A stretch of 64,000 bases of DNA, from positions 72,219 to 136,218 of the forward strand of contig JBKJLI010000003.1 of assembly GCA_046597065.1 (NCBI GenBank), read 5' to 3'. The notes under the pieces were generated by a model, which was given only the letters and a program-made list of their open reading frames with translations, did not search any database and was not told the DNA's origin. Positions within the stretch are counted from its first letter, which is position 1, and every line of letters begins with the position of its first letter. The DNA comes from Candidatus Saccharimonadia bacterium. GTDB lineage: Bacteria; Patescibacteriota; Saccharimonadia; UBA4664; SCTI01. Shown here piece after piece: positions 1 to 64,000 of this stretch. The translations under genes were made by a program, and so were the position numbers.

Positions 1-481
1 CGACCCCAAGCCTGTCGGCCAGGTCGATCACCTGTGCGTCTTCGGGTTCTTGCAGTTCGGCCTGTTTGTTATCCCAACCCCGCGTATCAACCACGTTTGC
101 CAGTTGCTGAAGCTGGCTGCGCACCTCGCGTGGATCTCGCCGCTTCATTACCGGCTTGGGCTTGGGCGGCTCCACCTTAAATACCTCGGCGATCGGCTCT
201 TTATCCCACAACCGTACTTTTGGGCGCACAAAATACTGCAGCACCGCCACTAAATAAGTTTCTAGCGGCTGATCCTCGCGTTGATATAAACCCAGAGCTA
301 GCAGCGCGAGCATTGGTGGCAGCCCAATTACGATCCAAATTACGATTACGCTTTTAAAGATTGCAAAGGTTAGCAACCCGTAGCCCACGCCAATTACGGC
401 GTAGATGAACTGCTTTAGCGACAGCGGCCCCAAAATCTTATCTTCAGACTCCACGTTCTGTGGAACTTTGTACTGACCCAT
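1..481 (-). CDS. PrgI/VirB3-like small membrane protein of a conjugative T4SS; partial, the 3' end runs off the left edge
   Basis: Minus-strand frame is open from ATG (complement of 479-481) through position 1. N-terminus MGQYKVPQNVESEDKILGPLSLKQFIYAVIGVGYGLLTFAIF matches the PrgI-family start (M..YKVPQ.VE.EDKI.GP) followed by TM helices. AGGAGGG Shine-Dalgarno 6 nt upstream. Not in the ORF track because it is open-ended. Confidence 0.6.
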   Translation of the reverse strand, partial: MGQYKVPQNVESEDKILGPLSLKQFIYAVIGVGYGLLTFAIFKSVIVIWIVIGLPPMLALLALGLYQREDQPLETYLVAVLQYFVRPKVRLWDKEPIAEVFKVEPPKPKPVMKRRDPREVRSQLQQLANVVDTRGWDNKQAELQEPEDAQVIDLADRLGV

Positions 482-555
482 ACCCTCCTACCAGAAGATG
501 CTTATGTTTTTATTATATACAGCTAGGCTCTCGATTGATACATCGAGTTTGGGTC

Positions 556-2862
556 TTACAGACCAAGCGTGGTTTTAATGTCGACCCAGTCATCCTCTTC
601 TTCAAGCTTTCGCCTAACGTTTTGCTGAACGGTACCGGCTTGGCTTTGGAACATCCTTACTGTACGTGCCCAGACGTCTTTGCCATTATCGGTTTCATCG
701 AACTGGTCCTTGTGTCGGCCCAGCATTAGCAGAGCCGCTACGCGCTTATCGGCCGTCATAAAGTCTTGCTTGTTATTGGCATTAAAGGCCTCTTCCATTA
801 CGGCTGGATCAAGCGTTTCACCATTAATACGTGCCAGCTGCTGGGCAATATCAACCTCTCTGGCGCTATCCCCTGCTAGGGTAGATTTAGCTGCCAACTT
901 AAAGTTATCGGCCAGATAATCTTGCTTAAGACTCTTATTAGACATGGCTCGGTTCATACCGCCAATGGCATCCGCATTGGCATCACCCATTTTAATTGGA
1001 TTGCCCAGCGCGTTGGTTTTGGTAAGATCTGTGCTGTCAGAACGATGCCGTGCGTAAAGGCCTGATGCCTTGGGCATATTCTTACCATTTTCACGTAGCA
1101 ACATTTGATAGTCGGCTTCGCTGCCCGAGTTCATTATGGCGGTGGCGACCTCTTCGCCCACCAGGTTATTTTCGGCCAATCGCCGCACAAAAGCCTGGCG
1201 CTGCTCGAGCGTGTTGGTGTAATCAAGCAGCGACTCTGCGCCCTGGTCTTGTAGATGCTGGCGAGCCTTTTGGCGTTGCTGCGGGTCGCCGTAATAGGCC
1301 TGCAATGCCATGCGCTGGTTCATCATGTCGGCATCTTTTAGCTCACCCAAAGCCTTGGTGGTATCGGTTACCACCTGTGATTCGGCCCGTTGGCGATCAG
1401 CCGGGTGGGTGCTGCGGCCGGCGTAGGCCAGGCTGCCCGCAGCAAATAAGCCACGACCGCCAGCCCGTACGGCAGCGTTTTTACTACCCATCATGCCTCC
1501 AAGCTTGTCCTCTACCTGGCGAACTCTGGCGTTACGTTTGGCATCAAAGTTCTTTTGAGTTTCTTTGTAGCGGGCGCTGTCTTTAGCCTTTTTATTCTGG
1601 CCACCCACAAACTTGCTATAGCGATTGTAGGCTTCGGACATCAGGCCCCCAGCCCATTTAAAGGTTTGAGTAACCGCGTAAAAACAGGCAGCAAAAATCA
1701 TAATCTTAATAACACTCGAAGTCAGCGATTGTCCAATACTGCCCGCCGTCGATCCACTATTTACGCTTACCGGGATTAAGCTACCAACATTAGAGGCCAC
1801 ACTTAAAATGGCGATGATAATTGGATACATTAGTACCAGTCGCACCAGCATTGTGCGCCACTTGTTAAAGTACTGCTCGGTGTTTGGTAGCACCATAGCC
1901 GCAAAAGCCAATGGAGATACCACCACCAAAATGCCGATTAGCAAATAACGGATGGCCAGAGTGGCAATAAAGCCAATAACCGCAATGATAATTACCAGCA
2001 TTAATGGTGCCGCCAGCGCCCAGTTTACTAGCGCCAGCACCACTAGCGCAGCGCCAATTGCGGTAATGTCATTTACCAATAAACTGATACTAAAGCCGGT
2101 AGTACTCCCGCCATGCAAGGCGCTGTGAATTAGCGAACCAATACCCACACCCATCAGATTGCCAAAATCGATTATCAGTGCCGAAATTAAGAATGAGGCT
2201 TGCACTAATACCGCCGCCGCAATTAACCGCGGCAGCATACGACGAATCGAGTAGTTTTTTATGTCCATCGATGCGGTGTTGGCAAAAATGATGAACAAAA
2301 AGATAAAAATAAATGCTATGTTGGCTAGTGTTCGGATAGCATCCCAGGTGTTGTACAGGTCACCCGTAAAACCTAAGGGCTCAACCGCCAAAAAGTTACT
2401 AATTAAGTCTTTGCCACCATCGGCAAAGATTCGCGAAACCTTATCGAACAGTGGGCAAACCAGCAAACTAGAGGCACCTTGAGCCTCGGCACACTTTTCT
2501 TCATCAACGCCGCTAACTGGCGGAGCGTTGGGGTCGGCGGTGCCAGCAGTTTGGTTGTACTGCACGTTCTGTTGGCCCCCGGCTCCTTGGTAGCCAGCTA
2601 CGCAACCGGCTTTTATATCGTTTTTAAAGCTCTGGCAAGCAGTCGTTTGGCTTAGCCCGGCTTCTGACCCATTAAATCCGGCCTTACAGGCAGAGGTTTT
2701 GGCAGTACTATCGGTGCCACAGGCTTCTTCGATAGTGGCAGCGGCGTGAGCAGTTGGAGCCGCCACAACACTTACCCGCCCCAACAACGGGCCGGCCAGG
2801 ATGATTAAAATGTAGGCTAGCACGGCCAGTGCGGCCGCCCGCACCGGACGCTTAAAACGCAT
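556..2862 (-). CDS. VirB6/TrbL-like polytopic membrane protein with a Cys-rich N-terminal ectodomain and a roughly 400-aa low-complexity C-terminal tail
   Basis: 768 aa. Signal peptide, then a Cys-rich ectodomain, then about 6 TM helices (IAFIFIFLFIIFANTASMD...LVVVSPLAFAAMVLPNTEQYFNKWRTMLVRLVLMYPIIIAIL) resembling the TrbL/VirB6 core. Long Q/R/A/K-rich hydrophilic tail. Tandem paralog of 2946-5627. Confidence 0.55.
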   Translation of the reverse strand: MRFKRPVRAAALAVLAYILIILAGPLLGRVSVVAAPTAHAAATIEEACGTDSTAKTSACKAGFNGSEAGLSQTTACQSFKNDIKAGCVAGYQGAGGQQNVQYNQTAGTADPNAPPVSGVDEEKCAEAQGASSLLVCPLFDKVSRIFADGGKDLISNFLAVEPLGFTGDLYNTWDAIRTLANIAFIFIFLFIIFANTASMDIKNYSIRRMLPRLIAAAVLVQASFLISALIIDFGNLMGVGIGSLIHSALHGGSTTGFSISLLVNDITAIGAALVVLALVNWALAAPLMLVIIIAVIGFIATLAIRYLLIGILVVVSPLAFAAMVLPNTEQYFNKWRTMLVRLVLMYPIIIAILSVASNVGSLIPVSVNSGSTAGSIGQSLTSSVIKIMIFAACFYAVTQTFKWAGGLMSEAYNRYSKFVGGQNKKAKDSARYKETQKNFDAKRNARVRQVEDKLGGMMGSKNAAVRAGGRGLFAAGSLAYAGRSTHPADRQRAESQVVTDTTKALGELKDADMMNQRMALQAYYGDPQQRQKARQHLQDQGAESLLDYTNTLEQRQAFVRRLAENNLVGEEVATAIMNSGSEADYQMLLRENGKNMPKASGLYARHRSDSTDLTKTNALGNPIKMGDANADAIGGMNRAMSNKSLKQDYLADNFKLAAKSTLAGDSAREVDIAQQLARINGETLDPAVMEEAFNANNKQDFMTADKRVAALLMLGRHKDQFDETDNGKDVWARTVRMFQSQAGTVQQNVRRKLEEEDDWVDIKTTLGL

Positions 2863-2945
2863 TAATTTCCTATCTATCTTTTCAAGACGAATAGATAAGA
2901 GTACTACATCTGGCCAACAGATTCAAGGATAAGCTGTTTGATCAA

Positions 2946-5627
2946 TTAATCTGGTTTGAGGGCCCCATATGCATCTATTTTGTTTTCTACGTAGTACTTG
3001 TTAGTATCAAATCTTTCAAGTGCATCCTTTGCCTCGACTTGTTCGGCTGGAGTCAATCCACCCCCGGCTAGTTTTGCAGCAAGTGCTGCTCTGGTTGCTT
3101 GACCCTGTGCCCCGGTAAAAGCCTCACGGAATGCAATTCTACCGGCAGCGGAGGTTTTATCAGCCCTAACGCCCGTCAGGGCTTTCTCTACAGTAGTTGT
3201 ATCAAGATGAAGTATGGAGCCACCATCAATGCTCCATTTGCTATCGGCCCTGGCAGCCTCGCCAGGGTTCCCTCCGAAAGTACGAGCAACTGATCCGCCA
3301 TCGGCCAGCTGCTTAGCCAAACTTTCGCCGTTGGTTCTAGCTATAACACCACTTTGTACTTTGCCCTTAGCATCAAGACCACCGAATGCAACGGCAGGAT
3401 CCGACCCGAATAAATCGCCCGCATCAGTAGTTCCAAGCGAAAATACCTCTTCTGATGCTAATCGCTGTCGGCTCCCAGCCGGTGCTTTATCTAGCGCCAA
3501 TCTAACAGCTTCCACGCTGCTACCCTTACCATCTTGGGCTAATGTCCTCAGTGCAGCTGCTTGACCGTGTGTTGATCCAGCGTAGTGTGCAAGATGAGCA
3601 ACATTATCATTGGGATTATCTTTAGCGTATTGCTTTAAGCCTGCACTACCCATTGCAATTGCCTCTAGTAATTTGGGATTGGTAACACCAAGATCTTTTA
3701 GTTCTTTTTGTTGATCTTGAGTTAATTTCTGAGCGCTTCTTTGCTGCTCCAACTTATTTGATGTACCGGCACCAACTGCGAAACCGGCAACTCCACCAAG
3801 AGTGCCTCTAGCCACGCGTGAAGCAATATTAGTTCCACCAAGACCAGGAGTTTTATCTAGTTTGTCATTTAGCCACTGCCGTCGGCCGAGACGGCTGGAG
3901 TCTCTGTTTTGATTCATTCGCTGGTAGGCACCTGAATCTTTGAACTTGCCTTGTGAGGCTTTTCCAGCCGGGTTTGATATTCGATTAACCAAACCCGATG
4001 TAGCATTCATAACACCACCGGCCCACTTAAAGGTCCATGGAACCAAGAAGAATGCAATTATTGGGTAAAGCCCACTAACAATGGTTTGAATTGAACCACT
4101 AAACGCCGACCCACCACCGCTTGGCCTGGAAGCCGCCGCCAAAATAGTCGCCATTGAAAATATAATTACAATAAGAGGGTACATTAATATGACTCTGGTT
4201 AAAGTTTTCCACCAGGTTTTAAAGATATTTTCTGTCCCTGGCAATACCCAAGCTGCGAATGCTAGCGGAGAAAAGATAATTAATACGCTGATAATTAGTT
4301 TTCGTAACACTAAGGTAACGACAACTGATATAACACCAAAGAATGCACCAATTGCGAATAGCAGTATGGTCGGTGCCCCAACAACCCAGATAGCAACAGC
4401 GGCGAGTGCCCCTATACCTAAAATTGCACCAAGGGCGTCGCCAAGGAATGAAAAGATATTGCCGGCACTATTATCTCCAACTTTTGGCACGGCAACCTTA
4501 ACCAGTTCCTGGATGCCACCACCAAGAATATTGCCTATATCAATTAAGAGCGCACAGACCAAGAATGAAGCTTGTACTAAGATAGCTGCGGCCACCAGAC
4601 GGGGCAGCATTTTTTTAATAGTGTAAGCATTAACGTTGAACGACAACATATTTGCAATAAGGATATAAAGGAATATCAAGACAAAGGTAATATCTGCCAA
4701 AATAAGCATATTACCCCAGATTTTATATAGGCTATCCCCTAAGCTGTTTTGGCCGGTAACTATAAGTGGCTGATATTTAAGTTCATCGATAACTAGCCCT
4801 TTAAACAAAGCATTTGCCGTGTTAGATAGTAGCTCTACTGCAGGACAAAGCACCCATGCCAATTTACCGGCGCTTTGGTCGCAAGGGTCGTTATCGCCAC
4901 CACCACCACCGTTTCCGCTAGTATCGGTTTGATCGGCAATTTTGGTGCCATTAATTTCTTTTGAAGTCTGTGGGGTTGGCCAGGTGCCCTTAGCACTGCT
5001 AGATAGTTTGGTGTAGTTAGCAAGCTGTATTGTTTGAGATCCTTTGCGCAGATTTTGAGGGATACAACTAAGTGGTAGATCGCCATAATATTTGTTGCCA
5101 CCACTTTCGGGAGCACCGGCGGATTGTGGCCAATAAGCCTCAAAATAGTTAACTGTGCCGGATAAGTTTTTTACGTCGGCTAGGTCGGGCGGCCCGGCAA
5201 AGTATTTAACCGCAATTTTTAAATAGATATGGTAAATTTTGGCGCCACCGGCGGCCACAATCTTGTTGTTTGAGCTGTCGCAGTAGTAGTCGCCATAGTA
5301 GCTGACCGTACGGCTACCTGCGGATGGAGTTTGAAAATCGTCGGCATTAGAGCCGGCGGCAAAGGTTACCGGTGCGCTGTTATTGATCTTGGCATACACC
5401 GTGGTGTACTGCATGCCATCTGTAAAGTCTGATAAAGCGCTACTGCCAGTGGTAACCGATTTTTTGATTTCAGCCATGTGGGCTGGGTCCATGTAGACGA
5501 TGTAGGAGTCACCGGCGGCATGTGCAGCAGGAGTCAGGCCTATAATCACGGCGGGCGCAATCGACCAAAACAGCATAACGGCTGCAGCAATAATTGATGG
5601 CGGATTCGCCCACCTCTTCATAAGCAT
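2946..5627 (-). CDS. VirB6/TrbL-like polytopic membrane protein, tandem paralog
   Basis: TM core aligns closely with the upstream paralog (KKMLPRLVAAAILVQASFLVCALLIDIGNILGGG; LIISVLIIFSPLAFAAWVLPGTENIFKTWWKTL). Start chosen at MLMKRW (signal-peptide-like) rather than the ORF-track ATG at 5657. Gly-rich and Cys-containing ectodomain; long low-complexity C-terminal tail. Confidence 0.55.
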   Translation of the reverse strand: MLMKRWANPPSIIAAAVMLFWSIAPAVIIGLTPAAHAAGDSYIVYMDPAHMAEIKKSVTTGSSALSDFTDGMQYTTVYAKINNSAPVTFAAGSNADDFQTPSAGSRTVSYYGDYYCDSSNNKIVAAGGAKIYHIYLKIAVKYFAGPPDLADVKNLSGTVNYFEAYWPQSAGAPESGGNKYYGDLPLSCIPQNLRKGSQTIQLANYTKLSSSAKGTWPTPQTSKEINGTKIADQTDTSGNGGGGGDNDPCDQSAGKLAWVLCPAVELLSNTANALFKGLVIDELKYQPLIVTGQNSLGDSLYKIWGNMLILADITFVLIFLYILIANMLSFNVNAYTIKKMLPRLVAAAILVQASFLVCALLIDIGNILGGGIQELVKVAVPKVGDNSAGNIFSFLGDALGAILGIGALAAVAIWVVGAPTILLFAIGAFFGVISVVVTLVLRKLIISVLIIFSPLAFAAWVLPGTENIFKTWWKTLTRVILMYPLIVIIFSMATILAAASRPSGGGSAFSGSIQTIVSGLYPIIAFFLVPWTFKWAGGVMNATSGLVNRISNPAGKASQGKFKDSGAYQRMNQNRDSSRLGRRQWLNDKLDKTPGLGGTNIASRVARGTLGGVAGFAVGAGTSNKLEQQRSAQKLTQDQQKELKDLGVTNPKLLEAIAMGSAGLKQYAKDNPNDNVAHLAHYAGSTHGQAAALRTLAQDGKGSSVEAVRLALDKAPAGSRQRLASEEVFSLGTTDAGDLFGSDPAVAFGGLDAKGKVQSGVIARTNGESLAKQLADGGSVARTFGGNPGEAARADSKWSIDGGSILHLDTTTVEKALTGVRADKTSAAGRIAFREAFTGAQGQATRAALAAKLAGGGLTPAEQVEAKDALERFDTNKYYVENKIDAYGALKPD

Positions 5628-5688
5628 AAGTGTAATTGATTTGGGCTCGCATTGCACATCGAGCGCTTATCAGGATAGAATAGGCCCA

Positions 5689-6087
5689 ATGATAAGCGCT
5701 TTAAATCAACGACTAGTCCAGACCGCTGTTTACGCCAGTGCAGTAATAGCTGCAGCTATGCCAGCTGTCGCCCAGGCGGCGGCCGACTCTTGTGGCGGGG
5801 TTAAGGTTAGTTCGGCACTTTCTGGTTTGTGCAAAGACAGCCAGGCCAACCCGATCTTTGCGTTGGCCTCTGCCGGTATTTACTTTTTTAGCTCTCTGTT
5901 CGGCTTGTTGCTTGTGCTAGTAATTGTGATTTCGGGCATTCAATACATTACTTCGGCCGGTAGTTCCGACGGCACCAAAGAAGCTAAGGAACGTTTAAAG
6001 GCGGCCGTTACCGGATTAGTACTGTTCATACTTATGTTTGCCATCCTTCAACTACTATTACCTGATAGCGTGAAGCTTTTCCGATGA
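5689..6087 (+). CDS. Small secreted two-TM pilin-like protein (TrbC/VirB2-like), paralog 1 of 8
   Basis: Signal peptide, Cys pair in a variable N-terminal segment, and the conserved C-terminal module ...GIQYITSAGSSDGTKEAKERLKAAVTGLVLFIL. Start taken at Met17 of the ORF; TTG at 5641 is the alternative. Divergent from the VirB6-like gene. Confidence 0.6.
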   Translation: MISALNQRLVQTAVYASAVIAAAMPAVAQAAADSCGGVKVSSALSGLCKDSQANPIFALASAGIYFFSSLFGLLLVLVIVISGIQYITSAGSSDGTKEAKERLKAAVTGLVLFILMFAILQLLLPDSVKLFR

Positions 6088-6413
6088 TTCTACTCCCCCA
6101 CTTTGTTGAGTTTGCTCGCCAATCCTGGCCCCCCAGTCTGTACAACGGTTTAACCAATACCAAAGGCGACGTGCAAATTACCAAGTTGACTGACTTTTTA
6201 ACCATTATTGCCAACTTAATCCAGATTTTGATGTCGATTTCAGCCGTTTTAGCTGTCATCTTTATAGTTTGGTCGGGCATACAGTTCGCGGCTTCTAGTG
6301 GCGACCCCGGCCGGGTAAAAGAGGCCCGTAACGGCTTAATCAACGCCATTATTGGTCTGATAATTTCGGGCGGTGCTTACTTACTAGTCGACTTTTTTGC
6401 GAGGCAGTTTTAA
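6084..6413 (+). CDS. Pilin-like two-TM protein, paralog 2
   Basis: Conserved module SGIQFAASSGDPGRVKEARNGLINAIIGLII. ATGA overlap with the upstream gene indicates translational coupling. Confidence 0.6.
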   Translation: MILLPHFVEFARQSWPPSLYNGLTNTKGDVQITKLTDFLTIIANLIQILMSISAVLAVIFIVWSGIQFAASSGDPGRVKEARNGLINAIIGLIISGGAYLLVDFFARQF

Positions 6414-6730
6414 TGATTGGCGCCAAGCTTGCAGCCGACCTACAGGGTTGTACCGGCCCCAACTGCGTTGATACCCCAGACCATATTAATCTTATAAGCA
6501 ACGTATCATTGGGTAGTGGTGCTACCGGCATCATTAACGTCATGACCTTAATAGCCATTGTGGTGGCAACCATATTTTTAATGATTGCCGGTATCAGGTT
6601 TGTGACCGGCGGCAGTAATGCCCAACAAATTGCTGGTGCTCGTAACACCATTACTTATGCAATTATTGGCATGATTGTGGCGATTCTAGCCCGCATTATT
6701 GTTGGGTTTATCTTACAAAACAGTCCCTAA
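6413..6730 (+). CDS. Pilin-like two-TM protein, paralog 3
   Basis: Module AGIRFVTGGSNAQQIAGARNTITYAIIGMIVAIL. Cys pair CTGPNC in the variable N-terminus. TAATG overlap with the upstream gene. Confidence 0.6.
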   Translation: MIGAKLAADLQGCTGPNCVDTPDHINLISNVSLGSGATGIINVMTLIAIVVATIFLMIAGIRFVTGGSNAQQIAGARNTITYAIIGMIVAILARIIVGFILQNSP

Positions 6731-6760
6731 GCTTTACACACTCCTGGAGCTTCAGATACA

Positions 6761-7183
6761 ATGCAGGCAATGAAAGCAGTTATGTTCAGGCAGGCGGCGG
6801 TAACCATGTTGATGCTAACGCTCGGCCTTTTTGCAGCACCGCTAGCCTTTGCCGATCAAAGCGGTAAGATCAGCCAACCAGCTTGTAAAGCTGCAGCCGA
6901 TGCCGGTCAGGCCGCTCCACCAGGTTGTAACGGCACTACTCTTGAAAGTACGGGTACAACCACCGGATACTTAGATGTATTAATGAACGCCTTGGTGTTT
7001 GTTGGCGCCGCCACGGCCGTTATCTTTATAATAGTCGGTGGAATTCGTTTTATGACTGCAACCGGCGACCCCGGCCGTATCAAGCAGGCAAAAGATACTG
7101 TGCTTTACGCCGTGCTAGGCTTAGTGGTGCTATTATTAGTGCGCTTTATTATCGCCTTTGTGGTTGGTAGTGTTAAGGTATAG
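6761..7183 (+). CDS. Pilin-like two-TM protein, paralog 4
   Basis: Signal peptide. Cys pair PACK...PPGCNG. Module GGIRFMTATGDPGRIKQAKDTVLYAVLGLVVLL. Confidence 0.6.
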   Translation: MQAMKAVMFRQAAVTMLMLTLGLFAAPLAFADQSGKISQPACKAAADAGQAAPPGCNGTTLESTGTTTGYLDVLMNALVFVGAATAVIFIIVGGIRFMTATGDPGRIKQAKDTVLYAVLGLVVLLLVRFIIAFVVGSVKV

Positions 7184-7190
7184 GATAAAT

Positions 7191-7589
7191 ATGATGACCA
7201 AGTTAAAACGATCACTTAAAACAATTTTGACCGCCATGATGTTTGGTGTAATGCTGCTGCCGGCAGTATCATTTGCCGCAACAACTCCTCCAGTACCAGC
7301 ATCTGGCACCAACGCCGCCGCTTGCGATGGTGCTAAGGCCGTTGGCGCCACCTGTACAGACACCGGGCTTAAAGGCAGCCTTACCGCCATTTTTGAGGCC
7401 TTATTTTATATTATTGGCGCAATCGCGGTATTAATTATTATTTTGGCCGGTATCTACTACATCACCAGCACCGGCGACTCTGCGCGCATTAAGCGCGCCA
7501 AAGACACCATGCTTTATGCAGTGATTGGCCTAGCTCTGACCATATTAGCCCGGGCTATCGTTGGCTTTGTTATTGGCAGATTAGCCTAA
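7191..7589 (+). CDS. Pilin-like two-TM protein, paralog 5
   Basis: Start at MMTKLKRSL (signal peptide). Cys pair ACDG...ATCTD. Module AGIYYITSTGDSARIKRAKDTMLYAVIGLAL. Confidence 0.6.
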   Translation: MMTKLKRSLKTILTAMMFGVMLLPAVSFAATTPPVPASGTNAAACDGAKAVGATCTDTGLKGSLTAIFEALFYIIGAIAVLIIILAGIYYITSTGDSARIKRAKDTMLYAVIGLALTILARAIVGFVIGRLA

Positions 7590-7951
7590 TGCAGCGAGCG
7601 TTGGTAGCCATAGCTGGCACCGCACTTTGGCCACTAGCTGCAACCGCTGCAACCGTTGGCGAAGGTCTATGCGAAGGGTCGGGCGCCTGTACAACTCCTG
7701 GTACACCCGTTAATCCCAACGGCACGCTCGAAAAGCAAATTGGTAACATTTCTAATATAATTCTTTATCTCGCCGCCGCACTGGCAGTAATAGTAATAAT
7801 CTTCGGCGGCGTTCGATACATTACTTCAACTGGCGATGCGGGTCGGGTTAAGCAAGCCAAAGACACCATTACTTATGGAGTGATCGGCTTGGCGATTGCC
7901 ATTTTGGCCTATGCGATCGTAAGATTTGTAATTTCCAAACTAATAACCTAG
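7589..7951 (+). CDS. Pilin-like two-TM protein, paralog 6
   Basis: TAATG coupling with the upstream gene. Cys pair CEGSGACT. Module GGVRYITSTGDAGRVKQAKDTITYGVIGLAIAIL. Confidence 0.6.
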   Translation: MQRALVAIAGTALWPLAATAATVGEGLCEGSGACTTPGTPVNPNGTLEKQIGNISNIILYLAAALAVIVIIFGGVRYITSTGDAGRVKQAKDTITYGVIGLAIAILAYAIVRFVISKLIT

Positions 7952-7962
7952 GAATCAATACC

Positions 7963-8322
7963 ATGAAAATCACATCCAAACTCACCTACGCCTCACTGCT
8001 AGCCTTAAGTTATGCGCCAGCTGCTCTTGCTGCTGGCGATCCATTAAAAGAGGGCTCAACTGCCGCCAAACCCGACGGGATTGGCAAGGCCGATGATCTT
8101 ACCACCTCGTTTCATACCATTGCCAACATCTTAATCTTTCTAGTGGGAGCTATTTCTGTAATCGTTTTGATTTACGGTGGTTTCTTATATGTTGTATCAA
8201 CCGGAGATCAGGGCAGAGTAAAGCAAGCCAAAGAAACCATTCAATACGCCATAATAGGCATCATCGTCGCCATATTGGCTTATGCAATCGTAGCCTTTGT
8301 AACTACTAGCTTAATAAAGTAA
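7963..8322 (+). CDS. Pilin-like two-TM protein, paralog 7 (no Cys pair)
   Basis: Signal peptide. Module GGFLYVVSTGDQGRVKQAKETIQYAIIGIIVAIL. Confidence 0.6.
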   Translation: MKITSKLTYASLLALSYAPAALAAGDPLKEGSTAAKPDGIGKADDLTTSFHTIANILIFLVGAISVIVLIYGGFLYVVSTGDQGRVKQAKETIQYAIIGIIVAILAYAIVAFVTTSLIK

Positions 8323-8395
8323 GCGCTTTCAGGTTGTTACCAGATATGCTACAATCGGCTCAAAATCAGTCAATTTAATTCAAAAAGGAAAACTC

Positions 8396-8830
8396 GTGAG
8401 TACTCCAACCCCAAAACAAGTCGTTAGAAAGGTCGCCGAAGCCGGTGTCTTCTTTAGCACCTTCCTACCAGTAACCGCTTTGGCCGCTACCTCTACCGGT
8501 AACTGCGACCCTACTACCGGCAATATCGCCGATGGTGCTAAGTGCTCTCAGGCCGCCCAAAGTCAGCCCAACAATCTATTTGGCCCTGATGGTGTGTTCC
8601 AGCAGATTTCTAATATCCTAATCTTCTTGGTCGGCGCCATCTCGGTTATTATGTTGATCTTTGGTGGGCTGCGCTACGTAATTTCGAGTGGTGAAAAAGG
8701 CGCGGTAGAGGGTGCCAAGAACACCATCCTTTATGCCGTGATCGGTATTGTAGTCGCCATTCTGGCCTACGCCATTGTTGGCTTTGTTACCGATAGCTTA
8801 ACCCAAAACGTTGGCTCTACCACTCCGTAA
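8396..8830 (+). CDS. Pilin-like two-TM protein, paralog 8
   Basis: GTG start with AAAGGAAAA upstream. Cys pair GNCDP...AKCSQ. Module GGLRYVISSGEKGAVEGAKNTILYAVIGIVVAIL. A possible internal promoter with an extended -10 (TGCTACAAT) lies at about 8350. Confidence 0.55.
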   Translation: MSTPTPKQVVRKVAEAGVFFSTFLPVTALAATSTGNCDPTTGNIADGAKCSQAAQSQPNNLFGPDGVFQQISNILIFLVGAISVIMLIFGGLRYVISSGEKGAVEGAKNTILYAVIGIVVAILAYAIVGFVTDSLTQNVGSTTP

Positions 8831-8850
8831 CTCAATCTAAATTGACATTA

Positions 8851-8876
8851 AAAAAGACCCCGCGGGGTCTTTTTTA
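8851..8876 (+). terminator. Rho-independent terminator closing the pilin-like array; bidirectional-looking, with an A-run upstream
   Basis: AAAAAGACCCCGCGGGGTCTTTTTT: perfect 14-nt GC-rich palindrome flanked by A- and T-runs. Confidence 0.8.
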
Positions 8877-8893
8877 ATTGGTAACACCAGAGT

Positions 8894-9331
8894 TTAGCTG
8901 GCGATTACGCGGATCTTCTTAACCTTGTCTTGGATGATCTTGGGGATGGCAATACTAAGTACACCATTCTTTAAGCTAGCCTCTGCCTTATCGGCGTTAA
9001 CGCTAACTGGCATTATGATTGAGCGGCTAAAGGCGCCCCAGTAGCATTCCTGCACGTAGTAGTTTTCGCGATCAACGGTGCTATCTTCGACCCGCTCGCC
9101 ACGAATGGTAACTACGTCTTCGGCAATAGCGACTTCTAGATTCTTAGGATCGACTCCGGCGATTGGCGCTTTAATTACCACGCTGTCTTTGGTTTGATAA
9201 ACATCAACTGCTAGCTGACCCTCTACGCCATCATCGGGGTCTTCTTCTTCGAGCCAGTCGGTGCTTACCACTTCGTCGTCATTTATAAAATCATCTTGCA
9301 AGATATCGTCTGAATCGGGTTTTTTTGCCAC
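8894..9331 (-). CDS. Hsp20/alpha-crystallin family small heat-shock protein
   Basis: Acidic N-terminus, then the alpha-crystallin domain (VDVYQTKDSVVIKAPIAGVDPKNLEVAIAEDVVTIRGER...ASLKNGVLSIAIPK). Confidence 0.85.
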   Translation of the reverse strand: MAKKPDSDDILQDDFINDDEVVSTDWLEEEDPDDGVEGQLAVDVYQTKDSVVIKAPIAGVDPKNLEVAIAEDVVTIRGERVEDSTVDRENYYVQECYWGAFSRSIIMPVSVNADKAEASLKNGVLSIAIPKIIQDKVKKIRVIAS

Positions 9332-9481
9332 CAGTAGTCTCCTTTGCTTTATAGCTTATGAGGCATTGCACCCTCACCGGCGCATCCTATCTTACCGTCA
9401 TTATAGTCATAGACATCAGGGCAACGCAACAATTCCGGTAATTTATAACTTAATCTCATTTTAATACGCCTCCCCTATCCT

Positions 9482-10156
9482 ATGTATATGTTGCTTTATC
9501 GATTGGCAAAACTGCTGGCTCCACCTTCATGTGTTGGCTGTGGTATACAAAATGACGTCTTTTGCACAAGCTGCGTACTCAGCCTAATGGCTCCACCACG
9601 CGTATGTGTGTGGTGCGGGTACAAATGTAGTGCAATGGCCTGCAAGAGTTGCCTAAGGCAGCGTGAAGTTAATTCAGTTGTGGTTGTTGCCGCCTATCGT
9701 GAAGCAGCCAAGGCCCTAGTACATTCGGCCAAGTTTAACCACAACCGGCTCGCTGCGGAGGCAATTGGACTACAACTTGCAACATATGCCATGGGGCTAA
9801 GCGTTGAGTTGGTTACAACAGTGCCAACACTACCGGCGCACATTCGTAGCCGCGGATACGACCATGCAGAAGCAATCGGTAAGTCTACTGCTATGTTAAT
9901 AAAACGTCCTTACAAACGCTTGTTGCGCCGGCTAAAAACCACAACTCAGGTGGGCAAAAATCGACAAGAAAGGCTTAACCAAGCTGCAAACAGCGTTAAT
10001 TTAATTAAACCATTTAAACCTAAATCAGTTCTGTTGATTGATGATGTCGTCACAACTGGTGCTACAATTGCCGATTGCGTGGCGGCATTAAACTGGGATG
10101 GTAATAAAAATGTACATGTCATTGCTTTTGCTTTTCAGCCAAGTGACCCTGCTTAA
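9482..10156 (+). CDS. comFC: ComF/ComFC-family competence protein (double zinc ribbon plus phosphoribosyltransferase domain)
   Basis: N-terminal CxxC...CxxC pairs (CVGCG..CTSC; CVWCG..CKSC). C-terminal type I PRTase motif VLLIDDVVTTGATIADC. Confidence 0.8.
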   Translation: MYMLLYRLAKLLAPPSCVGCGIQNDVFCTSCVLSLMAPPRVCVWCGYKCSAMACKSCLRQREVNSVVVVAAYREAAKALVHSAKFNHNRLAAEAIGLQLATYAMGLSVELVTTVPTLPAHIRSRGYDHAEAIGKSTAMLIKRPYKRLLRRLKTTTQVGKNRQERLNQAANSVNLIKPFKPKSVLLIDDVVTTGATIADCVAALNWDGNKNVHVIAFAFQPSDPA

Positions 10157-10159
10157 CCA

Positions 10160-10192
10160 AATCCAAAAGAGGAGGATTATTCCTCTTTTGGA
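10160..10192 (+). terminator. Hairpin after comFC (possible terminator)
   Basis: CCAAAAGAGGAGGATTATTCCTCTTTTGG: 11-bp stem. There is no strong downstream T-run beyond the stem itself. Confidence 0.4.
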
Positions 10193-10547
10193 GCTCGTTG
10201 CTCATTATCACAATTCTTTTCTAAAACCCGACTATAGGCACCATCCCTTCTAGCTTTATGCTCAGATCTTATTTAATATGACAGCCTCATCTGTTAATGG
10301 CTTTTAGATAGTGGTTGATTGGCAATCCGCCCTTGATCTATTAATAGATGGCGCTGCTTTTCTATACTAGTCTTTCAAGCTCATTGTCTGCTCGCTCGAT
10401 CGGCTGTTATGGCCCTGTCGACTTCGCTAGCATGTTTAGAGCATAGCGCGATATTAAATATATGTCAATAGAAGCCAACAGAAAATATAGAATACACCCA
10501 TCTGTTAACAGGTTAGATAAATATGTAAATGTTCACTGGCAATAACG

Positions 10548-10574
10548 CAAAAAAAAGCCCCGACATATGTCGGG
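10548..10574 (-). terminator. Rho-independent terminator on the minus strand
   Basis: Minus strand reads CCCGACATATGTCGGGGCTTTTTTTT: 7-bp stem plus a U8 tract. No protein gene ends here, so it most plausibly ends the GC-rich RNA immediately upstream on the minus strand. Confidence 0.6.
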
Positions 10575-10575
10575 A

Positions 10576-10920
10576 TTGGCCAATAAGGCATAAGGGGGTG
10601 CCTCACCAGAGTGGTGGGTCGGTTTGTGCCGACTCCTACCACTCTGGGAGACAAGGGCCGCCTACGGTTACCTGCCTAGCTTGTTCAGCTTGCAGGAAGT
10701 TGAAGGGTGCCCATGGGGGACGCTTAGCGCAGAAACGCGCCACCGTCCCATGGCAGCATCTCGTGGCCATACGTGTGGCCGTCGATGAGAAGATGCCGAA
10801 CGAAGGCGCCCGAGCCCAGGCTCAGGCTCGAGCTACGACGTCTGCATGTGGACCTCCGAGGAGGTGTCATGATGGCGACCTCCAGTCGCGGTGATAGATG
10901 GGCCCAGGATTAGACCCTTA
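10576..10920. ncRNA. GC-rich, highly structured non-coding segment; candidate stable RNA with family unassigned (RNase P RNA considered, not confirmed)
   Basis: About 60% GC block between AT-rich spacers. Multiple long hairpins (for example CCAGAGTGGTGGG...CCTACCACTCTGG and CCATGGGGGACG...CGTCCCATGG). Motifs GAAGGGUGCC and CAGGAAG loosely resemble RNase P CR-II. A minus-strand terminator sits at the low-coordinate end. The 121-aa ORF 10529-10894 across it looks spurious. No tmRNA T-arm/CCA and no clean RNase P P4 were found. Confidence 0.35.
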
Positions 10921-11086
10921 GTGATGCACTCGAGTTGCAGTGCCAGAAACCAGTGCTGTGTACACCGACAACTTCTGGGCGAACACTAACACTTAGATAT
11001 CCTTTAAAAGTGCACCGACTACATCGAGTACAGCACTAATATACTAGCAGAAAATACTTGTTACGTCAAACATTACTGACAGTTAA

Positions 11087-11839
11087 TTACTTCTTATTGC
11101 TCCAAGCCATTTCAAACAGCTGTCTAAGAACTCCGACAATCTCTTTACTTTCAATAATTACGCCAATCGAATCTTTGCCAGCGTAGGTTACAAAGGCCAC
11201 CACGTCTTCGTGTAAGCTGACATCGGCTTTAATCGGTTCGTTCACCTTGATTGTTTCGCGTAGAAGTTTGGGATCGCTAGGAAAATCCCCCCGATAGGAG
11301 TAAATAATTTTGCTAGATCGCTTCTTTTTAAGGCGTTGAGTAGGGTTGGACTTCATGATATCGGGTATTATCTTTTCGACCTCATCGTAATTGACTACCC
11401 CATAGCCAACATCTCCAATATGAGCTCTACGCTGTGCTTCGTTGGCGGCAGCCCGTACGCCCTCTACCCCTTTATAAAACCTCACCACGGGGGCTTTATC
11501 GGCCTCTGAGCGCTGGGTTTGTTCTAGCTGAGGAAGCAGCTCTTTAAGCTCTTCGCGCCGTTGCACAATTTGTTCGGCTTGTCGTTCAAATAAACGATTG
11601 AGGGCCGAAGGACCTTCGGCCACGTAAACCGTTTTCTTATTTTCGGTTGACTGGCTTACTAGACCTAAGTCAGCCAACTGGTCCAAAATCACATAAGCGG
11701 TGGCTCGATTAACATCAGCCTGTTCAGAAATTTTCTGAACTGCCGAAGGGCCTAAAAACAGGGCGGCCACATAAACCTTGGCCTCTTTGTCAGAAAGGCC
11801 CAACGACTGCAGTTTAGCGGCTAATTCAGTGATTTGCAT
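11087..11839 (-). CDS. TrmB-family winged-helix transcriptional regulator
   Basis: N-terminal wHTH (LGLSDKEAKVYVAALFLGPSAVQKISEQADVNRATAYVILDQLADLGLV) plus a C-terminal TrmB-like domain. Confidence 0.65.
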   Translation of the reverse strand: MQITELAAKLQSLGLSDKEAKVYVAALFLGPSAVQKISEQADVNRATAYVILDQLADLGLVSQSTENKKTVYVAEGPSALNRLFERQAEQIVQRREELKELLPQLEQTQRSEADKAPVVRFYKGVEGVRAAANEAQRRAHIGDVGYGVVNYDEVEKIIPDIMKSNPTQRLKKKRSSKIIYSYRGDFPSDPKLLRETIKVNEPIKADVSLHEDVVAFVTYAGKDSIGVIIESKEIVGVLRQLFEMAWSNKK

Positions 11840-11886
11840 ACCAACACTTTAACATTGTTGTCAGTAAATATCAACAGAATAATTGC

Positions 11887-11976
11887 TGGCGGAGGGGGTG
11901 GGATTCGAACCCACGAGACGGTCTCCCGCCTGCTGGTTTTCAAGACCAGTACCTTCAACCACTCGGTCACCCCTCC
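11887..11976 (-). tRNA. tRNA-Ser (anticodon TGA)
   Basis: Reverse complement folds as a class II tRNA: acceptor GGAGGGG/CCCCTCC, anticodon loop CTTGAAA, long variable arm, T-loop GGTTCGAATCC, encoded CCA. Confidence 0.9.
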
Positions 11977-12081
11977 GGGTGCGCCATGGGCGTACTATAC
12001 ACACTGAAGGGGCCGGCCAACAAGCGGTTGATTGTGCTTTAGCAGTCAACTCGGCATAATACAGCTATTAGAGGTCGTGAC

Positions 12082-12645
12082 ATGGAACCCAATCCCCAAA
12101 ATTCAACAGTAGCCGAAATTAAACCTTCGACTGAAGTTGTGCAGCTAGAAACCCAGCCGAATGATACACCTAAGGCCGATGTTCCTGAACTACCCCCATA
12201 CTCATGGCATGCTTCTGAATATATTTTTCATTCAAAGCCAGTTACTTGGTACTTAGCCTTATGGGTTATAGTGCTGGTTGTTTGCGGCGGATTAGTCTTT
12301 TTACAGCAATGGCTAAGCATAGCAGTTATTGTTGTAATGGCTTTGGCAATTAGCGTTTATACCCGTAAAGAGCCACGTGAATTACAGTACATGCTAGATT
12401 CACATGGCGTAACCGTAGACGGCAAGCTAATAGCGTACAACTTGTTTCATTCGTTTAGTGTGGCCCAAGAAATGTCGTGGCACGAAATTGATTTAGAGCC
12501 TACCAAGAGATTTGTCCCGCGCTTAACCCTTATATGCGCAACGGCCGATGCCGGACAAATAGAGCAAATTCTAGCGGCTCACTTACCACGTCAAGATCGC
12601 TTGCCCGACTGGGTTGAGCGAGCCAGCCGCCGCCTGCGTTTTTAG
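12082..12645 (+). CDS. Hypothetical membrane protein (2 TM; bPH/YdbS-like topology)
   Basis: 187-aa ORF. Two adjacent TM helices after a hydrophilic N-terminus. No recognisable catalytic motif. Confidence 0.45.
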   Translation: MEPNPQNSTVAEIKPSTEVVQLETQPNDTPKADVPELPPYSWHASEYIFHSKPVTWYLALWVIVLVVCGGLVFLQQWLSIAVIVVMALAISVYTRKEPRELQYMLDSHGVTVDGKLIAYNLFHSFSVAQEMSWHEIDLEPTKRFVPRLTLICATADAGQIEQILAAHLPRQDRLPDWVERASRRLRF

Positions 12646-12698
12646 GCTTCAAAACCTTCTACAGATGTGCTAATCTGGAACGGTCATAAACCTGGTAT

Positions 12699-12775
<77 letters not shown>

Positions 12776-12836
12776 GGAATGATTTTTGCAGCGGGACCTA
12801 GCCAATCCACCAGTAATCGGCCGGCCCAAGCGAGAT

Positions 12837-12926
12837 GGAGAGGTGGCCGAGTGGTTGAAGGCGCCGCTCTCGAAAAGCGGTATACCGGCAACGGTATCGT
12901 GGGTTCGAATCCCACCCTCTCCGCCA
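12837..12926 (+). tRNA. tRNA-Ser (anticodon CGA)
   Basis: GGAGAGGTGGCCGAGTGGTTGAAGGCG CCGCT CTCGAAA AGCGG plus a long variable arm plus GTGGGTTCGAATCCCAC CCTCTCC G CCA. Confidence 0.9.
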
Positions 12927-12960
12927 TGCTGTAACTTAACAGAATTGATAGAATAGACAG

Positions 12961-13004
12961 TGTTTTCACGTGAAAACACCAGCCGACGTTTTCACGTGAA
13001 AACG
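12961..13004. repeat. Two copies of an 18-nt perfect palindrome, (T/C)GTTTTCACGTGAAAAC(A/G), 8 nt apart in the tRNA spacer
   Basis: TGTTTTCACGTGAAAACA at 12961-12978 and CGTTTTCACGTGAAAACG at 12987-13004. The second 18-mer recurs exactly inside valS at 15148-15165. Confidence 0.9.
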
Positions 13005-13014
13005 AACACTTCGT

Positions 13015-13107
13015 GGAGAGGTACCCAAGTGGCTGAAGGGGCGGGTTTGCTAAACCTGTAGGGGGGAGTAATCCCCCGCGAGAGTTCGAATCTCTCTCTC
13101 TCCGCCA
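13015..13107 (+). tRNA. tRNA-Ser (anticodon GCT)
   Basis: GGAGAGGTACCCAAGTGGCTGAAGGGG CGGGT TTGCTAA ACCTG plus a long variable arm plus GAGAGTTCGAATCTCTC TCTCTCC G CCA. Confidence 0.9.
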
Positions 13108-13119
13108 GCACTTATATGA

Positions 13120-13929
13120 TTAAAAGCGGCCCGAACGTAGATTTTCAATAATCTGCTTTTCTTGGTTGGCACCATCGCGCTGGCCCTGGGCTAACAGCAC
13201 GCGTCGCTTTAGTTCGTGAGCATCTAAACTACTTGGATCAATTGAAAGGGCGTTTGCGGCGGCCTGAGCGGCCTTGTTAACGTTGTCATGCTTATTATCG
13301 GGTGCGGTTAAATACAACGCTCCAAGGGCCGTAAAACGGCTAACAGAGCGTTCCGGGGCAGTCTCTAGCACTCGCAGAGCAGCCTGGGGCATGTGGTTGG
13401 CCAGCAGTTCAGATGCAAGTGCAGTGCCGCCACCCTGAATTCTAGTTAATGACCGCTCCCCCGCTGTCGATAAGATTTTGGCTTTAAGTTGATTTGCTTC
13501 TAACCCTCGGCCATTTACAGCCAACCAAATGGCTTGTTGAAGCGCTTTACTTTCAGAATCAGTATTTTCAATTTGGCCCTGTCCCCTACCCAGTTCAATT
13601 TGAGCATGCGACCTGGTTAATACGGCGTCATTGCCATCACGATTACGTAGAACTTCAAATGCGCTATCGGCCCTCCAGCGTTCCAGGTAACGTGTGGCCA
13701 GTTCCACAGCGTAACCGGCATTTTTCGGATCGAGCTTAATGGCTATCTGGTAGCCGGTTTCAGGATCAATACTGTTTTTGTTGGCTGCGTCGGCTATTAT
13801 AGCCGCCCGATCTTGGGCAAAAGCTTTAGCCACCGGCACCATTGCGGCTAAACCTAGAGCTGCCAGCCCAACAGATCCTGCCGCCAACCAGGCGAACCAG
13901 TTATTTTTTGATGTTTGCGATTTGCTCAT
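13120..13929 (-). CDS. Hypothetical secreted or membrane-anchored protein
   Basis: 269 aa. N-terminal signal/anchor (WFAWLAAGSVGLAALGLAAMVPVAKA). Ala/Leu-rich helical repeats. No enzymatic motif. Confidence 0.45.
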   Translation of the reverse strand: MSKSQTSKNNWFAWLAAGSVGLAALGLAAMVPVAKAFAQDRAAIIADAANKNSIDPETGYQIAIKLDPKNAGYAVELATRYLERWRADSAFEVLRNRDGNDAVLTRSHAQIELGRGQGQIENTDSESKALQQAIWLAVNGRGLEANQLKAKILSTAGERSLTRIQGGGTALASELLANHMPQAALRVLETAPERSVSRFTALGALYLTAPDNKHDNVNKAAQAAANALSIDPSSLDAHELKRRVLLAQGQRDGANQEKQIIENLRSGRF

Positions 13930-16441
13930 CTAGTTTTGATATTAACAGCTCGGTTTGTTGTAAGCGATCACGTGTTTCTGTTACCAGCGTGGCAGGAGCC
14001 TTTTCTAAGTACCTATGGTTAGAGAGCTGTAATTTTAGGCGTTTGGCATACTCCCCTGCTTCATTGAGCTTAAGCTTAAGATTATCTAAGTAGCGACCAA
14101 CATCTTCGGTGCTGATTAAAAGTCGTCCCACCAGTTTTCCAGCCTCGACTTTTAAACCACCACTCCCCTCTTTAATTTCGCTAAGCCCAGCTAGCTTAAC
14201 TAGAATCTTGAAATCGACAGCAGTGAGATCGTCGGCCAAGCTAAGACTGGGTTGTTTAAGCTCTAATTCAGCAGAAATACCGCGTATTTGGCTTACTAGA
14301 GCCATAATATCTATAAATACTTGATTCTTTACATCAAATTTATTGGCTTTAGGCCAGTCCGAAACTATTAAGTTATGGCTTTGCCAAGGCAATTGCTGCC
14401 ATATTACCTCGGTTACGAACGGTGCAAAGGGGTGGATTAAGCGCAGAATGGTATCAAGGCAATAGGTTAGTACCGAAGGGTTAGGGGATACTTTGGATGC
14501 TTCAATATACCAATCAGCCAGATCGTCCCAAAGTAATGAGTAGATTCGCTCGCCAGCCTCGCTAAACCGGTAACTTTCAATGGCTTTACTTACATCAGTA
14601 ATCTCGGAGTTAAAACGATTCAAAATCCAGTGGTCTGCCGAACTGATTGGTTTCGGTGTAGTGGGGGAGTGGTCGCCTTCGGGTAGCGAATCAAGAATAA
14701 AACGGCTAACGTTCCATAACTTGTTGCAGAAGTTACGGTAACCCTCGATTTTTTTATCTGATAATGAGCCATCATTTCCGGGTGTAATACCAATTGTTAG
14801 TGCTAGACGCAATGCGTCTGTTCCATATTCGGCTGTTTTCTCGAGCGGATTGATTACATTTCCCTTGCTTTTGCTCATTTTTTTACCCCGCTCATCATTA
14901 ACCAGGCCGTGCAAATAGATGGTTTTAAAAGGTACTTTTCCTGTCCGGTATAGGCCAAGCATAACCATGCGCGTTACCCAGATGGTTAGGATGTCACGAC
15001 CGGTTTCCATAACCGAGGTAGGGTAGAAGCGTTCAAAATCACCGCTGCTCATAAGCGTGGCGTATGGCCACTGGCTAGATGAAAACCAGGTGTCAAAGGT
15101 ATCAGACTCGGCCTCGTAGTTGCCTTCGCCGTAATACTCTTTGGCCTCGTTTTCACGTGAAAACGGCATGTATGGGGCTTTGGTAGTGTCTGAGCCGGTG
15201 TTGTAGTAAACCGGGATCCGAATTCCAAACCAGTTCTGGCGGCTGATATTCCAGTCGCGTAAGTTCTCTAACCAGCTGATGTACTGTTTTTCAAAACGTT
15301 TAGGCACAATTTTGATATCGCCATTCTTAACAGCCTCAATTGCCGGCTTAACAAGCTGTTCAACTTTTAACCACCACTGCTCTGTAACCAAGGGTTCAAT
15401 CTGGGTGCCGCAGCGGCTATGGTAGGCGACATTATGACTGTAATTCATTTCGATGTGATCAATTAAACCTGCGGCTTCAAGGTCTTGTGCCACCTGTTGG
15501 CGTGCATCAACTACCGGCATACCGGCATATTTGCCGGCTAACTTGGTCAGGCGGCCATCGGTACCAATAGCTTGTTTAACTTCAAGGTTATGGCGCAAGC
15601 CCATCTCCCAGTCATTGGGATCATGGGCCGGGGTAACCTTTACTACACCGGTACCAAAAGCCGGATCAACGTAGTCGTCGGCAATGACTTTTAGCTTGAA
15701 TTTACCCAGTAGGCCATCGGCTTCGATTTCTTTACCGATGTATTTTTGGTAGCGCTCATCTTTGGGGTGTACTGCAATTGCCGTGTCGCCAAACTTAGTT
15801 TCTGGACGCACCGTCGCCAGCACAAAGGGACCATATTTGATGTAATACAACGGATCTATCTGTTGCTGGTGCTTAATTTCGATATCAGCGAAAGCTGAGT
15901 GGCAATGAGGGCACCAGTTTACAATGCGGTTGCCTCGGTATATGTGGCCATCTTTTAACAGCTTGCGAAAAGTGTCGTAGACAGTGTCGATAACATCATC
16001 ATCAAGGGTGAATTTAAGCCGGCTCCAATCGGCCGAAAAGCCCATGGCTTTTAGCTCGCTAAGCATGATCCCCATGTGTTCACGGGTATATTCCAAAGCA
16101 GCTTGGTAAAACTCTTGGGGGCTATAATCGAAGCGAGTTTTGCCTTCCTTAGCTAGTTCGCGTTCAAACACAATCTGGGTTTCGATGCCGGCGTGATCCA
16201 TTCCGGGTAGCCACAGCGTAGGGTGGCCTTTCATCCGCCAGTATCGAATCATGACATCTTCTACAGTGAACATGGCGGTGCCAACGTGGATGTGTCCGTT
16301 GGCATTGGGTGGCGGCATAATGATAGAAAATGGCGACTTTTTAGGATCGCCGGCCGGCTTAAAAGCACCAGATTCTTCCCATAGCTTGTATATATCGGCC
16401 TCGTAACGGGAGGGGACGTATGCTTTTTCCATCTCACTCAT
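13901..16441 (-). CDS. valS: Valine--tRNA ligase
   Basis: HIGH motif (PPPNANGHIHVGTAMF), KMSKS motif (KMSKSKGN), an editing domain and a C-terminal coiled coil. 846 aa. Confidence 0.92.
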   Translation of the reverse strand: MSEMEKAYVPSRYEADIYKLWEESGAFKPAGDPKKSPFSIIMPPPNANGHIHVGTAMFTVEDVMIRYWRMKGHPTLWLPGMDHAGIETQIVFERELAKEGKTRFDYSPQEFYQAALEYTREHMGIMLSELKAMGFSADWSRLKFTLDDDVIDTVYDTFRKLLKDGHIYRGNRIVNWCPHCHSAFADIEIKHQQQIDPLYYIKYGPFVLATVRPETKFGDTAIAVHPKDERYQKYIGKEIEADGLLGKFKLKVIADDYVDPAFGTGVVKVTPAHDPNDWEMGLRHNLEVKQAIGTDGRLTKLAGKYAGMPVVDARQQVAQDLEAAGLIDHIEMNYSHNVAYHSRCGTQIEPLVTEQWWLKVEQLVKPAIEAVKNGDIKIVPKRFEKQYISWLENLRDWNISRQNWFGIRIPVYYNTGSDTTKAPYMPFSRENEAKEYYGEGNYEAESDTFDTWFSSSQWPYATLMSSGDFERFYPTSVMETGRDILTIWVTRMVMLGLYRTGKVPFKTIYLHGLVNDERGKKMSKSKGNVINPLEKTAEYGTDALRLALTIGITPGNDGSLSDKKIEGYRNFCNKLWNVSRFILDSLPEGDHSPTTPKPISSADHWILNRFNSEITDVSKAIESYRFSEAGERIYSLLWDDLADWYIEASKVSPNPSVLTYCLDTILRLIHPFAPFVTEVIWQQLPWQSHNLIVSDWPKANKFDVKNQVFIDIMALVSQIRGISAELELKQPSLSLADDLTAVDFKILVKLAGLSEIKEGSGGLKVEAGKLVGRLLISTEDVGRYLDNLKLKLNEAGEYAKRLKLQLSNHRYLEKAPATLVTETRDRLQQTELLISKLDEQIANIKK

Positions 16442-16485
16442 GGGCCAATTTTAGCACGGGAGCGAACAGATAACAGCCGGTTGGA

Positions 16486-17511
16486 CTACATCGACAGAAT
16501 GGGGTCTGGTGTAAGCAAGAGGGGACTGGCAATGCTAGCTTTAGCAAATCCACCACGTGCCGCGATCATAGCAGCATTATCGGTACACAGGTTGATGGGT
16601 GGAAAGATTACCGGGATATTAAGCGATCCTATTAGCTGTGAACGCAATAGTTGGTTGGCAGCAACCCCGCCGGCTACCACCACACTGGTGGGGGAGTAAA
16701 GCCGCGTAGCCGTAGTTACTCGCTCAATTAAAATCTCAACCGCAACACGTTGAAAGCTAGCGGCTAAATCATGCTTTTGTGTCTGAGTTAGCAGGTCTGG
16801 GAGCTCATGCGATGGTGTGCGATAGTCGCGCCCAGCTGCAGCTTGTGCCGTTCGAAGTACCGCTGTTTTTAACCCACTAAAGCTAAAATCTAAACTGTCC
16901 TTGCCAAGTTTAGGCTTAGGTAAAGCAAAAACGCTGTCATCACCCTGCTCGGCCGCATTCGCAACCGATGGCCCACCAGGGTAGGGGAGCCCGATAATTT
17001 TAGCTACTTTGTCGAAGGCCTCACCAACGGCATCATCGTGAGTACGGCCTAAAATGTCGTAAATTCCATGATTGCGAAACAGCACCAGCTGGGTGTGTCC
17101 ACCAGATACAATCAGCCCAAGTATTGGAAACCGTGGGGGAGTGTTGGTAAGCCAGGCTGCATATACGTGAGCTTCTACATGATTGATTGCCATAAGTGGT
17201 TTTTGCTTGATAACCGCTAGAGTTCGAGCGGCCAGGTTACCAATGAGTAGCGAGCCAATTAAGCCAGGGCCTTTAGTTACTGCAATTGCATCGATTTCGG
17301 CCCAACCAAGCTTAGCGTCTGCCAGCGCTTGCTCAATTACCGGAGTCATCACCTCGATGTGTGAGCGGGCTGCTACTTCTGGCACTACGCCACCATAAAC
17401 CGCATGCAGGTCTACCTGCGACGCCACAACATTGCTAAGCAGATCGGTGCCATTTTTAACAACCGCGGCGGCGGTTTCATCGCAACTAGTTTCAATGCCA
17501 AGAATCGTCAT
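16486..17511 (-). CDS. tsaD: tRNA N6-adenosine threonylcarbamoyltransferase (Kae1/TsaD family)
   Basis: MTILGIETSCDETAAAVV N-terminus; a metal-binding HxxH region is present. Confidence 0.88.
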   Translation of the reverse strand: MTILGIETSCDETAAAVVKNGTDLLSNVVASQVDLHAVYGGVVPEVAARSHIEVMTPVIEQALADAKLGWAEIDAIAVTKGPGLIGSLLIGNLAARTLAVIKQKPLMAINHVEAHVYAAWLTNTPPRFPILGLIVSGGHTQLVLFRNHGIYDILGRTHDDAVGEAFDKVAKIIGLPYPGGPSVANAAEQGDDSVFALPKPKLGKDSLDFSFSGLKTAVLRTAQAAAGRDYRTPSHELPDLLTQTQKHDLAASFQRVAVEILIERVTTATRLYSPTSVVVAGGVAANQLLRSQLIGSLNIPVIFPPINLCTDNAAMIAARGGFAKASIASPLLLTPDPILSM

Positions 17512-17559
17512 GCCGCCCAGTATACATTAGGGTGCTTCTTATGCGGTACAATAAGCGGT

Positions 17560-18528
17560 ATGAATATTGGACTGCCGCCAGCCGCCTGGGACGACCATAT
17601 TACTCAACTGGGCGGCAGTTTGCTGCAGAGTCGGGTTTGGGCTGAGGTGCAAGAAGCAATGGGCCGGACCTCGGTTTGGGAGCAAGGCGATGGTTGGGCA
17701 TGGTGCGGTGCGGTGCGAGTAAGTTATGGTCTGCGTTATCTAATGTGCAGCTATGGCCCGGTGGCCAAAGATGCTACTGCCATGAAGGCAGCGCTAGATT
17801 CGCTGCTAGTGGCCGGTCGTCAGCTAGGTGCTGACTTTGTGCGAGTAGAGCCCCAAGACGCTGTTTCAATAAAGCCATTACAAAAACACGACGCGGTGCA
17901 GATTGCCGATTGGCAGCCGCGTCACACCCAGGTAATTGACCTGCTACAAGACGAAGCAGTATTGCGTAGTGGTTTGGCTTCGGGCCATCGCAACTTAATT
18001 AATGGGGCTGAGCGACGAGGCGTTAAGGTTCGCACCAGCCACAGCGACGATGATCTTAAACTTTTTTTAGATATGATTCACGACACTGCTAAGCGCACTA
18101 AGGCTGTCTTTTTTGCCGACAGTTACTATCTGCAGTTATGGAAAGCCATGACTAGCGAACGAGCGGCGGTATTGTATGTTGCCGAAGCCGAAGGGCAGCC
18201 GGTATCAACGGCTTTACTTTATGACTGGGGTGGTACCAGAATTTATGCCCATGCCGGAGCCTACCAGGCGGCCAACCGTAAAACTAAGGCCTCGGTTGTG
18301 TTGGTTTGGCAGTCGATACTTGATGCCAAAGCCGCCGGCTTAAAAGAGTTTGATCTGTGGGGGGTGGCTCCAAGCGATGACCCCAAACATCCTTGGGCCG
18401 GTCTGACCTCGTTTAAAAAGGGCTTTGGCGGCCAAGCACGGGAGTATGTCGGAACCTGGGATATTCCGCTTAAGAAAGCCAAATATGGTGTTTATAGTGT
18501 TTATCGACGGGTGAGGGGTCGCGAGTAG
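17560..18528 (+). CDS. FemAB-family peptidoglycan interpeptide-bridge aminoacyltransferase, paralog 1
   Basis: FemAB-like acyltransferase fold. Start moved to Met53 of the ORF-track frame so that it does not overlap tsaD. Confidence 0.6.
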   Translation: MNIGLPPAAWDDHITQLGGSLLQSRVWAEVQEAMGRTSVWEQGDGWAWCGAVRVSYGLRYLMCSYGPVAKDATAMKAALDSLLVAGRQLGADFVRVEPQDAVSIKPLQKHDAVQIADWQPRHTQVIDLLQDEAVLRSGLASGHRNLINGAERRGVKVRTSHSDDDLKLFLDMIHDTAKRTKAVFFADSYYLQLWKAMTSERAAVLYVAEAEGQPVSTALLYDWGGTRIYAHAGAYQAANRKTKASVVLVWQSILDAKAAGLKEFDLWGVAPSDDPKHPWAGLTSFKKGFGGQAREYVGTWDIPLKKAKYGVYSVYRRVRGRE

Positions 18529-19574
18529 TGAGACCGGCCAATAACGACGAACTAGCTAACTGGGATCAGCTGATTGCGGATAATCCAGACGGCGGCAACG
18601 TTTTGCAGCTGAAAGCCTTTGGCCAAACCAAGGCTCGTCACGGTTGGCACTCTCGCTTCTTTATTCAAGAGTCCGGTAATCAGAAATTAGCAGTTCTGGC
18701 GCTGGCTCGAACAATTCAATTGCTTGGTGAGTTCTGGTATTTACCTAAAGGTCCGGGTGTCGCCGACGCTATTAACTTAAATGCATTTTTAAATGATGTG
18801 CGTAAGCTTGATCAGCCACCATTCGCGGTTCGCATGGACCCAGAGCTAACACAGCGCCAACTAACAACGTCTGCCGCCACTAAGCTGGGTTTGGTTAAAT
18901 CTCCACGCGATATCCAGTACAACGTCAACACCGTGATCGTTGATCTGGCCCCCAGCGAAGATGACATGCTGGCCTCGTTTAAGCAAAAAACTCGATACAA
19001 CGTGCGGCTGGCTGCTAAAAAGGGGGTGGAGGTTAAGGCGGTGTCTACCAATCAGCAAACCATCGACACCATGTACCAGCTTTATGCCACCACCACCAAG
19101 CGCGCCAATGTCTACTTAAGGTCCAAGAGTTATTTTAGTGACTTTTGGCAGCTGCATTCAGATAGTTCTACCGGTCAACAGTTTTTTGCTAGCTACCAAG
19201 GCCAGGTATTAGCCGGGGCCTACGTGACTTTTGTTGGTAATAAAGCGCTGTATAAAGATGGTGGATCAATTCGTGAACACACCGAACTGCAGGCGCCATA
19301 TGCTTTGCAGTGGGAGATTATGCGTTGGCTAAAAGCCAAAGGCATTACCGAGTACGATCTACACGGCACCCCACCGGCTGCACGGGCTGATGACCGCACT
19401 CACCCGTTGGCCGGTTTGGCGCGCTTTAAAACCGGCTTTAACCAGCAAATCACCGAGTTTGCAGGTACTTATGACCTGCCCATCGATCAAGCAAAATACC
19501 AGCGCTGGGTTCAATTTGGCGAGCGTTTAGCAACCGGTTATCAGTCGCGAATACGCGGACGCCTGTTTTATTAG
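18528..19574 (+). CDS. FemAB-family aminoacyltransferase, paralog 2
   Basis: GTG start overlapping the upstream stop. Clear similarity to paralog 1 (KAKGITEYDLHGTPPA...HPLAGLARFKTGF versus KAAGLKEFDLWGVAPS...HPWAGLTSFKKGF). Confidence 0.6.
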   Translation: MRPANNDELANWDQLIADNPDGGNVLQLKAFGQTKARHGWHSRFFIQESGNQKLAVLALARTIQLLGEFWYLPKGPGVADAINLNAFLNDVRKLDQPPFAVRMDPELTQRQLTTSAATKLGLVKSPRDIQYNVNTVIVDLAPSEDDMLASFKQKTRYNVRLAAKKGVEVKAVSTNQQTIDTMYQLYATTTKRANVYLRSKSYFSDFWQLHSDSSTGQQFFASYQGQVLAGAYVTFVGNKALYKDGGSIREHTELQAPYALQWEIMRWLKAKGITEYDLHGTPPAARADDRTHPLAGLARFKTGFNQQITEFAGTYDLPIDQAKYQRWVQFGERLATGYQSRIRGRLFY

Positions 19575-19606
19575 AGTTCGACCCATCGCCTTGATTAAGC
19601 TATTCT

Positions 19607-20920
19607 GTGGTCATGCTTCGTAAAGTCGTAAAATTCTTCATTCGTGGGCCAATATTTGAGGCAATCGAACCCTTTGGTCACAAGTGTGAAACCATTTTAG
19701 CCCAGCTGGTTTACGGCTTTCCGGCTCGTGGAATAACCATTATTGGCGTTACCGGAACAGATGGAAAAACCACCACCACCACACTTATTTGGAACATGCT
19801 AAAAGACGCCGGTATTAAAGCCGGTTATATGACAACCATTGGCTATGGCAGCCACAAGCAGCAGTTTTCTAACCAAGTGCATATGACCACGATGCCGGCG
19901 TTTCCAATGCTACGGCGGATTAAACAGTTGCGTGCGGCCGGGGTTGATACTTTAGTGCTAGAAACAACCAGTCATGCCCTGGCTCAAAACCGGGTTTGGG
20001 GAATCCCTTATAGCATTGCGGTAATGACCAATGTTGGTCATGAACACTTGGATTACCATCGCACTTTTGAACGTTATCGAGACGCCAAGCGCCGGTTATT
20101 TCAGCTTGCCTGCCGTAACCGCAGTGGTTTGCAAACCGGTATTATCAATGCCGAAGATCCCAGTGCCAAGCTGTTTATCGGCGACGTACCACATCCGTTG
20201 ACATATGGCGTAAATGACGGCGATATCCGGGCCGAACAAGCAAAAACCACCCCAACGGGCAGCCATTACGTAGTCCGTAGAGGTGATCAGTCATTACATA
20301 TCAACGTAAACATTCCCGGCAGCTTTAATGTTTACAACTCACTGGCTGCGGTAGGGGTAGGCTATGCCTTAAAACTCACCAACCAACAAATCGAAAAAGG
20401 GATCGATTCGCTGCAGTCGGTTGAGGGCCGCATGACCAATGTTGATCTTGGCCAAAACTTTAATGTAGTTGTCGATTTTGCCCACACACCAGATAGCTTT
20501 GAAAAGCTGTTAAGTGACATGCATCGCCAAATTGCCAAACCGGCGCGGTTGATTGTGGTGTTTGGTTCTGCCGGTCGACGCGATGAGGCCAAACGTGGCA
20601 TTCAAGGTGGCATTGCCGGAAAGTACGCCGATATTATTATTGCGACCGAAGAAGATGACCGTGATATTGATGGCAATCTTATTTTGAACCAGATTGCTGA
20701 GGGGGCAGAGTCATCCGGCAAAACTCGCGGCAAAGATCTTTTTCTAATCCTTAATCGTATCGAGGCAATCAACTTTGCGATGGCTCAGGCTAAGCCCGGT
20801 GATACCGTGATGCTGTTAGGTAAAGGGCACGAAAAAACCATCGAGCGGGCCGACGGCGAGCACCCTTGGGACGAAGTTGGTGAGGCCAAAGCGGCCATTC
20901 AATCTGTTCAAAAAAAGTAA
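19607..20920 (+). CDS. murE: Mur ligase family protein, MurE-like (peptidoglycan stem-peptide ligase) with a short N-terminal domain
   Basis: P-loop GVTGTDGKTTTT. Central motif LETTSHALAQNRV...MTNVGHEHLDYH. DFAHTPDSFEKLL and a C-terminal LLGKGHEKTIE typical of MurE/MurF. The P-loop sits at residue about 48, so the UDP-binding N-domain is reduced. Confidence 0.6.
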   Translation: MVMLRKVVKFFIRGPIFEAIEPFGHKCETILAQLVYGFPARGITIIGVTGTDGKTTTTTLIWNMLKDAGIKAGYMTTIGYGSHKQQFSNQVHMTTMPAFPMLRRIKQLRAAGVDTLVLETTSHALAQNRVWGIPYSIAVMTNVGHEHLDYHRTFERYRDAKRRLFQLACRNRSGLQTGIINAEDPSAKLFIGDVPHPLTYGVNDGDIRAEQAKTTPTGSHYVVRRGDQSLHINVNIPGSFNVYNSLAAVGVGYALKLTNQQIEKGIDSLQSVEGRMTNVDLGQNFNVVVDFAHTPDSFEKLLSDMHRQIAKPARLIVVFGSAGRRDEAKRGIQGGIAGKYADIIIATEEDDRDIDGNLILNQIAEGAESSGKTRGKDLFLILNRIEAINFAMAQAKPGDTVMLLGKGHEKTIERADGEHPWDEVGEAKAAIQSVQKK

Positions 20921-21037
20921 TATTCATAGCACATACGTAAGCTATCAGTCTTTACAAACCATAACGATTATGGTATAGTCTTTAACCAAGCTGTAAGCCG
21001 TACCTACCCACTTTAAACCTCGACCATCAGGAGCCAC

Positions 21038-21457
21038 ATGCCTGACTATTTTGTCGATAAAGCCCAGCGCTATATGCCGCTAGTGCAGACACTGGCTGGT
21101 CACTACCAGCAACATCTGGTTGTTAACGATGCACTTCAACGCAAGTTGGTGTGGCGATTCACAGCAGCAAACGTTGGCTTAGTACTTGCACTCCAAGTAA
21201 TCAAGCCTCAGCAAGGTGCTTTCATTCTGCTTACTTGCGGCTCGGCCGGCAGTGAGCTAGGTATGAACGAAGGGAGCTTTGCCTACGGCCTGACCGGCGC
21301 CGTTAGTCGCGATTGTGCCAGGTTCAACATTTACCCGCATGCGTTCTACCCAACACTTCGTACTTTGCGCATCGTCCTGATGCAGCATCTAGATATGTAC
21401 TTCGACGGCAGCTTTAAGACTTCGAGTAAAGGACCAAGGAAGCGGCATGCCCGCTAA
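21038..21457 (+). CDS. Hypothetical protein
   Basis: 139-aa ORF with AGGAG 6 nt upstream of the ATG. No recognisable domain. Confidence 0.4.
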   Translation: MPDYFVDKAQRYMPLVQTLAGHYQQHLVVNDALQRKLVWRFTAANVGLVLALQVIKPQQGAFILLTCGSAGSELGMNEGSFAYGLTGAVSRDCARFNIYPHAFYPTLRTLRIVLMQHLDMYFDGSFKTSSKGPRKRHAR

Positions 21458-21482
21458 ACTAGGTTCGGCAGTTCATTACAGC

Positions 21483-21526
21483 AAAAAGCCTCGACTCTGA
21501 AATATGGGTCGAGGCTACTGCTTTTT
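21483..21526. terminator. Bidirectional rho-independent terminator between convergent genes
   Basis: AAAAAGCCTCGAC-N12-GTCGAGGC...CTTTTT. Confidence 0.6.
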
Positions 21527-21539
21527 ACTGCAATTATTA

Positions 21540-22334
21540 CTAGTCGCGCAGTTCAAGAGAGCAGCACTTAACCGCTCCGCCAGCTTTTCGAAACTCGGTC
21601 ATATCGAGTGGAATCACGTTAAATCCACGTTTCCTTAGATCGGCATGAATACCATTGGCTGCTGCACTGACAATCACGTTTTCACCATCGCTAACGGCAT
21701 TTAAGCCGAACCCCGCTGCATCAGCTTCGCTTGCCACGATCCGGTGGGGAAAGTGGTGCTCTAATGCCTGGCGCCCAGCAGCGTCAAAGGCACCCGGAAA
21801 ATACATAAGAGTGTCATTGGTGATCGGCGACATAGCGGTATCCAGGTGGTAAAAGCGCGGGTCTACCAGCTTTAAGCTAACCACATCGCGATTAAAGAAT
21901 CGGGCCATTTCGGGATGGCTAGCTCGGTCGGTTCTAAAACCGTAGCCACCAAAAACTACACCGCCGGCGTAAAGGTTGTCTCCCTCGCCCTCATTATCGT
22001 GTTCGGGCATGTAAATGTCGCTGTAGCCGGCTTGCTCGAACCACTGCTTAAACACCGGCGTTTCTCCGCGCCGCTCCTTATACTTAAACCGTGGCAACAC
22101 CACCTTACCATCGACTACCAGCCCGCCGTTAGCCGTAAAAACCAGATCAGGTAAGCCTTTGGGTTGATCTATGAGCTCAATTTTATAACCCAGTTTTTGG
22201 TAAGTCTCATGCAGGGCATGCCACTGGCGCTTAGCCAGCTCTACATCAACTGGGTTATCAATATGCATCCAGTCGTTAATTTCGTATGTAACCTCAAAAT
22301 GGGTTGGCGGGCACATAAGTATGCGTTTGCTCAT
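21540..22334 (-). CDS. Amidinotransferase/DDAH-superfamily (guanidino-group modifying) enzyme
   Basis: 264 aa. C-terminal GGAVKCCSLELRD with a candidate catalytic Cys. Overall pentein-fold-like pattern. Confidence 0.55.
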   Translation of the reverse strand: MSKRILMCPPTHFEVTYEINDWMHIDNPVDVELAKRQWHALHETYQKLGYKIELIDQPKGLPDLVFTANGGLVVDGKVVLPRFKYKERRGETPVFKQWFEQAGYSDIYMPEHDNEGEGDNLYAGGVVFGGYGFRTDRASHPEMARFFNRDVVSLKLVDPRFYHLDTAMSPITNDTLMYFPGAFDAAGRQALEHHFPHRIVASEADAAGFGLNAVSDGENVIVSAAANGIHADLRKRGFNVIPLDMTEFRKAGGAVKCCSLELRD

Positions 22335-22468
22335 AGTCTGTAGTATACAGTTTTAGCGTAAGCGTGTTGGGAGTAAGTCTTGACTGGCGGTGCCAATAAC
22401 CAGTAACATTATTTAGCAGTCGCACTCTAAGAGTGCCAACTCGTGAGATGTAAACTGGAGGTATTTTA

Positions 22469-22732
22469 ATGAAGCTCGTACCATTAGCCGATCGATTGGT
22501 AGCCAAGCCGCTCGAAGCCCAAGCCAAAACTAGCAGCGGTTTTTACGTGCCAGAAAGTGCTAAAGAAAAGCCCCAAATGGGCGAAGTTGTAGCCGTTGGC
22601 AAAGAAGTTAATGAGATAAAAGTTGGCGACCAAATTGTTTACAGCCAGTACAAGCCCGACAACGTAAAAGTTGATGGTAGTGAACTGATGATTATGAAAG
22701 AAGAAGACGTCCTAGCGGTCGTTAAGCAGTAA
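22469..22732 (+). CDS. groES: Co-chaperonin GroES
   Basis: MKLVPLADRLVAKPLEAQAKTSSGFYVPESAKEKPQMGEVVAVG... Confidence 0.92.
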   Translation: MKLVPLADRLVAKPLEAQAKTSSGFYVPESAKEKPQMGEVVAVGKEVNEIKVGDQIVYSQYKPDNVKVDGSELMIMKEEDVLAVVKQ

Positions 22733-22751
22733 TTAAGGGAGATATACCGAA

Positions 22752-24413
22752 ATGGCAAAGCGAATTATTGCAGATGGTGAGGCTCGAAAGCGAGTGCTAG
22801 AAGGAGCCGAAGAACTTTATAACGCCGTGCGCGTGACAATGGGTCCTAAGGGTAGAAACGTAGTGATTGGTAAAAGTTATGGTGGGCCCAGCGTTACTCA
22901 TGATGGTGTAACCGTGGCCAAGGCGGTTGATGTTGCTCAGAATAAAGACGATGCCACACTGGGACGAGGCGTCGGTGCAGAGCTGGTAAAGCAGGCTGCT
23001 AGTAAAACCGGCGACGAGGTTGGTGATGGTACTACGACCGCCACCGTTCTGACCTACCACATTCTGGCCGAGGCTAACCGCATGATCGAGGCCGGGCACA
23101 ATCCGATGGACTTAAAGAAGGGTCTAGATGAGGCCGCCCAAGAAACCATCGCCAAAATTGATGGTTTAAGCGAAAAGATTGCTGGCAAAAAAGATAAGAT
23201 CGCCCAGGTTGCCACCATTTCGGCTGGCGACCAAGAAATCGGCGAGTTGATCGCCGATGTGATCGAAGCCGTGGGCGAAGAGGGTAGTGTAACCGTAGAA
23301 CAATCACAGACCCTAGGTCTTGAAAAAGAGGTGGTTGAGGGCTTTAAGATTGACCGCGGTTACGTTAGCCCTTACATGGTTACCGATACCGCACGTATGG
23401 AGGCGGTTTATGACAAGCCGGCCATTCTTTTAACCAATAAAAAGATCTCTAGTATTCAAGAGATTCTTCCCGTTCTGGAGCAGTTGGCCCAGGCTGGTAA
23501 AAAAGAGCTGGTAATTGTAGCCGAAGATGTAGAGGGTGAGGCCTTGGCCACCTTAATTCTTAACCGACTTAAGGGAGTGTTTAACGCACTGGCCATTAAG
23601 GCTCCAAGCTTTGGCGATCGCCGCCAAGCCATTTTAGAGGATATTGCCATCCTCACCGGAGCTACCATAATTAGTGAGGATCAAGGCACCAGTTTTGAAA
23701 CTGCCACACTAGATATGCTTGGTAGTGCCCGCAAGATTATCGCCACCAAGGATGAAGCCACAATTATCGAGGGCGGCGGTCAGACCGCCGAGGTCGAGGC
23801 CCGGATTGTCCAAATTAAGGCTCAAATAGAAAACGCTAGTAGCGAGTTCGAAAAAGAGAAGTCAGAAGAGCGATTAGCCGCTCTGGCCGGAAAGGTTGCC
23901 GTTATTAAGGTTGGTGGCGCTACCGAAACCGAGATTGAAGAAAAGAAGTACCGGGTAGATGATGCCGTGGCCGCCACCAAGGCCGCCGTGGCTGAAGGCA
24001 TTGTGCCTGGCGGAGGAGTAACTCTTGTAGATCTTAGTAAAGACATCGATATCCATGCCACCAAGGTTGGAACCAGTGCTGATGCCGGCAAGCTAATTTT
24101 AAAAAACGCTTTGGTACAACCGTTCAAGCAGTTGATGCATAACGCTGGGTTAAACCCCGAGGAAAAGCTGGCCAAGGTTCTAGATGCCGGTACGCCCGGT
24201 TACGGCTTTAACGTCAACAGCCCCGAACGGCTAATCGATCTTAAGGCCGAGGGTGTGGTAGACCCGGCTAAGGTTACGCGCGAGGCCGTTCAAAATGCTG
24301 TTAGTATCGCCGGAACGGCTATGACCATGGGTGCGTTGATCGTTGATATTCCAGAAGACAAACCGTCTGCTACTGGGGGCATGCCGGGTGGTGATATGGG
24401 TGGGATGTACTAG
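22752..24413 (+). CDS. groEL: Chaperonin GroEL
   Basis: 553 aa, including the ATP-binding GDGTTTATVL and C-terminal GGMPGGDMGGMY. Confidence 0.95.
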   Translation: MAKRIIADGEARKRVLEGAEELYNAVRVTMGPKGRNVVIGKSYGGPSVTHDGVTVAKAVDVAQNKDDATLGRGVGAELVKQAASKTGDEVGDGTTTATVLTYHILAEANRMIEAGHNPMDLKKGLDEAAQETIAKIDGLSEKIAGKKDKIAQVATISAGDQEIGELIADVIEAVGEEGSVTVEQSQTLGLEKEVVEGFKIDRGYVSPYMVTDTARMEAVYDKPAILLTNKKISSIQEILPVLEQLAQAGKKELVIVAEDVEGEALATLILNRLKGVFNALAIKAPSFGDRRQAILEDIAILTGATIISEDQGTSFETATLDMLGSARKIIATKDEATIIEGGGQTAEVEARIVQIKAQIENASSEFEKEKSEERLAALAGKVAVIKVGGATETEIEEKKYRVDDAVAATKAAVAEGIVPGGGVTLVDLSKDIDIHATKVGTSADAGKLILKNALVQPFKQLMHNAGLNPEEKLAKVLDAGTPGYGFNVNSPERLIDLKAEGVVDPAKVTREAVQNAVSIAGTAMTMGALIVDIPEDKPSATGGMPGGDMGGMY

Positions 24414-24428
24414 TTCTGTAGAAAGTTG

Positions 24429-24457
24429 TTGACACTACTGACAAAAAGCGGTAGTAT
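24429..24457 (+). promoter_or_regulatory. Sigma70-like promoter (TTGACA-17-TAGTAT) immediately after groEL
   Basis: Consensus -35 hexamer at 24429-24434 and -10 TAGTAT at 24452-24457 with a 17-nt spacer. Confidence 0.55.
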
Positions 24458-24464
24458 TCCTGAC

Positions 24465-25123
24465 TATGAGTTGTGGCCAATGCCAAGGCACTAGTTACGA
24501 CCCAACTTTGACAATCTGCAGAAACCTCACCTATTACAGTCGGCTTCAAACCCACTTTGCGGCCGTCTGTAATAGGTGAGAACGGAGGCATCCAGCTCTT
24601 TATAGGCTCGGCGAAAGCCCGGTTTCATGCACCTGAAGGTCTATCCCCCCGGTTGATAACCATTGGATATGACACAGGCCAGAGAGCTCTCACCTCGGAA
24701 GCGCACGGAGACAGTCCCGCAAGTAATCAAATACTAAACGGGGAACCGTCCCCCATGTGCGCTTCCAAAACTTCAACCCACCCACGCTCAGGAGAAGGTC
24801 CAATGTCGTAGCAACGCAATCCTGCTGAGAACTTACTTAGCAGATCCTGCAACTTCGACTGCATGGGGGTACCATGGAAAGGTCTCGGCCTCCGCCGGTA
24901 GTTTAGCCGCAAGGTCGGCTCCTCAAGCATCCAAAAGTTTTAACTGATCTCAGCCAAGCTCGGGGGGTCCGAGTGCGTTGAGCCGCGAGAGTTCGTTTGA
25001 ATATGCCGACGTTCGGGGGACCGTCGGTGTTGGGTCCAAGGGATTCAAGCGTTCGCTCGCGGCTCCGCCGCTCCACATTTCTGCAGATTGCCATAACCAC
25101 GAGACCCACCCGGGTCTTTTTTG
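24465..25123 (+). ncRNA. Unassigned roughly 650-nt GC-rich structured transcript (promoter to terminator); candidate large non-coding RNA
   Basis: Bounded by a consensus promoter and the terminator AGACCCACCCGGGTCTTTTTT (25102-25123). About 57% GC versus about 48% backbone. Many hairpins (12-bp CACCTATTACAG...CTGTAATAGGTG at 24528-24580; GGCGAAAGCC GNRA hairpin; GCGCAC...GTGCGC). No ORF with coding character in any frame. Confidence 0.4.
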
Positions 25124-25145
25124 ATTTAAAACCATCGATTTTTGT

Positions 25146-25174
25146 TTGACAAATATGACTAAAAAAGTAATATT
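25146..25174 (+). promoter_or_regulatory. Second sigma70-like promoter (TTGACA-16-TAATAT)
   Basis: TTGACA at 25146-25151; TAATAT at 25168-25173. Confidence 0.5.
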
Positions 25175-25341
25175 TAGAACCATACAGTTGTGAGGTTATA
25201 CAAGTTTGTAACTGTTTTACGTTGAAAAGTTAGAAAGCAATCTACTCCGTGAGACTAGCGCCAATGCAGTATTGACGTTATTCCCACGGAGTAGTGTCAG
25301 CTGCTCCGGCAATTTGCTGTTCCCGACAAGGAGAGTGATCC

Positions 25342-25461
25342 ATGACGTTCATCATGCACGACCACGACATCGGCCGCCGCGAGCGGGGCCACAGAACGCT
25401 TTGCATCGACGACGCGCTCACCACCGACACCGCGACGATCACCGGCCTCCCGGCCGGATAG
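25342..25461 (+). CDS. Candidate 39-aa small ORF inside a GC-rich transcript (MTFIMHDHDIGRRERGHRTLCIDDALTTDTATITGLPAG)
   Basis: AAGGAGAG Shine-Dalgarno 7 nt upstream of the ATG. Preceded by a roughly 160-nt structured leader and followed by about 300 nt of GC-rich sequence ending in the terminator at 25758-25789. Not in the ORF track because it is under 60 aa. Confidence 0.3.
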   Translation: MTFIMHDHDIGRRERGHRTLCIDDALTTDTATITGLPAG

Positions 25462-25757
25462 CCGCTCTGCCGGCGACGGCCGCCGCATAGGCGAGCTTGA
25501 CCATCCTGGGAGGCCCGGGGTAGTCAAGACGCCATGTGGCGTTACATAGCTGCCAACATAGTTCTTAACCAAGAACGCTCTGCGGGGCTACCGTGAGATA
25601 AGGCCTTTGGGCTACCGCTTACCTCTGGCTCCCAGCGCACCGAGCGGGTTCGGCCGCGGAACATACTGCAGTTCGCTTGATGTTACCTCTTCCTGGTTAC
25701 CTCTCTTGCAACACGCACTGTTCCGCGGCCACCGCCATGCTTTCTACTTTTTTACGA

Positions 25758-25789
25758 TCGCCCCCTACCAAGGGGGTTTTTGTTTTTTA
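25758..25789 (+). terminator. Rho-independent terminator
   Basis: CGCCCCCTACCAAGGGGGTTTTTGTTTTTT. Confidence 0.7.
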
Positions 25790-25839
25790 TAGCGGTATTT
25801 TTATGCCGTCTTGTACAATAGCCCTTACCAAGGAGCCCA

Positions 25840-26316
25840 ATGCTAGACGACCTCAACTATATTGCCCAGTTTGATAACAGCAACGCCCTGGCTGTAGCTG
25901 GGGGCTTGGCTGAGTCATCAAAAGAATCTGTGTGGTTGGGCCCAAGGATAGGTTTGTTTAAGCTTGCAGTACCCGAGTTAGATAATCCAGCCAAACAGCT
26001 AGCCAAGCAGCTTGTTGGTCATAGAGTGCAAGTTAAATCGGATGATCATTTTAGGGGTGTCGCGGTTGAGTGGAACACTAAGTTTAACCAATGGCGAGTA
26101 CTTAAATGGGCATCGACAAAGACAATTGCCATTACAAGTGGTAGGTCTGATGTCGAATCCGAAACTGTTAATATCGTAGTCGTAATGCCCAAGGGAACCA
26201 TGCAGCAGCAAGCCATTTGGCTAGAGGTTTTGGGCCAATTCGTCTTTGTTTATCTGGCGATATTAAACCAAACCGATCCTTCGGCACCAAAATTTCAACT
26301 TAATGCTATAAAATAA
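25840..26316 (+). CDS. Hypothetical protein
   Basis: 158-aa ORF with AAGGAG upstream. No recognisable motif. Confidence 0.45.
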   Translation: MLDDLNYIAQFDNSNALAVAGGLAESSKESVWLGPRIGLFKLAVPELDNPAKQLAKQLVGHRVQVKSDDHFRGVAVEWNTKFNQWRVLKWASTKTIAITSGRSDVESETVNIVVVMPKGTMQQQAIWLEVLGQFVFVYLAILNQTDPSAPKFQLNAIK

Positions 26317-26715
26317 TTACTTTTTAGATTTTGTATGAGTGAGCTTACCAACATCACCCAAATGGGTGTGGCCAAAGCCGTCGCTGAACTTTAAGCCAAG
26401 GCCAAGGGCGCGATCAAAACCAATATGGGCCAGCCAAACCAAGCCAAAGCTTGCTAACCCAAAAGTTTTATAGCTGAGAATTCCAATGGTGATGCAAAGT
26501 AATGGACCGGCAAGGTTGTGGCCCAGGTTGTAAACCAGCGCACCAATCTTATTGCCTAATAAATAACCCAACAAACTAAGATCGATAGCAATGAACATTA
26601 TAAGGAAGCGAACTACATCACCGCGTAACATAAAATAGAGAGCAGTCATTAGTACAAAGAGTGTGGCAGCTTCAATTCGCTGGAACACGATTGGCTGGGT
26701 TAGATTTTTATTCAT
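26317..26715 (-). CDS. Small polytopic membrane protein (DUF4260-like)
   Basis: 132 aa with 4 predicted TM helices. Confidence 0.45.
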   Translation of the reverse strand: MNKNLTQPIVFQRIEAATLFVLMTALYFMLRGDVVRFLIMFIAIDLSLLGYLLGNKIGALVYNLGHNLAGPLLCITIGILSYKTFGLASFGLVWLAHIGFDRALGLGLKFSDGFGHTHLGDVGKLTHTKSKK

Positions 26716-27964
26716 AACGAAGGGCCTCGATTGGCTTCATTCTAGCAGCTTTTATAGCAGGTGCGATACCAAACACTATGCCGATACCGGCCGATACGGC
26801 AAAAGCCAAAATAATGGTGTTAGCGTCAAACACCGGCGTAATGTGGGCGAACTTGTCGATTCCAAATCCGGCGGCAAAAGCCAAACCGACTCCCAGCAAA
26901 CCGCCCAGCATGGTAAGAACGACCGCCTCGATTAAGAACTGGCTCAGCACCATCAGCGATGTGGCGCCTAGAGCTTTGCGCAACCCAACCTCACGGGTCC
27001 GCTCGGTCACCGATACCAGCATTATGTTCATGATGCCGATACCACCAACCAGTAGTGATATGGCTGCAATACCCGAAATAGCCGTTGTTAGGGCGTTTAA
27101 GATAGTATCAAAGGTCGATAAGATGTCTTTTTGAGTGAGCACTGTAAAATCCTCTTGGCCCCCATGATTTTTCTTAAGATTAACCCTTAACTCATCTACT
27201 AGTGGCTGAACATCGCCTTGAGATTTAGCTTGGGAGGCTATTCGGTAGATTTGTAGGCTGGTGTTTGTAATGCCCGATGCGGTTTTAGTGGGGATAAAAA
27301 CGGCATTGGAAAAGCTACTACTACCTCCACCTAAACTGCTGTTAGACTGATCATTACCCTTAAAGACTCCGATCACCGTAAAATCCTGGCCTCTTACCGA
27401 TACCGTTTTACCCAAGGCATCGGCGTCTTTACCAAACAGCGCGTCGCGAGCATCGGGGCCCAACGCGGCAACATACCCGCCTTGATCGGCTGCTTCTATA
27501 AATCGACCGCTACCAATTTTTTGGTTAGGAAGGGCTTTAGGGTATTCGGGGGTGGTGGCAATAATTAGTGCACCATCGGCTGGCGTGCTGCCTTTAGTAA
27601 CTATTCCGGATATGATCGAGATGGGCGCGGCCTCGGCAATGTGACTGCTGGCTCTAACAGTGGCCACATCCTGTTCGGTGATCGTGGTGGTGCCAATGCT
27701 GGCGGCTGGGTTAAAGCTGCTACCTTGCTTATTGCCACCACTCGAACTGCTACTATTGCTGATTAGCTTGCCAGAGGCTACAAACACAATGTTTGAGCCC
27801 AGGTCTGATACCTGCTCGGTGACAACCTTTTTAAGCCCCAAGCCCAGGCTGTTTATCGAAACTACCGCTGCCACACCAATGATAATTCCAAGCATAGTTA
27901 AGGCGGTTCGTAGTTTGTTGCCGGTGATTGAACGGCCGGCCATTTTGAGGTTTTCCCAAGTCAT
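26708..27964 (-). CDS. ABC transporter permease, MacB/FtsX family
   Basis: N-terminal TM (LRTALTMLGIIIGVAAVVSI), a large periplasmic domain, and a C-terminal FtsX-type 3-TM domain. Confidence 0.8.
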   Translation of the reverse strand: MTWENLKMAGRSITGNKLRTALTMLGIIIGVAAVVSINSLGLGLKKVVTEQVSDLGSNIVFVASGKLISNSSSSSGGNKQGSSFNPAASIGTTTITEQDVATVRASSHIAEAAPISIISGIVTKGSTPADGALIIATTPEYPKALPNQKIGSGRFIEAADQGGYVAALGPDARDALFGKDADALGKTVSVRGQDFTVIGVFKGNDQSNSSLGGGSSSFSNAVFIPTKTASGITNTSLQIYRIASQAKSQGDVQPLVDELRVNLKKNHGGQEDFTVLTQKDILSTFDTILNALTTAISGIAAISLLVGGIGIMNIMLVSVTERTREVGLRKALGATSLMVLSQFLIEAVVLTMLGGLLGVGLAFAAGFGIDKFAHITPVFDANTIILAFAVSAGIGIVFGIAPAIKAARMKPIEALRYE

Positions 27965-28722
27965 AACGTGCGCCTTCTTTTAGTTGCAACAGGTGTAGCT
28001 TTGGCTTCTGCACGCCCCAGTGTGGCTGCTCTTCGGGCCGGAGAGGTTTTGGCGTCGCTAACCACATGGCCGTCTCGAATCTCGATGATCCGATCGGTTT
28101 GCGAGGCGATTTCGGGATTATGGGTCACGATAATAATGGTGTTGCCGCTTTTGTGCAGCTTTTTTAATAAGTCGACAATCGCTTGACTAGACTTAGTGTC
28201 GAGGTTGCCGGTAGGCTCGTCGGCTAGAATTAAGCGTGGATTGTTAGCTAAAGCCCGGGCAACAGCTACGCGCTGAGTTTGGCCGCCGGAAATCTGGTTG
28301 GTTTGATAATCGGCGCGATCTAAAAGATCGACAGTTTTTAGTAACTCTAAAGCCTTTGCCCGACGTTTACGAGCAGGAATTTTGGCATACACCATTGGCA
28401 GGGTAATATTTTGAACTACAGTTAGACGCTGCAGCAGGTTAAACGACTGGAAGACAAAACCAATCAGGTCGCGTCGTAAGCCGGCGAGCTCGCGATCGCT
28501 ACGATTTTGCATCTCTTTGCCATCAAGGCTATAACCTCCGGTAGTGGGGGAATCAATCAAACCCAGAATGTGCATCAATGTGGATTTACCACTACCTGAT
28601 GGGCCGATAATTGCCACAAACTCACCCGACTCAATTTGTAAATTGACACCATCAAGAGCTGCGGTCTTAGTGTCGCCGCTCTGATAGTGCTTGCTTACGC
28701 CTGTGAGTTCGATTAACGCCAT
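27961..28722 (-). CDS. ABC transporter ATP-binding protein (MacB/LolD-type)
   Basis: Walker A GPSGSGKST, Q-loop, signature LSGGQTQRVAVARAL, Walker B ILADEPTGNLD. Start set to MALIELTGV because the ORF-track start at 28803 would overlap the tRNA. Confidence 0.85.
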   Translation of the reverse strand: MALIELTGVSKHYQSGDTKTAALDGVNLQIESGEFVAIIGPSGSGKSTLMHILGLIDSPTTGGYSLDGKEMQNRSDRELAGLRRDLIGFVFQSFNLLQRLTVVQNITLPMVYAKIPARKRRAKALELLKTVDLLDRADYQTNQISGGQTQRVAVARALANNPRLILADEPTGNLDTKSSQAIVDLLKKLHKSGNTIIIVTHNPEIASQTDRIIEIRDGHVVSDAKTSPARRAATLGRAEAKATPVATKRRRTL

Positions 28723-28773
28723 TGTTAACCAAGTGTACACCGGTGGGTTGGGTCTAGTACAATGATCAGCTAT

Positions 28774-28863
28774 GGAGAGGTGGCCGAGTGGCTGAAGGCG
28801 CACGCTTGGAAAGCGTGTATGCGGGCAACCGTATCGTGGGTTCGAATCCCACTCTCTCCGCCA
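28774..28863 (+). tRNA. tRNA-Ser (anticodon GGA); the island described next starts immediately 3' of it
   Basis: GGAGAGGTGGCCGAGTGGCTGAAGGCG CACGC TTGGAAA GCGTG plus a long variable arm plus GTGGGTTCGAATCCCAC TCTCTCC G CCA. Confidence 0.9.
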
Positions 28864-29006
28864 GTTATTATTTTCTTTTTCGACCCGTCCCCCTAACCCT
28901 TATATAAGGTGGAAGGGGCGGGATTTTTGAACCAAAAATAAGCCCTCAAAATCATCAAGTTCGAATCATTCCCATTCGCATGGGGAGGGGATTCGAACTG
29001 GCCTAG

Positions 29007-30344
29007 CTAAATTTTTTTACGCCTGGTTTTCTTCTCAACGTAGACCTTGAGATCCTTTAAGAAGATTTCGCCCGTCACATAGCTCAGGATCTCGCGCTTT
29101 TCTTCTCTCGTACCCTCTTGCAAGACGTATTTGGCGTAAGCTCGCAGATCAATCGTCGGCATACTCGACTCCACCGGACTTTGCCCTAGAATCCCATTGG
29201 CAAATTTCTCATAGCGCGCGATTTCTTGCTTAAACTTCTCTTGAGCGCCAATCTCATCGATTGGCAGTTCATCAATCAGGCTGAGGAGCTCAATCATGAT
29301 ATCACCCTCGCGAATGTAGGGCTGACTACAGTCCAAGTCATTTGCCCGGCCACAGTGGTAGTAGACATAGTGCCTAACCTGACCGTCTTTTAAGATCTTG
29401 CGTTTCTCCTCGGCTGTAATCCCGGTTTTGCAGGCTCCGCATTTCATAATCCTCGTGAATCCGAACTCTTTGCTGCCTGCTGGTGCTTTCGGTGCTACTG
29501 TCAGCTGCACCTGGACTTCGTCAAACAGCTCCTTAGTGATCAATGGCTTATGTTTACCCTCATGCCAGGTATCGATGGTTGTAGGGTACTTAAACCGTCC
29601 GTAGTAAAAGGGGTTCTTTAGCGTCCGGTAGATGTGGCTTAAAACCAATCCCTGGCCGCTTTTAGTTTCAAATCCACTGGTATCGAGCCAGCGTTTGAGG
29701 TCTCGCCCCGTAGCCGCTTGTTTGGCGACTCTCTCGAACATCTCGATAATGACTGGTGCACGTTCCGGATCGATAATAATCTTATCCTCACCAAGGCCGT
29801 TATTCAGATAGCCAATTGGCGCTACACCTGGTCGCCAACCGTTGGCGGCTTTGTTACGCAAGCCCCGGATAACGTTCAACCCTCGATTGTCGTTCTCAAG
29901 TTTGGCCTGGCTACCGAGAATCATAAGCAGGAACTTCTCGTTGGGTGAATTGGTGAAGGTTTGCCCATGGGTACGAATTTCCTGCAAACCACCCGAGTCC
30001 ATCAGGTCGACCAGCACCCCCAGGTCGCCCGCCGATCTGGAAAGTCGATCTGGCGCCCAGGTTATGATTGCATTGAAATAGCCGAGCCTAATGTCTTGAA
30101 TCATGCGGTTAAAGATTGGCCTGGTGCCTGCCACCTTTGATGAGTGGCTCTCTTTGCGGATCTCCGCTACCTCAATGCCCCAGTGATCCGCTAGCAGCGT
30201 CATTTCCTTGATCTGCTGCTCAATCGATAGCGCTTGGCGTTCGTCCTGTTCGCTCGATTTGCGGGCGTATAGGCAGTAGATCAGTTTGGTCGCGACGGGC
30301 GCGGTTTGTATCTGTTGTGGGATAGTCGATTCCATTACCAACAC
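29007..30344 (-). CDS. Large serine recombinase (resolvase/invertase catalytic domain, recombinase domain and zinc ribbon)
   Basis: Catalytic region YARKSSEQDERQ...ITWAPDRLSRS. C-terminal CGACKTG...YYHCG zinc ribbon. 445 aa. Confidence 0.85.
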   Translation of the reverse strand: MLVMESTIPQQIQTAPVATKLIYCLYARKSSEQDERQALSIEQQIKEMTLLADHWGIEVAEIRKESHSSKVAGTRPIFNRMIQDIRLGYFNAIITWAPDRLSRSAGDLGVLVDLMDSGGLQEIRTHGQTFTNSPNEKFLLMILGSQAKLENDNRGLNVIRGLRNKAANGWRPGVAPIGYLNNGLGEDKIIIDPERAPVIIEMFERVAKQAATGRDLKRWLDTSGFETKSGQGLVLSHIYRTLKNPFYYGRFKYPTTIDTWHEGKHKPLITKELFDEVQVQLTVAPKAPAGSKEFGFTRIMKCGACKTGITAEEKRKILKDGQVRHYVYYHCGRANDLDCSQPYIREGDIMIELLSLIDELPIDEIGAQEKFKQEIARYEKFANGILGQSPVESSMPTIDLRAYAKYVLQEGTREEKREILSYVTGEIFLKDLKVYVEKKTRRKKI

Positions 30345-30373
30345 AGTACCGCCACGGGGTACTAAGTCTAGTC

Positions 30374-31915
30374 TTATTTTTTCTCGTCGTCCCGATACTT
30401 AATTCCCCAAAAATCGAAGTACTCACTGCTATCATCCCCCAACCAGCCGAATCCAAAGGTCACTTCCCATTTGACGTTCACTTGAATGTAATTTAGCCCC
30501 ATCGACATGGCATCAGCCAAGTCATCATGCTTCTCGACGCCAAAACCAACTAACTGCTGAATGATCGGTGCTACGGCCCGATCCTTAGGGAAATAGACTG
30601 TCCTCTGTTCAAATAGCGGGCTAGCCAGTTGCAAGCGAGCTCTCTTGTCGGCATGGATCTTAATACCTTTCGATTCAATATCCCGGTCTTTGAGCTGTTC
30701 AATCACTGCCGCCTGGTACTGGACTTGCTCGACGAGTACTCGTGGCCGTTTTTCATCGTTATGATCTAGCGCCCGGTACATCAGCGCAATCGTATCGAGA
30801 GTCTCCAGATGTGACATTTTTCGGTTAATAAAGGTCTTATCAATGTAATAGCGCCGATCCTCTAGCTTGTAGCCAAACAAGTGAATCAGCACAATCGCCG
30901 TATAATCAGCCGTCGCGCTTTGGGAAATAGCCAGGTCAACTGAAAGAAAAGAGTTAATGTACTCATTAGCCTCGGTTTTCTCAGGCAACTGATCGTAGTA
31001 CTGAATCCAGGCCGGATCGATTACCTGATCCTCGTCGGGGATAATCTTCAGCATGTACTCCCGCTGCCAGGTAATATCGTCACCAACCTTGCGACGCTCG
31101 ACCGCAATTGCTTTCATGTCTTCGTATTTACCCGGCCACAGAATGTGACCTTTGTTGTCGACAAGCGGGTATGCCCGGAAGATCCCATCCAAGCGCTTGT
31201 CTTCAAAGCGCTGCTTAAGCCGCATCAGTAACGAGTCCTCGTGGAGTAGGTTGCCGACAATAATCATCTTAGTGTTACGGTCACCAGCCGGAATAACTTC
31301 ACCCATCAGCCACTTAAAGACTTTGTCACGGCCTTCACGGGTCTTAGTCGACATCATATCCTCAACATCATCGACAATCACCAGGTCTGGCCGGTACTCA
31401 CCGTGCCGAATACCCCGAATACTCTGATCGGTTGAGGCCGCACTAATTCGGGCGCCGTACTTGGTCAGCACCAGCGAGCTTGAGCCCCACTCGTCACTAA
31501 ATTCTTCGAGTGGTCCGAAATCCTTACGCAGGATATCGTTAGTCTCAAACTCCCGCTTGATGTTAGCCAAGTGCATCCTGGCTTGGGCCTGTGTCTGGCT
31601 GAGTAATAGAACGAACTTCTTCAGTGGCGTCCCCAGCACTGCCCAGATTGGGTAGGAAGAAGTAACGATGGTCGATTTGCCTGAGCCGCGGAAGGCTACG
31701 ATTACAGCGTGTTTAATAGCTGGATCCTGGGTAATTTCAAACACTTCACGCTGGAAGTCGGCCGTTGCGTATTTGACATAACGACCAAGGTAAATGTGGA
31801 AGAACCAATAGTGACTCTGCCGGGCTGTAGCCATCCTGATACTGCGGTCTGTCCGAATAGATTCCAGCAGTGGGTTAGGTATTATACTGGGAGGATTGAT
31901 CAGTTGCTCATTCAT
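30374..31915 (-). CDS. Phage terminase large-subunit-like ATPase-nuclease (PBSX/Terminase_6-like), copy 2
   Basis: Walker A VAFRGSGKST and Walker B DLVIVDDVED in the N-terminal ATPase, plus a C-terminal nuclease-like region. About 70% identical to the adjacent copy over the first roughly 400 aa. Confidence 0.65.
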   Translation of the reverse strand: MNEQLINPPSIIPNPLLESIRTDRSIRMATARQSHYWFFHIYLGRYVKYATADFQREVFEITQDPAIKHAVIVAFRGSGKSTIVTSSYPIWAVLGTPLKKFVLLLSQTQAQARMHLANIKREFETNDILRKDFGPLEEFSDEWGSSSLVLTKYGARISAASTDQSIRGIRHGEYRPDLVIVDDVEDMMSTKTREGRDKVFKWLMGEVIPAGDRNTKMIIVGNLLHEDSLLMRLKQRFEDKRLDGIFRAYPLVDNKGHILWPGKYEDMKAIAVERRKVGDDITWQREYMLKIIPDEDQVIDPAWIQYYDQLPEKTEANEYINSFLSVDLAISQSATADYTAIVLIHLFGYKLEDRRYYIDKTFINRKMSHLETLDTIALMYRALDHNDEKRPRVLVEQVQYQAAVIEQLKDRDIESKGIKIHADKRARLQLASPLFEQRTVYFPKDRAVAPIIQQLVGFGVEKHDDLADAMSMGLNYIQVNVKWEVTFGFGWLGDDSSEYFDFWGIKYRDDEKK

Positions 31916-31927
31916 CTGGTGGACTCC

Positions 31928-33496
31928 TTAAAAATTATCGTTCAATGTTACCCAACGGTTGTTCTCAAACTCACTAAAGCCTGCCCACAGGCTATGGCGA
32001 CCAACCATCACCGTGCCGGTCGAACGAACGCCATCATTCTCAAGTACCCGCTGGAGCAAGATTGCAAACGCATCGGCCAAGTCGTCATAACGCTCACTAC
32101 CGAAGCCGGTCAGCTGGTGGATGAGCTGCTCACAGCCTTGGCGCGGGAAAACTACCTTACCGCTTTCGACCAAATGGCTGACTGCCGTTAGGCGAGCCCG
32201 TTTATCCTGGCCGTAGACTTTTACGCCCTCGGCCGAGTAGTTCTCCCGATTCAGTTGTTCGATCAGAGCACTTTGGTAGCCCACATCTTCGATGTAGAGC
32301 TTGACGCTGTGTTTGGTGCCAAGCCGTGCTACGAGATCCCGGGCTTTGTCCAAGGTCTGTAAATGAGTCAGATGGGCGTTAACCGGCCGAGGTAAAATAT
32401 AGATCTTGAGATCTTCGACGTTGCCGTGTACTTGGGCTGACACCATGGCCGTGCAGTCAGCGGTTGTCCGCAGTGAAATAGCCAAATCAATGCCGACGGC
32501 CGTGTAGCGATAGTGATCCTGCTCCTGGGAGGGCAATTCGTCGTAGTAGCGAATCCAAGCCGGAAAGATAACCTGATCGTCTTCGGGAACGATCTTAAGC
32601 ATGAACTCGCGTTGCCAAGCTTTCTCATTGCCAAGCTTACGTTTGGCAGTTTCGATGGCATCGTGATTGGGGTATTTACCAGGCCAGAGAATCTGGTTGT
32701 TTGGTGATACTACAGGGTACGCTCTGAAAACACCATTCAACCGCCCTGATTCAAAACTTGCGCGCAGTCGCATCAAAAGTGAGTCTTCGTGCAGCAGGTT
32801 TCCAACCATCACCACCTTGGTGTTCTGGTCTCCTGCTGGCAGCACCTCGCCGGTTAACCAGTTGTAGGTCTTATCCCGGCCTTCCTGAGTTTTGGTCGAC
32901 ATCATATCTTCGACATCGTCGCAGATGATGAGATCTGGCCGATGTTCACCGTGCCGCAACCCGCGAATACTCTGATCAGTTGATGCGGCACTGATCCGTG
33001 CACCATACTTTGTGAGTACCAGCGAACTTGAACCCCACTCGTCGCTTTCTTCTTCAAGCGGTCCGAAATCTGCCCGAAGCAGCTCATTAGCCTCAAATTC
33101 GCGCTTGATGTTGGCCAAATGGAGTCGGGCTTGTTGTTGGGTTTGGCTCAAGATCAGGATGAACTTTTTATGCTGGCTACCAAGTACTGCCCAAATTGGG
33201 TAGGACATGGTAACGACCGTCGATTTGCCGGAACCTCGAAAGGCCACGATTACCGCATACTCGATCTCCTGATTCTCGGTTAACATGAAGATTTCTTTTT
33301 GGAAGTCGGCTGTTGGGTGCTTTAAGTAGCGGCTGAGATAAAGGCTGAAGAACCAGGTGTGACTGCGCTCGGCTGTCGCCATCCGGATCTTACGGTTGCC
33401 CCGAATATGCTCCCAGAGGTCGGGAGTAAGACTGGCCTCAACATCGGCTGGCAAAGTGTTATTCATGGACTTGCTCCTCGGTAGTAATCGGCTCAA
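31928..33496 (-). CDS. Phage terminase large-subunit-like ATPase-nuclease, copy 1
   Basis: Same motifs (VAFRGSGKST; DLIICDDVED). Tandem paralog of 30374-31915. Confidence 0.65.
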   Translation of the reverse strand: MSRLLPRSKSMNNTLPADVEASLTPDLWEHIRGNRKIRMATAERSHTWFFSLYLSRYLKHPTADFQKEIFMLTENQEIEYAVIVAFRGSGKSTVVTMSYPIWAVLGSQHKKFILILSQTQQQARLHLANIKREFEANELLRADFGPLEEESDEWGSSSLVLTKYGARISAASTDQSIRGLRHGEHRPDLIICDDVEDMMSTKTQEGRDKTYNWLTGEVLPAGDQNTKVVMVGNLLHEDSLLMRLRASFESGRLNGVFRAYPVVSPNNQILWPGKYPNHDAIETAKRKLGNEKAWQREFMLKIVPEDDQVIFPAWIRYYDELPSQEQDHYRYTAVGIDLAISLRTTADCTAMVSAQVHGNVEDLKIYILPRPVNAHLTHLQTLDKARDLVARLGTKHSVKLYIEDVGYQSALIEQLNRENYSAEGVKVYGQDKRARLTAVSHLVESGKVVFPRQGCEQLIHQLTGFGSERYDDLADAFAILLQRVLENDGVRSTGTVMVGRHSLWAGFSEFENNRWVTLNDNF

Positions 33497-33881
33497 TTTG
33501 CCCCAACCCGGCCAAGCGCAAAGCCTCTTGGACGACCGCTTCTTGCTCTGGAGTTAACGTTTGATCTTCAACCTTAAGCCGTCCATCAATCTGGACTCTG
33601 GTGGCATAGGTCGGGTGATGGTGCTTCAACCAGAAAATTATGCCAGTCATGTTGCCGTCTCGGATTGCAGCCATCAGCTGGCTCTCAGCCATGTCATTAA
33701 CCAGTGAAGCTCCCTCGCTGAGTGCAAGATCGGCTGCCTCGGCAAACTCTGCATCATCTTTATGCCAACGGTAGTAGGAAGCCCGGCCGAGACCGGTCTT
33801 CTCGCAAGCTAGCTGTACAATCGGCGTTTTGCGTAATTGGTCAATCAACAGCGCTTTATTCCGAGTGGTTTTATCCGACAT
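33459..33881 (-). CDS. Terminase small-subunit-like HTH protein
   Basis: 140 aa. N-terminal HTH (LRKTPIVQLACEKTGLGRASYYRWHKDD). Located immediately upstream (in transcription order) of the TerL-like genes. Confidence 0.5.
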   Translation of the reverse strand: MSDKTTRNKALLIDQLRKTPIVQLACEKTGLGRASYYRWHKDDAEFAEAADLALSEGASLVNDMAESQLMAAIRDGNMTGIIFWLKHHHPTYATRVQIDGRLKVEDQTLTPEQEAVVQEALRLAGLGQIEPITTEEQVHE

Positions 33882-34629
33882 GGCTCACCTCCAGCAATTT
33901 GGCAGTACCACCAGTCAGCTTCTCCCAGCGGTCAACGACGACTTGGCAATACGCTGGATCAAGCTCAATTGCCAGGCATTTACGTTTGGTTTGCTCACAG
34001 GCTAACAAGGTTGAGCCGGAACCAACGAACGGATCATAAATATAGTCGCCAACTCGGCTGGAATTAAGGACAAGATTTCGGAGCAGGCCAACTGGCTTCA
34101 TGGTCGGATGGAGCTTACTGCGGCTTGGTTTTGGATAGACCAACAGGCTTTTATCTTTGGCTTTGACGAATTCATGCGTTCCAAACCAGCCGTAGGCGAT
34201 AAGTTCGTGTTGGGGTAAGTAGTCCATGCGTCCAACCACAGCATGGGTCTTCACCCAGATCAGTAATTGGGTAAAGCGACAGCCCGCATCCTGCATGCCC
34301 TCCCGCAAAGCGAAGAGCATTTTGTCCGAGTTGAAGATATAGACAGCGTTCTTTGGAGCAAGGTACGGTTTGGCGGTTGCCAGCCAATCTTTGGTGAAGC
34401 ACCGGTATTCATCATCGCTTTGGTAATGGTCGCCGGTAATTTCACCACTCGATCCCAGCTTTTGTGAGAAGCCAGCCTTACTGTCGGTGTAGGCCACACC
34501 ATAGGGCGGGTCGCAGAGGATTAATTTGATCTGATCGTTGCCAACTAGTCGCCTTACCAGTTCTGGGTCTTTGGCATCGCCACAGGCTAAGCGATGGTCG
34601 CCGAGCTGGATGATCTGTTCCGGCTTCAT
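33871..34629 (-). CDS. DNA N6-adenine/N4-cytosine methyltransferase (DPPY family)
   Basis: Motif IV LILCDPPYGV and SAM-binding motif I near the C-terminus (FVGSGST). No adjacent restriction endonuclease. Confidence 0.8.
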   Translation of the reverse strand: MKPEQIIQLGDHRLACGDAKDPELVRRLVGNDQIKLILCDPPYGVAYTDSKAGFSQKLGSSGEITGDHYQSDDEYRCFTKDWLATAKPYLAPKNAVYIFNSDKMLFALREGMQDAGCRFTQLLIWVKTHAVVGRMDYLPQHELIAYGWFGTHEFVKAKDKSLLVYPKPSRSKLHPTMKPVGLLRNLVLNSSRVGDYIYDPFVGSGSTLLACEQTKRKCLAIELDPAYCQVVVDRWEKLTGGTAKLLEVSHVG

Positions 34630-35897
34630 AGCATCACCGCCTTCTGGCCGGTTAGGGCTTCGTATCTAGCAATAATGACATCGCAGAAGATTGGCTCAGC
34701 TTCGGCGAGGAACGCCAGGCGCTTCAGCTGCTCACAGGCCACCATGGTCGAGCCGGAGCCAGCCGTGACGTCGAGTACGATATCGCCTGGCTTAGTACAA
34801 CGCCTGAGGGGCTTTTCGTGCAGGGTCGGCGGCTTCTGAGTCGGGTGCTCGTAATCCTGAGCCGAATCGCGCTTGGCCAGCCAGATATTGAAGAGATCTA
34901 GAATGTCGTCGAGACTACGGTTACCGACTGCCACATCCTTATTCAAGATCTCGGTGAGGTTTTTGGTCTTGGACAGGTATGGTTTGCCGCGAGTGCCATA
35001 AACGCACGGTTCGTACGCTTTATTGAAGGCGATTTGCGGGGTCATGTTGAAATTGTTCTTAATCCAGAGGCAAACCCGCTTCGGAGCCAGACCAATCTCA
35101 ACATATAAACTTTGGAGCATGCCAATATAAGATTCGTCGCAGTAGCAAAAGACATGGCAGTCCGGCTTGGCAACTGCCATGCCGTTCACTAGAAGTGACT
35201 GGAGAAAGGCACTGTAGTCGGGATCGGACTTGTGGTCGTTGGTCGAGCCACCATACTTGCCGTTGGTACTGATGCCTTTGCTGTAATCTAGCGAAATATT
35301 GAACGGTGGGTCGAAGTAGAGCGCACTGACAAGGTCGCTTCCGACTAAGTGGTGGATTACAGCCGGATCGGTGGCGTCGCCGCAGATTAGCCGGTGTGAA
35401 CCGAGCTGGAACAAATCACCTGACTTAGTCTGTGGTGTCTTGATCTCCCGAATGGCTTTATCTACATCGAAGTCATCTTCCTCGGTTGCCAGTGCTTCAT
35501 CCCAAATCGCTGAGAGGTCGCCATCGTCGAAACCGACATCCAGCAGGAGACCCATGTCGAACTCTTTTAATAACTCCAGGTCCCACTCGCCTGTATTGGC
35601 GTTGAGACGAAGATTTAACTCTTTCTCGCGCTCTATATTTGGGATATTCACATAAACTACTGGGACATCGGTATAGCCCAGATCTTGCGCGACCTTCAGT
35701 CGGAAGTGTCCACCGATGACCACATTCTTTCGGTCAGACGCACCGTTCACAATGATGGGGTCGATTAGACCGAAGCGCTTGATGCTAGCAGTTAGATCAC
35801 CCGTCGCCTTATTACTCCAGCGCCTGGGGTTATATGGGGCTGGGTTAAGGTTAGTGGTGGGTACCTGAACTATTTGAATGTCGGTTGCTTGCTTCAT
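34626..35897 (-). CDS. ParB-like nuclease domain fused to a DNA methyltransferase
   Basis: N-terminal ParB/Srx motif (GGHFRLKVAQDLG). C-terminal MTase motifs (ALYFDPPFN; VTAGSGST). Confidence 0.8.
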   Translation of the reverse strand: MKQATDIQIVQVPTTNLNPAPYNPRRWSNKATGDLTASIKRFGLIDPIIVNGASDRKNVVIGGHFRLKVAQDLGYTDVPVVYVNIPNIEREKELNLRLNANTGEWDLELLKEFDMGLLLDVGFDDGDLSAIWDEALATEEDDFDVDKAIREIKTPQTKSGDLFQLGSHRLICGDATDPAVIHHLVGSDLVSALYFDPPFNISLDYSKGISTNGKYGGSTNDHKSDPDYSAFLQSLLVNGMAVAKPDCHVFCYCDESYIGMLQSLYVEIGLAPKRVCLWIKNNFNMTPQIAFNKAYEPCVYGTRGKPYLSKTKNLTEILNKDVAVGNRSLDDILDLFNIWLAKRDSAQDYEHPTQKPPTLHEKPLRRCTKPGDIVLDVTAGSGSTMVACEQLKRLAFLAEAEPIFCDVIIARYEALTGQKAVML

Positions 35898-35970
35898 AAC
35901 CTGATTTTCGGTTATGAGAAGGGAGAATAGTACCTGAATTGTTCAAGATAAGTTCTGGAAAAGTTCCGTA

Positions 35971-36621
35971 CTAGAAACTTCTAACGTATTTCAGCTGATA
36001 GCCTTCGCCCCAGCGACGAGTAACTTCTATCTCCAGATCGTCTTTCCTGAGCGCCCGTTTAAGTTCAGACATCAGATTAGGAATGCCCTTTACTGGGTCA
36101 AAGTTGCCGAGCTTCGCTTTGATCGTTTCATTACTCACATAATGCTCTGGAAACTCAAGCAGCATGACTAGTAGCTTGCCATGCTTAGAGGTGTGATAAA
36201 GATTCTGAAGGCGCCGTCCTTGATATTCAAACCGGCCGTCGATCAGGACTACGAACCCAAAATTAGGAGGTGCTGGGCGCTCAATCACTGTCGCCGCTGT
36301 GGGTGCTGCTGCAACCAGTGCTCCTTGAATCGGGAATATGTTAAGAAGTGGTTGAATCTCAATGATCAGGGGTGAGATCTTGGGAGTGATCTCCGATACC
36401 ACGGCCATTGTTCGACGAAGGTTATCGAAAATGCCGTTGGGAATTCGGATTGCCTCCACCATTCGCCTGTGCGTTTCGGCAATTTGCTCTTGCATCTCAG
36501 CCATTTGACGCACGAACCCCAAGTTGATTTGGGGCATAACAAGTGTACCCAAGTCGTGGCCGATGTTATCAAGGTCTAGAATCATTTCTTCTCCAGAACA
36601 TCTTTTACCAGAGAGAACCAT
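35971..36621 (-). CDS. Hypothetical protein with a C-terminal OmpR/PhoB-type winged-helix DNA-binding domain (no receiver domain)
   Basis: C-terminus ...ALRKDDLEIEVTRRWGEGYQLKY resembles the Trans_reg_C recognition wing. The N-terminal 120 aa are unassigned. Confidence 0.4.
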   Translation of the reverse strand: MVLSGKRCSGEEMILDLDNIGHDLGTLVMPQINLGFVRQMAEMQEQIAETHRRMVEAIRIPNGIFDNLRRTMAVVSEITPKISPLIIEIQPLLNIFPIQGALVAAAPTAATVIERPAPPNFGFVVLIDGRFEYQGRRLQNLYHTSKHGKLLVMLLEFPEHYVSNETIKAKLGNFDPVKGIPNLMSELKRALRKDDLEIEVTRRWGEGYQLKYVRSF

Positions 36622-37502
36622 TTCGTCGTATGGATCAGTCGATCGTTCACCAACTTCTTGGATAGCAGTTCCTGTTTCGTCAGCTTCGAAAGATCCTCCC
36701 AGCTAGTGGCATCTAGTACGTAGCTAGCGTTACCATAGCGGATACTCTCAAGTACCGTGATGCCTTTTTCTGGGAAAACGTAGGCAACGTAGCCGGTAAA
36801 ACCACCCGTACCGTAGGCAATAGTTGTTGGCTCAAACCCGATGATCCGGTCTTGCCGCAGGATTTCCACCGGGCGAATACGCTTTGATTTAGATAGGATG
36901 TCTTCCAGCTCTTTGGTGAGCTCGTCGATGGTCACCTTTTTACCCGGCGGCAGTAGGTGCCAGTTCAGCCGTCGAATTTCTACGGGCTCAAAGGCTTCGT
37001 CGTAAACCTCAACATGACCAAAGACTTCCAGGAAGATGTTGATAGCTGTGAGCAGTGTCTCTGGGTTGGCGGGATCGTACACCAATCGGTCAGCAGGCGT
37101 TATGAACTGATGCCCTTGCTTCTTTACGACCGTGAGTTCTATGCCCATTGCTGCCACTACCTCACGCGGGTAGCGCTGGTAAGGCACATCGACTAAGGAC
37201 GTTACGGTTACCGTCTCTTTGCCGCGCCACTCTTGGTGTGTCCATTCCTGGGTTCGGTAACGGGTTTCTTTGGGCTGATCACGTTGAATAATTTCTCGAC
37301 CCCAGGCGTTGAATCTGGTGACCGAGCCAAGGGGTTTTGGTAGTATCGTATCTCCCGGTGCTGGACTTGGACCAAAGCCAGCATTTTGAGCCGCTCGCGC
37401 ATTTGAAGCCACTTCCACCGCTAGCAAGACCTCCTTCCCCTCTAGCGAGGTGGGAAGGTGGGCTGAGAGTGAACGGATTCGCTTATTGTCAATGCTAAGC
37501 AT
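36582..37502 (-). CDS. Hypothetical protein (306 aa)
   Basis: Long ORF between the HNH and wHTH genes on the same strand. No recognisable motif. Confidence 0.4.
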   Translation of the reverse strand: MLSIDNKRIRSLSAHLPTSLEGKEVLLAVEVASNARAAQNAGFGPSPAPGDTILPKPLGSVTRFNAWGREIIQRDQPKETRYRTQEWTHQEWRGKETVTVTSLVDVPYQRYPREVVAAMGIELTVVKKQGHQFITPADRLVYDPANPETLLTAINIFLEVFGHVEVYDEAFEPVEIRRLNWHLLPPGKKVTIDELTKELEDILSKSKRIRPVEILRQDRIIGFEPTTIAYGTGGFTGYVAYVFPEKGITVLESIRYGNASYVLDATSWEDLSKLTKQELLSKKLVNDRLIHTTKWFSLVKDVLEKK

Positions 37503-37503
37503 G

Positions 37504-37872
37504 CTATCGGCTCGCTACGACTGCCGCATTTGGCAGTACGCCCACAGCGTCGCTTTTGCGCCGGTTGTTTTGCCACTGCAATGCCTGCAGGTTGCTAAGG
37601 TTATCGCTCCCACCCTTGGCGGCTGGGTAGACATGATCAATCTCCCAGCCGTTGCCCATCGGGGTCGTGTTACCATAACTAGCCCACTTGATCAGTGCGC
37701 CGTACATGTCCATACGCATATCACTTGGGTCGTATCCCGCCACAGCCTGGGCTTTAACCCAAACTGCGGCTCTTGTTTGTATAGAGAAATCATTTCCGGA
37801 TCGGTCGGTGCCGTGTCGTCGGGTTTGCATTCTTGCACCCTCCCTTAACTTAATTGTCAGTCCCGACCTCAC
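37504..37872 (-). CDS. HNH endonuclease
   Basis: GNGWEIDHVYPAAKGGSDNLSNLQALQWQNNRRK: a HNH core (DH...N...N) in a Cys-less variant. Confidence 0.65.
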   Translation of the reverse strand: MRSGLTIKLREGARMQTRRHGTDRSGNDFSIQTRAAVWVKAQAVAGYDPSDMRMDMYGALIKWASYGNTTPMGNGWEIDHVYPAAKGGSDNLSNLQALQWQNNRRKSDAVGVLPNAAVVASR

Positions 37873-37993
37873 CTTGCCGCGGCTGTTACTTAAGATTTTA
37901 AATCGCTCAAGCTGGACTTGTCAACAGTCATTGATATTATTGAATAGTGTTGAGCTATTGAAATAACATAAGCGGTTTGATAGGATTGGACTA

Positions 37994-38659
37994 ATGCATC
38001 CCACACAACAGAAGCTACTTAAACTAGCTGGTGAACGCGACCTCGGTAAGATGAAGTTGCTTGAGATGGGTCGTCTCGTGGGCGTCGATCACCCCCAAGT
38101 TGTTAAATACCACCTTGCCCAACTCCAGAAGAGAGGGCTAATTAACTTGGATCGTGCCGGTGGCACCGTAAAACGCATAGAGCATCAGCTCTTAGGCGGC
38201 TCGGATCTAGTGGCTATCCCGATTTATGGTTCAGCAAATGCTGGTCCTCAAACTCTTTACGCCGATGATCGCCTCGAGGGATACCTCAAGGTCTCCAGCG
38301 GCGTGCTCGGCACCAGGCGCAATCTAGAATCGCTACTTGCGCTCCATGTCGTTGGTGATTCCATGGATCGAGCTCATGTTGGCCCTGATCGTGAACCAAT
38401 TGATGACGGCGACTATGTAATCGTGGACAGGAAGCAGGTTGATGCCAATGATGGCGACTATGTGGTCTCGATCATTGATGGTATGGCCAATATCAAGAAA
38501 TTTCGGCAACAGCCCGATAACATCTATCTGATATCTGAATCCAATCGAGATTTGCCACCAATCGTTCTCCACAAAGATGATAGCCTCGATCTGGTTCTAG
38601 CTGGAAAAGTGGTTCAGGTTATAAAGCCGCCCAAGATATCTAAGCCTACAGCCCCTTAA
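37994..38659 (+). CDS. LexA/CI-like repressor (N-terminal HTH plus S24 peptidase autocleavage domain)
   Basis: S24 Ser motif VVGDSM and Lys motif ANIKKF. N-terminal wHTH. Confidence 0.75.
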   Translation: MHPTQQKLLKLAGERDLGKMKLLEMGRLVGVDHPQVVKYHLAQLQKRGLINLDRAGGTVKRIEHQLLGGSDLVAIPIYGSANAGPQTLYADDRLEGYLKVSSGVLGTRRNLESLLALHVVGDSMDRAHVGPDREPIDDGDYVIVDRKQVDANDGDYVVSIIDGMANIKKFRQQPDNIYLISESNRDLPPIVLHKDDSLDLVLAGKVVQVIKPPKISKPTAP

Positions 38660-38873
38660 AGAAGTCCTCGACCTTAACGCCCATCCCCTTGGCCAGTCGA
38701 TAAATTGTCGTAACGGTTGGTCGGCGAATCCCTGTCTCAATGTTTGCAATGGCGACTCTATCTAGCCCGCTTTTGTCTGCAAGCTGTTCTTGTGTCATGC
38801 CTTGCTCGCGGCGCAATTGAGCGAGGCGTTTGGCCACTTTCTCCAAAAATGCCTTTTCGGCTTTTGATTCCAT
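38646..38873 (-). CDS. XRE-family HTH regulator (Cro-like)
   Basis: LAQLRREQGMTQEQLADKSGLDRVAIANIETGIRRPTVTTIYRLAKGMGV. Convergent and overlapping with the CI-like gene. Confidence 0.8.
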   Translation of the reverse strand: MESKAEKAFLEKVAKRLAQLRREQGMTQEQLADKSGLDRVAIANIETGIRRPTVTTIYRLAKGMGVKVEDFFKGL

Positions 38874-38978
38874 AGCTTAAGCATAGGAAGAATAGCCTTG
38901 TCAAGACATAATCATTTGATTACAATTCAAGCTTATGCTATAACTTGTGTAAACATTTGATTAAGGAGATTTACACCT

Positions 38979-39545
38979 ATGAGCGACCAGGCGAAAAAGA
39001 AAAATTGGTTTGCACGGCACAAGATCATGTCCGTAATACTTGGACTAATAGTAATCGGGGTCATTACCTCGGCTGCCGGTGGCAACAAGGGCAGTACCAA
39101 CACTCCATCTGGTAGTACCAAACAGGCCTCTAGTGGAGCTAAGACCGTCGGCATTGGTCAGGCGGCTCAAGATGGTAAGTTTGAATTCACGGTCAACAGC
39201 TTCAAATGTGGCGACACCACAGTTGGAACAAACCAATATCTGACCAAGACTGCTCAAGGTGAGTACTGCCTCATGAACCTCACGGTTAAGAACATCGGCA
39301 ACCAGGCTCAACTGTTCGATGCTTCGAATGAATATGTCTACGACAGCAGTAACAATAAACTATCTGCCGACAGTACCGCTTCAACCTACGCTAACCCTGA
39401 TGGAAGCACGTTCCTCAACCAGATCAACCCAGGCAACTCCGTCACTGGTACTGTCGCCTTCGATGTAGCAAAAGGTGCAACCATTGCGACTGCTGAACTT
39501 CATGATTCCGCATTCTCCAGCGGTGTCAAAGTTACGCTTAAGTAG
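38979..39545 (+). CDS. DUF4352-like membrane-anchored protein
   Basis: N-terminal TM anchor, Ser/Thr/Gly linker, then a beta-rich domain (GKFEFTVNSFKCGD...GEYCLMNLTVKNIGN). Confidence 0.5.
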   Translation: MSDQAKKKNWFARHKIMSVILGLIVIGVITSAAGGNKGSTNTPSGSTKQASSGAKTVGIGQAAQDGKFEFTVNSFKCGDTTVGTNQYLTKTAQGEYCLMNLTVKNIGNQAQLFDASNEYVYDSSNNKLSADSTASTYANPDGSTFLNQINPGNSVTGTVAFDVAKGATIATAELHDSAFSSGVKVTLK

Positions 39546-39727
39546 CCACGGCAGATCCCCCTTATGCTTTCTATCCATATCGTTTTAGCTTAAAATACTC
39601 GGGGCGGAACTCAGGTGCCGCCTTTGGTTTATTACGTTCGTTGACATATCCAGGCCGGATTATTGCTTTAAGGGTGATTAGCGGTAATCCGGTCTGGAAC
39701 AGACCCTTACAAAAGGAGGGATGCCAA

Positions 39728-40636
39728 GTGCATCTTGCCACTACACTGGCTGGCGTCGAGCTTGAGCATCCGCTCATGAATGCTGCTGGCACCTGCAAGA
39801 CCCTGGAGGACGTCGAGAAGCTCGCTAGGTCAAGCATTTCGGCCATTGTGGTCGGTTCCATCACCCTCGCATCCCGGATGGGGAACGAGGGGAATGTTTT
39901 CTGGCCTGGTCCGATCTACTCGCAGAACTCTCTCGGGATGCCCAATCGTGGGCGTGACTACTACCAGGACACTCTCCCGCGAATGGTCGAGGTAGCTCAT
40001 GGTGCTGGCAAGGCTCTGATCCTCAACGTCGCTGGCTTTAGCCATATCGAATATGGCGAGCTGGCAGCGCTGGCGCACGAAGCCGGGGTTGACATCATCG
40101 AGCTCAACCTCGGCTGTCCGAATGTGTGGGACGACGGTCAGCAGAAAAAGATCGCCTCGTTCGACCCATTCGGTATCGCAGCCATCATGGCTGAGGTCGA
40201 GCGCAAGGTTCCTGACGATCGACCGGTTGGTGTGAAGCTCTCGCCCTATTCCGATCCCGGGATGCTGGCGGAAGTTGCGGATACCATCAAGGATCTCCCG
40301 ATCCGGTACGTCGCCACCTGCAACACTTTCCCGAACTCGCTGGTTCTCGACGAGAATGGCAAGTCGGTGATCGACGTTGGACTGGCTGGGCTGAGTGGCC
40401 CTGCCATGAAGCCCGTCGGTCTCGGTCAGGTTAAGCAGTTGCGACAGCTTCTGCCGGACTCGGTCGAGCTCGTGGGCGTCGGCGGTATCACAAAAGGCCG
40501 CGACGTCTGGGAGTACCAGCAGGTCGGAGCTTCAGCCGTCCAGGTGGCTACGGCCTACTGGAACAGCAACGAAAACCCCGGCGTCTTCGGGGACATCCTG
40601 TCGGATTACATCGACCAGTTCCCCGAGGAGGGCTGA
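39728..40636 (+). CDS. pyrD: Dihydroorotate dehydrogenase (class 1-like), GC-rich
   Basis: GTG start 7 nt after AAAGGAGGG. ELNLGCPN motif, a GVGGI phosphate-binding loop, and an N-terminal NAAG. About 62% GC. Confidence 0.8.
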   Translation: MHLATTLAGVELEHPLMNAAGTCKTLEDVEKLARSSISAIVVGSITLASRMGNEGNVFWPGPIYSQNSLGMPNRGRDYYQDTLPRMVEVAHGAGKALILNVAGFSHIEYGELAALAHEAGVDIIELNLGCPNVWDDGQQKKIASFDPFGIAAIMAEVERKVPDDRPVGVKLSPYSDPGMLAEVADTIKDLPIRYVATCNTFPNSLVLDENGKSVIDVGLAGLSGPAMKPVGLGQVKQLRQLLPDSVELVGVGGITKGRDVWEYQQVGASAVQVATAYWNSNENPGVFGDILSDYIDQFPEEG

Positions 40637-40637
40637 C

Positions 40638-41381
40638 ATGAGCACCATCACCGATCCCATCGAGCGGATAATCTGGAGTGCGGACGTGGCTGACGAGGAA
40701 GCCTTGATGGCTGCACTCGACCGAATGCCAGATCTCCGAGTCATCAAGATCGACCGCCTGTTCGTGACCGAAGTCGGTCTGGGCGTCATCGATCGGCTGG
40801 CCGAGCGTGGGCTGCTGGTCTTCGACGACGCCAAGATCATCGAGATTCCCTCGAAGGTTGTCGGCATCGCCAAGAAGCACCTGGTACACCGACCGTTCAT
40901 GCTCAACTGCATGGCGGGTGCTCAGTCCAGTGGCCTCCTGACGCACGAAGACCCGGAGAAGGTCGACGGGCTCAAGCGGTTCGCCGATGTCTGCCTCGAA
41001 GCTGGCACCAAGCCCTGTGCAGTCACGGTGCTGACCAGCAAGACAGCAGACGTCGTCGGTAGCGAGTTCAACGGCCGAGACAGCATGGAGCAAGTGCTCT
41101 ACTACGTCGAGGCGTTGCTCGAGTGCGGCTTCACTGACGTGGTCTGCTCCCCAAAGGAGCTTCCCGCAATTCGGGCTGAGAGTCGCTTTGACGGCCTCGA
41201 CCTGAACACACCGGGAATTCGCCCGGCGGGTTCTGACGCTGGAGACCAAGCCAGGGCCGACACTCCCGAAGGGGCACTGGCGGCTGGAGCAACTCGGCTC
41301 GTCATCGGCCGACCCATCACGACCGGTGATCCGGCCGAGAACCTCAAGAACATCGTCGCCAGCATCACCGCTGAGGCCTGA
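40638..41381 (+). CDS. pyrF: Orotidine 5'-phosphate decarboxylase
   Basis: DDAKIIEIP (DxKxxDIP) catalytic motif and the C-terminal LVIGRPI. GC-rich. Confidence 0.75.
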   Translation: MSTITDPIERIIWSADVADEEALMAALDRMPDLRVIKIDRLFVTEVGLGVIDRLAERGLLVFDDAKIIEIPSKVVGIAKKHLVHRPFMLNCMAGAQSSGLLTHEDPEKVDGLKRFADVCLEAGTKPCAVTVLTSKTADVVGSEFNGRDSMEQVLYYVEALLECGFTDVVCSPKELPAIRAESRFDGLDLNTPGIRPAGSDAGDQARADTPEGALAAGATRLVIGRPITTGDPAENLKNIVASITAEA

Positions 41382-41395
41382 CCAAGGAGATCAAG

Positions 41396-42034
41396 TTGGA
41401 CGTCCTGAAAGAACTCGACCAAGCAGGTGCTGTTCTGCTCGATCAGCACTTCGTCTACAAGAGCAAGAAGCATGGGTCTGGCTACATCAACATGGACCCG
41501 CTTTTTCCCGACGTGGGGCTGGTCTCGTCGCTGTGTGCGTTGCTGGTACGACCGTTCGAGGGCGACTTCGACACGGTCGCTAGCCCGGCAACCGGTGGCG
41601 TGGTGCTTGCGTTCGCCAGTGCCATGCAGACGCCTGGTACACGGCCGGCCGCGGTTTGGGCAGACAAGGACGGGGATGAGTTCCGCTTCGAGTGAGCAGG
41701 CTTCACCGACCACCTCAAGGGCAAGCGTGTCCTGGTGGTCGAGGATCTGCTCACGACAGGCGGTTCGGTGCTCAAGGTCTGCCGAGAAGCGGAGAAGCAC
41801 GGTGCCGAGATCATCGGTGTCAGCGTCATCTGCAACCGAGGTGGCGTTACCGCCGAACAGCTCGGCGTCCCGCGACTGGAAGCACTCGCCAGCGTCAGCT
41901 TTGCGGCTGTCGATCCCGGCGAGTGTGAGCTGTGCAAGAACAACGTTCCCATCGTCGAGGACATCGGTCATGGCGAAAGCTACAAGGCCGAGCACCCCGA
42001 CTACGAGGGTGGCTACATCAAGCTGCTCTCCTGA
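41396..42034 (+). pseudogene. pyrE: Orotate phosphoribosyltransferase-like gene interrupted by a single in-frame TGA at 41693-41695
   Basis: The ORFs 41396-41695 and 41735-42034 are in the same frame and separated only by a TGA (...DEFRFE*AGFTDHLKGKRVLVVEDLLTTGGS...). The PRTase motif VLVVEDLLTTGGS lies downstream of the stop. Confidence 0.6.
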
Positions 42035-42323
42035 ACACCTAGCAGTAGGTGGGCAGCCAAGTTCTGGAGCTAATCCAGGGCTTGGCGCTCAACCCAAGAT
42101 TTTAAGCCATTAAAGTTTTAGGCTGAGTCAATAAGTAGAGCTTGACAGCGTAAGCGTTTAGTAGTATAATACCCAAGTATTTTGACAATATGCTATTACT
42201 CCCCTTGAGAGCGGCGCTCTGCAACCAAGTGTTTGGTATCAGTGTGCCGCTCTCAGCCCCCGCTGAGACCACGATGCGCATACCGCGCAAGCGTGGACGA
42301 ACACCGGCACAGGAGGATTTGTC

Positions 42324-43136
42324 ATGGGAACCAAGGCAACCCGCGAGGAGCTCGGTGACCTCGGCGTCGTGTACGCCAGGTTGTTCGAGTTCGTCAAGAA
42401 CGGCAAGAGGCCAGCAGGGCTCGTCATTGCAGGGATGCAGCGACTGGCCGATGGTCAGTTCCCGGAGAACACGCGGTTCGACCGCTACAACCACCTGCTG
42501 CTGTCCCTGGACGACCAGTTGGAGCGCCTACGGCGTTACAACACGAAGTACTGGGACAGCCGCCTGACCGATGAGCAGCTCGCTGCCGTCGACACGTCCG
42601 GTGATCTCACCCAGCGGGTCGACGACCTCACAGCCTTTCACGTCCAGTTCGACTCCCTCGAGGAGACGGTCGAGATGTGGTGGCGCGTGTACGTCGGCGA
42701 GCAGCCCAAGCAGTGGCGCTGGGACGAGCTCAAGCTCGACTCGGAGCACCTGCGGCTTCTCACTTCCAACGTCCGCCAGTACGAACCCGGTATCCATCGG
42801 ATCCGGATCGACCTGGTGGCTCACTGGGAGCCCGAGGACGGGCGCACGCTCGAGGAAGTCCGTGAGGGCGCCAAGGGCACCAGCGAGATTCTCGCTCAGC
42901 TCGAGGTCCTCTCGGCCTACGGTCTGCACTCGGAGCTTTTCCGGGAGCAGGACGGCGAGAACCTGCCGTATTCGGACATGCCCGGTACCGACGTGTCGGT
43001 TCCCGGCCGCTCCGGGCCGTGCGCTCTGTGCGTGGGCTGGTCCCCGTTCGCCCTCGAGGCCGGGCTGAACGCCGGCTGGGTCAGCCGCCGCAGCCACAAG
43101 TGGGCGGCGCCGGTGCTCAGGGAGTTGCAGAGCTAG
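42324..43136 (+). CDS. DGR target protein; its C-terminal 41 codons are the variable repeat
   Basis: 270 aa, GC-rich. The C-terminus (...CALCVGWSPFALEAGLNAGWVSRRSHKWAAPVLRELQS) lies within VR. No signal peptide. Confidence 0.75.
   Translation: MGTKATREELGDLGVVYARLFEFVKNGKRPAGLVIAGMQRLADGQFPENTRFDRYNHLLLSLDDQLERLRRYNTKYWDSRLTDEQLAAVDTSGDLTQRVDDLTAFHVQFDSLEETVEMWWRVYVGEQPKQWRWDELKLDSEHLRLLTSNVRQYEPGIHRIRIDLVAHWEPEDGRTLEEVREGAKGTSEILAQLEVLSAYGLHSELFREQDGENLPYSDMPGTDVSVPGRSGPCALCVGWSPFALEAGLNAGWVSRRSHKWAAPVLRELQS
42999..43123 (+). repeat. DGR variable repeat (VR), 125 bp
   Basis: Identical to TR (43501-43625) except at 21 positions, all of which are adenines in TR (A to G, C or T in VR). Followed by GC-rich hairpins (CTAGGACTTCGGTCCCTAG). 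Confidence 0.9.
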
Positions 43137-43500
43137 GACTTCGGTCCCTAGGGGCTTGGAGGGCCTTGGACTTCGTTCCTTGGCCCTCCGCCCCGCAGGG
43201 GCGCAAATTCAATTTTTTACGCAAGTAGATACATTGGAGAAGCGCCCCTTCTTCATGCCCAAAATTTGCTATAATCATATCTGGAAAGTAGGCTAATGAA
43301 TCCGACTTTACGGAGTCTGGGTCGCCGAAATCTCTCGTAGTCGCAGAAACTACCAGAGTTTTGGTCACTAGGGTGGCTGAAAGTGTGTAGGCGATTAACC
43401 GAGCACTCCGTGCTCCTTGCTTGAGACAGTTAAGTCTCGCATTAAATACAGGGTTTGGATACGTCCGGGCCCAGTGGATCACAAGGCAAGTAGCGCAATT

Positions 43501-43625
43501 GTTCCCGGCAACTCCAAGCCGTACGCTCTGTACGTGAACTGGAACCCGTTCAACCTCAAGGCCAAGCTGAACGCCAACTGGGTCAGCAACCGCAACAACA
43601 AGTGGGCGGCGCCGGTGCTCAGGGA
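43501..43625 (+). repeat. DGR template repeat (TR), 125 bp, rich in AAC codons
   Basis: Same frame as VR. Codons AAC/AAG sit at every diversified position. The 85-aa ORF 43417-43674 in the track is this repeat, not a gene. Confidence 0.9.
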
Positions 43626-43668
43626 CTGCTCGAATAACAGGGAGGGTGAGATACCACTCCCTGTTTTG

Positions 43669-44058
43669 TTATAGCGATTTTAGCCAGCCACCCAACATAC
43701 GGCCAATTTCATGGAGTTGAGACTCAAGAGCCAGATAGGTCTTGTTGTCGATGCATTTGCAGTCTTTGCTGAGTCGAACCATTAGCCGCAGTAGATCGAG
43801 TTTAGTTGAGGCTACGCTTAACCGCTCCTTTTTGGTTTCCGGTTTAGCAGTACTTGCCGCAGTAACAACCGCTTCCATCAGATCAAGCAGTTCGGTCTGC
43901 ATGGCTGAGCCTAACGAGTAGCGTTGGGATTTTGGAAACTTTAATAGCAATTCATGGAGAGCTTTATACAGCTGATACAGCGAATGGACAATAGGGATAT
44001 CAATCAAACCCCCACTCAACTTAGCTTGGACTTTACTACTGGCATTGGAACTAGTCAT
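43669..44058 (-). CDS. avd: DGR accessory variability determinant (Avd-like four-helix-bundle protein)
   Basis: 129 aa. ...LYKALHELLLKFPKSQRYSLGSAMQTELLDLMEAVVTAA matches the Avd/23S-IVS four-helix-bundle family core. AAGGAGG Shine-Dalgarno. Confidence 0.7.
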   Translation of the reverse strand: MTSSNASSKVQAKLSGGLIDIPIVHSLYQLYKALHELLLKFPKSQRYSLGSAMQTELLDLMEAVVTAASTAKPETKKERLSVASTKLDLLRLMVRLSKDCKCIDNKTYLALESQLHEIGRMLGGWLKSL

Positions 44059-45045
44059 GAAACCTCCTTATTATCGTCATTTGATTACATTTGTTCTATT
44101 ACAAGCCTTTTTCAGGCATGGAGCAAGTTTAGCCGGGGGAAGCGCTCAAAACTGGATGTCTTATGTTATGAGCGATCGCTAGAGGAGAACATCTTCGAAC
44201 TGCAGGAGCAGCTGGTAGGAGGTAAATTTAAACATGGCCCATATGTGCCATTTACCATTTGCGATCCAAAAACGCGCCGAATCCACAAGGCTACCGTCCA
44301 AGACCGCTTAGTTCATCAGGCACTGGTTAGTGCCATTGAGCCACTATTCGAACGCCAGTTTATTTATGACAGCTATTCCTGCCGCAAGAATAAGGGTACC
44401 CACGCAGCAGTAAGACGATTGCGAACCTTCTTACGACAAGCTAGTCATAACGACACCCAGACGGTGTACGCCCTCAAATGTGATGTGAAGCAGTTCTTTG
44501 CCTCGGTCGATCACGAGATTCTGGTGAATTTGCTGAAGCAGAAGGTTGATGATCCAGATACACTCAAGCTATTACTTTTGATAATTGATAGCCTATCCAC
44601 TTGCCCTGGCAAAGGCATCCCACTTGGTAACCTCACCAGCCAGCTTTTTGCTAATATTTACTTGCATGAGTTCGATTGGTTTGTGAAGAATCGAATACGT
44701 GAGAAGCATTATCTGCGCTATTGCGATGATTTTATTATTCTCAGCACTAACCGGCAGCATTTACTGGAATTAATTGAGCCAATTACTCGGTTTCTGAGCG
44801 ATCGGCTAGCGCTCACAGTCCACCCAAATAAGATCACAATTCGCAGCTGGGGTCAGGGTATCGACTTCTTGGGCTATGTTCTCAAGCCCCAATGTATCGT
44901 TCTGCGCCACAAGACGAAGCTACGAACGCTCAAACGGGTGGATAGCAACAATCTGACGTCTTACGTTGGGTTGTGCTCTCACGCCGACGCATATGAGCTG
45001 AGCCAGCTTATTACAATAAAGGCATTAACCAAGCAGGAGGATTAG
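44026..45045 (+). CDS. DGR reverse transcriptase
   Basis: Aligns with BPP-1 bRT from the N-terminal LFQAWSKFSRGKR. RT motifs include IPLGNLTSQLFANIYL (the DGR-specific [IL]GxxxSQ) and YCDDFIIL (YxDD). The start is uncertain: TTG at 44026 is proposed, the ORF-track ATG at 43954 would overlap avd. Confidence 0.85.
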   Translation: MDFTTGIGTSHETSLLSSFDYICSITSLFQAWSKFSRGKRSKLDVLCYERSLEENIFELQEQLVGGKFKHGPYVPFTICDPKTRRIHKATVQDRLVHQALVSAIEPLFERQFIYDSYSCRKNKGTHAAVRRLRTFLRQASHNDTQTVYALKCDVKQFFASVDHEILVNLLKQKVDDPDTLKLLLLIIDSLSTCPGKGIPLGNLTSQLFANIYLHEFDWFVKNRIREKHYLRYCDDFIILSTNRQHLLELIEPITRFLSDRLALTVHPNKITIRSWGQGIDFLGYVLKPQCIVLRHKTKLRTLKRVDSNNLTSYVGLCSHADAYELSQLITIKALTKQED

Positions 45046-45047
45046 AT

Positions 45048-46109
45048 ATGGATCGTAAAAGATATGAGGATCTCTATGACGAAATTACAGTTGAGGGCTG
45101 TCGCTCTGGCGAACGAATAGTTAATGGCACTTTCAGCGAGATGGAACCGAAAGTGCCACCGTCAGAAATTGAACAACGTCGTCCGGGTTGGTACTTGTTC
45201 TATAGCCAGCTCTATTTTGGCCTCGTTGAGTCCCGGGCAGCTGCGCGAGCAGTAAAGCGTGATCAGACTATTAGCGAGTGGGTGGCTCGGGACGAGGAGA
45301 AAGACCGTGTCCTAGCTAACGCACACTTTGAGGGTGGTACGTACTGCCGAAGCTGCGGTAAAGACATGCGGGTTATTAGCAAGGACTATATGCGCCGCGA
45401 GGGTCGCAAGGAAGATGACATCCTGCTGATGTTTGAGTGCGATAATTGCAATAAGCGACTGGCCTTATGGCAAGACGGCACCGAGTGGGAGGGTGCCAAG
45501 ACCTTATGCGAGAAATGCGGTGAATCAATGGATCATACCGGCAAAACTGATAACAAGGTTGTCACAACTACCTACAAATGCCCCAAATGCGGACATAGTT
45601 ACCAAGACAGCTTTGAGCTTGGTGGAAGTAAAGAAGAAGAGCCACCCGATCCTAACTACGAGCTGGATAAAAAGCGGTTTGTCTTCGATAGCGACATGAT
45701 GTTTAAGTACGAGCAGAAACGCCGTCATCTCGAGCGGCTAATGAAGCTCGAGGCTACCGTCGCTGATCAAGCTGTGCATGCTGATATCTATGAGGCCATC
45801 AAAGATATCAAGAAGCTCAAAATTGCCCAGCTGACTGAGATATTGAAGCCAGGATTAGAAAAAGCTGGCTACACTGAGTTTATGCTAGGTCAGCCGGAAC
45901 TAGGTCGCGAGGTGGCCGTGGGATTTAGCTGCTTAGATGCCAAGGCCGAACGAGAAGAGTACAACAGCAAGAAGGATCTGCAAAAGCTGATCTCTAAAAC
46001 TCTGGATGATACAAACTGGCGGTTAATGAGTGAGGGTGTGAGTTACCGGGTTGGCTACTTGACCGGCAGCTCCGTGCTTACGAAAGCGAAGATGAACTTC
46101 GGAAGCTAA
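45048..46109 (+). CDS. Multi-zinc-ribbon protein translationally coupled to the DGR RT (4 CxxC pairs)
   Basis: ATG 2 nt after the RT stop. CRSCG, CDNCN, CEKCG, CPKCG. Acidic, coiled-coil C-terminal half. No known family recognised. Confidence 0.5.
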   Translation: MDRKRYEDLYDEITVEGCRSGERIVNGTFSEMEPKVPPSEIEQRRPGWYLFYSQLYFGLVESRAAARAVKRDQTISEWVARDEEKDRVLANAHFEGGTYCRSCGKDMRVISKDYMRREGRKEDDILLMFECDNCNKRLALWQDGTEWEGAKTLCEKCGESMDHTGKTDNKVVTTTYKCPKCGHSYQDSFELGGSKEEEPPDPNYELDKKRFVFDSDMMFKYEQKRRHLERLMKLEATVADQAVHADIYEAIKDIKKLKIAQLTEILKPGLEKAGYTEFMLGQPELGREVAVGFSCLDAKAEREEYNSKKDLQKLISKTLDDTNWRLMSEGVSYRVGYLTGSSVLTKAKMNFGS

Positions 46110-46213
46110 TCGAGCAAAAAGCCAAGCATGGCACATTACCGCCACCAACGGCAAAGCCAGTTGAGGCGCTGCCGGATCATCCACCGACTACGCTTAGTCC
46201 AAGGGAGCGCAAT

Positions 46214-46492
46214 ATGCGCGAATCAGCCTTGGTTTATTTTCATAAAATGACGCTCGACTCAGTACCAGCCGAGATTACCCTAAAGAGTGGTATGAAGAAG
46301 TCGACGAGCATTCCTTTTCTGCGAATGGAGATGCATCCGCTACTCCGAGTGATCATACCAATGCGCGATAATGACGATTCGGTACCCGAGTTTGCTAGAA
46401 CGTTTGATTTTAAGTCGGGCGGTGACAAAGATATCCCGCAGATTAAAAAAGATAGCCTAGGGCGAGAAATAAGACGTCTCGATAAGGAGTAG
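46214..46492 (+). CDS. Hypothetical protein
   Basis: 92-aa ORF. No motif. Confidence 0.3.
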   Translation: MRESALVYFHKMTLDSVPAEITLKSGMKKSTSIPFLRMEMHPLLRVIIPMRDNDDSVPEFARTFDFKSGGDKDIPQIKKDSLGREIRRLDKE

Positions 46493-46494
46493 TT

Positions 46495-46719
46495 TTAGCT
46501 TCGTTTTTCAATCCGACCGTCTTGAAGATGGCTAGGAGCTTTTTCGAACAGCCTGATTAACCCCTGAGCTGCCCGCATTGCCACTTCATCATTTGGAAAT
46601 TCTAGGCCACGCATTTCCTTGGTAATACGCTTAAACTCTGCGAGATCCTGCTTACTAACTTGTGTCATGATAGTGTTCCCCAAGGCACCATTAACTACTC
46701 TCCCTATCTGATAATGCAA
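46495..46719 (-). CDS. Hypothetical protein
   Basis: 74-aa ORF. No motif. Confidence 0.3.
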   Translation of the reverse strand: MHYQIGRVVNGALGNTIMTQVSKQDLAEFKRITKEMRGLEFPNDEVAMRAAQGLIRLFEKAPSHLQDGRIEKRS

Positions 46720-46936
46720 GCTTAAGCGGATTAAAAGGTCGGAACGCTAGCCTATGCGTTGTAGTAGCGATTCAGTCAAGCCAAGGCTACGAGGGCTCCG
46801 AAATGAGACACAAAACAATCCCTTTTTATAGTGTCTTATTTGTCTCATTTCCTCCTTAGGCACTATAATTCTTGAGACAGTCGGAAAGTTCCTGACCCGG
46901 CTGCTCCGCCAGTAATAATTAAAGTATAATTAGGCA

Positions 46937-47719
46937 ATGAGTAGCCCAAAGACCATTGTTATCACCGGTGCATCAGGCGGCATCGGTTTAGAGTTAGCAC
47001 GAATTGCAGCCGAGCAAGGATTCGCCCTCGTGCTGGTGGCTCGCGGCCATGACAGTTTACAAATGATTGCCCGTGAGCTGCGCGAGGCCTTCAACGTTGA
47101 GGTAGAGGTAATTGAGCTGGACCTGTCAAAGGCCGGTGCTGCTAAAAAACTTGCGGTTGCCATTGCCAAAGAGGGCATCGAGCCCTACGTTCTGATTAAT
47201 AATGCTGGCTTTGGCTTGGGTGGAGCTTTTGCTAGACAAGATCCGGTTCGAATAAGCGCCATGATGCAGCTAAATATGGTGGCTTTAACCGAGCTAACCC
47301 GGATACTTTTACCAGGCATGATAGAGCGTAGTGAGGGTAGGGTATTAAATGTAGCCTCCACTGCCGCCTTTTTACCGGGACCATACATGGCAGTTTATTA
47401 CGCTACCAAATCTTATGTATTATCGTTTAGTCAGGCCCTAAGCGATGAACTTAAGGGCAGCGGGGTGACTGCCACAGCCTTGTGCCCGCCACCTACCAAA
47501 ACTCATTTTGCAAAGGAGGCCGACCTAGAGGGAACCCGGCTGTTTAGCGGTAAACTAATGTCGGCGCGCGAGGTTGCCCAGGCAGGGTTTAAGGGTATGC
47601 TATCTGGAAAGCGAGTGGTGTTACCAGGGGCCGCCGCCAAGCGTATTTTATGGCTGTCGCGGATATTACCGACTAGATTGGCATTGCCATTGGTGCGTCG
47701 TATACAGGGGGGTAAATAG
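46937..47719 (+). CDS. SDR-family short-chain dehydrogenase/reductase
   Basis: TGASGGIG Rossmann motif, NNAG, and the catalytic YxxxK (YYATKSY). Confidence 0.85.
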   Translation: MSSPKTIVITGASGGIGLELARIAAEQGFALVLVARGHDSLQMIARELREAFNVEVEVIELDLSKAGAAKKLAVAIAKEGIEPYVLINNAGFGLGGAFARQDPVRISAMMQLNMVALTELTRILLPGMIERSEGRVLNVASTAAFLPGPYMAVYYATKSYVLSFSQALSDELKGSGVTATALCPPPTKTHFAKEADLEGTRLFSGKLMSAREVAQAGFKGMLSGKRVVLPGAAAKRILWLSRILPTRLALPLVRRIQGGK

Positions 47720-48090
47720 TGAGCACAATCGTCCCTCTAGAGCATCACAAATATGATCTATTAATGAAGAATAAAAATCCCATGGCACTTAGGCTTAATG
47801 ATTCACATCATCAGAATATTCAAGTTGGAGACGTTGTTGAATACAGTGGTCATAACACGATTATGGATCGCCAACGCTTTAAGGTGGTAGGGCGCTTTGA
47901 TCATGATACGGTGCGCTCGGCGGTATCAGCGATTGAGCATTCTAGTTTATCTACCCTCGATAAAATAAAAATGAGTGAAGGGTTTTTAGATCATCATGGT
48001 ACGGCTGCCCAGTCACATTCAGTGGTAGCTTTGCAGCTTGCACCTCACCCTGGTGGTCCGTCGCTTCGATCGGTACCCACAAGGCTGTAA
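47719..48090 (+). CDS. ASCH/PUA-like domain protein (YqfB-like)
   Basis: Pattern resembling the YqfB ASCH fold (RLNDSHHQNIQVGDVVEY...FKVVGRFDHDTV). The true start may be an internal Met. Confidence 0.35.
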   Translation: MSTIVPLEHHKYDLLMKNKNPMALRLNDSHHQNIQVGDVVEYSGHNTIMDRQRFKVVGRFDHDTVRSAVSAIEHSSLSTLDKIKMSEGFLDHHGTAAQSHSVVALQLAPHPGGPSLRSVPTRL

Positions 48091-48704
48091 ATTTCGTTAC
48101 GAAATCCGCCTTCTTAAGCCATAAAGTACTTAATCTCATCTGTAAAACCAAAATGGCTGTGCTTGCACGGCCGACCACCGAAGCCTATATTTAATAACGT
48201 CCTTATTGCAGTACCGATGAGTTAAGGAGGGTGCAGTGCCAACTGCTTCCGCACCGCACCGTCGCCACGGAACTGGGCGATCATGGTCACCAAAAGTCAC
48301 TGGGTGGCCAAAGCCAGATCCGTTGCCAGAGGGAGTTCGGCGAGCGCTTGATTCGCTGGCCAAAGATGGCCGCAGACCACGCCCTGCTTCCAACTCCCAC
48401 ACCAGAACTTTGAGGTTGCCGGTGTAGCCGAGCGTAGAAAATTTTGGCAGTTGCCAGAACTCACTCACGCAAAACACACCAAAAACCTCACCACCTACTT
48501 TTCCCAGCTGCATCCCCTGCCTGCTGGGTGAAGAGCGGGATCGTCGATTCGTCGACGGTCCCGCATTAATTTCTTAACTAAAAATTAAAGCGCTTGAGCT
48601 TTGGAAACAGCAGTAGCATAATGAAAACTAGAATGGTGAGGTGGAGTTATCTTACCGTTCGCTTTGAAAATCAGTACTACATACAACCTTCGGAAGGGGA
48701 CCAA

Positions 48705-49877
48705 ACCATGGTCGTCGTATCTTTGGACGCATCTGTGCATGATGCCGTCCAAGGGGCGGTGATTGCGGAAAGGCCGAACCTCAAGCTCATTAGTGGCGAG
48801 CATCGCATCGACGGCCCCTATCGGGGTACCGAGTTGCGCCAAGCACGCCAGTATTACGATCCTCGCAAGATCGAAACACTGGCCAGCAGTATAAAGCTGT
48901 ATGGACTCTTTAGCCCGGTCGAGCTCGTAACACTTGATGCGGCAAAGGCGGAGGAGTATCTGCATGTCTGGAATCGGGTCTGGCAAACCAGCTACACCCT
49001 TGATGACATTCCCCTTGGGCCATCCGGCCTTTATGAGATTGTCGTCACCGGGCACTGCCGGCGTCGAGCTGGAATAGCGCTGTGCGAAGCCGGTAAACCG
49101 CCGAAAGATTGGCCGATCAAGATCGTTGATTTGACGCCGATTGAAGCGCTCGACCGCCAGCTTCACGAGAACATCCACACCCTTCCCGAAGCATGGGAGG
49201 ATGCCGAGTGCATCTACCGGATGTGGAGATTTGCCGAAGAGACAACGGGAGTCGCACCGTCGATAGCGGAGCTGGCCCGGAAAGCTGGACGCTCCGAGAG
49301 TGCCGTTCGCGGATACCTCAAGTTCGCCGAGGCGCCGGAGTGTGTACAAGATGCAGTTCGTACACACTCGATCCCTTACGGCATAGGGCTGTTGCTTGGG
49401 TCTGCGGTTTCGGTTGGTGCTATCACGCAGATGGACTGCGCCGAGCACTGGCTGCCGCTAGGCACCCTGCCTGGTCAGACCGTCGAAGTGTTCGCAAAGT
49501 CAATGAAGGATCGGATCGACCAAGCACGGCTTGGACAAGAAGATCTGTTTGGCGATCTCGACACCCAGGCAGTCAGAGAGGCCTACGAGAACGACCGTCT
49601 GGCGATCGTTTTGCCCGAGATGGTACGCCGTCTCACCGAGAATCATCGCTACTTTAGGGTGGTTCTTGATCTGGCAGTTGCCGGTAAGCTAGGCCGGGAT
49701 GGTCCTTCTGGGATATTCTCGGCTGCAAGCCCGGCCCGCCACTTGATGGACGTGATCTCGTTGCTGGAGCAGCTACTTCCACACCTCAAAACCGCACTGA
49801 CTCAAGCCGATCATGACCGCGCCGAGGCGGTTCTGGCTGAGGTCGCATCGGTACTACCGGCGCTGATAGCGGTTTAG
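48705..49877 (+). CDS. ParB/sulfiredoxin-domain protein (orphan ParB-like nuclease), GC-rich
   Basis: ParB N-terminal motif (IETLASSIKLYGLFSPVELV...VTGHCRRRAG). AAGGGGA Shine-Dalgarno before ATG 48705. No adjacent parA. Confidence 0.6.
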   Translation, partial: TMVVVSLDASVHDAVQGAVIAERPNLKLISGEHRIDGPYRGTELRQARQYYDPRKIETLASSIKLYGLFSPVELVTLDAAKAEEYLHVWNRVWQTSYTLDDIPLGPSGLYEIVVTGHCRRRAGIALCEAGKPPKDWPIKIVDLTPIEALDRQLHENIHTLPEAWEDAECIYRMWRFAEETTGVAPSIAELARKAGRSESAVRGYLKFAEAPECVQDAVRTHSIPYGIGLLLGSAVSVGAITQMDCAEHWLPLGTLPGQTVEVFAKSMKDRIDQARLGQEDLFGDLDTQAVREAYENDRLAIVLPEMVRRLTENHRYFRVVLDLAVAGKLGRDGPSGIFSAASPARHLMDVISLLEQLLPHLKTALTQADHDRAEAVLAEVASVLPALIAV

Positions 49878-49954
49878 TTCTTGCCTCTGGAGGGCAAGGA
49901 GCGGGCGGCGGGCTAGTCGGGGAAATGGGGCCCGTCGGCCAACGAAGTACTGAT

Positions 49955-49990
49955 TACCCGGTCTCTCGATCAGAGGGGCCGGGTTTTCGG
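49955..49990 (+). terminator. Rho-independent terminator upstream of dnaG
   Basis: CCCGGTCTCTCGATCAGAGGGGCCGGGTTTTCGG. Confidence 0.6.
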
Positions 49991-50040
49991 TATCAACGAT
50001 TTTCGCTCTTTATTCGGCCAACAGGTGGTACAATACCGTT

Positions 50041-51792
50041 ATGAACGAAGTGGAGTTGGTTAAAGAGCGGCTAGATATTGCCGATGTCATTGGCGATTAT
50101 GTGCAGTTGCGCCCGGCCGGCCGAAACCTAAAGGCACCATGCCCGTTCCACCACGAAAAAACTGCCAGTTTTATGGTAAGCCCCGAAAAAGGGATTTGGC
50201 ATTGCTTTGGCTGCAATGAAGGCGGTGATGTAATTACCTTTGTGATGAAGTACGAAGGTATGGAGTTTCGGCCAGCCTTGGAAATGTTGGCCAAGCGCGC
50301 CGGTATTGAGCTTAAGGCACGTGGGTCAGGGGATAGTCAAAAGTCTAAGCAAGAGTTAGAGCGCTTGCGCGAGGCTACGGCTATGGCGGTACGTTACTTT
50401 CAGGAATCATTAATAAAGAATAAAGATGCCTTGGCCTACGCTCAGGCACGCGGCTTAAAGCGTCAAACTGTGGCCGACTTTCAGATTGGTTACGCGCCAG
50501 ATGATTGGAACGCACTGGGCCATTACTTGGTTAAAAAGGGCTTTAATGAGGCTGAATTAAAGCGAGCTGGCCTAGTTGGGCAACGTGATGGTCGCACGTC
50601 TACATATGATATGTTTCGAGCGCGATTGGTTTTTACTATCTGCGACGCTTCTGGGACGCCGGTAGGATTTACCGGTCGGGTACTATCTGATGACCAAATG
50701 CCGAAGTATTTAAATACACCCCAAACTCCTTTGTACGATAAAAGTCGCGTAATTTACGGCCTACATTTAGCCAAAGAGGCCATTAGAGAACATGACGAGG
50801 TGGTACTGGTAGAGGGAAATATGGATGTGGTAGCTAGTCATCAGGCCGGGGTAAAGCAGGTAGTGGCGGTTAGCGGGACAGCCTTAACCGAACAGCAGCT
50901 AAAAGCGCTGAGCCGGCTGACCAAAAACCTCAAGCTGTGCTTTGATGGCGACGCCGCCGGCCTGCGTGCCACCGAGCGGGCGATTGAGCTTAGCCAGGGC
51001 CTGGGTATCAATTTAGCGGTGATAACTTTGCCCGACGCCAAAGATCCCGATGAGCTAATTGCCAAAAATCTGCCCGCTTGGAAGCAAGCAATCGCTAATG
51101 CTCAGTACGCGATTGACTATTTGTTTGAGGCTTTGGCAAGCCAATATGACTTAAATAGTGCTGCCGGAAAGCGTGGATATAGCGATCATTTGAGTACAAA
51201 TCTGCGCCAACTTTCGGACCCAGTAGAACGTGAACACTATGTTAGTTTACTGGCCACCAAACTTTCGACTACCGAAGAGGCTATCCGCCAAAAATTAGCC
51301 GGCCGGAATCAAGCCAGCCTTCCAGTTTCGGCCACCAAAATACCGGCTACTGTAGTGGTACCTAAAGCCCGACCTGCCAAGCAGCTGCTAGAAGAGTCGG
51401 TACTAGCCCTAAACCTAGCTTATCCAGAAGTGCGCTTGAGTTTAGAAGAGCTAACCCCGGCCCACTTTTCTGACCCCGATCACCAGATGATCGTTGAAAC
51501 TCTACAGCGGGTTGGCACAGATAGAGTGGATGCCATCGCCCAACACTTGCCAAACCAATCCGATTATGTCAAAATACTGGCATTGAGGGGCGAAGAAGAG
51601 TATGGCTCATTCGCTCCCGCAGATCGCAGCTTAGAGGCCTTCGAGCTGGTTAGACGACTGCAAACCGCTTCAAATAAAGACACCCAGACTAAATTGCAAA
51701 AAAAACTGCGTGAAGCCCAAGCCAGTGGCGACACGCAACTTGTACATACGTTACTCGGCCAATACCAAGCATTGGTCGGTGACGGAGATTAA
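50041..51792 (+). CDS. dnaG: DNA primase
   Basis: CHC2 zinc finger ([11 protein letters not shown]...[10 protein letters not shown]), Toprim domain (EGNMDV...DGDAAG). Confidence 0.92.
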
Positions 51793-51827
51793 TATGGCGC
51801 CCAGCAGGCGTCTTAGAAGGAGTTATT

Positions 51828-52937
51828 TTGGCCAAAAAAGCTGCCCCCGCACCCGAAGAAAAAGAAACTCATTATAGTCCTGAAGTCGATCGCCTGATTC
51901 AAAAGGGTAAAGAACAGGGCTTTGTGACCCAACAAGAGGTATCGCAGGTCTTTCCCGATGCCGAAGAAAACGTCGATGAGCTTGATGAGCTCTATGCTGC
52001 TCTGCTCGAAAACGGCGTAGAGCTAACCGACCAAAAAGATCGTCTGATTTGGGACAACGAGTCCGATGAAGCCGAATCAGCCACCGAGTCCGATGATTAC
52101 GTTAAGGACATTGCTGATGATTCAGTACGGCTGTACTTGCGCGAAATTGGCCGCGTACCACTACTAACCGCCGCCGAAGAGGTAGAGCTGGCCAAGCGAA
52201 TTGCTAAGGGTGATAAGGCCGCCAAAGACAAGATGGTCGAAGCCAACCTGCGTTTGGTAGTATCGATTGCCAAAAAGTACATTGGCCGTGGGTTAGACCT
52301 GTTAGATTTGATTCAAGAGGGTTCTAGCGGCTTGCTGCGTGCCGTTGAAAAGTTTGACTACACCAAGGGATTTAAGTTTAGTACCTACGCCACATGGTGG
52401 ATCCGCCAGGCCATTACCCGCGCCATTGCCGACCAGGCCCGCACCATCCGCATTCCGGTGCACATGGTTGAAACCATAAACAAGTTAATCCGTACCCAGC
52501 GTCGTTTGGTCCAAGAGCTTGGTCGCGAGCCACTGCCAGAAGAGATCGCTGCCGAGATGGAGATTGATGTCGATAAGGTAAATCACATCTTAAAAATCAA
52601 GCAGGATATCGTCTCGCTAGAAAGTCCAGTTGGCGACGATAAAGACTCCAGCCTGAGTGAGTTCATTGAGGATGTAGACGGCAAGCAGCCTCACGAAATG
52701 GCCGCCGACCAGCTGCTAAAAGAGCAGGTGGGAGAGGTGCTTGCGCTGTTAACCCCGCGCGAGCAAAAGATTTTGCGGATGCGCTTTGGGCTAGAAGACG
52801 GCCGCAGCCACACCCTAGAAGAGGTTGGCTTAGAGTTTGGTGTCACAAGAGAACGTATTCGCCAAATTGAGGCCAAGGCCTTAACCAAGTTGCGCAAGCA
52901 TCGCGAAAGTAAAAAGCTTAAAGACTACTTGGCTTAA
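51828..52937 (+). CDS. rpoD: RNA polymerase sigma factor RpoD (sigma-70)
   Basis: Region 2 ([44 protein letters not shown]) and region 4 ([23 protein letters not shown]). Confidence 0.93.
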
Positions 52938-52957
52938 GCAGATAATTTTTCACCAAG

Positions 52958-52983
52958 TTGCGCCCGTTTGGGCGCTTTTTGGT
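52958..52983 (+). terminator. Rho-independent terminator after rpoD
   Basis: GCGCCCGTTTGGGCGCTTTTTGG. Confidence 0.8.
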
Positions 52984-53011
52984 ATGATGGGGTTATAAAA
53001 GCGGGGTAGTT

Positions 53012-53488
53012 TTGAGCGGAGTTGATGGTCAGGAGAGTTTGTTTGATGAAGGTGCAAAAAAGGCGGAGGTTGGAGCCGTCACAAATGAGTATGCCGGCTT
53101 AGATAAACCCGAAGATGGTAGCCAAGAGGGTATCATGTCAGAGATTGGGCGCTTAGAACGAGAGAATGATGAACTACAGGAGAAAATCAATGAAATGGTT
53201 GATAGTAATAACCCCAATTCTACAAAACCATTATTTGATAAGATAGCGAAAAACAACTCTAGAATTCTCGTTTTAGGCACCAAGCTTTCCGATTTGCCAC
53301 CTAAGCCCCATTTTACAGCCGAAGAACTTAAAGAGGCTTTAGCCGAAAGAGATGCCAACGAAGCTGAAGCAGCCGAGGCTGCCAGTTCTTTGGCAGATAC
53401 CGAAAAGCCGGGGATACCACCACTTACAGAAGATGAGTTAGACCCAGAAGAACAACACCATCTTAATGACCCCGGCACTAGCCACTAG
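53012..53488 (+). CDS. Hypothetical acidic protein
   Basis: 158-aa ORF, E/D-rich, coiled-coil-like. No motif. Confidence 0.35.
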   Translation: MSGVDGQESLFDEGAKKAEVGAVTNEYAGLDKPEDGSQEGIMSEIGRLERENDELQEKINEMVDSNNPNSTKPLFDKIAKNNSRILVLGTKLSDLPPKPHFTAEELKEALAERDANEAEAAEAASSLADTEKPGIPPLTEDELDPEEQHHLNDPGTSH

Positions 53489-53559
53489 CCACAGCGGCAG
53501 GGGGTTGTGGGCCCACGCTATATCTAGTATAGTAATAGGTGGATTGTCCACGATCAAAG

Positions 53560-53745
53560 GAGGTTTCTCCACGCTCCATAGAGCCACTCAGTTTTGTGGC
53601 CCCTAAGGGCATCGTCGCATCACTCGTACGGACGGACATGAAGTCCCGGGGTACAAGCAGTAATACCTCGCGAGTAGAATGCCAGAGGCGATGGCCGCAC
53701 CTAGAACCACCTGACTCAAGACCCTCAGGTCTCAAAGATCAAGGA
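53560..53745 (+). promoter_or_regulatory. Candidate c-di-AMP (ydaO/kimA-type) riboswitch in the leader of the rpf-like gene
   Basis: GC-rich structured leader with GUACGGA..., CCCGGGGUACAAGCAG and CCGCACCUAGAACCACCUGACUCAAGACC resembling ydaO conserved segments. Actinobacterial rpf genes classically carry this riboswitch. Followed by AAGGAG and a GTG start. Confidence 0.35.
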
Positions 53746-53752
53746 GTAGCAA

Positions 53753-54292
53753 GTGCGACGATCTACACTGACACTCGTTCTCGTGCTTTTTGCGTTGAGC
53801 GTTTCGCTGGCCTATGGTCAGTCGTCAACGGGCCGTGCACGGCCCTCGACAGTGCACGCCGTTGGTCTGGCCGCGAGGCTAAGCCCAACCGAACCCAGTC
53901 TTAAGACGCAGATGCGTCGCGAGGCTGAACAAAATCTGGCCCGAAAGTTGCGTCGCGTGCGACGCCACCATCTGGCCTACATCAAAAAGGCCGAGCGGGC
54001 TCTAGCGGCTCGTTTGGCAAAGCAAGCGTCAACTCCGGTTGTCGCGACCGCCACATCCGTTGGTGGTAACTCTACTTTGGCGGCCATAGCGGCTTGCGAG
54101 AGTGGGGGTAACCCCAGGGCGGTCAGTGCCAGCGGCAGCTACCGCGGCCTATTCCAGTTTGACTATGGAACATGGGCCTCGGTTGGCGGCCAAGGCGATC
54201 CGGCGGCAGCGTCGGCCAGCGAGCAGTATGCTCGTGCAGCCATGTTGTATGCCAGATCAGGGTCGGCACCTTGGCCGGTTTGTGGTCGGTGA
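53753..54292 (+). CDS. Resuscitation-promoting-factor-like (Rpf) transglycosylase-domain protein, GC-rich
   Basis: Signal peptide. Rpf domain AIAACESGGNPRAVSASGSYRGLFQFDYGTWASVGG. Confidence 0.7.
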   Translation: MRRSTLTLVLVLFALSVSLAYGQSSTGRARPSTVHAVGLAARLSPTEPSLKTQMRREAEQNLARKLRRVRRHHLAYIKKAERALAARLAKQASTPVVATATSVGGNSTLAAIAACESGGNPRAVSASGSYRGLFQFDYGTWASVGGQGDPAAASASEQYARAAMLYARSGSAPWPVCGR

Positions 54293-54768
54293 TGACAATG
54301 ATCATCAACCGCACGCTAGTCACGGTGGCGGTACTATTGGCCACCCTTGTGTCGCTTGCGACACCGGTGTTGGTCCAGGCCACGACCCAAACGTCTGGAG
54401 CTCGCTCCGAACGCGTTGTTTCAGGCCACAAGGCACCCCGCTCGTACTGGATGGTTCATCAGCACGGCAAGCTGGTGGTCCATCCCAAGCTGCTGGCGAA
54501 ACATCTCAGCAACTTGAAGTTCGGCCGTAAACATTGGCCCAACTTGCGCAGGCTGTGGAGCAATGAGTCGGGATGGAACCCACTCGCTCGTAACCGCAGC
54601 ACCGGTGCTTGCGGAATTCCCCAAGCCAACCCCTGCAGCAAGATTCCCAAACCTGGCTCGATTAAGAGCCAGATCATTTGGGGTCTCAACTACATCAAGG
54701 CTCGCTACGGCAACCCGACGGCCGCGCTGTTCTTCTGGAACTCGCGCCGGCCTTACGGTTGGTACTAG
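54292..54768 (+). CDS. Secreted lysozyme-like/SLT-domain protein
   Basis: Start at the internal Met (MTMIINRTLVTVAVLLATLVSLA signal peptide). SLT-like catalytic region WSNESGWNPLARNRSTGACGIPQ. Confidence 0.55.
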   Translation: MTMIINRTLVTVAVLLATLVSLATPVLVQATTQTSGARSERVVSGHKAPRSYWMVHQHGKLVVHPKLLAKHLSNLKFGRKHWPNLRRLWSNESGWNPLARNRSTGACGIPQANPCSKIPKPGSIKSQIIWGLNYIKARYGNPTAALFFWNSRRPYGWY

Positions 54769-54880
54769 CCAGCACATGGGCGGTTAGTTTTCGCCCCGGA
54801 GAAGCCTTGGTTTTTCCGGGGCTTCTTCACGCCCAAATAACCCGCTGCCGCGCCACATATTAAGATATAATGATTGCATT

Positions 54881-57598
54881 ATGTCGAAGAAAGAGCGCTT
54901 GGTTTTGGTGGATGGCAGCGCGGTGTTTCACCGCGGCTATCACGCTATCCCACACCTTTCAAATGCCAGTGGCGAGCCCACCAATGCCACCTATGGCTAC
55001 ACCCTAGCCTTGCTAAAAACCCTGTCAGACTTAAAACCCAAGTACGCCATCGTGGCCTGGGACAAATCTGGCGACACCTTTCGAAAAGATATGTACCCGC
55101 AGTACAAGGCCCACCGCAAAAAGCAGCCCGATGATTTGTATGCTCAAATTCCTGATACCAAAGCCGTTACCGAAGCACTTGGTCTGCCCTGGATTGAGCT
55201 GGAAAAGTTTGAGGCCGATGACATTATTGGCACCTTGGCTCGTCAGGCCGAAGAGCGAGGCTTTGAAACCATAATCGTTAGCGGTGATCGCGATGAGCTG
55301 CAGCTGATTGATAGTAATACCACGGTACAGCTATTTAATCCGGCCAAACGCTCAACCACCACTTATGACCTAGCGGCCATGCAAGATCAGTATGGCTTGA
55401 CCCCACAGCAGTTCATCGACTACAAGGCACTGCTTGGAGATGCTAGTGATAATATTCCGGGCGTCCCCGGTATCGGTGATGTTGGCGCACGCAAGCTGCT
55501 GGCCGAGTATAAAACTTTAGATGGCATTTATGAGAATTTGGATAAAATCAGTGGCAAAGTGCATGACTATCTGGCCGAAAATAAGCAGCTGGCCTACTTG
55601 AGCCTAGAGCTATCTACCATCGTTTTGGATGCGCCGGTAGAGCTCGATTTAAAGCCGGCCACGGTTGGTCATTACGACCGCCAGCAAATCCACGAGCTAT
55701 TTCGCCGCCTGGAGTTCCGCACGCTGCTAGATAAACTTCCACCCGAACTCACCAGTGCCCCAACGTTGTTCGATGATGCAGTAACGGTAGAAAAGGAGCG
55801 CAAGCATCTGAAATCGGCCCGCTATACTGCCGTAACCACACCTAGCCAACTGGCTGATCTGGCTAAGATTCTATACTCGTCCAAGGCTTTTGCATTTGAT
55901 ACCGAAACCACCAGCGTTGATGACAATAGTGCCGAGTTGGTTGGGATCTCCGCCTGTCTTAAAGAGGGTGAAGCTTATTACATCCCGGTTGCCCACAAAC
56001 AAGGGCCACAACTGGGTATGAAAACGGTAATAGAGGCGCTGCGCCCGGCCTTTGAAGATCCTAAAATTGGCAAAGTGGCCCACAATGCCAAATATGATTA
56101 CAAGGTGCTGGCCCGTCATGGGTTAACCCCTAGCCCAATCAGCTTCGACACTATGATCGCGGCCTTCATGCTCAATCCACTAGGACGCAGCCAGTCGCTG
56201 GATAACCTGGCCTATAACGAGTTTGGAATCGAAATGATCCCCATTAGTGATCTAATTGGGAGCGGTCGTAGCCAAACCACTTTCGACCACGTTGATATTG
56301 AGACTGCTACCACTTATGCCGCGGAGGATGCTGACATAACTTGGCGGTTGTATCAACGCATGGCCCCTCAGATCAAAACGGCGGGGCTAACCAAGCTAGC
56401 TGAAACCACCGAGTGGCCTTTAATTGAAGTACTTTCCCAGATGGAGCTAACTGGCATAAAGCTAGATGTCGACTTTTTGCATAATCTGAGCAAAAAGTTT
56501 GCCATCGACATTAAAAAATGTGAGCAAAAAATCTGGGAGGCCGCCGGTGAACAGTTTAATGTTTCATCACCAGCGCAGTTGGCCAACATTTTGTACGAAA
56601 AGTTGGGCCTAGATAAGTCCGGTGTAAAAAAGGGTAAGACCGGCTACAGCACGGCCGCCACCGAGCTCGATAAGCTGCGAGACGCCCATCCCATCATCCC
56701 GCTGATAAGTGAGTTCCGAGAGCTGTCAAAGCTACAGAACACCTACGTCATCACCCTACCGGAACAAGTTGATAAGTACGATCGTGTGCATACCTCATTT
56801 AATCAAACCATTGCCCAAACCGGGCGCCTTAATTCCACCAACCCAAACCTCCAGAATATACCGGTACGCACAGGAGTGGGCCGCCAAATTAGAACCGCCT
56901 TTATAGCGCCCAAGGGCCGGGTGCTGATAAGCGCCGACTATTCTCAAATTGAGCTACGAGTGGCAGCAGCGCTTAGTGAAGACCAGGGTATGATTGACAC
57001 CTTTAAGCAGGGGATCGATCTACACTTGCAGACCGCCTCGGAGCTATTTAACGTTCCGCTGGATAAGGTAACCAAAGAGCAGCGCTACAGCTCTAAAACC
57101 ATCAACTTTGGCGTGCTTTACGGCCAAACCGCCCATGGCCTGAGCGTTTCCACCGGCATGACGCGCGAAGAGGCCGCCGTCTTTATTGAACGCTATTTTG
57201 AGTTACGTAAAACTCTTAAAGACTACATCGAGGGCTTAAAAGAGTTTGGCCGTAAGCATGGCTACACCGAAACCCTTTTAGGGCGCCGCCGACCTTGCCC
57301 CGAGATAACATCGAGCAATTTTATGATCCGTAGTGCTGCTGAGCGCATTGCCGTAAACGTACCAATTCAAGGCACCGCTGCCGACATTATGAAGATGGCC
57401 ATGGTCGCATTAATGCCTCAACTGCCCAAGGGAGCCGACCTACTATTACAAATTCACGATGAACTAATTGTGGAGTGTGACCAGACGCAGTCAGAAGAGG
57501 TTGAGGCCATTATGAAAGAAGTAATGGAGAGCGTTTACGATTTGGGTGTACCGATTGTTGTTGATACCGATAGCGGCCACAATTGGGGCGAGCTCTAG
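54881..57598 (+). CDS. polA: DNA polymerase I
   Basis: 5'-3' exonuclease, 3'-5' exonuclease and polymerase domains (motif A DYSQIELR, motif B RRxxKxxNFGxxYG, motif C HDE). Confidence 0.95.
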   Translation: MSKKERLVLVDGSAVFHRGYHAIPHLSNASGEPTNATYGYTLALLKTLSDLKPKYAIVAWDKSGDTFRKDMYPQYKAHRKKQPDDLYAQIPDTKAVTEALGLPWIELEKFEADDIIGTLARQAEERGFETIIVSGDRDELQLIDSNTTVQLFNPAKRSTTTYDLAAMQDQYGLTPQQFIDYKALLGDASDNIPGVPGIGDVGARKLLAEYKTLDGIYENLDKISGKVHDYLAENKQLAYLSLELSTIVLDAPVELDLKPATVGHYDRQQIHELFRRLEFRTLLDKLPPELTSAPTLFDDAVTVEKERKHLKSARYTAVTTPSQLADLAKILYSSKAFAFDTETTSVDDNSAELVGISACLKEGEAYYIPVAHKQGPQLGMKTVIEALRPAFEDPKIGKVAHNAKYDYKVLARHGLTPSPISFDTMIAAFMLNPLGRSQSLDNLAYNEFGIEMIPISDLIGSGRSQTTFDHVDIETATTYAAEDADITWRLYQRMAPQIKTAGLTKLAETTEWPLIEVLSQMELTGIKLDVDFLHNLSKKFAIDIKKCEQKIWEAAGEQFNVSSPAQLANILYEKLGLDKSGVKKGKTGYSTAATELDKLRDAHPIIPLISEFRELSKLQNTYVITLPEQVDKYDRVHTSFNQTIAQTGRLNSTNPNLQNIPVRTGVGRQIRTAFIAPKGRVLISADYSQIELRVAAALSEDQGMIDTFKQGIDLHLQTASELFNVPLDKVTKEQRYSSKTINFGVLYGQTAHGLSVSTGMTREEAAVFIERYFELRKTLKDYIEGLKEFGRKHGYTETLLGRRRPCPEITSSNFMIRSAAERIAVNVPIQGTAADIMKMAMVALMPQLPKGADLLLQIHDELIVECDQTQSEEVEAIMKEVMESVYDLGVPIVVDTDSGHNWGEL

Positions 57599-57673
57599 CT
57601 AAACCTAAAGTCGACTTTACTAGCGCTGGCTGCTAGCCTTAGCGTACATTGAGCGGGTAACAACGGAGTATTA

Positions 57674-58387
57674 ATGAGCCACGAAGTTAAAATCCATGAA
57701 GCCCAAATCAGCATTCTGCGAGAGCTCTTATTTGTGCCCGAAGCTGGGTACGCCGATCTGCAAAAGCCCACCGGCTTAACCAGCGATCATTTTAACTTTC
57801 ACATTTCGCGGCTGGTCGAAATTGGCTTGGTCGAAAAGGTTGGTCGTGGCCGTTACCGCCTGACCCACAAGGGCAAGGAGTACTCAAATAAGCTTGATAC
57901 CGATGCCAACACCATTGAACGCCAGCCCAAGGTGGCGGTGCTACTGGCGGTCGAACGCATGCATGAAGGCACCAAGCAGCTACTGTTCCAGCAGCGCACC
58001 AAGAATCCGTTTTACGGTTACTGGGGTTTTCCTACCGGCAAAATGCGCTGGGGCGAAACCATTATTGAAACTGCCGGCCGCGAGCTAATGGAAGAGACCA
58101 ATCTTGAGGCCGATTACAAGATCGCCGGCGTTTACCATGAGCACGCCTATTTAGAAGGGCAGGCAGAGGCGGTAGAGGATAAGGTGTTCTTTGTAGTGCA
58201 CTGCACTAATGTGCGAGGTGAGTTGCTCGAAAAGTATGAAGGTGGCTTAAACCGCTGGGTGACACCCAACGAGGCGCGCAAGTTTGATAAACGATATACC
58301 AGCTTTGAAACCGAGATCGAAATGATCATGGGCACCAAGGGTGTGTTTGTTGAAGAAACACATCACTATACCAAAGATCAGTTTTAG
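57674..58387 (+). CDS. NUDIX hydrolase with an N-terminal winged-helix domain
   Basis: Nudix box GFPTGKMRWGETIIETAGRELMEETNLE. N-terminal wHTH (ISILRELLFVPEAGYADLQ...RLVEIGLVEK). Confidence 0.75.
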   Translation: MSHEVKIHEAQISILRELLFVPEAGYADLQKPTGLTSDHFNFHISRLVEIGLVEKVGRGRYRLTHKGKEYSNKLDTDANTIERQPKVAVLLAVERMHEGTKQLLFQQRTKNPFYGYWGFPTGKMRWGETIIETAGRELMEETNLEADYKIAGVYHEHAYLEGQAEAVEDKVFFVVHCTNVRGELLEKYEGGLNRWVTPNEARKFDKRYTSFETEIEMIMGTKGVFVEETHHYTKDQF

Positions 58388-58397
58388 TACTTAAGTA

Positions 58398-58421
58398 GCA
58401 AAAACCCCACCCGAGTGGGCA
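58398..58421 (-). terminator. Rho-independent terminator on the minus strand
   Basis: Minus strand reads CCCACTCGGGTGGGGTTTTTG, directly downstream of the 71-aa minus-strand ORF. Confidence 0.55.
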
Positions 58422-58444
58422 GGGAATCTGCTACTCAGATGGGG

Positions 58445-58660
58445 CTAGTTGGCCGACGGTCCACCGACCTCGCTCGGCTTGAGCTTGTGAGTCAGGTAGG
58501 CCGGAGCCTGAGGTCCACCGGGGTGGGGGTGGCGGCTGACATGTGAAGACGGGGTCTTGTGCGACGTGTCCTTGCTGGGGTGCTTGTCGTTGCCGAGCAT
58601 GATCACGAATATCGACAAGAGCGTGATGAACATTGCCATCGGGATTGCTTGAGATTCCAC
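58445..58660 (-). CDS. Small membrane protein (71 aa) in a GC-rich islet
   Basis: N-terminal TM helix (MAMFITLLSIFVIMLG) then a Pro/His-rich tail. Has its own terminator. Confidence 0.35.
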   Translation of the reverse strand: MESQAIPMAMFITLLSIFVIMLGNDKHPSKDTSHKTPSSHVSRHPHPGGPQAPAYLTHKLKPSEVGGPSAN

Positions 58661-59000
58661 AATTGCCTCCTATCTGAGGCTAGCGGGGGATGGGTTGCCC
58701 AGTTAGGGCCTGTACTCAGGGTTACCCTTTCGTCAGACCTTCTGCAGGAGCAGCAGGCCGATGATCGCGGATGCAACCAGGGCACCAATGTACCCGGGGT
58801 GGTCCATGAAGTAATTGTCGATGCGATTACGCATCAGACCCTCCTTGGTCGGTTCCACGAACAAATTTGTTCGTGTTTGGTTGTCAGAAGATGGGCTAAC
58901 CATCTCAGTACATCTCGAAAGATAAGCCCAATGATACCACTAAAGCTTATAATAGTCAATAGCTCAACAGATGATGCGCCTTCTTGGTATACTGAAACTC

Positions 59001-59900
59001 ATGCCAGAGTTACCAGAAGTTGAAACCATTCGCCGCGGCCTCAGCCAAACCATCGTTGGGCTGGCGATTGTTGACGTCGAAGCACTACACCCCAAATCTC
59101 TGCAGGCTCGAGCTGAGCTAGTTGATGAAGAGGCGATTGGGGCGATCATCACTGGCTTGGAGCGCTACGGCAAAGTACTGGTTATAAACCTAAGTTCGAA
59201 TTACAGCTTGCTGATACATCTTAAGATGACCGGCCAGATGGTATTGGTGCGAAAAGACGGCGATCGTTATGCCGGCGGCCACCCTACCAAGAGCATGGCC
59301 GATGATTTGCCCGACAAAAGCACAAAAGTAATATTTCGACTATCGGATGGCAGTACGTTGTACTTTAATGATCAGCGCATTTTTGGATGGATAAAGTTAG
59401 TACCAACCGTGGATGTGCCTCGTGACGCTTTAATTTCTCGTTTGGGGCCAGAGCCTCTGACCAAACTCTTTGAGTTAAAGCCGTTTGCGGAGATATTGGC
59501 TCGGCGCCCAAAATCGCCGATTAAGGCCGTCATTCTTGATCAGTCTACGGTCGCCGGCGTAGGCAACATTTACGCCGATGAGTCACTGCATTTGGCTAAA
59601 ATACACCCCGCCATCATGGCAGGCGAGCTCAAGCCTGCTCAGATCAAACGATTATACGAGGCCATCAAAACCATAATTGCCCTGGGCGTTAAACACGGCG
59701 GCACCAGCTTTACTAGTTACGTTGACGCCCTGGGCGGCACCGGTGATTATCTGCATCACGCACGGGTGTTTCGCCGCCAAGGACAAACCTGCCCGGTATG
59801 TGGAACCGTTATTATTAAAACTCGTGTAGCCGGTCGTGGCACCCACCTGTGCCCCAAGTGCCAACCAATTCCGCGGGTTGTAGCAGGAGCAATAGAATGA
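59001..59900 (+). CDS. mutM: Formamidopyrimidine-DNA glycosylase
   Basis: MPELPEVE N-terminus (catalytic Pro2/Glu3), H2TH, and a C-terminal zinc finger CPVCG...CPKCQ. Confidence 0.9.
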   Translation: MPELPEVETIRRGLSQTIVGLAIVDVEALHPKSLQARAELVDEEAIGAIITGLERYGKVLVINLSSNYSLLIHLKMTGQMVLVRKDGDRYAGGHPTKSMADDLPDKSTKVIFRLSDGSTLYFNDQRIFGWIKLVPTVDVPRDALISRLGPEPLTKLFELKPFAEILARRPKSPIKAVILDQSTVAGVGNIYADESLHLAKIHPAIMAGELKPAQIKRLYEAIKTIIALGVKHGGTSFTSYVDALGGTGDYLHHARVFRRQGQTCPVCGTVIIKTRVAGRGTHLCPKCQPIPRVVAGAIE

Positions 59901-60850
59901 TCTTCTTTTTTTACGGTCCCAACAGCTTCGGTGCCCGGCAACAGATTGCCAAGTTAACCAAACAGTACATCGGTAAAACCGGCAGCGACATGGGCCTTGA
60001 ACGTATTGATGGTGCCCGCATAACCATTGGTGAGCTTCAGTCTAGCCTGCAAGCCTCGCCATTTTTGGCCACCAGCCGTTTGGTTATAGTCGAGGATCTT
60101 GGCGCCAATAAAGCAGTCGCGCCCAAAATTGCAGCTATTGCTACGGGAATACCCAACACTACCGTGGCAGTATTTTATGATCCGTCTGTCGACCAACGGA
60201 CAACCTACTTTAAAGACATCAAAGCGATCGCAAAGGTGGTGGAGTTCGGGGAGCTTGATCGTGGCAAACTGCAGCGCTGGATTGCACAAACCGTAGAAGA
60301 CCACAATGCCACCATTGAGCGCCCAGCAGTTGGCCGCTTACTAGAGCGCGCTGGCGATGACCAGTGGCGGCTCAGCACCGAAATTTCCAAACTGGCCGAG
60401 TATGCCAACCCCATCACCGTTGCAGCAGTAGAGGAGCAGGTAGAACTTAGCCCCACCGATAGTGTTTTTGATTTGGCCGAAGCAGTGACAGCCGGCCACC
60501 AATCTGTTGCTCTCGAAATTTACGCTAATCTACGCCATGCCGGCAACCATGAAACCTACATTTTAAGCATGCTAATTTGGCAGATGCGTAATTTGATAAT
60601 GGCCAAAGCTGCCGGTAAAATCAGCGCCCCGGCCTTGGCCAAAACCGCCAGTATGTCGCCGTATGTGGCCTCTAAAATGCTGGCCAAGCGCCATCTGTTT
60701 AATGAGTCTGCCTTAAAGCAGTCATTTTTACAGGCGGTAGATCTGGATTATCGGATTAAAACCGGTGACATCGACGCTAATCTTGGGGTCGAACAGCTGA
60801 TTGTCGAACTCAGTCAGCGTTTTCAGGCAGGCGCTAATCGCCGCTCTTAA
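59897..60850 (+). CDS. holA: DNA polymerase III delta subunit
   Basis: MIFFFYGPNSF... N-terminus. ATGA overlap with mutM. Delta-subunit-like three-domain pattern. Confidence 0.75.
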   Translation: MIFFFYGPNSFGARQQIAKLTKQYIGKTGSDMGLERIDGARITIGELQSSLQASPFLATSRLVIVEDLGANKAVAPKIAAIATGIPNTTVAVFYDPSVDQRTTYFKDIKAIAKVVEFGELDRGKLQRWIAQTVEDHNATIERPAVGRLLERAGDDQWRLSTEISKLAEYANPITVAAVEEQVELSPTDSVFDLAEAVTAGHQSVALEIYANLRHAGNHETYILSMLIWQMRNLIMAKAAGKISAPALAKTASMSPYVASKMLAKRHLFNESALKQSFLQAVDLDYRIKTGDIDANLGVEQLIVELSQRFQAGANRRS

Positions 60851-61028
60851 GTAAAGCTAGTAGTCGCTCAACCTCGGCCAATTTTTCTTGTATTCGATTT
60901 AACTCGCCACGAGCCAGCCAAATATTATCCGGTGTGGTGGCATAATCACGTAAAATTTTAAGATGTTCACCAAGCTCGGCGGTTAGTTCAATCACCTGAG
61001 CGCGGGACTCGTCGCCGCTAGTTTTCAT
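60834..61028 (-). CDS. Hypothetical small coiled-coil protein
   Basis: 64-aa ORF, convergent with holA. No motif. Confidence 0.3.
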   Translation of the reverse strand: MKTSGDESRAQVIELTAELGEHLKILRDYATTPDNIWLARGELNRIQEKLAEVERLLALLKSGD

Positions 61029-61057
61029 ACTTGCTAGTTTATCAGATCTGGGGATGG

Positions 61058-61447
61058 CTACTTGGTGGCTTTGGGCTTGGTAGCGGCTTTGGCCGGCTTT
61101 TTAGCCGCAGCCTTGGGAGCGGCCTTTTTGGCGGCGGGCTTAGCGACTGCCTTTTTTACGACCGGCTTGGGCTTGCCACCAGTTAAAATTAACGGGTTAG
61201 CGGCGCGGGTTAACTGCGACTTGCGTCGTGCGGCGGTATTACGGTGAATGGTACCTTTTTTAACCGCGCGGTCGATTTCGCTGATAGCCTCGCGCAAGCG
61301 TTCATGGGTCAGCTTGGCGTCACCAGCCTCAACAGCAACCTGAAACAGCCGCACATCCTCGTGGATAGCGCGCTTAATCTGGAGGTTACGGCTGCGGCGC
61401 TTGGCCGACTGCCGGACTCGCTTAATGGCTGAAGCAATAATCGGCAT
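61058..61447 (-). CDS. rpsT: 30S ribosomal protein S20 with an Ala/Lys-rich C-terminal extension
   Basis: MPIIASAIKRVRQSAKRRSRN... S20 core followed by an AKKAAPKAAAKKPAK tail. Start moved to Met44 of the ORF-track frame. Confidence 0.85.
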   Translation of the reverse strand: MPIIASAIKRVRQSAKRRSRNLQIKRAIHEDVRLFQVAVEAGDAKLTHERLREAISEIDRAVKKGTIHRNTAARRKSQLTRAANPLILTGGKPKPVVKKAVAKPAAKKAAPKAAAKKPAKAATKPKATK

Positions 61448-61591
61448 AACTCGCAAAACTATACCTGAAAAGTGGGGGACTGTAAAGATAAACTTTGGGG
61501 CGATTTGCTGAGCCACATAAGCATAAGCGATGTACCAGATCTTGACAGATGGGGCAAAATGAGCTATTATATTCAATTCTAAGTCAAACCT

Positions 61592-62713
61592 ATGGATAAA
61601 GAACTAACTCCCAAACAACAGACCTCAGAGGCCCTGCGCCAAGCCGAAACCGTGCTGATTTTAACCGGTCAGCACCCGTCGGTGGATCAAGTCGCCTCCG
61701 CCACCGCTTTGGGGTCGATCCTACGTAAGTTTGGTAAAAAGGCCACCACCGTAATTAGCGATGAGATACCGGCCACCGCTCGCTTTCTGCCCTTAACTGG
61801 TGTTAGCTCTCAGCTCGAAGGCCTACGTGATTTTATTGTTAGCCTTGATATGCGCCAGTCACAAGTTGACCAGGTTAAATATAGTATTTCCAACCAAAAG
61901 CTAAATATTCAGGTTACACCTTATACCGGAGGATTTACCCAAAAAGATGTTAGCTATAGCCATGGAGACTACCACTTTGATTTAGTCGTTGTACTTGGGG
62001 TAGCAAGCTACTCGCGGATTGATCGCGTTTACGCCCATAATGCCGAACTGCTCCGGACCATCCCGCTAATAAACATCGATTATCACCGTAGCAACGAACA
62101 GTTTGGCGCCATTAACCTGATTGAGCCAACCGCCGCTAGTTTGGGTGAAATTCTAATTGCGCTTTCTGAATCGCTGCAAAGTGGGATGATAGATGCCGAT
62201 ATTGCCACCACCATGCTGGCCGGGATTATGTCGGCAACCGACCGCTTTACTGCAAGCCACACCACCGCCAAAGCGCTGACCGTGGCGGCTCAAATGATTG
62301 CCATGGGAGCCGATCAGCCGGCAGTTGTCCGGGGTTTATATCGCAACCCTAAGCCGGCTAGTAACCAGGCTCAACCAGCTCGCGAAAAGCCGCCGGTTGC
62401 CACTCAGCCTGCACCACAGCCAAAGGTTGATATCAAGCCTGAGGTCACAGTTACACCCGAAGCACAGGTTACTTCAGCGCCCCTAACCGAAGACGGCCCC
62501 AGTTTTGAAGAAGTTGAACCTTTTGGTCCAGAAGTTGATTTTGGTGATTCACAAGCCAACCTGCCCTTAGCTGATGAAGCCCCCAGCCATTCGCTGCTAG
62601 AGCCGTTGGTTAATCATGAGCCAATAGAGAAAATAACGGCTACTGAAACGCTATCGGCTGTTAAAGCTCCTAACCCAACCAACAACCCAGTACTGATTGA
62701 TCGCTCTAACTGA
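61592..62713 (+). CDS. DHH-family phosphoesterase (NrnA-like nanoRNase/pAp phosphatase) with a Pro/Ala-rich C-terminal tail
   Basis: DHH-family motifs (LILTGQHPSVD; NIDYHRSN; GGGH-like region). Confidence 0.7.
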   Translation: MDKELTPKQQTSEALRQAETVLILTGQHPSVDQVASATALGSILRKFGKKATTVISDEIPATARFLPLTGVSSQLEGLRDFIVSLDMRQSQVDQVKYSISNQKLNIQVTPYTGGFTQKDVSYSHGDYHFDLVVVLGVASYSRIDRVYAHNAELLRTIPLINIDYHRSNEQFGAINLIEPTAASLGEILIALSESLQSGMIDADIATTMLAGIMSATDRFTASHTTAKALTVAAQMIAMGADQPAVVRGLYRNPKPASNQAQPAREKPPVATQPAPQPKVDIKPEVTVTPEAQVTSAPLTEDGPSFEEVEPFGPEVDFGDSQANLPLADEAPSHSLLEPLVNHEPIEKITATETLSAVKAPNPTNNPVLIDRSN

Positions 62714-62725
62714 TACAGTTAGTTC

Positions 62726-63409
62726 ATGAATTCTCATGATCCTAGTGGCATGCTGCTGATAGACAAGCCAGCTGGCATTAGCTCGTTCGATATCATTCGA
62801 AAACTCCGAACCCAAACCGGGCTGCGCAAGTTCGGCCATGCTGGCACTCTTGATCCGGCCGCTACCGGCCTGATGATTATTTTGGTTGGTTCGGCCACCA
62901 AACAAGCTACTAAATTAATTGGTTTAGATAAAACTTATATTGGCGAAATAACTCTTGGCCTGACTTCATCGACCGGAGATAGAGAGGGGGAGCTTAGTCC
63001 GGTTTCGGATATTCGGCCCAGCCAAACGCAAGTTATAGCGGCACTGGCCTCATTTAAGGGCGAAATCACCCAAACTCCATCGCAGTATTCGGCCATCAAG
63101 ATCCGTGGGCAGGAGGCCTATAAACGAGCTCGTAAGGGTGAGAAGTTTGAAATGCCGAGTCGAGTTGTGCAAATTCGAACAATCGAGTTGCTCAGTTATA
63201 TCTACCCCAAAATATCGTTCTGCACCGAAGTTTCAAGTGGCACCTATATCCGCAGTCTAGCCGCCGATATTGGCAGTCAGCTTGGTACTGGCGCTTATCT
63301 TAGCGCACTTAAGCGCACCACTATTGGGCCCTACCAACTTGAGCAAGCCCATACATTAGATCAGATCGATGCAAGTAGCCTTAATAACTATTTAATGAAA
63401 TTTCTATAA
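62726..63409 (+). CDS. truB: tRNA pseudouridine(55) synthase
   Basis: LLIDKPAGISSFDIIRKLR...GHAGTLDPAATGLMII (catalytic Asp). Confidence 0.9.
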   Translation: MNSHDPSGMLLIDKPAGISSFDIIRKLRTQTGLRKFGHAGTLDPAATGLMIILVGSATKQATKLIGLDKTYIGEITLGLTSSTGDREGELSPVSDIRPSQTQVIAALASFKGEITQTPSQYSAIKIRGQEAYKRARKGEKFEMPSRVVQIRTIELLSYIYPKISFCTEVSSGTYIRSLAADIGSQLGTGAYLSALKRTTIGPYQLEQAHTLDQIDASSLNNYLMKFL

Positions 63410-63534
63410 GCTTAGACTTTCTATTTTACGCCCATTAGAACAGAAGAAATAGACTTGTTAGTACGGTTTATGTTCGGTAACATAGACGCTAAAGAGGTCA
63501 ATAAGATACAATTAACACCAATAAAGGATGGCTT

Positions 63535-63807
63535 ATGGCGCTAACCGCAAATGACCTCAACCAAATCAAAATCGGAATTGCTGATGTTACTGAACCGCAG
63601 TTTGCCGACACCAATCATAAGATAGATCTTAAGTTTGGCCAGTTACGTAGTGATCTTGATAATCTTTCGTCGGCAACCAATCGCAAATTCCATGCCTTGT
63701 TTACCGATGTAGCCATGAACCGAGAGGATTTACACGTGGTTAAGCAGTTGGTTACCGAACACGGTTTTCGGATTGCTCGTCTTGAGAATAAACCGCCGAG
63801 CGAATGA
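63535..63807 (+). CDS. Hypothetical protein
   Basis: 90-aa ORF. No motif. Confidence 0.3.
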   Translation: MALTANDLNQIKIGIADVTEPQFADTNHKIDLKFGQLRSDLDNLSSATNRKFHALFTDVAMNREDLHVVKQLVTEHGFRIARLENKPPSE

Positions 63808-63855
63808 GCCGCTTAAGGTTGCAATCACATCAAGAAATTGATACAATTCTCGGAC

Positions 63856-64000
63856 AATGTTGAAGACAGACCACAAAAACAAGGTTATTTCGGCCAACCA
63901 AACTCACAAGAAGGACACCGGTTCACCCGAGGTTCAGATTAGTATTTTTACGACCCAAATTACCGAACTAACCAAGCACTTGCAGACCCACAAAAAAGAT
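63856..64000 (+). CDS. rpsO: 30S ribosomal protein S15, partial (runs off the right edge)
   Basis: [48 protein letters not shown] matches the S15 N-terminal helices. Confidence 0.85.

Follow-up and report, generated by a model that had tools for sequence, protein, structure and literature searches.

Positions 39598-42127 of the window (the whole 64,000-nt stretch of DNA that was analysed) probably represent a self-contained "late pyrimidine" operon cassette that moves horizontally, a reading to which we assign a probability of roughly 0.68. The cassette would consist of a leader, the genes of a class-1A-like dihydroorotate dehydrogenase (DHOD), an OMP-decarboxylase-like protein (OMPdc) and a PyrE-like orotate phosphoribosyltransferase (OPRT), and a trailer, drawn from a GC-rich pool common to high-GC Actinobacteria (Mycobacteriales) and Patescibacteria/Saccharibacteria. 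Here it would be the cargo of an island of ~18-21 kb inserted directly 3' of tRNA-Ser(GGA), and its OPRT gene is broken. DHOD would convert dihydroorotate to orotate, with fumarate or O2 as the probable acceptor, OPRT would convert orotate and PRPP to OMP, and OMP decarboxylase would convert OMP to UMP. Saccharimonadia/CPR are reported to be unable to synthesise nucleotides de novo and to depend on host cells (PMC12592800). With such an operon, an organism otherwise unable to make nucleotides could use late intermediates obtained from its host. The features of the region are listed in Table 1.

Table 1. Features of the cassette, the surrounding island and the neighbouring retroelement (window coordinates).
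Feature	Position	Strand	Evidence or remarks
tRNA-Ser(GGA); left junction of the insertion at its 3' end	28774-28863	+	ARAGORN, Rfam
Strain-specific prophage-like island	28864-47718		Right edge approximate (46.7-50.0 kb)
Large serine recombinase (integrase)	29007-30344	-	Pfam Resolvase, Recombinase and Zn_ribbon_recom; PHROG 95, E = 1e-57
Two tandem TerL paralogs	30374-31915, 31928-33496	-	Pfam Terminase_6C; PHROG 38 TerL, 1e-84 and 5e-80
TerS-like gene	33459-33881	-	TerS PHROG match
Conserved 5' leader of the module	39598-39727	+	Aligns in window, L085, L088 and L001, partly in Mycobacteriales copy
pyrD-like gene, class-1A-like DHOD, 302 aa, GTG start	39728-40636	+	Pfam DHO_dh (PF01180), 9.4e-45, residues 3-279
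pyrF-like gene, OMP-decarboxylase subfamily with DAKxxE motif, 247 aa	40638-41381	+	Pfam OMPdecase (PF00215), 2e-24
pyrE-like phosphoribosyltransferase (PRTase) gene, frame broken by TGA at 41693-41695	41396-42034	+	Pfam Pribosyltran (PF00156), 1e-11
Conserved 3' trailer with hairpins CACCTAgcagTAGGTG and CTGGAGC…CCAG	42035-42127	+	Aligns with L085 and L001
Target gene of the diversity-generating retroelement (DGR), 270 aa; variable repeat (VR) at 42999-43123	42324-43136	+	VR/TR alignment; second part of GC-rich block
DGR template repeat (TR)	43501-43625	+	125 nt; 21 mismatches to VR
bAvd accessory protein	43669-44058	-	Pfam bAvd, 6e-18
DGR reverse transcriptase (RT)	43954-45045	+	Pfam RVT_1, 2e-24; GC 0.457

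Composition and gene content of the cassette

The GC-rich block reported in the first-pass annotation is real, with figures slightly different from the ~62% versus ~48% given there: bases 39728-42034 have 60.8% GC against 49.8% in the rest of the window (about 61% and 50%), and the flanking island DNA has 48-50%. The codon-usage check against the backbone agrees, the three module genes having GC3 values of 0.73, 0.75 and 0.75 compared with 0.52 ± 0.07 for 41 backbone genes (z = 3.0-3.4). The edges of the block are sharp, with the change in GC coinciding with the first start codon (GTG at 39728) and the last stop codon (42034). The GC-rich region had been thought to end near 42100. Instead, a 289-nt spacer at 50% GC is followed by a fourth gene, the DGR target, in which high GC resumes (65.8%; GC3 0.875). 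The step of ~11 points at the block edge is abrupt, as an assembly chimera or contaminating actinobacterial DNA would produce, but its positions coincide with a start and a stop codon, at least four independent assemblies of low GC retain the leader and trailer, both low in GC, around this cassette, and the adjoining DGR target has a functional link to the TR nearby. An artefact of this kind is, in our judgement, extremely unlikely.

The module genes follow one another in the order pyrD-like, pyrF-like, pyrE-like (D-F-E) on the same strand, with spacers of 1 nt and 14 nt. The gene identities, orientation and short spacing originally described hold, the identities at family level through Pfam, NCBIfam and PDB matches; the third gene is not intact and has an in-frame TGA. 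A 302-aa protein (P0001) identical to the pyrD-like product is encoded on a 414,741-bp NCBI contig. Values of dN/dS lie between 0.06 and 0.2 for all three genes, both halves of the interrupted pyrE-like gene included, and the pyrD-like and pyrF-like genes are intact and under purifying selection.

The leader consists of a terminator-like hairpin, the motif GTGTACCTT, a hairpin GGTCTGG…CAGACC and the ribosome-binding site AAGGAGG (39713), and matches no Rfam family. The GTGTACCTT motif is predicted to pair with the start-codon region. RNAalifold likewise predicts a start-codon-sequestering helix, kept in 5/5 copies, and one hairpin shows two compensatory changes.

The TGA in the pyrE-like gene is codon 100, lies upstream of the PRPP-binding loop and splits the frame into two ORFs of 99 codons each. 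An intact 212-aa homolog in L002 has Arg (CGA) at this codon, a single C→T difference, and almost all of the pyrE-like homologs listed measure ~210-230 aa. The genome does use TGA as a stop, since 11 of the 61 long ORFs end with it, all three module genes among them. Because of this nonsense codon, the pathway as sequenced is interrupted between orotate and OMP, and the three-step conversion to UMP that had been proposed fails here at OPRT, if the base is real. The TGA could also stem from an error in sequencing or in the consensus, or from a minority allele, in which case the organism itself would have a fully functional operon; we consider this unlikely. The DNA comes from an assembly of metagenome type, the change from the CGA of the homologs is one base, and both gene halves are under strong purifying selection with no further lesion, as an error would predict; the same gene, however, was lost in L084 by inversion and truncation and in L001 by a deletion that left the trailer and ~45 nt from the 3' end of the PRTase gene, and these independent losses show that the step is dispensable and often lost. 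The PRTase step has been lost three times independently (window, L084 and L001). The CGA→TGA mutation is probably very recent, with the module starting to decay as in the two related copies.

The prophage-like island and the adjoining retroelement

The module sits in a strain-specific, prophage-like insertion, because the interval between tRNA-Ser(GGA) and dnaG measures only 1.4-2.5 kb in two relatives, L098 and L100, against 21.1 kb here. Backbone similarity to both relatives, which have the same tRNA, ends exactly at 28863 and resumes at 50001 on the dnaG side; one gene in the corresponding gap of L100 matches 47719-48030. The integrase is 144 nt from the tRNA. No att direct repeats of at least 12 nt were found flanking the island, and long ones are not expected for serine integrases. 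The two TerL paralogs are linked by a 300-nt repeat with 74% identity, and the other island genes recognised include methyltransferases, HNH and a repressor pair. The earlier description of a phage-like island is borne out by the integrase, the terminases and the absence of the insertion from L098 and L100. Its absence from the syntenic locus of the relatives and its position at a tRNA beside an integrase mark the island, on sequence evidence, as horizontally acquired. The island may be composite, and the module therefore need not have come with the prophage genes. The backbone is that of the reduced, epibiont type that had been suggested, namely Saccharibacteria, the best named matches of GroEL being Candidatus Saccharimonadales.

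The company of an integrase, terminases and a repressor pair in one insertion, and the presence of a serine recombinase near DHOD also in L001, L014 and L068, would suit a phage auxiliary metabolic gene set that boosts nucleotide supply during infection. We regard this as very unlikely. Pfam and PHROG searches recognised no capsid, portal or tail genes in the island, which is not an intact prophage by this measure, and the copies in L085, L086 and L090 sit among housekeeping genes. Furthermore, none of the IMG/VR viral contigs encodes the module DHOD family, and sequenced phages and plasmids carry only canonical DHODs, at ≤36% identity.

The neighbouring element is, on its adenine-specific VR/TR pair, RT and Avd, a DGR: 21/21 VR/TR mismatches are located at TR adenines and none elsewhere. 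A perfect TTGACA-N17-TATAAT (42142-42170) precedes the target gene, whose product has no Pfam or PHROG match. The GC contrast between target and Avd/RT recurs in homologous loci.

Related copies and the direction of transfer

The D-F-E operon is present in a Mycobacteriales MAG (62-66% GC) with 77.5% nucleotide and 79-82% amino-acid identity. This MAG is the only non-CPR genome found with the operon, and its copy is the nearest non-CPR relative. At the nucleotide level the similarity spans exactly the CDS block, and leader motifs are also common to both. At least three other contigs of ~48-50% GC contain the operon, always at ~57-62% GC, and L002/L004, L085 and L088 have the genes in the D-F-E order as well. 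The module has a GC of 0.60 against a backbone of 0.62 in Mycobacteriales; the backbone of the Saccharibacteria-type contigs is at 0.48-0.53. Other loci combine the genes differently. A bona fide PyrC adjoins DHOD in L001 (TIGR00856, 369 bits against a cut-off of 293), the Saccharibacteria MAG L086 has DHOD, a PyrC-like amidohydrolase, OMPdc and a PRT-like gene, and PyrC-like genes are linked to DHOD in several other lineages as well. More distant relatives of the cassette occur in Frankia, Patulibacter and Acidimicrobiales. Large genomes of high GC have F-E pairs and lone D genes that look like additional copies; Actinobacteria with module genes (L089 is a 5.3-Mb contig) presumably also have the canonical pathway, which hints at a non-housekeeping role.

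Exchange of the operon between Actinobacteria and Saccharibacteria is well supported; its direction and recency are not. The first-pass annotation had proposed recent acquisition from a high-GC, actinobacterial donor. The actinobacterial link holds, through the Mycobacteriales operon and its GC equal to that of the backbone there; the direction is not supported. A rooted neighbour-joining tree of DHOD has the topology [L065 Saccharibacteria, (L085, (L088, (Mycobacteriales, (window, L001))))] at bootstrap values of 86/84/95, and the nesting of the Mycobacteriales DHOD among copies with low-GC backbones argues against a simple transfer from actinobacterium to Saccharibacteria. Nor does composition date the event as recent: copies in low-GC backbones at dS ≈ 0.8-1.5 still have ~57-62% GC, an Rpf-like gene that is syntenic and vertically inherited has equally high GC in the relative L098, and members of the DGR-target family generally have high GC in contigs of low GC.

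It is possible, although we would not favour it, that the module is an old Patescibacteria/Saccharibacteria resident which integrative elements carry between these bacteria, that its high GC is intrinsic and maintained and no mark of transfer, and that the Mycobacteriales MAG acquired it from a Saccharibacteria-type donor, from epibiont to host. Besides the tree, whose deep branches are held by CPR lineages, this is suggested by a DHOD GC above that of the flanks in nearly every CPR locus, by the persistence of the GC excess between copies at the dS values given above, by balanced GC↔AT third-position changes in L085, by the GC-rich Rpf-like gene of both window and L098 and the GC-rich DGR-target homologs of low-GC contigs, and by the low-GC leader and trailer common to the low-GC copies. 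Against it, there is no known mechanism that holds a GC3 of ~0.75 in a genome with a GC3 of 0.52, and the actinobacterial genes match their backbone in GC as native genes would. Polarised third-position changes lean from GC to AT in three copies (window, L088 and L090), as amelioration predicts, and PyrF and PyrE of Mycobacteriales fall outside the window/L085/L088 group. The deep nodes of the tree have <35% bootstrap, and the sampled subclade includes a single actinobacterial genome.

Somewhat speculatively, the GC-rich, self-regulated cassette might circulate both ways between Actinobacteria and Saccharibacteria/CPR epibionts, as one of a wider class of genes whose codon usage stays host-like and high in GC within low-GC CPR genomes (pyr cassette, DGR target and Rpf-like transglycosylase). 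If this unlikely scheme were true, high GC would be kept by continual re-import or recombination with host DNA, or by an unrecognised selective constraint, and the recurrent OPRT loss would reflect a rapid cycle of gain and decay of host-derived metabolic genes.

As a mobile cassette, an operon for the last three UMP steps would provide concrete evidence that epibiont dependency can be patched by gene exchange. Actinobacteria are the phylum that supplies the known Saccharibacteria hosts, and the gene content suggests dihydroorotate, orotate and, where PyrC is present, carbamoyl-aspartate as intermediates that might pass from host to epibiont. The independent breakage or loss of the PRTase gene in three copies suggests that such metabolic patches are transient. 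A methodological caution also follows from the GC-rich Rpf-like gene and DGR-target family, in that high GC is no clock for recent transfer in these genomes.

Comparison with known enzymes and mobile elements

The best PDB match of the module DHOD is L. lactis DHODA (7e-37; PDB 1dor/1jqx; NCBIfam PRK02506, "dihydroorotate oxidase"). Both have the same Pfam domain, a length of ~300 aa with no N-terminal membrane domain, the conserved substrate Asn residues and the catalytic Cys in N-L-x-C-P-N, where NLGCPNV aligns with the L. lactis NLSCPNV and class 2 enzymes have Ser; C130, P131 and N132 are invariant in the 18 family members aligned. Identity, however, is ~30-35%, and the FMN-contacting Lys43 (L. 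lactis numbering) is Gly in the window DHOD, with G43 invariant across the family. Unlike L. lactis DHODA, the module DHOD has a Lys within an "AAGTCK" motif, which may recall class 2 enzymes. Equivalog assignment was based on the NCBIfam cut-offs, and all three module proteins score below them; DHOD reaches 187.7 bits against PRK02506, its best match (cut-off 301), and 156 bits against PRK07259 (269).

The pyrF-like product is best matched in the PDB by E. coli PyrF (1eix) and shares with it a full-length OMPdecase match (PF00215, 87.3 bits, above the gathering score of 27) as well as Asp16, Lys37 and Asp64-x-Lys66; PGIR, DQxR and GR are also retained. Its scores against the corresponding NCBIfam models are 112.7 bits for PRK00230 (cut-off 193) and 77.4 bits for TIGR01740 (92.3). 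In contrast to E. coli PyrF, it has "IPSK" for "IPNT", an insertion of ~10 residues, and the motif D64-A-K66-I-I-E69, where the last Asp of the canonical Asp-x-Lys-x-x-Asp is Glu, as in most of the subfamily. This subfamily stands apart: it comprises 46 clusters at 50% identity, after which there is a gap, and has the signature DAKxxE(I/V)PSK. The pyrE-like product resembles "Therm"-type PyrE (TIGR01367 pyrE_Therm; PDB 4paw OPRT) in the type I PRTase fold signature with the PRPP loop VLVVEDLLTTGGS. The alignment spans model positions 1-183 of 187, but the score of 104.1 bits is under the cut-off of 150.25 and the gene is interrupted here.

Because of Lys43→Gly in DHOD and DxKxxE for DxKxxD in OMPdc, canonical activity of these two enzymes is not assured. 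The three proteins could belong to paralogous subfamilies whose substrate is non-canonical (e.g., a modified orotate or a nucleotide analogue) or that work in salvage or detoxification, with no UMP made. The scores below all equivalog cut-offs, the replacement of Lys43 throughout the DHOD family, the discrete OMPdc subfamily with DAKxxE…PSK for DLKxxDIPNT and the apparent extra F-E pairs and lone D genes of large high-GC genomes are consistent with such a role. We nevertheless consider it improbable, given that the best matches of each protein are consistently pyrimidine enzymes, that the Asn, Gln and Arg residues expected to bind substrate are retained, that DHOD is linked to a bona fide PyrC in L001 and, in several further lineages, to PyrC-like genes, and that the combinations D, D-C, D-C-F-PRT, D-F-E and F-E correspond to consecutive late pyrimidine steps. 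The divergent DHOD and OMPdc subfamilies are tractable targets for enzymology.

The DGR corresponds to the Bordetella phage BPP-1 type in its 3' VR within the target, adenine-only TR differences, bAvd and RT, and differs from it in a target that has no recognisable Pfam domain and a GC of 0.66, against 0.45 for its own Avd and RT.

Auxiliary nucleotide-metabolism genes borne by phages or islands are known, for example pyrE in cyanophages, and the module would share with these the status of metabolic cargo of an integrated mobile element. Unlike them, it is on no viral contig or sequenced phage searched, forms a three-gene, consecutive segment of a pathway with its own conserved leader, and is common to putative host and epibiont lineages across phyla.

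Composition and genomic setting of the pyrimidine genes

In a 1-kb scan of the window, one pronounced GC peak stands out at 40-43 kb, with values of 0.60-0.62 where the mean for the window is near 0.50. At 200-nt resolution, GC content climbs from ~39.7 kb, drops to 0.45-0.48 at 42.0-42.3 kb and returns to 0.61-0.72 until 43.2 kb. The first part of the peak is the module of pyrD-like, pyrF-like and pyrE-like genes (39728-42034), which has a GC content of 60.8%, compared with 49.8% in the remaining window and 50.4% and 48.3% in the island DNA on its two sides. The block is therefore real, with measured values that replace the ~62% and ~48% of the first-pass annotation. It is not confined to 39600-42100 as proposed there, because GC content is high again in a fourth gene (42324-43136; 65.8% GC, GC3 0.875). 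A comparison of codon usage with the backbone, suggested at the same time, gave GC3 values of 0.73, 0.75 and 0.75 for the module genes vs 0.52±0.07 in 41 backbone ORFs (z = 3.0-3.4), and third codon positions account for most of the module's GC excess. The three genes lie on one strand with intergenic gaps of 1 nt and 14 nt, in agreement with the 1-15 nt spacers expected, and match the anticipated Pfam families (DHO_dh, 9e-45; OMPdecase, 2e-24; Pribosyltran, 1e-11), but the third frame is split by a TGA codon. The dihydroorotate dehydrogenase (DHOD) gene starts at GTG 39728, with AAGGAGG upstream, and its product is identical to a 302-aa protein (P0001) encoded on an NCBI contig of 414,741 bp.

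The surrounding backbone has a typical housekeeping content (ValRS, FemAB, a Mur ligase, GroES/EL, DnaG, RpoD, PolA, Fpg, HolA and TruB), and the closest named relatives of its GroEL are Candidatus Saccharimonadales (84%). Two genomes of related Saccharibacteria, L098 (402 kb) and L100 (270 kb), display the same gene order from ValRS to RpoD, with GroEL identities of 86-87%. Nucleotide similarity to both ends at 28,863, the exact 3' end of tRNA-Ser(GGA), and restarts at 50,001, just before dnaG. As the gap between tRNA-Ser and dnaG is only 1.4 and 2.5 kb in these relatives, the intervening ~18-21 kb represents a strain-specific insertion. This synteny break is better evidence than composition that the module came after divergence from both. 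One gap gene of L100 matches window 47,719-48,030; the right edge of the island is approximate, and the island may be composite. To the right of that conserved gene, within the variable gap, lies a 427-aa ORF (48594-49877; 0.56-0.60 GC) with weak ParB-like PHROG matches.

The earlier description of the module as embedded in a phage-like island is borne out by an integrase, TerS, TerL paralogs and repressors, together with the synteny break. Genes for capsid, portal and tail proteins were not recognised in the island, a search for att repeats derived from the 3' end of the tRNA found none, and the island TerL has no more than 26% identity to Mu-like phage terminases. The element belongs to a known kind, integrative islands next to a tRNA gene that contain remnants of a prophage. 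Both of its TerL paralogs, of 513 and 522 aa, belong to PHROG 38, and they are 74% identical along 300 nt; two TerL copies are unusual for a prophage. A phage AMG was considered for the module and rejected, since the family is absent from IMG/VR viral contigs and sequenced phages and plasmids have only distant canonical DHODs.

A complete diversity-generating retroelement (DGR) is found directly downstream of the module, at 42142-45045. Its target, the fourth GC-rich gene, has a GC content of 0.66 vs 0.45 for its own Avd and RT genes. Homologs of the target at five loci (L092, L093, L095, L096 and L097) likewise have 0.56-0.68 GC in contigs of 0.40-0.50 with low-GC Avd/RT genes alongside, and another (L091) lies in a contig of 0.65 GC. 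Adenine depletion by DGR mutagenesis was ruled out as the cause of the high GC of the window target, because AT skew is positive and the GC excess is gene-wide.

Features of the island and the adjoining DGR (window coordinates; TR and VR, template and variable repeats)
Feature	Position	Strand	Remarks
Large serine integrase	144 nt from tRNA-Ser(GGA)		
TerS-like gene and two tandem TerL paralogs	TerL paralogs, 30374-33496		
Two N6/N4 methyltransferases			One fused to ParB
HNH nuclease			
S24/LexA-like repressor and XRE regulator			
DUF4352 protein			
Zinc-ribbon protein			
pyr module	39728-42034		
Perfect TTGACA-N17-TATAAT	42142-42170		
DGR target gene	42324-43136		270 aa; no Pfam/PHROG match
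VR	42999-43123		Within DGR target gene
TR	43501-43625		125 nt; 21/21 mismatches at TR adenines
bAvd	43669-44058	(-)	
DGR RT	43954-45045	(+)	

Relatives of the module and direction of exchange

Related loci, 80 in number, came from a scan of one genome per species. The nearest is a Mycobacteriales MAG (79% identity for the DHOD, 79% for the OMP decarboxylase and 82% for the phosphoribosyltransferase, PRTase), which is also the only named genome in the scan with the same D-F-E operon. There the module has 60% GC in a backbone of 62-66%, and the two sequences share 77.5% nucleotide identity across 39724-42034, exactly the coding block. Three more contigs (L084/L085, L088 and L001) have backbones of 48-50% GC with small-genome gene content and carry the module or the DHOD at ~57-62% GC; their similarity to the window extends ~80 nt upstream and ~90 nt downstream, into the low-GC leader and trailer. 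The PyrF and PyrE copies of the window, L085 and L088 are mutually 83-91% identical, and the Mycobacteriales copy falls outside at 77-81%.

More distant DHODs (40-61% identity) form two groups. Those of Frankia-group genera, Patulibacter/Solirubrobacterales and Acidimicrobiales have a gene GC equal to that of the backbone (0.62-0.76). The others are found in many Patescibacteria (CPR) lineages, among them Saccharibacteria, Yanofsky-, Doudna-, Kerfeld-, Berkel-, Wildermuth- and Kaiserbacteria, where the gene is usually above flank GC, by 3-19 points in most loci. Six MAGs labelled 'uncultured Gammaproteobacteria' (L042, L052, L061, L063, L066 and L067) also carry DHODs of the CPR/actinobacterial family; most have 0.38-0.45 GC and L061 0.64, and their labels may be wrong. 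The DHODs of two MAGs assigned to separate CPR classes, L012 (Saccharibacteria) and L014 (Yanofskybacteria), pair as sisters on short branches and have ~0.60 GC in 0.47 GC flanks, which points to a recent inter-class transfer. In L014, a serine recombinase gene immediately precedes the DHOD and an RT lies ~8 kb downstream. Because these DHODs are sister tips and serine recombinases adjoin the gene (L001, L014 and L068), mobility within CPR is evident. The searchable literature yielded nothing specific on DHOD or OPRT in CPR/Saccharibacteria, nor an earlier description of a cassette of this type from CPR bacteria.

The data establish a foreign-looking composition and cross-phylum sharing of the module, which do not by themselves establish recency. 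Recent acquisition had been read from composition in the first-pass annotation, a reading that is not supported: module copies separated by dS≈0.8-1.5 still have a GC3 of 0.62-0.81, and other genes, the DGR target and an Rpf-like transglycosylase, are GC-rich too. The latter (53753-54289; PF06737, 9e-19) follows rpoD, overlaps an ORF at 54172-54768 and has a GC content of ~0.60-0.63. L098 has this gene in syntenic position with an equally high GC content (21358-21653; 0.60 vs 0.51), and it is consequently an actinobacterial-flavoured gene inherited vertically in the clade. The module therefore carries a caution, that GC content is not readable as recency of transfer. Polarised third-position changes lean from GC to AT in three copies (window, L088 and L090) and are balanced in L085; as a test of amelioration this is only suggestive, as the Mycobacteriales copy shows a like bias and the outgroup is GC-richer.

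In a neighbour-joining tree of DHODs (rooted on L. lactis DHODA, 100 bootstraps), the window sequence falls in the group [L065 Saccharibacteria, (L085, (L088, (Mycobacteriales MAG, (window, L001))))]. Support values for this group are 86/84/95/51/100, and its sister is an actinobacterial clade (Patulibacter, Acidimicrobiales, Frankia; 72%), and the deep branches are CPR lineages with bootstrap values below 35%. Judged from these sequences, the module has been exchanged between Actinobacteria and Saccharibacteria. The high-GC actinobacterial donor suggested earlier is in keeping with the sharing with Mycobacteriales, but the tree would favour passage from a Saccharibacteria-type source to the Mycobacteriales genome, or unsampled actinobacterial donors. 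Module composition would favour the reverse of passage from Saccharibacteria to Mycobacteriales.

Interrupted PRTase, proposed pathway and leader

The PRTase frame contains an in-frame TGA (41693-41695), read …RFE*AGF…, so that the ORF finder gives two 99-codon ORFs. The intact Mycobacteriales homolog (L002; 212 aa) has Arg CGA at this codon, a single C→T apart, and among the best 120 homologs listed almost all are ~210-230 aa (range 191-246). Stop-codon reassignment was ruled out, since TGA is the terminator of 11 of the 61 long ORFs, the three module genes among them, and homologs carry Arg, not Gly or Trp, at the position. Both PRTase halves are under strong purifying selection (dN/dS 0.04-0.15 vs L088, L085 and L002), and the lesion is thus either very recent or a consensus error. 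The shortened product would be without the PRPP loop, VLVVEDLLTTGGS. PRTase losses in L084 and L001 are two more, independent of the window lesion. L084 (3944-4340), a variant of the L085 locus, has an inversion that cuts the gene to 105 aa, and L001 (11915-12050) has a deletion of F and most of E that leaves a ~45-nt E 3' remnant and the shared trailer.

In L001 the DHOD is now followed by a bona fide PyrC (TIGR00856, 369 bits vs a cut-off of 293). A Saccharibacteria MAG (L086) has the order DHOD, PyrC-like amidohydrolase (52% to the L001 PyrC), OMP decarboxylase and PRT-like gene. The D-F-E order recurs in L002/L004, L085 and L088, and L089 and L090 have the F-E pair without D. These gene neighbourhoods support assigning the module to the pathway. 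Judged by the families of the proteins and the linkage of their genes, the DHOD would oxidise dihydroorotate to orotate, the PRTase, whose gene is broken in the window, would join orotate and PRPP to give OMP, and the OMP decarboxylase would convert OMP to UMP. The electron acceptor of class 1A DHODs is fumarate or O2. As sequenced, the window genome has intact coding for the first and last steps only, and the conversion of orotate to OMP is missing. De novo nucleotide synthesis is reported absent in Saccharimonadia (PMC12592800), in which case the cassette would permit the use of late intermediates from the host. We consider a horizontally mobile late-pyrimidine operon cassette, carried as island cargo and with an interrupted PRTase, to be the probable explanation, at odds of about two to one. 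It offers a concrete case of host-epibiont gene sharing with recurrent loss of one step.

The leader (39598-39733) comprises a terminator-like hairpin, the motif GTGTACCTT, a hairpin GGTCTGG…CAGACC and the RBS. The second hairpin, 5' of the RBS, shows two compensatory changes. In all five aligned copies (window, L085, L088, L001 and L002), GTGTACCTT can pair with AAGTGCAT over the GTG start. No Rfam family matches the leader, the sole match being a chance CRISPR-DR (E = 0.87), and PyrR-type attenuation was dropped for want of support. The five sequences, with little covariation, suggest that the leader may act by start-codon sequestration, as a candidate cis-regulatory RNA moving with the cassette.

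Comparison with canonical pyrimidine enzymes

The expected enzyme is the best match for each protein, but all three score under the curated NCBIfam equivalog cut-offs: PRK02506, class-1A 'dihydroorotate oxidase', for the DHOD (187.7 bits vs 301), PRK00230 for the OMP decarboxylase (112.7 vs 193) and TIGR01367, pyrE_Therm, for the OPRT (104.1 vs 150). The nearest solved structures are L. lactis DHODA, E. coli PyrF and an OPRT (4paw). By sequence, the module genes fall in known enzyme families as divergent representatives and fail strict equivalog tests, with one non-canonical feature apiece, which in the PRTase is the interrupted frame. Compared with L. lactis DHODA, the window DHOD retains the catalytic Cys of class 1 (NLGCPN) and the Asn residues for the substrate, whereas the FMN-binding Lys43 is replaced by a Gly that is invariant in an 18-member family alignment. 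An exhaustive search places the OMP decarboxylase in a discrete subfamily, which comprises 46 clusters at E<1e-30 and is separated by a gap from canonical PyrFs at ~35% identity. The subfamily has 'DAKxxE(I/V)PSK' in place of the canonical 'DLKxxDIPNT', hence DxKxxE, and keeps the remaining catalytic and phosphate-binding positions of PyrF.

Follow-up and report, generated by a model that had tools for sequence, protein, structure and literature searches.

Chromosomal diversity-generating retroelements (DGRs) include that of Treponema denticola, whose C-type-lectin-fold target, the lipoprotein TvpA, carries an export signal. DGRs of the CPR were reportedly described by Paul et al. in 2017. The textbook element is that of Bordetella phage BPP-1 (mtd-avd-TR-brt), where target, avd, template region (TR), Sp and reverse transcriptase (RT) follow each other on one strand, and where the ~140-nt Sp RNA, which envelops the RT (bRT) and supplies the primer strand, is downstream of TR. 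The site just after the Bordetella TR holds an Avd-binding stem-loop (10.1101/2023.10.23.563531), and for many DGRs, CPR ones among them, Handa et al. predicted such stem-loops just 3' of TR. DGR clade 2 of Roux et al. (2021; PMC8144416) is made up of cell-encoded DGRs restricted to Patescibacteria.

The locus described here lies in a 64-kb stretch of a Saccharibacteria (CPR) chromosome, called the window below. It is very probably a functional DGR of the CPR/Patescibacteria clade, with a mechanism that we infer to be based on a leader RNA upstream of TR. Its features are collected in Table 1.

Table 1. Features of the DGR locus, in window coordinates
Feature	Position	Strand	Basis or remark
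Target promoter, sigma-70-type, TTGACA-17-TATAAT (predicted)	42142-42170	+	promoter scan
DGR target gene, 270 aa	42324-43136	+	N-terminal helical region and C-type-lectin-like domain
Variable region (VR)	42999-43123	+	125 nt, 21 mismatches to TR
GC-rich invariant VR 3' end, IMH-like	43101-43123	+	identical in TR
Hairpin 1, CTAGGAC-TTCG-GTCCCTAG	43133-43151	+	directly 3' of VR; overlaps target stop codon
Hairpin 2, core GGAGGGCC..GGA-CTTCG-TCC..GGCCCTCC	43151-43194	+	DNA fold, RNAalifold consensus
GC hairpin and T-run, GCCCCGCAGGGGCGCAAATTCAATTTTTT	43190-43218	+	kept in related loci
Extended -10 element TGCTATAAT of leader-TR transcript (predicted)	43267-43275	+	leader alignment
Structured leader RNA, ~220 nt	43282-43500	+	directly upstream of TR
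Leader hairpin P1	~43292-43325	+	
Leader hairpin P3	~43359-43383	+	
Leader block CGAGCACTCC (= CGAGCACUCC)	43400-43409	+	pairs with TR 3' end and first downstream nt
Leader hairpin P5	~43423-43438	+	
Conserved single-stranded leader block	43439-43451	+	
Leader hairpin P6	~43451-43472	+	
Template region (TR)	43501-43625	+	fixed-offset re-alignment, L013 comparison
Leader-block partner GGACTGCTCG (= GGACUGCUCG)	43623-43632	+	last 3 nt of TR and 7 nt downstream
Stem-loop and U-run directly after TR	43638-43672	+	terminator scan, RNA folds
avd accessory gene, 129 aa	43669-44058	-	NCBIfam and Pfam matches
DGR reverse transcriptase	43984-45045	+	bRT match, RVT_1; start uncertain, ATG 43984 or TTG 44023

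The repeat pair and its flanks

When VR and TR were re-aligned with the offset fixed at 502 nt, they showed 104 identities and 21 mismatches, and their likeness ends sharply at both repeat edges. The first-pass annotation had taken the differences to be confined to adenines and TR to be built on AAC and AAG codons, and both readings hold. A TR adenine underlies each of the 21 mismatches (15 A>G, 5 A>C and 1 A>T); 21 of the 31 TR adenines are altered in VR and no non-A position is changed. Read in the VR frame, TR contains nine AAC and four AAG codons, along with two TAC, one AGC and one AGG. The four AAG codons are mutable to TAG stops, and about 2e17 peptide variants could in theory be drawn from TR. 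By arithmetic from the alignment counts, all 21 differences would fall on A with P of about 1e-13 under random placement in a repeat that is 25% A. This figure speaks against a chance similarity or an assembly artefact, a reading that is hardly credible: its sole weak foothold is the origin of the window in a metagenome-type assembly, where near-repeats can be mis-joined, but the VR and TR copies stand in separate, conserved contexts and independent assemblies repeat the same arrangement.

The common 3' end of VR and TR, the 23-mer TGGGCGGCGCCGGTGCTCAGGGA, has exactly two copies in the window versus none expected from shuffles, and the GC-rich invariant VR end is kept across related loci. Beyond it VR runs on as GT... 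and TR as CTGCTCG; the boundary nucleotide, G in VR versus C in TR, is seen again in 10 of 19 loci. GC hairpins had also been noted 3' of VR; they are present, and conserved across loci with compensatory changes. Four of the seven pairs of hairpin 1 are changed on both sides (10 distinct sequences), as are six of the 11 core pairs of hairpin 2, for which 87.8% of cells are paired overall, versus at most 67.5% with the partners slid. Hairpin 2 is a candidate cruciform for target recognition. The GC hairpin and T-run behind it are probably the target-gene terminator, which is missing from the terminator scan because the T-run is spaced away from the stem.

The same cassette occurs in five of the 16 related genome loci (L006, L007, L010, L013 and L016). 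VR/TR mismatches fall only at TR adenines in L006, L010 and L013, and do so for 18 of 20 in L007 and 20 of 21 in L016. Remote VRs served by one TR behave alike, with 16 of 16 mismatches at A for the L013 TR and the VR of L001, and 18 of 18 for L010 and L011. Compared with L013, a 92% identical relative, the window retains 124 of 125 TR positions, 365 of 378 in the spacer and 105 of 125 in VR; the 20 VR differences comprise 19 at TR-A sites and one that tracks the lone TR change. Since TR is kept while VR differs almost wholly at TR adenines, and at one position copies the TR change, homing must have taken place after the lineages split. This sequence comparison shows, then, that VR was rewritten from its own TR after divergence from this close relative, in agreement with the earlier description of an active-appearing cassette. 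We consider it improbable that the element is a fossil, its A-specific differences old and its homing at an end. Some decay is visible nearby, where a neighbour gene (45048-46492) has a frameshift and pyrE an in-frame TGA, through regional decay or sequencing error, and in relatives, with an in-frame stop in the L016 RT and an apparent VR/TR deletion in L008; however, RT, Avd, leader, TR, IMH-like end and hairpins are all intact in the window, and against L013 a nearly unchanged TR accompanies 20 VR differences, of which the non-A one copies a lineage-specific TR change.

Proteins and genomic setting

The predicted target promoter matches all 12 consensus positions, on consensus alone. Residues 1-90 of the target protein are helical, and the last ~42 residues of its C-type-lectin-like domain are variable and encoded by VR. 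A C-type-lectin fold had been supposed for this C-terminus, and a confident structure model bears it out (C-type-lectin/FGE-like). Structural similarity to known folds is remote only, and a Pfam search with the 270-aa sequence returned no family, with no FGE-sulfatase or DUF1566 match. GC islands are a character of target genes across this clade; this character was not found in the papers searched.

The first-pass annotation had further assigned the target to a phage or to the cell surface, and neither assignment is supported. The cell-surface label is unsupported because inspection by eye found no obvious signal peptide or membrane segment. For the phage label, the cassette would have to be a tropism-switching DGR with a prophage receptor-binding protein as target, like Mtd in BPP-1, which is very improbable. 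The setting lends this some colour: the cassette is at the far end of an integrative element adjoining tRNA-Ser and syntenic in L006, the island genes include a serine recombinase, two terminase-like genes, DNA methylases and an S24 repressor, and relatives of the RT are present in IMG/VR contigs. Against it, the ORF list for 28.8-46.5 kb has no capsid, portal or tail genes, and the cassette is not recognisable as a phage structural module; the search for relatives of the target family found none among the 2.9 million viral contigs of IMG/VR and no viral structural match in BFVD; the target, at only 270 aa and with a helical N-terminus, is unlike tail fibres; and the same genomes have paralogous targets at other sites. 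The 16 related genome loci that carry this target family are all from Saccharibacteria.

An Avd-like gene on the opposite strand, and an RT with DGR motifs aligning to bRT, had both been recognised by eye, and profile and structure searches agree. Avd matches NCBIfam NF033474 DivGenRetAVD at 85.3 bits (cut-off 80) and Pfam bAvd at 6e-18. Among 80 metagenome loci with the closest RTs, the avd(-)/RT(+) architecture is found wherever avd was detected, and in each of the 38 leader-positive metagenome loci a minus-strand avd directly precedes RT. The RT matches Pfam RVT_1, and its best PDB match is Bordetella bRT (8ub7, E 1.9e-44); IPLGNLTSQ is present, and the motifs IPLGNLTSQLFAN and YCDD align to those of bRT. 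A group II intron or retron identity was rejected: RTs of these kinds match at E of about 1e-20 to 4e-20, far more weakly than bRT, and scores are far under the curated cut-offs (142.7 versus 300 bits for group II, 58.2 versus 235 bits for retron St85). An Rfam scan of the whole window at gathering thresholds returned only tRNAs, with no intron ribozyme or retron msr/msd family.

The RT coding region overlaps the 5' end of avd head to head. Its true start is not the first ATG of the ORF, and bRT similarity runs from ORF residue 43. The L013 ORF start corresponds by offset to 43984, and L010 has a stop just upstream. No good pair of promoter and start codon was found for the RT by promoter scan and locus comparison.

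The leader RNA and its pairing with TR

The leader is kept across loci with RT identity of only 55-65%. A search with nhmmer found it in 38 sources, counting the window, and each time on the RT strand. A CM search added eight further loci and gave a single hit in the window. At least 38 of the 61 related metagenome loci with enough upstream sequence have the leader; it went undetected by nhmmer and CM in 23 of the 61, where it may be diverged or absent. TR comes directly after the leader in 31 of the 38 leader-positive sources (window included), its VR carrying A-biased mismatches. The fold is supported by covariation, with 35 of 39 pairs showing changes on both sides and 84.8% of cells paired versus 63% in shuffles (score 0.63 versus 0.23). 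The leader matches no family in Rfam 15, and neither this RNA nor its pairing with the TR 3' end was found in the papers searched. A TGnTATAAT-like box at the 5' edge of the leader alignment is kept in most of 27 loci, and transcription would start behind it.

Pairing between the leader block and the TR 3' end is predicted at a mean of -14.9 kcal/mol within a locus versus -9.8 across loci, and none of 10,000 permutations was as good; the same long-range helix is recovered in the single-sequence MFE fold of the whole RNA. The leader pentamer ACTNC covaries with the VR/TR boundary pentamer, and in 16 of 19 loci the block pairs more strongly with the flank of TR than with that of VR. G or U follows the leader strand of the duplex, with no conserved A like A56 of Bordetella Sp.

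By terminator scan and RNA folds, the stem-loop after TR is a terminator common to the leader-TR RNA and the convergent avd gene, whose stop codon is only 43 nt from TR. Stems of different sequence stand at the same place in L006, L007, L008 and L010, and the terminator is missing in L016 and L031. An Sp-like element downstream of TR could be carried on read-through RNA antisense to avd. Such RNA could double as RT mRNA, because no good RT promoter/start codon pair was found.

In the mechanism we propose, the extended -10 promoter would produce a ~390-nt non-coding RNA composed of leader, TR, a 12-nt linker and the terminator stem-loop. The leader block CGAGCACUCC would fold back on the TR 3' end and flank GGACUGCUCG, and this fold-back would bring the template 3' end into the RT-Avd complex, the part played in Bordetella by the downstream Sp RNA. 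Synthesis of cDNA would begin at the template 3' end, with misincorporation opposite A, and the cDNA would replace VR, the recipient being marked by the GC-rich 3' end of VR that does not vary, by the boundary nucleotide (G in VR, C in TR) and by both conserved hairpins 3' of VR. The outcome would be up to about 1e17 variants of the target protein's putative ligand-binding face. Promoter and RNA ends are predictions from sequence, as is the priming role given here to the leader.

It is possible, though we doubt it, that the DGR is real and the leader a regulatory 5' UTR, a stability element or an unrelated sRNA, the Sp-equivalent being downstream of TR on an avd-antisense read-through RNA, with the order TR-Sp-RT as in Bordetella. 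For the RT itself, neither a convincing promoter nor a convincing start codon was found, and its coding region starts within the opposite-strand avd, so that a long leader-TR-antisense-avd-RT transcript is plausible. The two loci lacking the post-TR hairpin, and the stem-loops predicted by Handa et al., also fit such an arrangement. However, every leader adjoins a TR, the leader block of each locus covaries with the 3' end of that locus's TR, a stem-loop and U-run come right after TR in most loci, and the antisense-avd sequence is under coding constraint. We prefer the leader-based mechanism, in which the RNA that positions RT and Avd would be upstream of TR, unlike its downstream position in Bordetella.

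Comparison with known systems

The locus shares with the BPP-1 element a bRT-like RT with (I/L)GxxxSQ and YxDD motifs, a pentamer-type Avd, adenine-specific transfer from an AAC-rich TR to VR, and a VR that forms the C-terminus of a C-type-lectin-fold protein and has a GC-rich invariant 3' end followed by hairpins. Also alike are a short RNA duplex involving the TR 3' end and a stem-loop right after TR, at the place of the Bordetella Avd-binding stem-loop. The gene order differs, being here target, leader-TR, avd on the minus strand, and RT. Unlike in Bordetella, the large structured RNA and the strand that pairs with the TR 3' end are upstream of TR, and no conserved priming adenosine was identified. 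The host is a CPR chromosomal island and no lytic or temperate phage, and the target is no tail fibre. Nor does the target resemble TvpA of the T. denticola chromosomal DGR in its export, having no signal peptide by eye. Group II intron RT/maturases and retron RTs share the RVT_1 palm and fingers domain and appear as secondary sequence hits, but their loci differ from this one, which has a TR/VR pair and Avd.

The CPR/Patescibacteria DGRs agree with it in having a Patescibacteria host and multiple and remote targets per TR, and the cassette itself shows no departure from the CPR-restricted clade. A layout with a ~220-nt leader upstream of TR is undescribed in the textbook element of Bordetella. 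As a cassette, the locus is nothing unusual within a known class: it is a genuine DGR, very probably of the clade already known to be confined to the CPR.

The retroelement cassette and its relatives

VR and TR aligned where the first-pass annotation had placed them, without gaps at a fixed offset of 502 nt, with 104 identities and 21 mismatches, and its claim that the two repeats differ only at template adenines held on re-alignment (21/21 mismatches at a TR A). The changes comprise 15 A>G, 5 A>C and 1 A>T, altering 21 of the 31 TR adenines; by arithmetic from the alignment counts, with TR being 25% A, the probability that 21 randomly placed differences would all fall on A is about 1e-13. Similarity stops sharply at either side, and the GC-rich 3′ 23-mer common to VR and TR has two copies in the window and none in shuffled sequence. 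Read in the VR frame, TR has 9 AAC, 4 AAG, 2 TAC, 1 AGC and 1 AGG codons, for a theoretical peptide diversity of about 2e17 variants. The classic AAC-only TR design avoids stop-prone AAG codons; here A-mutagenesis can reach a TAG stop from 4 of the 17 mutable TR codons (the AAG codons).

Features of the diversity-generating retroelement (DGR) and its surroundings, in window positions
Feature	Position	Strand	Sequence or remark
Island	28774-46500		about 17.7 kb
tRNA-Ser	28774-28863		island start
pyrD-pyrF-pyrE block	39641-42034		GC 0.59-0.62; between DUF4352 gene and target
Target gene	42324-43136	+	
VR (variable region)	42999-43123		
Hairpins 3′ of VR	43133-43151 and 43151-43194		follow VR within 10 nt
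Third GC hairpin and T-run	43190-43218		probably terminator of target gene
Extended -10 box	43267-43275		TGCTATAAT; conserved, precedes leader
Leader	43282-43500		structured RNA 5′ of TR
Hairpin P1	43302-43320		in leader
Hairpin P3	43359-43383		in leader
Near-invariant leader block	43400-43409		CGAGCACTCC
TR (template region)	43501-43625		
TR AAG codons	43516-43518, 43558-43560, 43564-43566, 43600-43602		
Partner of leader block	43623-43632		GGACTGCTCG; last 3 nt of TR and next 7 nt
Stem-loop and U-run	43638-43672		
avd	43669-44058	-	129-aa ORF

VR and TR are identical up to CAGGGA, after which VR continues with GT and TR with CTGCTCG. The 3′ side of VR carries what is looked for in a DGR recipient, a GC-rich segment of the IMH (homing mark) type and hairpins with compensatory changes. 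In a set of 10 distinct sequences the two flanking hairpins have 87.8% of their cells paired, a level that falls to 67.5% or less once the partners are slid, and 10 of the 22 pairs have changed on both sides. This matches the IMH and cruciform arrangement that Guo et al. are said to have described for Bordetella in 2011, and by analogy the VR 3′ end and its two hairpins may act in homing.

The identification of the opposite-strand gene as avd was confirmed by the NCBIfam equivalog NF033474 (DivGenRetAVD; 85.3 bits, cut-off 80); the product also matches Pfam PF22296 bAvd (65.7 bits, cut-off 40), and only chance matches among PDB sequences. The reverse transcriptase (RT) ORF matches Pfam RVT_1 and is of the DGR type, as had been proposed: its placement in the DGR clade is by motif 4, (I/V/L)GxxxSQ, and YxDD, IPLGNLTSQLFAN and RYCDDF aligning with IPIGSLTSQLFAN and RYMDDI of the Bordetella phage BPP-1 enzyme bRT, and by closest solved relative, which is the bRT structure 8ub7 (E 1.9e-44; the best group II intron RT reaches about 4e-20 and retron-type RTs 6e-20). 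A group II intron RT or maturase was ruled out by a TIGR04416 score of 142.7 bits (cut-off 300) and by the gathering-threshold Rfam scan of the window, which yielded tRNAs and no intron ribozyme; a retron was ruled out by a St85 model score of 58.2 bits (cut-off 235) and by Rfam scans that contained no retron msr/msd family.

Similarity to bRT starts at residue 43 of the listed RT ORF, the RT ORF of the related genome locus L013 begins at an ATG equivalent to window position 43984 (by our own offset from the window-L013 alignment), and in L010 a stop codon lies just upstream of the conserved RT N-terminus; this leaves 43984 or 44023 as the RT start. RT and avd lie head-to-head on opposite strands, and their coding regions share at least about 36 nt in the window (43984-44058) and roughly 15-75 nt in L006, L007, L010, L013 and L016, so the promoter of each gene must sit within the other. 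The L016 RT (4642-5643) has an in-frame stop where the N-terminal AW.KF motif should have its conserved W, a sign of decay or else an error in the metagenome-assembled genome (MAG).

Loci of the target family among genomes are all from Saccharibacteria MAGs (16/16). The order target, TR, avd(-), RT(+) recurs in L006, L007, L010, L013 and L016, and mismatches fall at TR adenines in 10/10 and 11/11 cases in L006, 18/18 in L010, 19/19 in L013, 18/20 in L007 and 20/21 in L016. A single TR can also supply targets at a distance: for the one in L013 there is a matching VR in L001, on a different contig of its MAG (16/16 mismatches at A), and the L010 TR matches the VR of L011, 46 kb apart on the same contig (18/18 at A). 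Between the window and L013 the RTs are 92% identical, and identity is 124/125 for TR, 365/378 for the VR-TR spacer and 105/125 for VR. VR differs at 20 sites, 19 of them TR-A positions and the 20th (43054) a copy of the lone lineage-specific TR substitution (43556); each VR has therefore been rewritten from its own TR after the window and L013 lineages split. The sequences thus hold comparative evidence of recent DGR activity in the form of VR turnover. What the locus carries is a genuine and recently active DGR, from a known clade of CPR bacteria (the Patescibacteria group), and the cassette itself is of a known kind; thousands of DGRs are known and they are abundant in CPR bacteria, so that the cassette alone is ordinary.

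In L008 (7800-8813), which is without leader, a full-length target ORF ends in a TR-like sequence that is AAC-rich and unmutated and has a TR-type 3′ flank; this looks like deletion by VR/TR recombination or assembly collapse, not the ancestral state. Origin of the window's VR-TR spacer as a decayed target copy was rejected, the spacer having ordinary GC and its similarity reaching no further than about 24 nt upstream of TR.

Target genes and the surrounding island

For the target protein (270 aa), sequence searches of Pfam, NCBIfam and PDB gave no match. Its 80 homologues, each of about 270 aa and, where named, from Candidatus Saccharimonadales, align as a conserved body followed by a hypervariable C-terminus of some 40 residues, set on a constant scaffold (VPG..AL...W....R...L.A.WV..R...WAAPVLRE). 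VR lies at the end of the target ORF, where DGRs have a variability-tolerant fold (usually a C-type lectin), and the C-type-lectin fold guessed for this C-terminus finds moderate support; Foldseek of the target against PDB and BFVD gave non-significant matches only. The proposal of a phage or cell-surface protein did not find support, since the target family has no relative in IMG/VR and no match among viral structure models; nor did inspection by eye reveal a signal peptide or membrane segment.

We examined base composition, and found the target gene to have a GC of 0.66 and a GC3 of 0.87. GC3 of the other window genes is 0.39-0.62, the exceptions being the pyr block (0.70-0.75) and a doubtful overlapping ORF at 54172-54768 (0.73). 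The rise is seen in 16/16 genome loci of the target family and is confined to the ORF. Among 54 targets, comprising those in L001-L016 and in 38 further loci and including unrelated target families, GC of the gene body, VR excluded, exceeds that of the remaining locus in every case. The mean excess is +0.13 in leader-positive loci and +0.10 in other loci; in phage contigs the excess is only +0.01 to +0.08. We found no mention of GC-rich DGR targets in the literature searched.

Several causes of this enrichment were weighed. Mutagenesis of A to N over the whole gene was dismissed as a sufficient cause, since depletion affects T3 (0.09) as well as A3 (0.04), and high expression is unlikely because GC3 of GroEL is 0.51. 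A single acquired high-GC block at 39.6-43.2 kb that included the target was rejected because pyrDFE is absent from L001, L002 and L006, where the target comes immediately after the DUF4352 gene, and because the target is itself a GC island in every locus; the pyr block is accordingly an insertion specific to the window lineage. Target genes may be held as GC islands by some force tied to being a DGR target. The regularity could reveal a selective or mutational side-effect of hypermutation-target status, and GC enrichment could help find DGR targets.

A homologue search with pyrF identified no donor for the block, the named matches being from Saccharibacteria and other phyla. An in-frame TGA (41693-41695) interrupts its orotate-phosphoribosyltransferase-like ORF (pyrE, 41396-42034), which could reflect a pseudogene, sequencing error or recoding.

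The DGR cassette forms the far end of the island, whose tRNA-Ser is followed in order by genes for a serine recombinase, two terminase-like proteins, a DNA methylase, a ParB-methylase, an S24 repressor and the DUF4352 protein, and then by the target and DGR. The terminase-like genes match only the Terminase_6C nuclease domain, and no capsid or tail genes were seen in the island. The same gene order is found in L006 (1-12661), beside another tRNA-Ser. Our search for an att repeat of tRNA-Ser(gga) bounding the island returned other tRNA-Ser genes only. Downstream of RT, a Zn-ribbon gene (45048-46492) that lies beside the DGR in the closest relative only has suffered a 1-nt deletion (about 46066) relative to the intact 481-aa L013 ORF, splitting it into 45048-46109 and 46214-46492.

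A structured leader upstream of the template

The stretch of about 220 nt from the extended -10 box to TR is strikingly conserved between loci with RT identities of only 55-65%. For a wider sample, 80 metagenome loci were gathered via RT alignment (RT identity 42-67%). Iterated nhmmer found the leader in 38 sources including the window, always on the RT strand, and of the 61 metagenome loci that extend far enough upstream, 38 are leader-positive; from leader end to RT match the metagenome loci measure 497-738 nt. In 31 of the 38 sources that nhmmer detected, the leader runs directly into a TR, and another part of the locus holds a VR with A-biased mismatches to that TR. A covariance model of the leader 5′ half added 8 loci; it has a single match in the 64-kb window and none in phage contigs.

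RNAalifold predicted two hairpins in the leader, with compensatory changes in 22 of 25 pairs. A five-hairpin model is paired in 84.8% of cells, a share that shuffling lowers to 63% and sliding to 51% or less; 35 of its 39 pairs change on both sides, with a covariation score of 0.63 versus 0.23. At the level of comparative sequence analysis, the existence and structure of a leader scaffold are thus shown. Rfam 15 returned tRNAs only for the whole window at gathering thresholds, and two chance-level matches (E 2.5 and 9.8) for 43100-43720 with permissive filters; no description of such a leader element was found in the searchable literature. The covariance model is a signature by which TRs in CPR genomes can be found. 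The P1 and P3 loops share a UACGGAU-like motif in most loci, which suggests two equivalent binding sites, e.g., for Avd or RT.

The near-invariant block of the leader is complementary to the TR 3′ end and its flank, with one C-C mismatch in the window. Among the further related loci the two strands have changed together: AACAAG with CUUGUU (L035), UGAUGGG with CCCAUCA (L029), GAGGAGA with UCUCCUC (L085), GAGAUAGAA with UUCUAUCUC (L090) and GGAGACUUC with GAAGUCUCC (L093). Mean duplex energy is -14.9 kcal/mol for own-locus pairs compared with -9.8 for cross-locus pairs, and none of 10,000 permutations was as good. An unconstrained minimum-free-energy fold of the predicted 390-nt RNA contains the long-range helix, the hairpins and the terminator together.

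This block pairs more strongly with the TR flank than with the VR flank in 16/19 loci. The leader pentamer ACUNC has its exact complement (GNAGU) at the VR end in 15/19 loci and at the TR end in only 6/19; the boundary nucleotide is C in TR where it is G in VR in 10/19 loci, and the variants ACUCC, ACUGC and ACUUC each occur with a matching boundary sequence. The complementarity to the VR boundary and the C of TR suggest that the primer part of the RNA may recognise the recipient site as well and set the direction of homing. From these patterns we infer a role for the leader in priming and in discrimination between donor and recipient.

Comparison with the Bordetella element

To our knowledge, the Bordetella phage element is the only DGR whose RNA is understood, its functional RNA lying downstream of the template, and the mechanism has been proposed as general. 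There, TR is followed by an Sp RNA of about 140 nt that wraps around bRT and rests on Avd; the stem-loop immediately 3′ of TR (Sp 3-33) binds Avd, other Sp elements contact RT, and Sp 47-56 pairs with TR 117-129 as the template:primer duplex, priming being from Sp A56 (10.1101/2023.10.23.563531). A Bordetella-type layout, with Sp and primer strand between TR and RT, is not what we found. Only 43 nt separate TR from the stop codon of the convergent avd (12 nt, then the stem-loop and U-run), and avd is on the minus strand in 38/38 leader-positive metagenome loci. No clear promoter and start codon belong to the RT itself, and read-through transcription antisense to avd may therefore occur.

The RT-binding RNA and primer strand that Bordetella has downstream of TR contrast with the arrangement here, in which the pairing strand and the bulk of the conserved structure are upstream; from the sequences we infer that the DGR RNA is permuted relative to Bordetella. 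In this permuted RNA, a structured scaffold of about 220 nt 5′ of TR would replace the Sp RNA 3′ of TR, would bind RT-Avd, and would supply the strand for pairing with the TR 3′ end at the start of cDNA synthesis. The post-TR stem-loop may correspond to the Avd-binding element of Bordetella; this hairpin is absent in L016 and L031, a point that, together with possible read-through antisense to avd, counts against the permuted reading.

What appears, on comparative grounds, to go beyond the known kind is the conserved RNA scaffold upstream of TR, together with the covarying contact that it makes with the TR 3′ end. The reading in its entirety, that a large Patescibacteria clade has a permuted DGR RNA with a primer segment that may read the recipient, and that its targets are kept as GC islands by a DGR-linked force, is tentative, and we would put it at slightly less than an even chance. 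It offers concrete nucleotides to mutate in probing priming, template/target distinction and homing direction where DGRs are commonest. In this widespread CPR clade, the comparative evidence indicates a layout unlike that of Bordetella.

Follow-up and report, generated by a model that had tools for sequence, protein, structure and literature searches.

The stretch of DNA analysed here, called the window throughout, is 64 kb in length and carries on its forward strand a cassette that consists, in order, of a probable promoter, a 5' untranslated region (5' UTR) of about 210 nt containing a folded RNA, two apparently coupled genes, and a probable terminator hairpin (Table 1). The two genes stated in the first-pass annotation of this DNA are confirmed; they are co-oriented and comprise an rpf-like gene (ORF1) and a lysozyme-like gene (ORF2), with a gene for a small acidic protein on one side of the cassette and polA on the other. 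The best named relatives of the window's PolA (61-69% amino acid identity) are Candidatus Saccharimonadia/Saccharimonadales and "Patescibacteria group" MAGs; the host is a soil Saccharimonadia (TM7, Patescibacteria) bacterium, and the earlier proposal of a small organism is borne out by these relatives.

Table 1. Cassette features, with positions counted from the first nucleotide of the window
Feature	Position	Strand	Basis or detail
Tentative sigma-70-type promoter, TTGTGG-17 nt-TATAGT	53505..53533	+	Read from sequence, inferred
Leader RNA motif core	53576..53720	+	Covariance model R1, 9-sequence hand alignment A7
P0 hairpin	53576-53608	+	
P1a helix	53610-53616 with 53687-53693	+	
ATCGTCGCA, part of P1a 5' strand	53611..53619	+	Perfect 9-nt complement of 53754-53762
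P1 helix	53622-53626 with 53671-53675	+	
P2	53630-53646	+	
P3	53647-53670	+	
Putative anti-initiation tail: P1a 3' strand, GCCGCACC, CCACCU	53687..53714	+	
Conserved 3' tail of leader	53694-53720	+	
P4 hairpin (AGACC-CUCA-GGUCU), Shine-Dalgarno sequence (SD), spacer	53721..53752	+	Sequence and fold
SD, AAGGAG	53741-53746	+	6-nt spacer to GTG start
ORF1, rpf-like gene, 179 aa	53753..54292	+	PF06737 profile match; RpfC/RpfE/RpfB structures
Rpf catalytic domain (residues 104-179)	~54062-54289	+	
ORF2, 158 aa, signal peptide and lysozyme-like domain	54292..54768	+	NF052397
Strong terminal hairpin, then UUCUUC	54793..54822	+	Inverted repeat I3; fold -36.6 kcal/mol, z = -4.6

The two predicted secreted enzymes

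The ORF1 protein is laid out as a signal peptide (approximately residues 1-22), a basic helical linker and a C-terminal Rpf catalytic domain. The textbook Rpf domain reported at first pass is confirmed by the PF06737 profile (68.4 bits against a GA of 27, E 8.6e-19, residues 106-177) and by matches to RpfC, RpfE and RpfB structures in the PDB (E 1e-13 to 1e-8; RpfC 2n5z, E 7.6e-13). E116, the glutamate of CESGG, and the C115/C177 pair align with RpfC (2n5z/4ow1), and the catalytic Glu and the Cys pair are invariant among 19 homologues. Matches to NCBIfam equivalogs are partial and below cut-off, both for RpfC (NF046107, 64.9 against 200) and for Rpf (NF046106, 40 against 180); ORF1 is a domain relative and does not belong to the orthologues of any named Rpf of mycobacteria. 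The signal peptides claimed for both proteins are also seen, judged by inspection and Kyte-Doolittle hydropathy (cores of about 2.6): ORF1 begins with MRRS, followed by a hydrophobic core of 15 residues at positions 6-20 (Kyte-Doolittle 2.63) and then AYG/Q, and in ORF2 basic residues precede a 15-residue core at positions 9-23. ORF1 is therefore a predicted secreted Rpf/transglycosylase-like protein.

Comparison with the Rpf proteins of M. tuberculosis (RpfA-E) and Micrococcus luteus (Rpf) reveals shared and divergent features. In common are the catalytic domain with the CESGG Glu and the disulfide Cys pair, predicted secretion, domain alignment from end to end with the solved RpfC, RpfE and RpfB structures, and a long structured leader, as is found for many rpf genes. 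ORF1 differs in having a lineage-specific linker, a seemingly coupled lysozyme-like second gene and another leader RNA, and in belonging to a member of the Saccharimonadia and not to an actinobacterium, whereas the Rpf family has been described as confined to Actinobacteria (PMC1084345).

ORF2 starts at an ATG that overlaps the TGA stop of ORF1 (TGATG) and has the length given in the source annotation (158 aa); the overlap suggests that the two genes are translationally coupled. The protein matches NCBIfam NF052397, a lysozyme-like domain of the "aggregation-promoting factor C-terminal-like" type, at 76.8 bits (cut-off 40) and the PHROG transglycosylase families at E 2.5e-17, but reaches only 13.6 bits against Pfam SLT, below the threshold of 21.3. 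The earlier description of ORF2 as SLT-like thus holds for its C-terminal domain with the E-S...GACGIPQ region, but not at the level of the Pfam SLT family itself. Residues E92, S93, G108, P110 and Q111 are invariant among 41 homologues, and an AlphaFold model has a pLDDT above 90 across residues 51-150. The top Foldseek matches of this model in the PDB are mostly lytic transglycosylases, the neighbours including MltF, Slt70, Cj0843 and a phage lytic transglycosidase, at E values of about 1 that are not statistically significant, and no close relative is present among solved structures. ORF2 therefore shares the NF052397 match and the E-S...G-x-x-Q pattern with the C-terminal domain of Lactobacillus aggregation-promoting factor and the family-1 lytic transglycosylases (SLT, GH23-like), but is set apart from these by its sub-threshold SLT score, its weak structural matches and an N-terminal half that occurs only in a small family, largely from CPR, with 123 members among 5.8 billion proteins. 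Orthologues lie 3' of rpf in the related loci L032 (59% amino acid identity overall) and L040 (50%), and a stand-alone homologue, L129, has only 68 nt upstream, in which the leader motif is absent. From these features, ORF2 is a predicted secreted SLT/lysozyme-like enzyme of the aggregation-promoting factor C-terminal type.

Chromosomal site and origin of the Rpf domain

The gene order rpoD-hyp-cassette-polA is conserved in the related loci L002/3, L037, L040, L041/42, L043, L044 and L048, and L038 and L046 have no cassette at this rpoD-polA site. L032 possesses the same unit of leader, rpf, ORF2 and terminator, followed by a TrmB-like gene.

The nearest genome matches of the Rpf domain are, with one exception, Actinomycetota, and mostly Thermoleophilia, including Solirubrobacterales, Thermoleophilaceae and Paraconexibacter, with 75-88% amino acid identity in the best examples; the taxonomy of the protein thus agrees with the actinobacterial type first assigned to it. 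Identity rises to 92% among metagenome proteins. The domain in the window is 87% identical to that of Th_L005, 80% to that of the TM7 locus L002 and 70% to that of the TM7 locus L040, and the domain tree is a neighbour-joining tree of 71 residues without support values. At the DNA level, similarity to Thermoleophilia is 67-77% (about 73%) and is confined to the 220 nt of the Rpf domain. The GC content of rpf is 61.5%, that of ORF2 58.1% and that of the leader 54.2%, compared with a value of 50.4% across the window, so the raised GC of the "GC-rich islet" of about 62% GC described earlier is real. Its implied recency, however, was overstated: the elevation is mostly an effect of amino acid composition, and GC3 of rpf is 59-61%, near the 56% of the flanks, compared with a mean of 90% in Thermoleophilia. 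Nucleotide identity of about 73% together with GC3 of 61% against 90% indicates that the transfer is old; the Rpf catalytic domain is probably an ancient gain from Thermoleophilia-like Actinomycetota that has since adapted to the codon composition of its recipient.

A GC content 8-11 points above that of the flanks and an Rpf domain that shares up to 92% identity with proteins of the Thermoleophilia type could also point to a recent horizontally acquired island, or to an assembly chimera of actinobacterial DNA on a TM7 contig. This has next to no probability, given that the sequence is identical in two independent assemblies, an NCBI contig of 414 kb and a Logan contig both encoding the same ORF1 protein, and that the cassette occurs at the same chromosomal site, with the same GC pattern, in relatives with a PolA identity of only 69-73%. 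The low nucleotide identity to Thermoleophilia over its short extent and the ameliorated GC3 likewise speak against it, and the GC3 comparison leads to rejection of a recent island. An 11-nt direct repeat flanking the cassette (53474-84 and 54761-71) is no better than chance, as about 10 such pairs are expected, and is absent from L032.

A conserved leader RNA of the Saccharimonadia

The intergenic stretch 5' of ORF1 spans 264 nt and folds somewhat better than shuffled sequences (z = -2.1), in line with the long structured leader claimed at first pass. It contains a motif of about 145 nt with five helices, made up of the P0 hairpin, a closing helix (P1a/P1), a three-way junction (P2, P3) and a single-stranded tail. 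The motif is present at 9 independent Saccharimonadia loci between rpoD and polA, although the window and L032 are close relatives and L043 and L044 partly so, and in 9/9 instances the gene directly adjoining it on the 3' side is of a secreted muralytic type, encoding an Rpf, 3D-like or RlpA-like DPBB (DPBB_1) protein.

MAFFT scrambled the hairpins of the leaders, and a hand alignment (A7, n=9, with N as gap symbol) was therefore used, which was fitted to the structure and so inflates the counts of pairs: across the five helices, 94.2% of cells are paired, compared with 35-42% when the strands are slid, compensatory changes are present in 14/33 pairs, and the observed covariation score is reached by 0/500 shuffles. 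P1 is short and only 84% paired. RNAalifold recovers P0, P1a, P2 and P3 from the same alignment, and is not independent of it. The junction and tail bases CGUAYGG, CCCG and UCGCGA are invariant throughout the 9 leaders, in contrast to the covarying stems and the variable loops. Between the window and L032, leader identity is 85.3%, equal to that of rpoD (85.5% in nucleotides, 98.9% in amino acids) and above that of both coding sequences (71%) and the adjoining sequence (61-65%), from which the leader is evidently under constraint.

Covariance model R1 has a single match in the window, at 53576-53719 (58.2 bits, E 6e-14; next best 14 bits), and across about 1.2 Mb of the window and related loci it finds only its 9 source leaders and L042, a duplicate of L041, and 0.7 Mb of control DNA yields no further match. 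A pattern scan of metagenome DNA for the D/E blocks gives 0 matches in a collection that lacks the JGI records carrying L002 and L004, and a PolA-based metagenome scan finds only 4 close relatives, none with the leader motif. One pattern match on a viral contig lies inside a phage tape-measure gene and is rejected by the covariance model as a chance match. A leader peptide from ATG 53638 (within the ORF 53539-53904) was discarded, as L032 has a 1-nt deletion inside the frame and the ORF is not conserved, and so was a hammerhead, as CUGAUGA occurs in the tail of 2/9 leaders, is not conserved in the others and has no Rfam match.

The leader had been likened to the ydaO/kimA riboswitch (RF00379), which has a pseudo-two-fold, seven-helix architecture with a pseudoknot. 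C-di-AMP riboswitches also precede rpf genes. To examine this resemblance, all 4227 Rfam families were run by cmscan on 53400-53850, and no match, RF00379 included, is found at E<=10. On 53570-53765 the only match is a spurious miRNA on the wrong strand, and at Rfam gathering thresholds the window yields only 5 tRNAs. In relatives, too, Rfam yields nothing relevant, RF00379 included, at E<=1 across L002, L040, L041 and L043 and at E<=10 on the L002 leader. Neither ydaO nor any other Rfam family is matched at gathering thresholds in 12 Thermoleophilia rpf loci, and R1 does not detect the motif in 27, so the leader RNA was not acquired together with the Rpf domain. What precedes the genes is a conserved, structured, lineage-specific RNA that matches no catalogued Rfam family; a cis-regulatory RNA ahead of the genes was thus rightly anticipated, though it is of another class than the one proposed.

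That the leader is a divergent ydaO/kimA c-di-AMP riboswitch, inherited with an actinobacterial rpf gene, is consequently very improbable. The gene association fits, as c-di-AMP riboswitches are commonly located 5' of cell-wall hydrolase genes (PMC5737381) and the genes behind the TM7 leader are of the Rpf, 3D-like and DPBB kinds, with the SLT-like ORF2 in the unit too, but this is a functional analogy only. Both RNAs are multi-helix elements of comparable size in the 5' UTRs of cell-wall hydrolase genes, and both likely control expression; however, the covariance model has no match here, the layout of a hairpin, a three-way junction and a single-stranded tail differs from the pseudo-symmetric seven-helix fold, and the leader is so far found in one Saccharimonadia clade. 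The absence of a DAC signature (GTRHR-type) within the 64 kb is weak evidence in the same direction.

A further parallel is offered by lysM-TM7, lysM-Actino, lysM-Prevotella and M23, orphan "c-di-AMP-related" motifs (Weinberg et al. 2017, PMC5737381) that lie 5' of cell-wall hydrolase genes, one of them in TM7, and for which c-di-AMP binding was not observed (PMC5737381). Like the leader, these are candidate cis-regulatory RNAs ahead of peptidoglycan-hydrolase genes with no ligand known. Unlike them, the Saccharimonadia leader is followed by Rpf, 3D-like, DPBB and SLT-like genes and not by LysM or M23 genes, is larger at about 145 nt and five helices, and matches no Rfam family on the correct strand, assuming that the motifs are included in the release.

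Expression signals and a possible translational switch

The promoter is probable and would give the 5' UTR of about 210 nt. At the aligned place, L032, the closest relative, has TTGATA-17-TATAGT, and a consensus scan lists nothing at 53505-53533, owing to the weak -35 element. At the position of P4, a segmented alignment shows a hairpin of different sequence in L032, L041, L043, L044 and L048. The hairpin 3' of ORF2 is conserved in L032 and is probably the transcription terminator of the two-gene unit; it was missed by a simple terminator scan because of its poor U-tract.

The bases that the tail shares with the closing helix suggest a translational switch. The closing helix P1a/P1 encloses the three-way junction (P2, P3) with its invariant bases, and the 3' strand of P1a continues into the conserved C-rich tail, for which codons 2-4, the start codon and the SD are potential co-linear pairing partners. 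The putative anti-initiation tail at 53687..53714 is a co-linear complement of codons 3-4, the GUG start and the SD. As the closing helix and the anti-initiation duplex share bases, folding of the junction would release the ribosome-binding site and thereby switch on translation, and a bound ligand or protein could stabilise the fold of the junction domain.

A three-block tail duplex can be drawn in 9/9 leaders, at -11.6 to -21.9 kcal/mol (-14.5 in the window, z = -1.6), although in 2/9 it is no better than with shuffled tails. Pairing in its two regular blocks amounts to 87.5%, compared with 21-55% when slid, with weak covariation that 91/500 shuffles reach. Complementarity to the start region extends, in the lineage of the window, to the 5' strand of P1a, and the same switch logic would apply: ATCGTCGCA is the complement of TGCGACGAT (53754-53762), which comprises bases 2-3 of the start codon plus codons 2-3, and for the SD-to-start region of both the window and L032, RNAduplex places the 53611..53619 block first among the pairing partners (-19.5 kcal/mol). 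This is a candidate start-site-sequestering alternative helix of the window/L032 lineage only. Two other pairing partners considered for the tail, the transcript's 5' end and the AYGG junction, were both set aside as anecdotal.

Taken together, the locus is read as a self-contained cassette of promoter, folded 5' UTR, two coupled genes for predicted glycan-strand-cleaving enzymes, and terminator, in which a leader that is not of the ydaO class would operate as a translational switch. A probability of roughly 0.7 is attached to this reading.

How the switch might be operated is a matter on which proposals of lesser strength can be made. The leader may possibly represent a new class of small-molecule riboswitch, whose ligand could be a metabolite related to the wall, for instance a nucleotide-sugar precursor or muropeptide, or else a second messenger, among them c-di-AMP recognised through a different fold; this is a reasonable candidate that falls short of probable. 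It is favoured by the invariant CGUAYGG, CCCG and UCGCGA set among covarying stems and variable loops, by the expression-platform-like tail that overlaps the closing helix, and by the tie of the motif to one functional gene class, whatever the fold of the product. The sample is small (n=9 leaders), however, the single-stranded conserved tail could equally contact a protein or the ribosome, and the comparable orphan lysM and M23 motifs have resisted ligand identification (PMC5737381).

Alternatively, the leader could be operated by a protein, such as a TrmB-like regulator, could serve as a stabilising or processing 5' UTR, or could contain DNA operators; a leader bound by protein would present the same picture. 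A TrmB-family gene lies beside the cassette in L032, L037 and L044, and the window encodes a TrmB homologue at 11096-11839, but the gene is not adjacent to the cassette in the window, L002, L040, L041 or L043, and the compensatory changes in 14/33 pairs indicate selection on RNA pairing and not on DNA operators. This group of alternatives is accordingly unlikely.

Under the preferred reading of a cassette with its own switch, the leader would mark a "muralytic enzyme slot", as in relatives it appears to drive Rpf, 3D-like or RlpA-like DPBB genes at the same site, and it may control whichever glycan-cleaving enzyme fills the slot. A broader and rather doubtful proposal is that a new riboswitch class confined to Saccharimonadia gates a swappable rpoD-polA slot, that domains are repeatedly recruited into it from host Actinomycetota, here Thermoleophilia, and that it senses a wall or host signal, with the enzymes acting on the wall of the host. 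If so, the nearest relatives of the domain would predict the host. More generally, the enzymes might cut the wall of a host, rouse host cells or reshape the wall of the bacterium itself.

Cultured members of the Saccharibacteria, an ultrasmall episymbiont lineage, live on Actinobacteria. An Rpf-type enzyme is present here outside the Actinobacteria as a stable and apparently regulated part of the chromosome of such a lineage, and the position of its catalytic domain among those of soil Thermoleophilia provides a concrete and testable host hypothesis for uncultured soil Saccharibacteria. Compared with the enzymes, the leader is the more novel item, as it has no Rfam counterpart and is conserved among genomes so divergent that their housekeeping proteins share about 70% identity. 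To our knowledge, few regulatory RNAs are known in Patescibacteria. The motif can serve both as a defined target in ligand screens and as a marker by which effector genes of this kind are located.

Two predicted secreted glycan-cleaving enzymes in a Saccharibacteria genome

Two co-oriented genes lie within 53490-54870: ORF1, of Rpf type, and ORF2, lysozyme/SLT-like, together the cassette. The A of the ORF2 start codon is shared with the ORF1 TGA, an overlapping arrangement typical of translational coupling. A non-coding stretch of 264 nt precedes ORF1, and a NUDIX gene, fpg and holA follow downstream, beyond polA. An 11-nt direct repeat, GGyACTAGCCA, brackets the cassette at 53474-53484 and 54761-54771, each copy lying at a stop codon, that of the upstream gene in one case and that of ORF2 in the other; it was rejected, since chance alone would yield about ten pairs of this kind in the stretch and it is absent from L032, the locus of the closest relative.

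Features of the cassette region and other features of the window
Feature	Position	Strand	Location	Remarks
tRNA genes (five)	11890-13104; 28774-28860			four clustered at 11.9-13.1 kb
pyrD-like (DHO_dh) and pyrF (OMPdecase) genes	39641-41381			open a 60-62% GC stretch at 40-43.5 kb
ORF	41427-42113		next after pyrD-like/pyrF	no Pfam match
Diversity-generating retroelement	42324-45045
Variable repeat	42999-43123		3' end of a 270-aa ORF without Pfam match	125 nt
Template repeat	43501-43625			each mismatch an adenine in the template copy
Reverse transcriptase ORF	43954-45045			RVT_1, E 1.6e-24
427-aa ORF	48594-49877		just upstream of dnaG	no Pfam match; locally GC-rich (59%)
dnaG	50041-51792		upstream of cassette
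rpoD	51828-52937		upstream of cassette	all five sigma-70 regions
Acidic protein gene	53012-53488		upstream of cassette	158 aa
ORF1	53753-54292	+	cassette	GTG start, 179 aa
ORF2	54292-54768	+	cassette	ATG at 54292 per public annotation of identical sequence, 158 aa
GC-rich hairpin	54793-54822		3' of ORF2	13 bp, z = -4.6
polA	54881-57598		downstream of cassette

ORF1 matches Pfam PF06737 over residues 106-177 (68.4 bits; GA 27) and the catalytic-domain structures of RpfC, RpfE and RpfB from M. tuberculosis (E 8e-13 to 2e-8), with which its CESGG glutamate and both cysteines align; the same residues are invariant in 19 homologues. It scores far below the NCBIfam equivalog cut-offs of the named Rpf proteins and so is related to these by its domain, without being an orthologue. 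ORF2 matches the NCBIfam 'aggregation-promoting factor C-terminal-like' domain (76.8 bits; cut-off 40) and phage transglycosylase PHROGs (E 2.5e-17), and its Pfam SLT match is sub-threshold. All 41 homologues compared keep the E-S and G-I-P-Q motifs of ORF2 unchanged, and its AlphaFold model is confident across the domain, the closest PDB folds being mostly lytic transglycosylases, in matches without significance. Each protein has a single N-terminal hydrophobic segment after basic residues. The first-pass annotation had described an Rpf-like and an SLT-like gene, both with signal peptides, and the profile (PF06737, NF052397), motif and N-terminal evidence shows this description to be correct.

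The best named relatives of PolA (61-69% identity) belong to Candidatus Saccharimonadia/Saccharimonadales and 'Patescibacteria group' MAGs, and proteins identical to ORF1 and ORF2 occur on a 414-kb NCBI contig and in an independent Logan assembly. The organism is a Saccharibacteria (TM7) bacterium. Rpf has been described as confined to Actinobacteria (Ravagnani et al., PMC1084345), and the papers searched tie it to Saccharibacteria or Patescibacteria nowhere beyond incidental co-mentions; the two enzymes are known families in an unexpected host.

Origin and age of the Rpf domain

A scan with ORF1 of one genome per GTDB species returned 27 loci, all from Actinomycetota except one 'Acidobacteriota' MAG (26/27), and most from Thermoleophilia (Solirubrobacterales, Thermoleophilaceae, Paraconexibacter). 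Identity reaches 88% across the last 70-80 residues in the best genome matches and 92% across the Rpf domain in metagenome proteins. The closest matches to ORF1, mostly in Thermoleophilia, are Rpf proteins of Actinomycetota; an actinobacterial source had been anticipated for this protein. DNA similarity to Thermoleophilia-type loci is restricted to the Rpf domain (54079-54300; 67-77% identity), and the same DNA is 74% identical to a syntenic TM7 relative, so the Thermoleophilia identity is no higher. Identity of the window Rpf domain falls from 87% with a Solirubrobacteraceae protein to 80% with TM7 locus L002 and 70% with TM7 locus L040, and TM7 domains are interspersed with Thermoleophilia ones on a neighbour-joining tree. 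This pattern could reflect several exchanges or unequal rates and fits either, the 71 residues of the tree being too few to choose.

G+C is 54-63% in 200-nt windows across 53700-54800, against a window mean of 50.4%. The excess in rpf falls at codon positions 1-2 (63% vs 48% in the flanks) and therefore comes from a composition rich in Ala, Gly, Arg and Pro; GC3 is 59-61%, near that of the flanks (56%) and far from the 90% average of Thermoleophilia domains. The cassette has the same codon-position pattern in six relatives. The proposed GC-rich islet of actinobacterial origin is thus upheld in its raised G+C and its Actinomycetota-type Rpf domain, but the GC3 values reject a recent island. The conclusion is an old, since ameliorated transfer of the domain from Actinomycetota to TM7. 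Elsewhere in the window, the GC-rich stretch at 41.4-43.6 kb is explained in part by the retroelement.

A conserved leader before a variable slot

Relatives' contigs were fetched with PolA and Rpf homologues. Those with 65-73% PolA identity carry the backbone dnaG-rpoD-(small acidic protein)-[slot]-polA-NUDIX-fpg-holA. The slot holds Rpf and ORF2-type genes in the window, L040 and L032 (where a TrmB-like gene follows in place of polA), Rpf and a 3D-like protein in L002/L003, two Rpf-domain genes in L037 and L041/42, a divergent Rpf gene in L048, a 3D-like protein alone in L043, and an RlpA-like DPBB_1 protein in L044. All slot occupants are predicted to be secreted glycan-strand-cleaving enzymes or proteins resembling them; the slot is empty in L038 and L046, and in L052 it holds a kinase-like gene, with the leader motif absent. 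The L048 gene (4361-4891), behind a conserved leader, was missed by the source's gene caller, which had a minus-strand ORF (4514-4870) instead. The L043 (6300-6917) and L044 (2392-2961) proteins differ in their C-terminal domains (3D-like and DPBB_1, respectively) but are homologous over some 90 N-terminal aa (48% identity), which include C-x-S-R-x-C-K-x-R-E-W-L-K-H-H-P-R-P. This suggests exchange of domains downstream of a leader and an N-terminal module that are both conserved.

Wherever the slot is occupied, the leader blocks recur before its first gene, independent of that gene's product. The window and L032 leaders are 85.3% identical and the rpoD 3' ends 85.5% (98.9% aa), compared with 71% for the two cassette coding sequences and 61-65% for the neighbouring gene and downstream spacer. 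Nine independent leaders, two pairs among them related, were segmented by hand, because MAFFT scrambles the variable hairpins, and registered with N as gap symbol. Helix P0 is closed by CC(n)UAG/CUA(n)GG (CCAGA/UCUGG in L043/L044), P1a pairs AUCGUC with GGCGAU, P1 pairs (C)UCG with CGA(G), the junction is UAY, P2 is GGnn...nnCC and P3 is CG...CG. In this alignment, which was fitted to the structure, 94.2% of 242 cells are paired, vs 35-42% with partners slid, and 14 of 33 pairs changed on both sides. The covariation score of 0.278 (shuffles, 0.122) was reached by none of 500 shuffles, and RNAalifold recovers P0, P1a, P2 and P3 from the same alignment. A covariance model gives one match in the window (53576-53719; 58.2 bits; runner-up 14 bits) and scores the other eight leaders at 48-91 bits; it has no match in 27 Thermoleophilia loci, and its single match in 711 kb of control loci, L042, duplicates L041. 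Comparative evidence thus identifies the leader as a conserved, structured RNA.

The leader had been likened to the ydaO/kimA c-di-AMP riboswitch, a proposal that fails: none of the 4227 Rfam families matched 53400-53850 in cmscan at E<=10, the tighter 53570-53765 matched only a wrong-strand miRNA hairpin, and no relevant match came from the homologous leaders in four relatives. At gathering thresholds, 12 Thermoleophilia rpf loci hold no riboswitch, and the whole window matches Rfam at the five tRNAs and nowhere else. Sub-threshold type III hammerhead matches (gathering score 48.5) lie far from the leader in two Saccharimonadia loci, L043 (15568-15622; 39.9 bits) and L041 (10532-10574; 28.9 bits). 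The closest precedents are the c-di-AMP riboswitch and the orphan lysM-TM7, lysM-Actino, lysM-Prevotella and M23 motifs, which were grouped as 'c-di-AMP-related' by gene context and did not bind c-di-AMP (Weinberg et al., PMC5737381). The likeness is one of gene context; the leader has no detectable sequence or structure in common with any Rfam family.

A putative translational switch and the role of the enzymes

The most conserved single-stranded stretch is the tail, directly 3' of P1a; most leaders have UGyUcCAUCCC-AAA-CCCACCUGAuGAA here, and the window has GCCGCACCU-AGAA-CCACCUGAC. By RNAduplex the tail can pair co-linearly with the translation initiation region in 9/9 leaders: CCU/CC with the Shine-Dalgarno-type site, CAUC (or CGCAC) with the start codon, and the end of the P1a 3' strand, extended by two bases, with codons 3-4. 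Duplex energies are -11.6 to -21.9 kcal/mol, better than shuffled tails in 7/9, and in four leaders no other leader segment is a better partner. As read from the sequences, CAU in the tail accompanies AUG starts and CAC accompanies GUG starts in 3/5. The two regular blocks are 87.5% paired, vs 21-55% when slid, and the observed covariation was reached by 91 of 500 shuffles; the pairing is conserved complementarity, not proven covariation.

Because the closing helix and the tail duplex share four bases, the ribosome-binding site should be freed when the junction domain folds. The P1a 5' strand (53611-53619) is, in the window and L032, a perfect 9-nt complement of 53754-53762 and would give the same switch logic via the other strand. 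The leader may therefore act as a translational switch, in either direction, with a small-molecule or protein effector. A TrmB-family regulator gene adjoins the muralytic cassette in L032 (2379-3002), L037 (285-1046) and L044 (3076-3861), and the window homologue (53% aa) lies 42 kb from the cassette at 11096-11839 (-); the cassette may have this regulator as a protein partner.

Cultured Saccharibacteria are described as obligate episymbionts of Actinobacteria. The evidence is equally compatible with self-directed wall remodelling and with action on a host. Two observations lean towards a host-directed or host-adapted role without establishing it: glycan-cleaving folds that are unrelated can replace each other behind the same leader, and the Rpf domain resembles those of Thermoleophilia.
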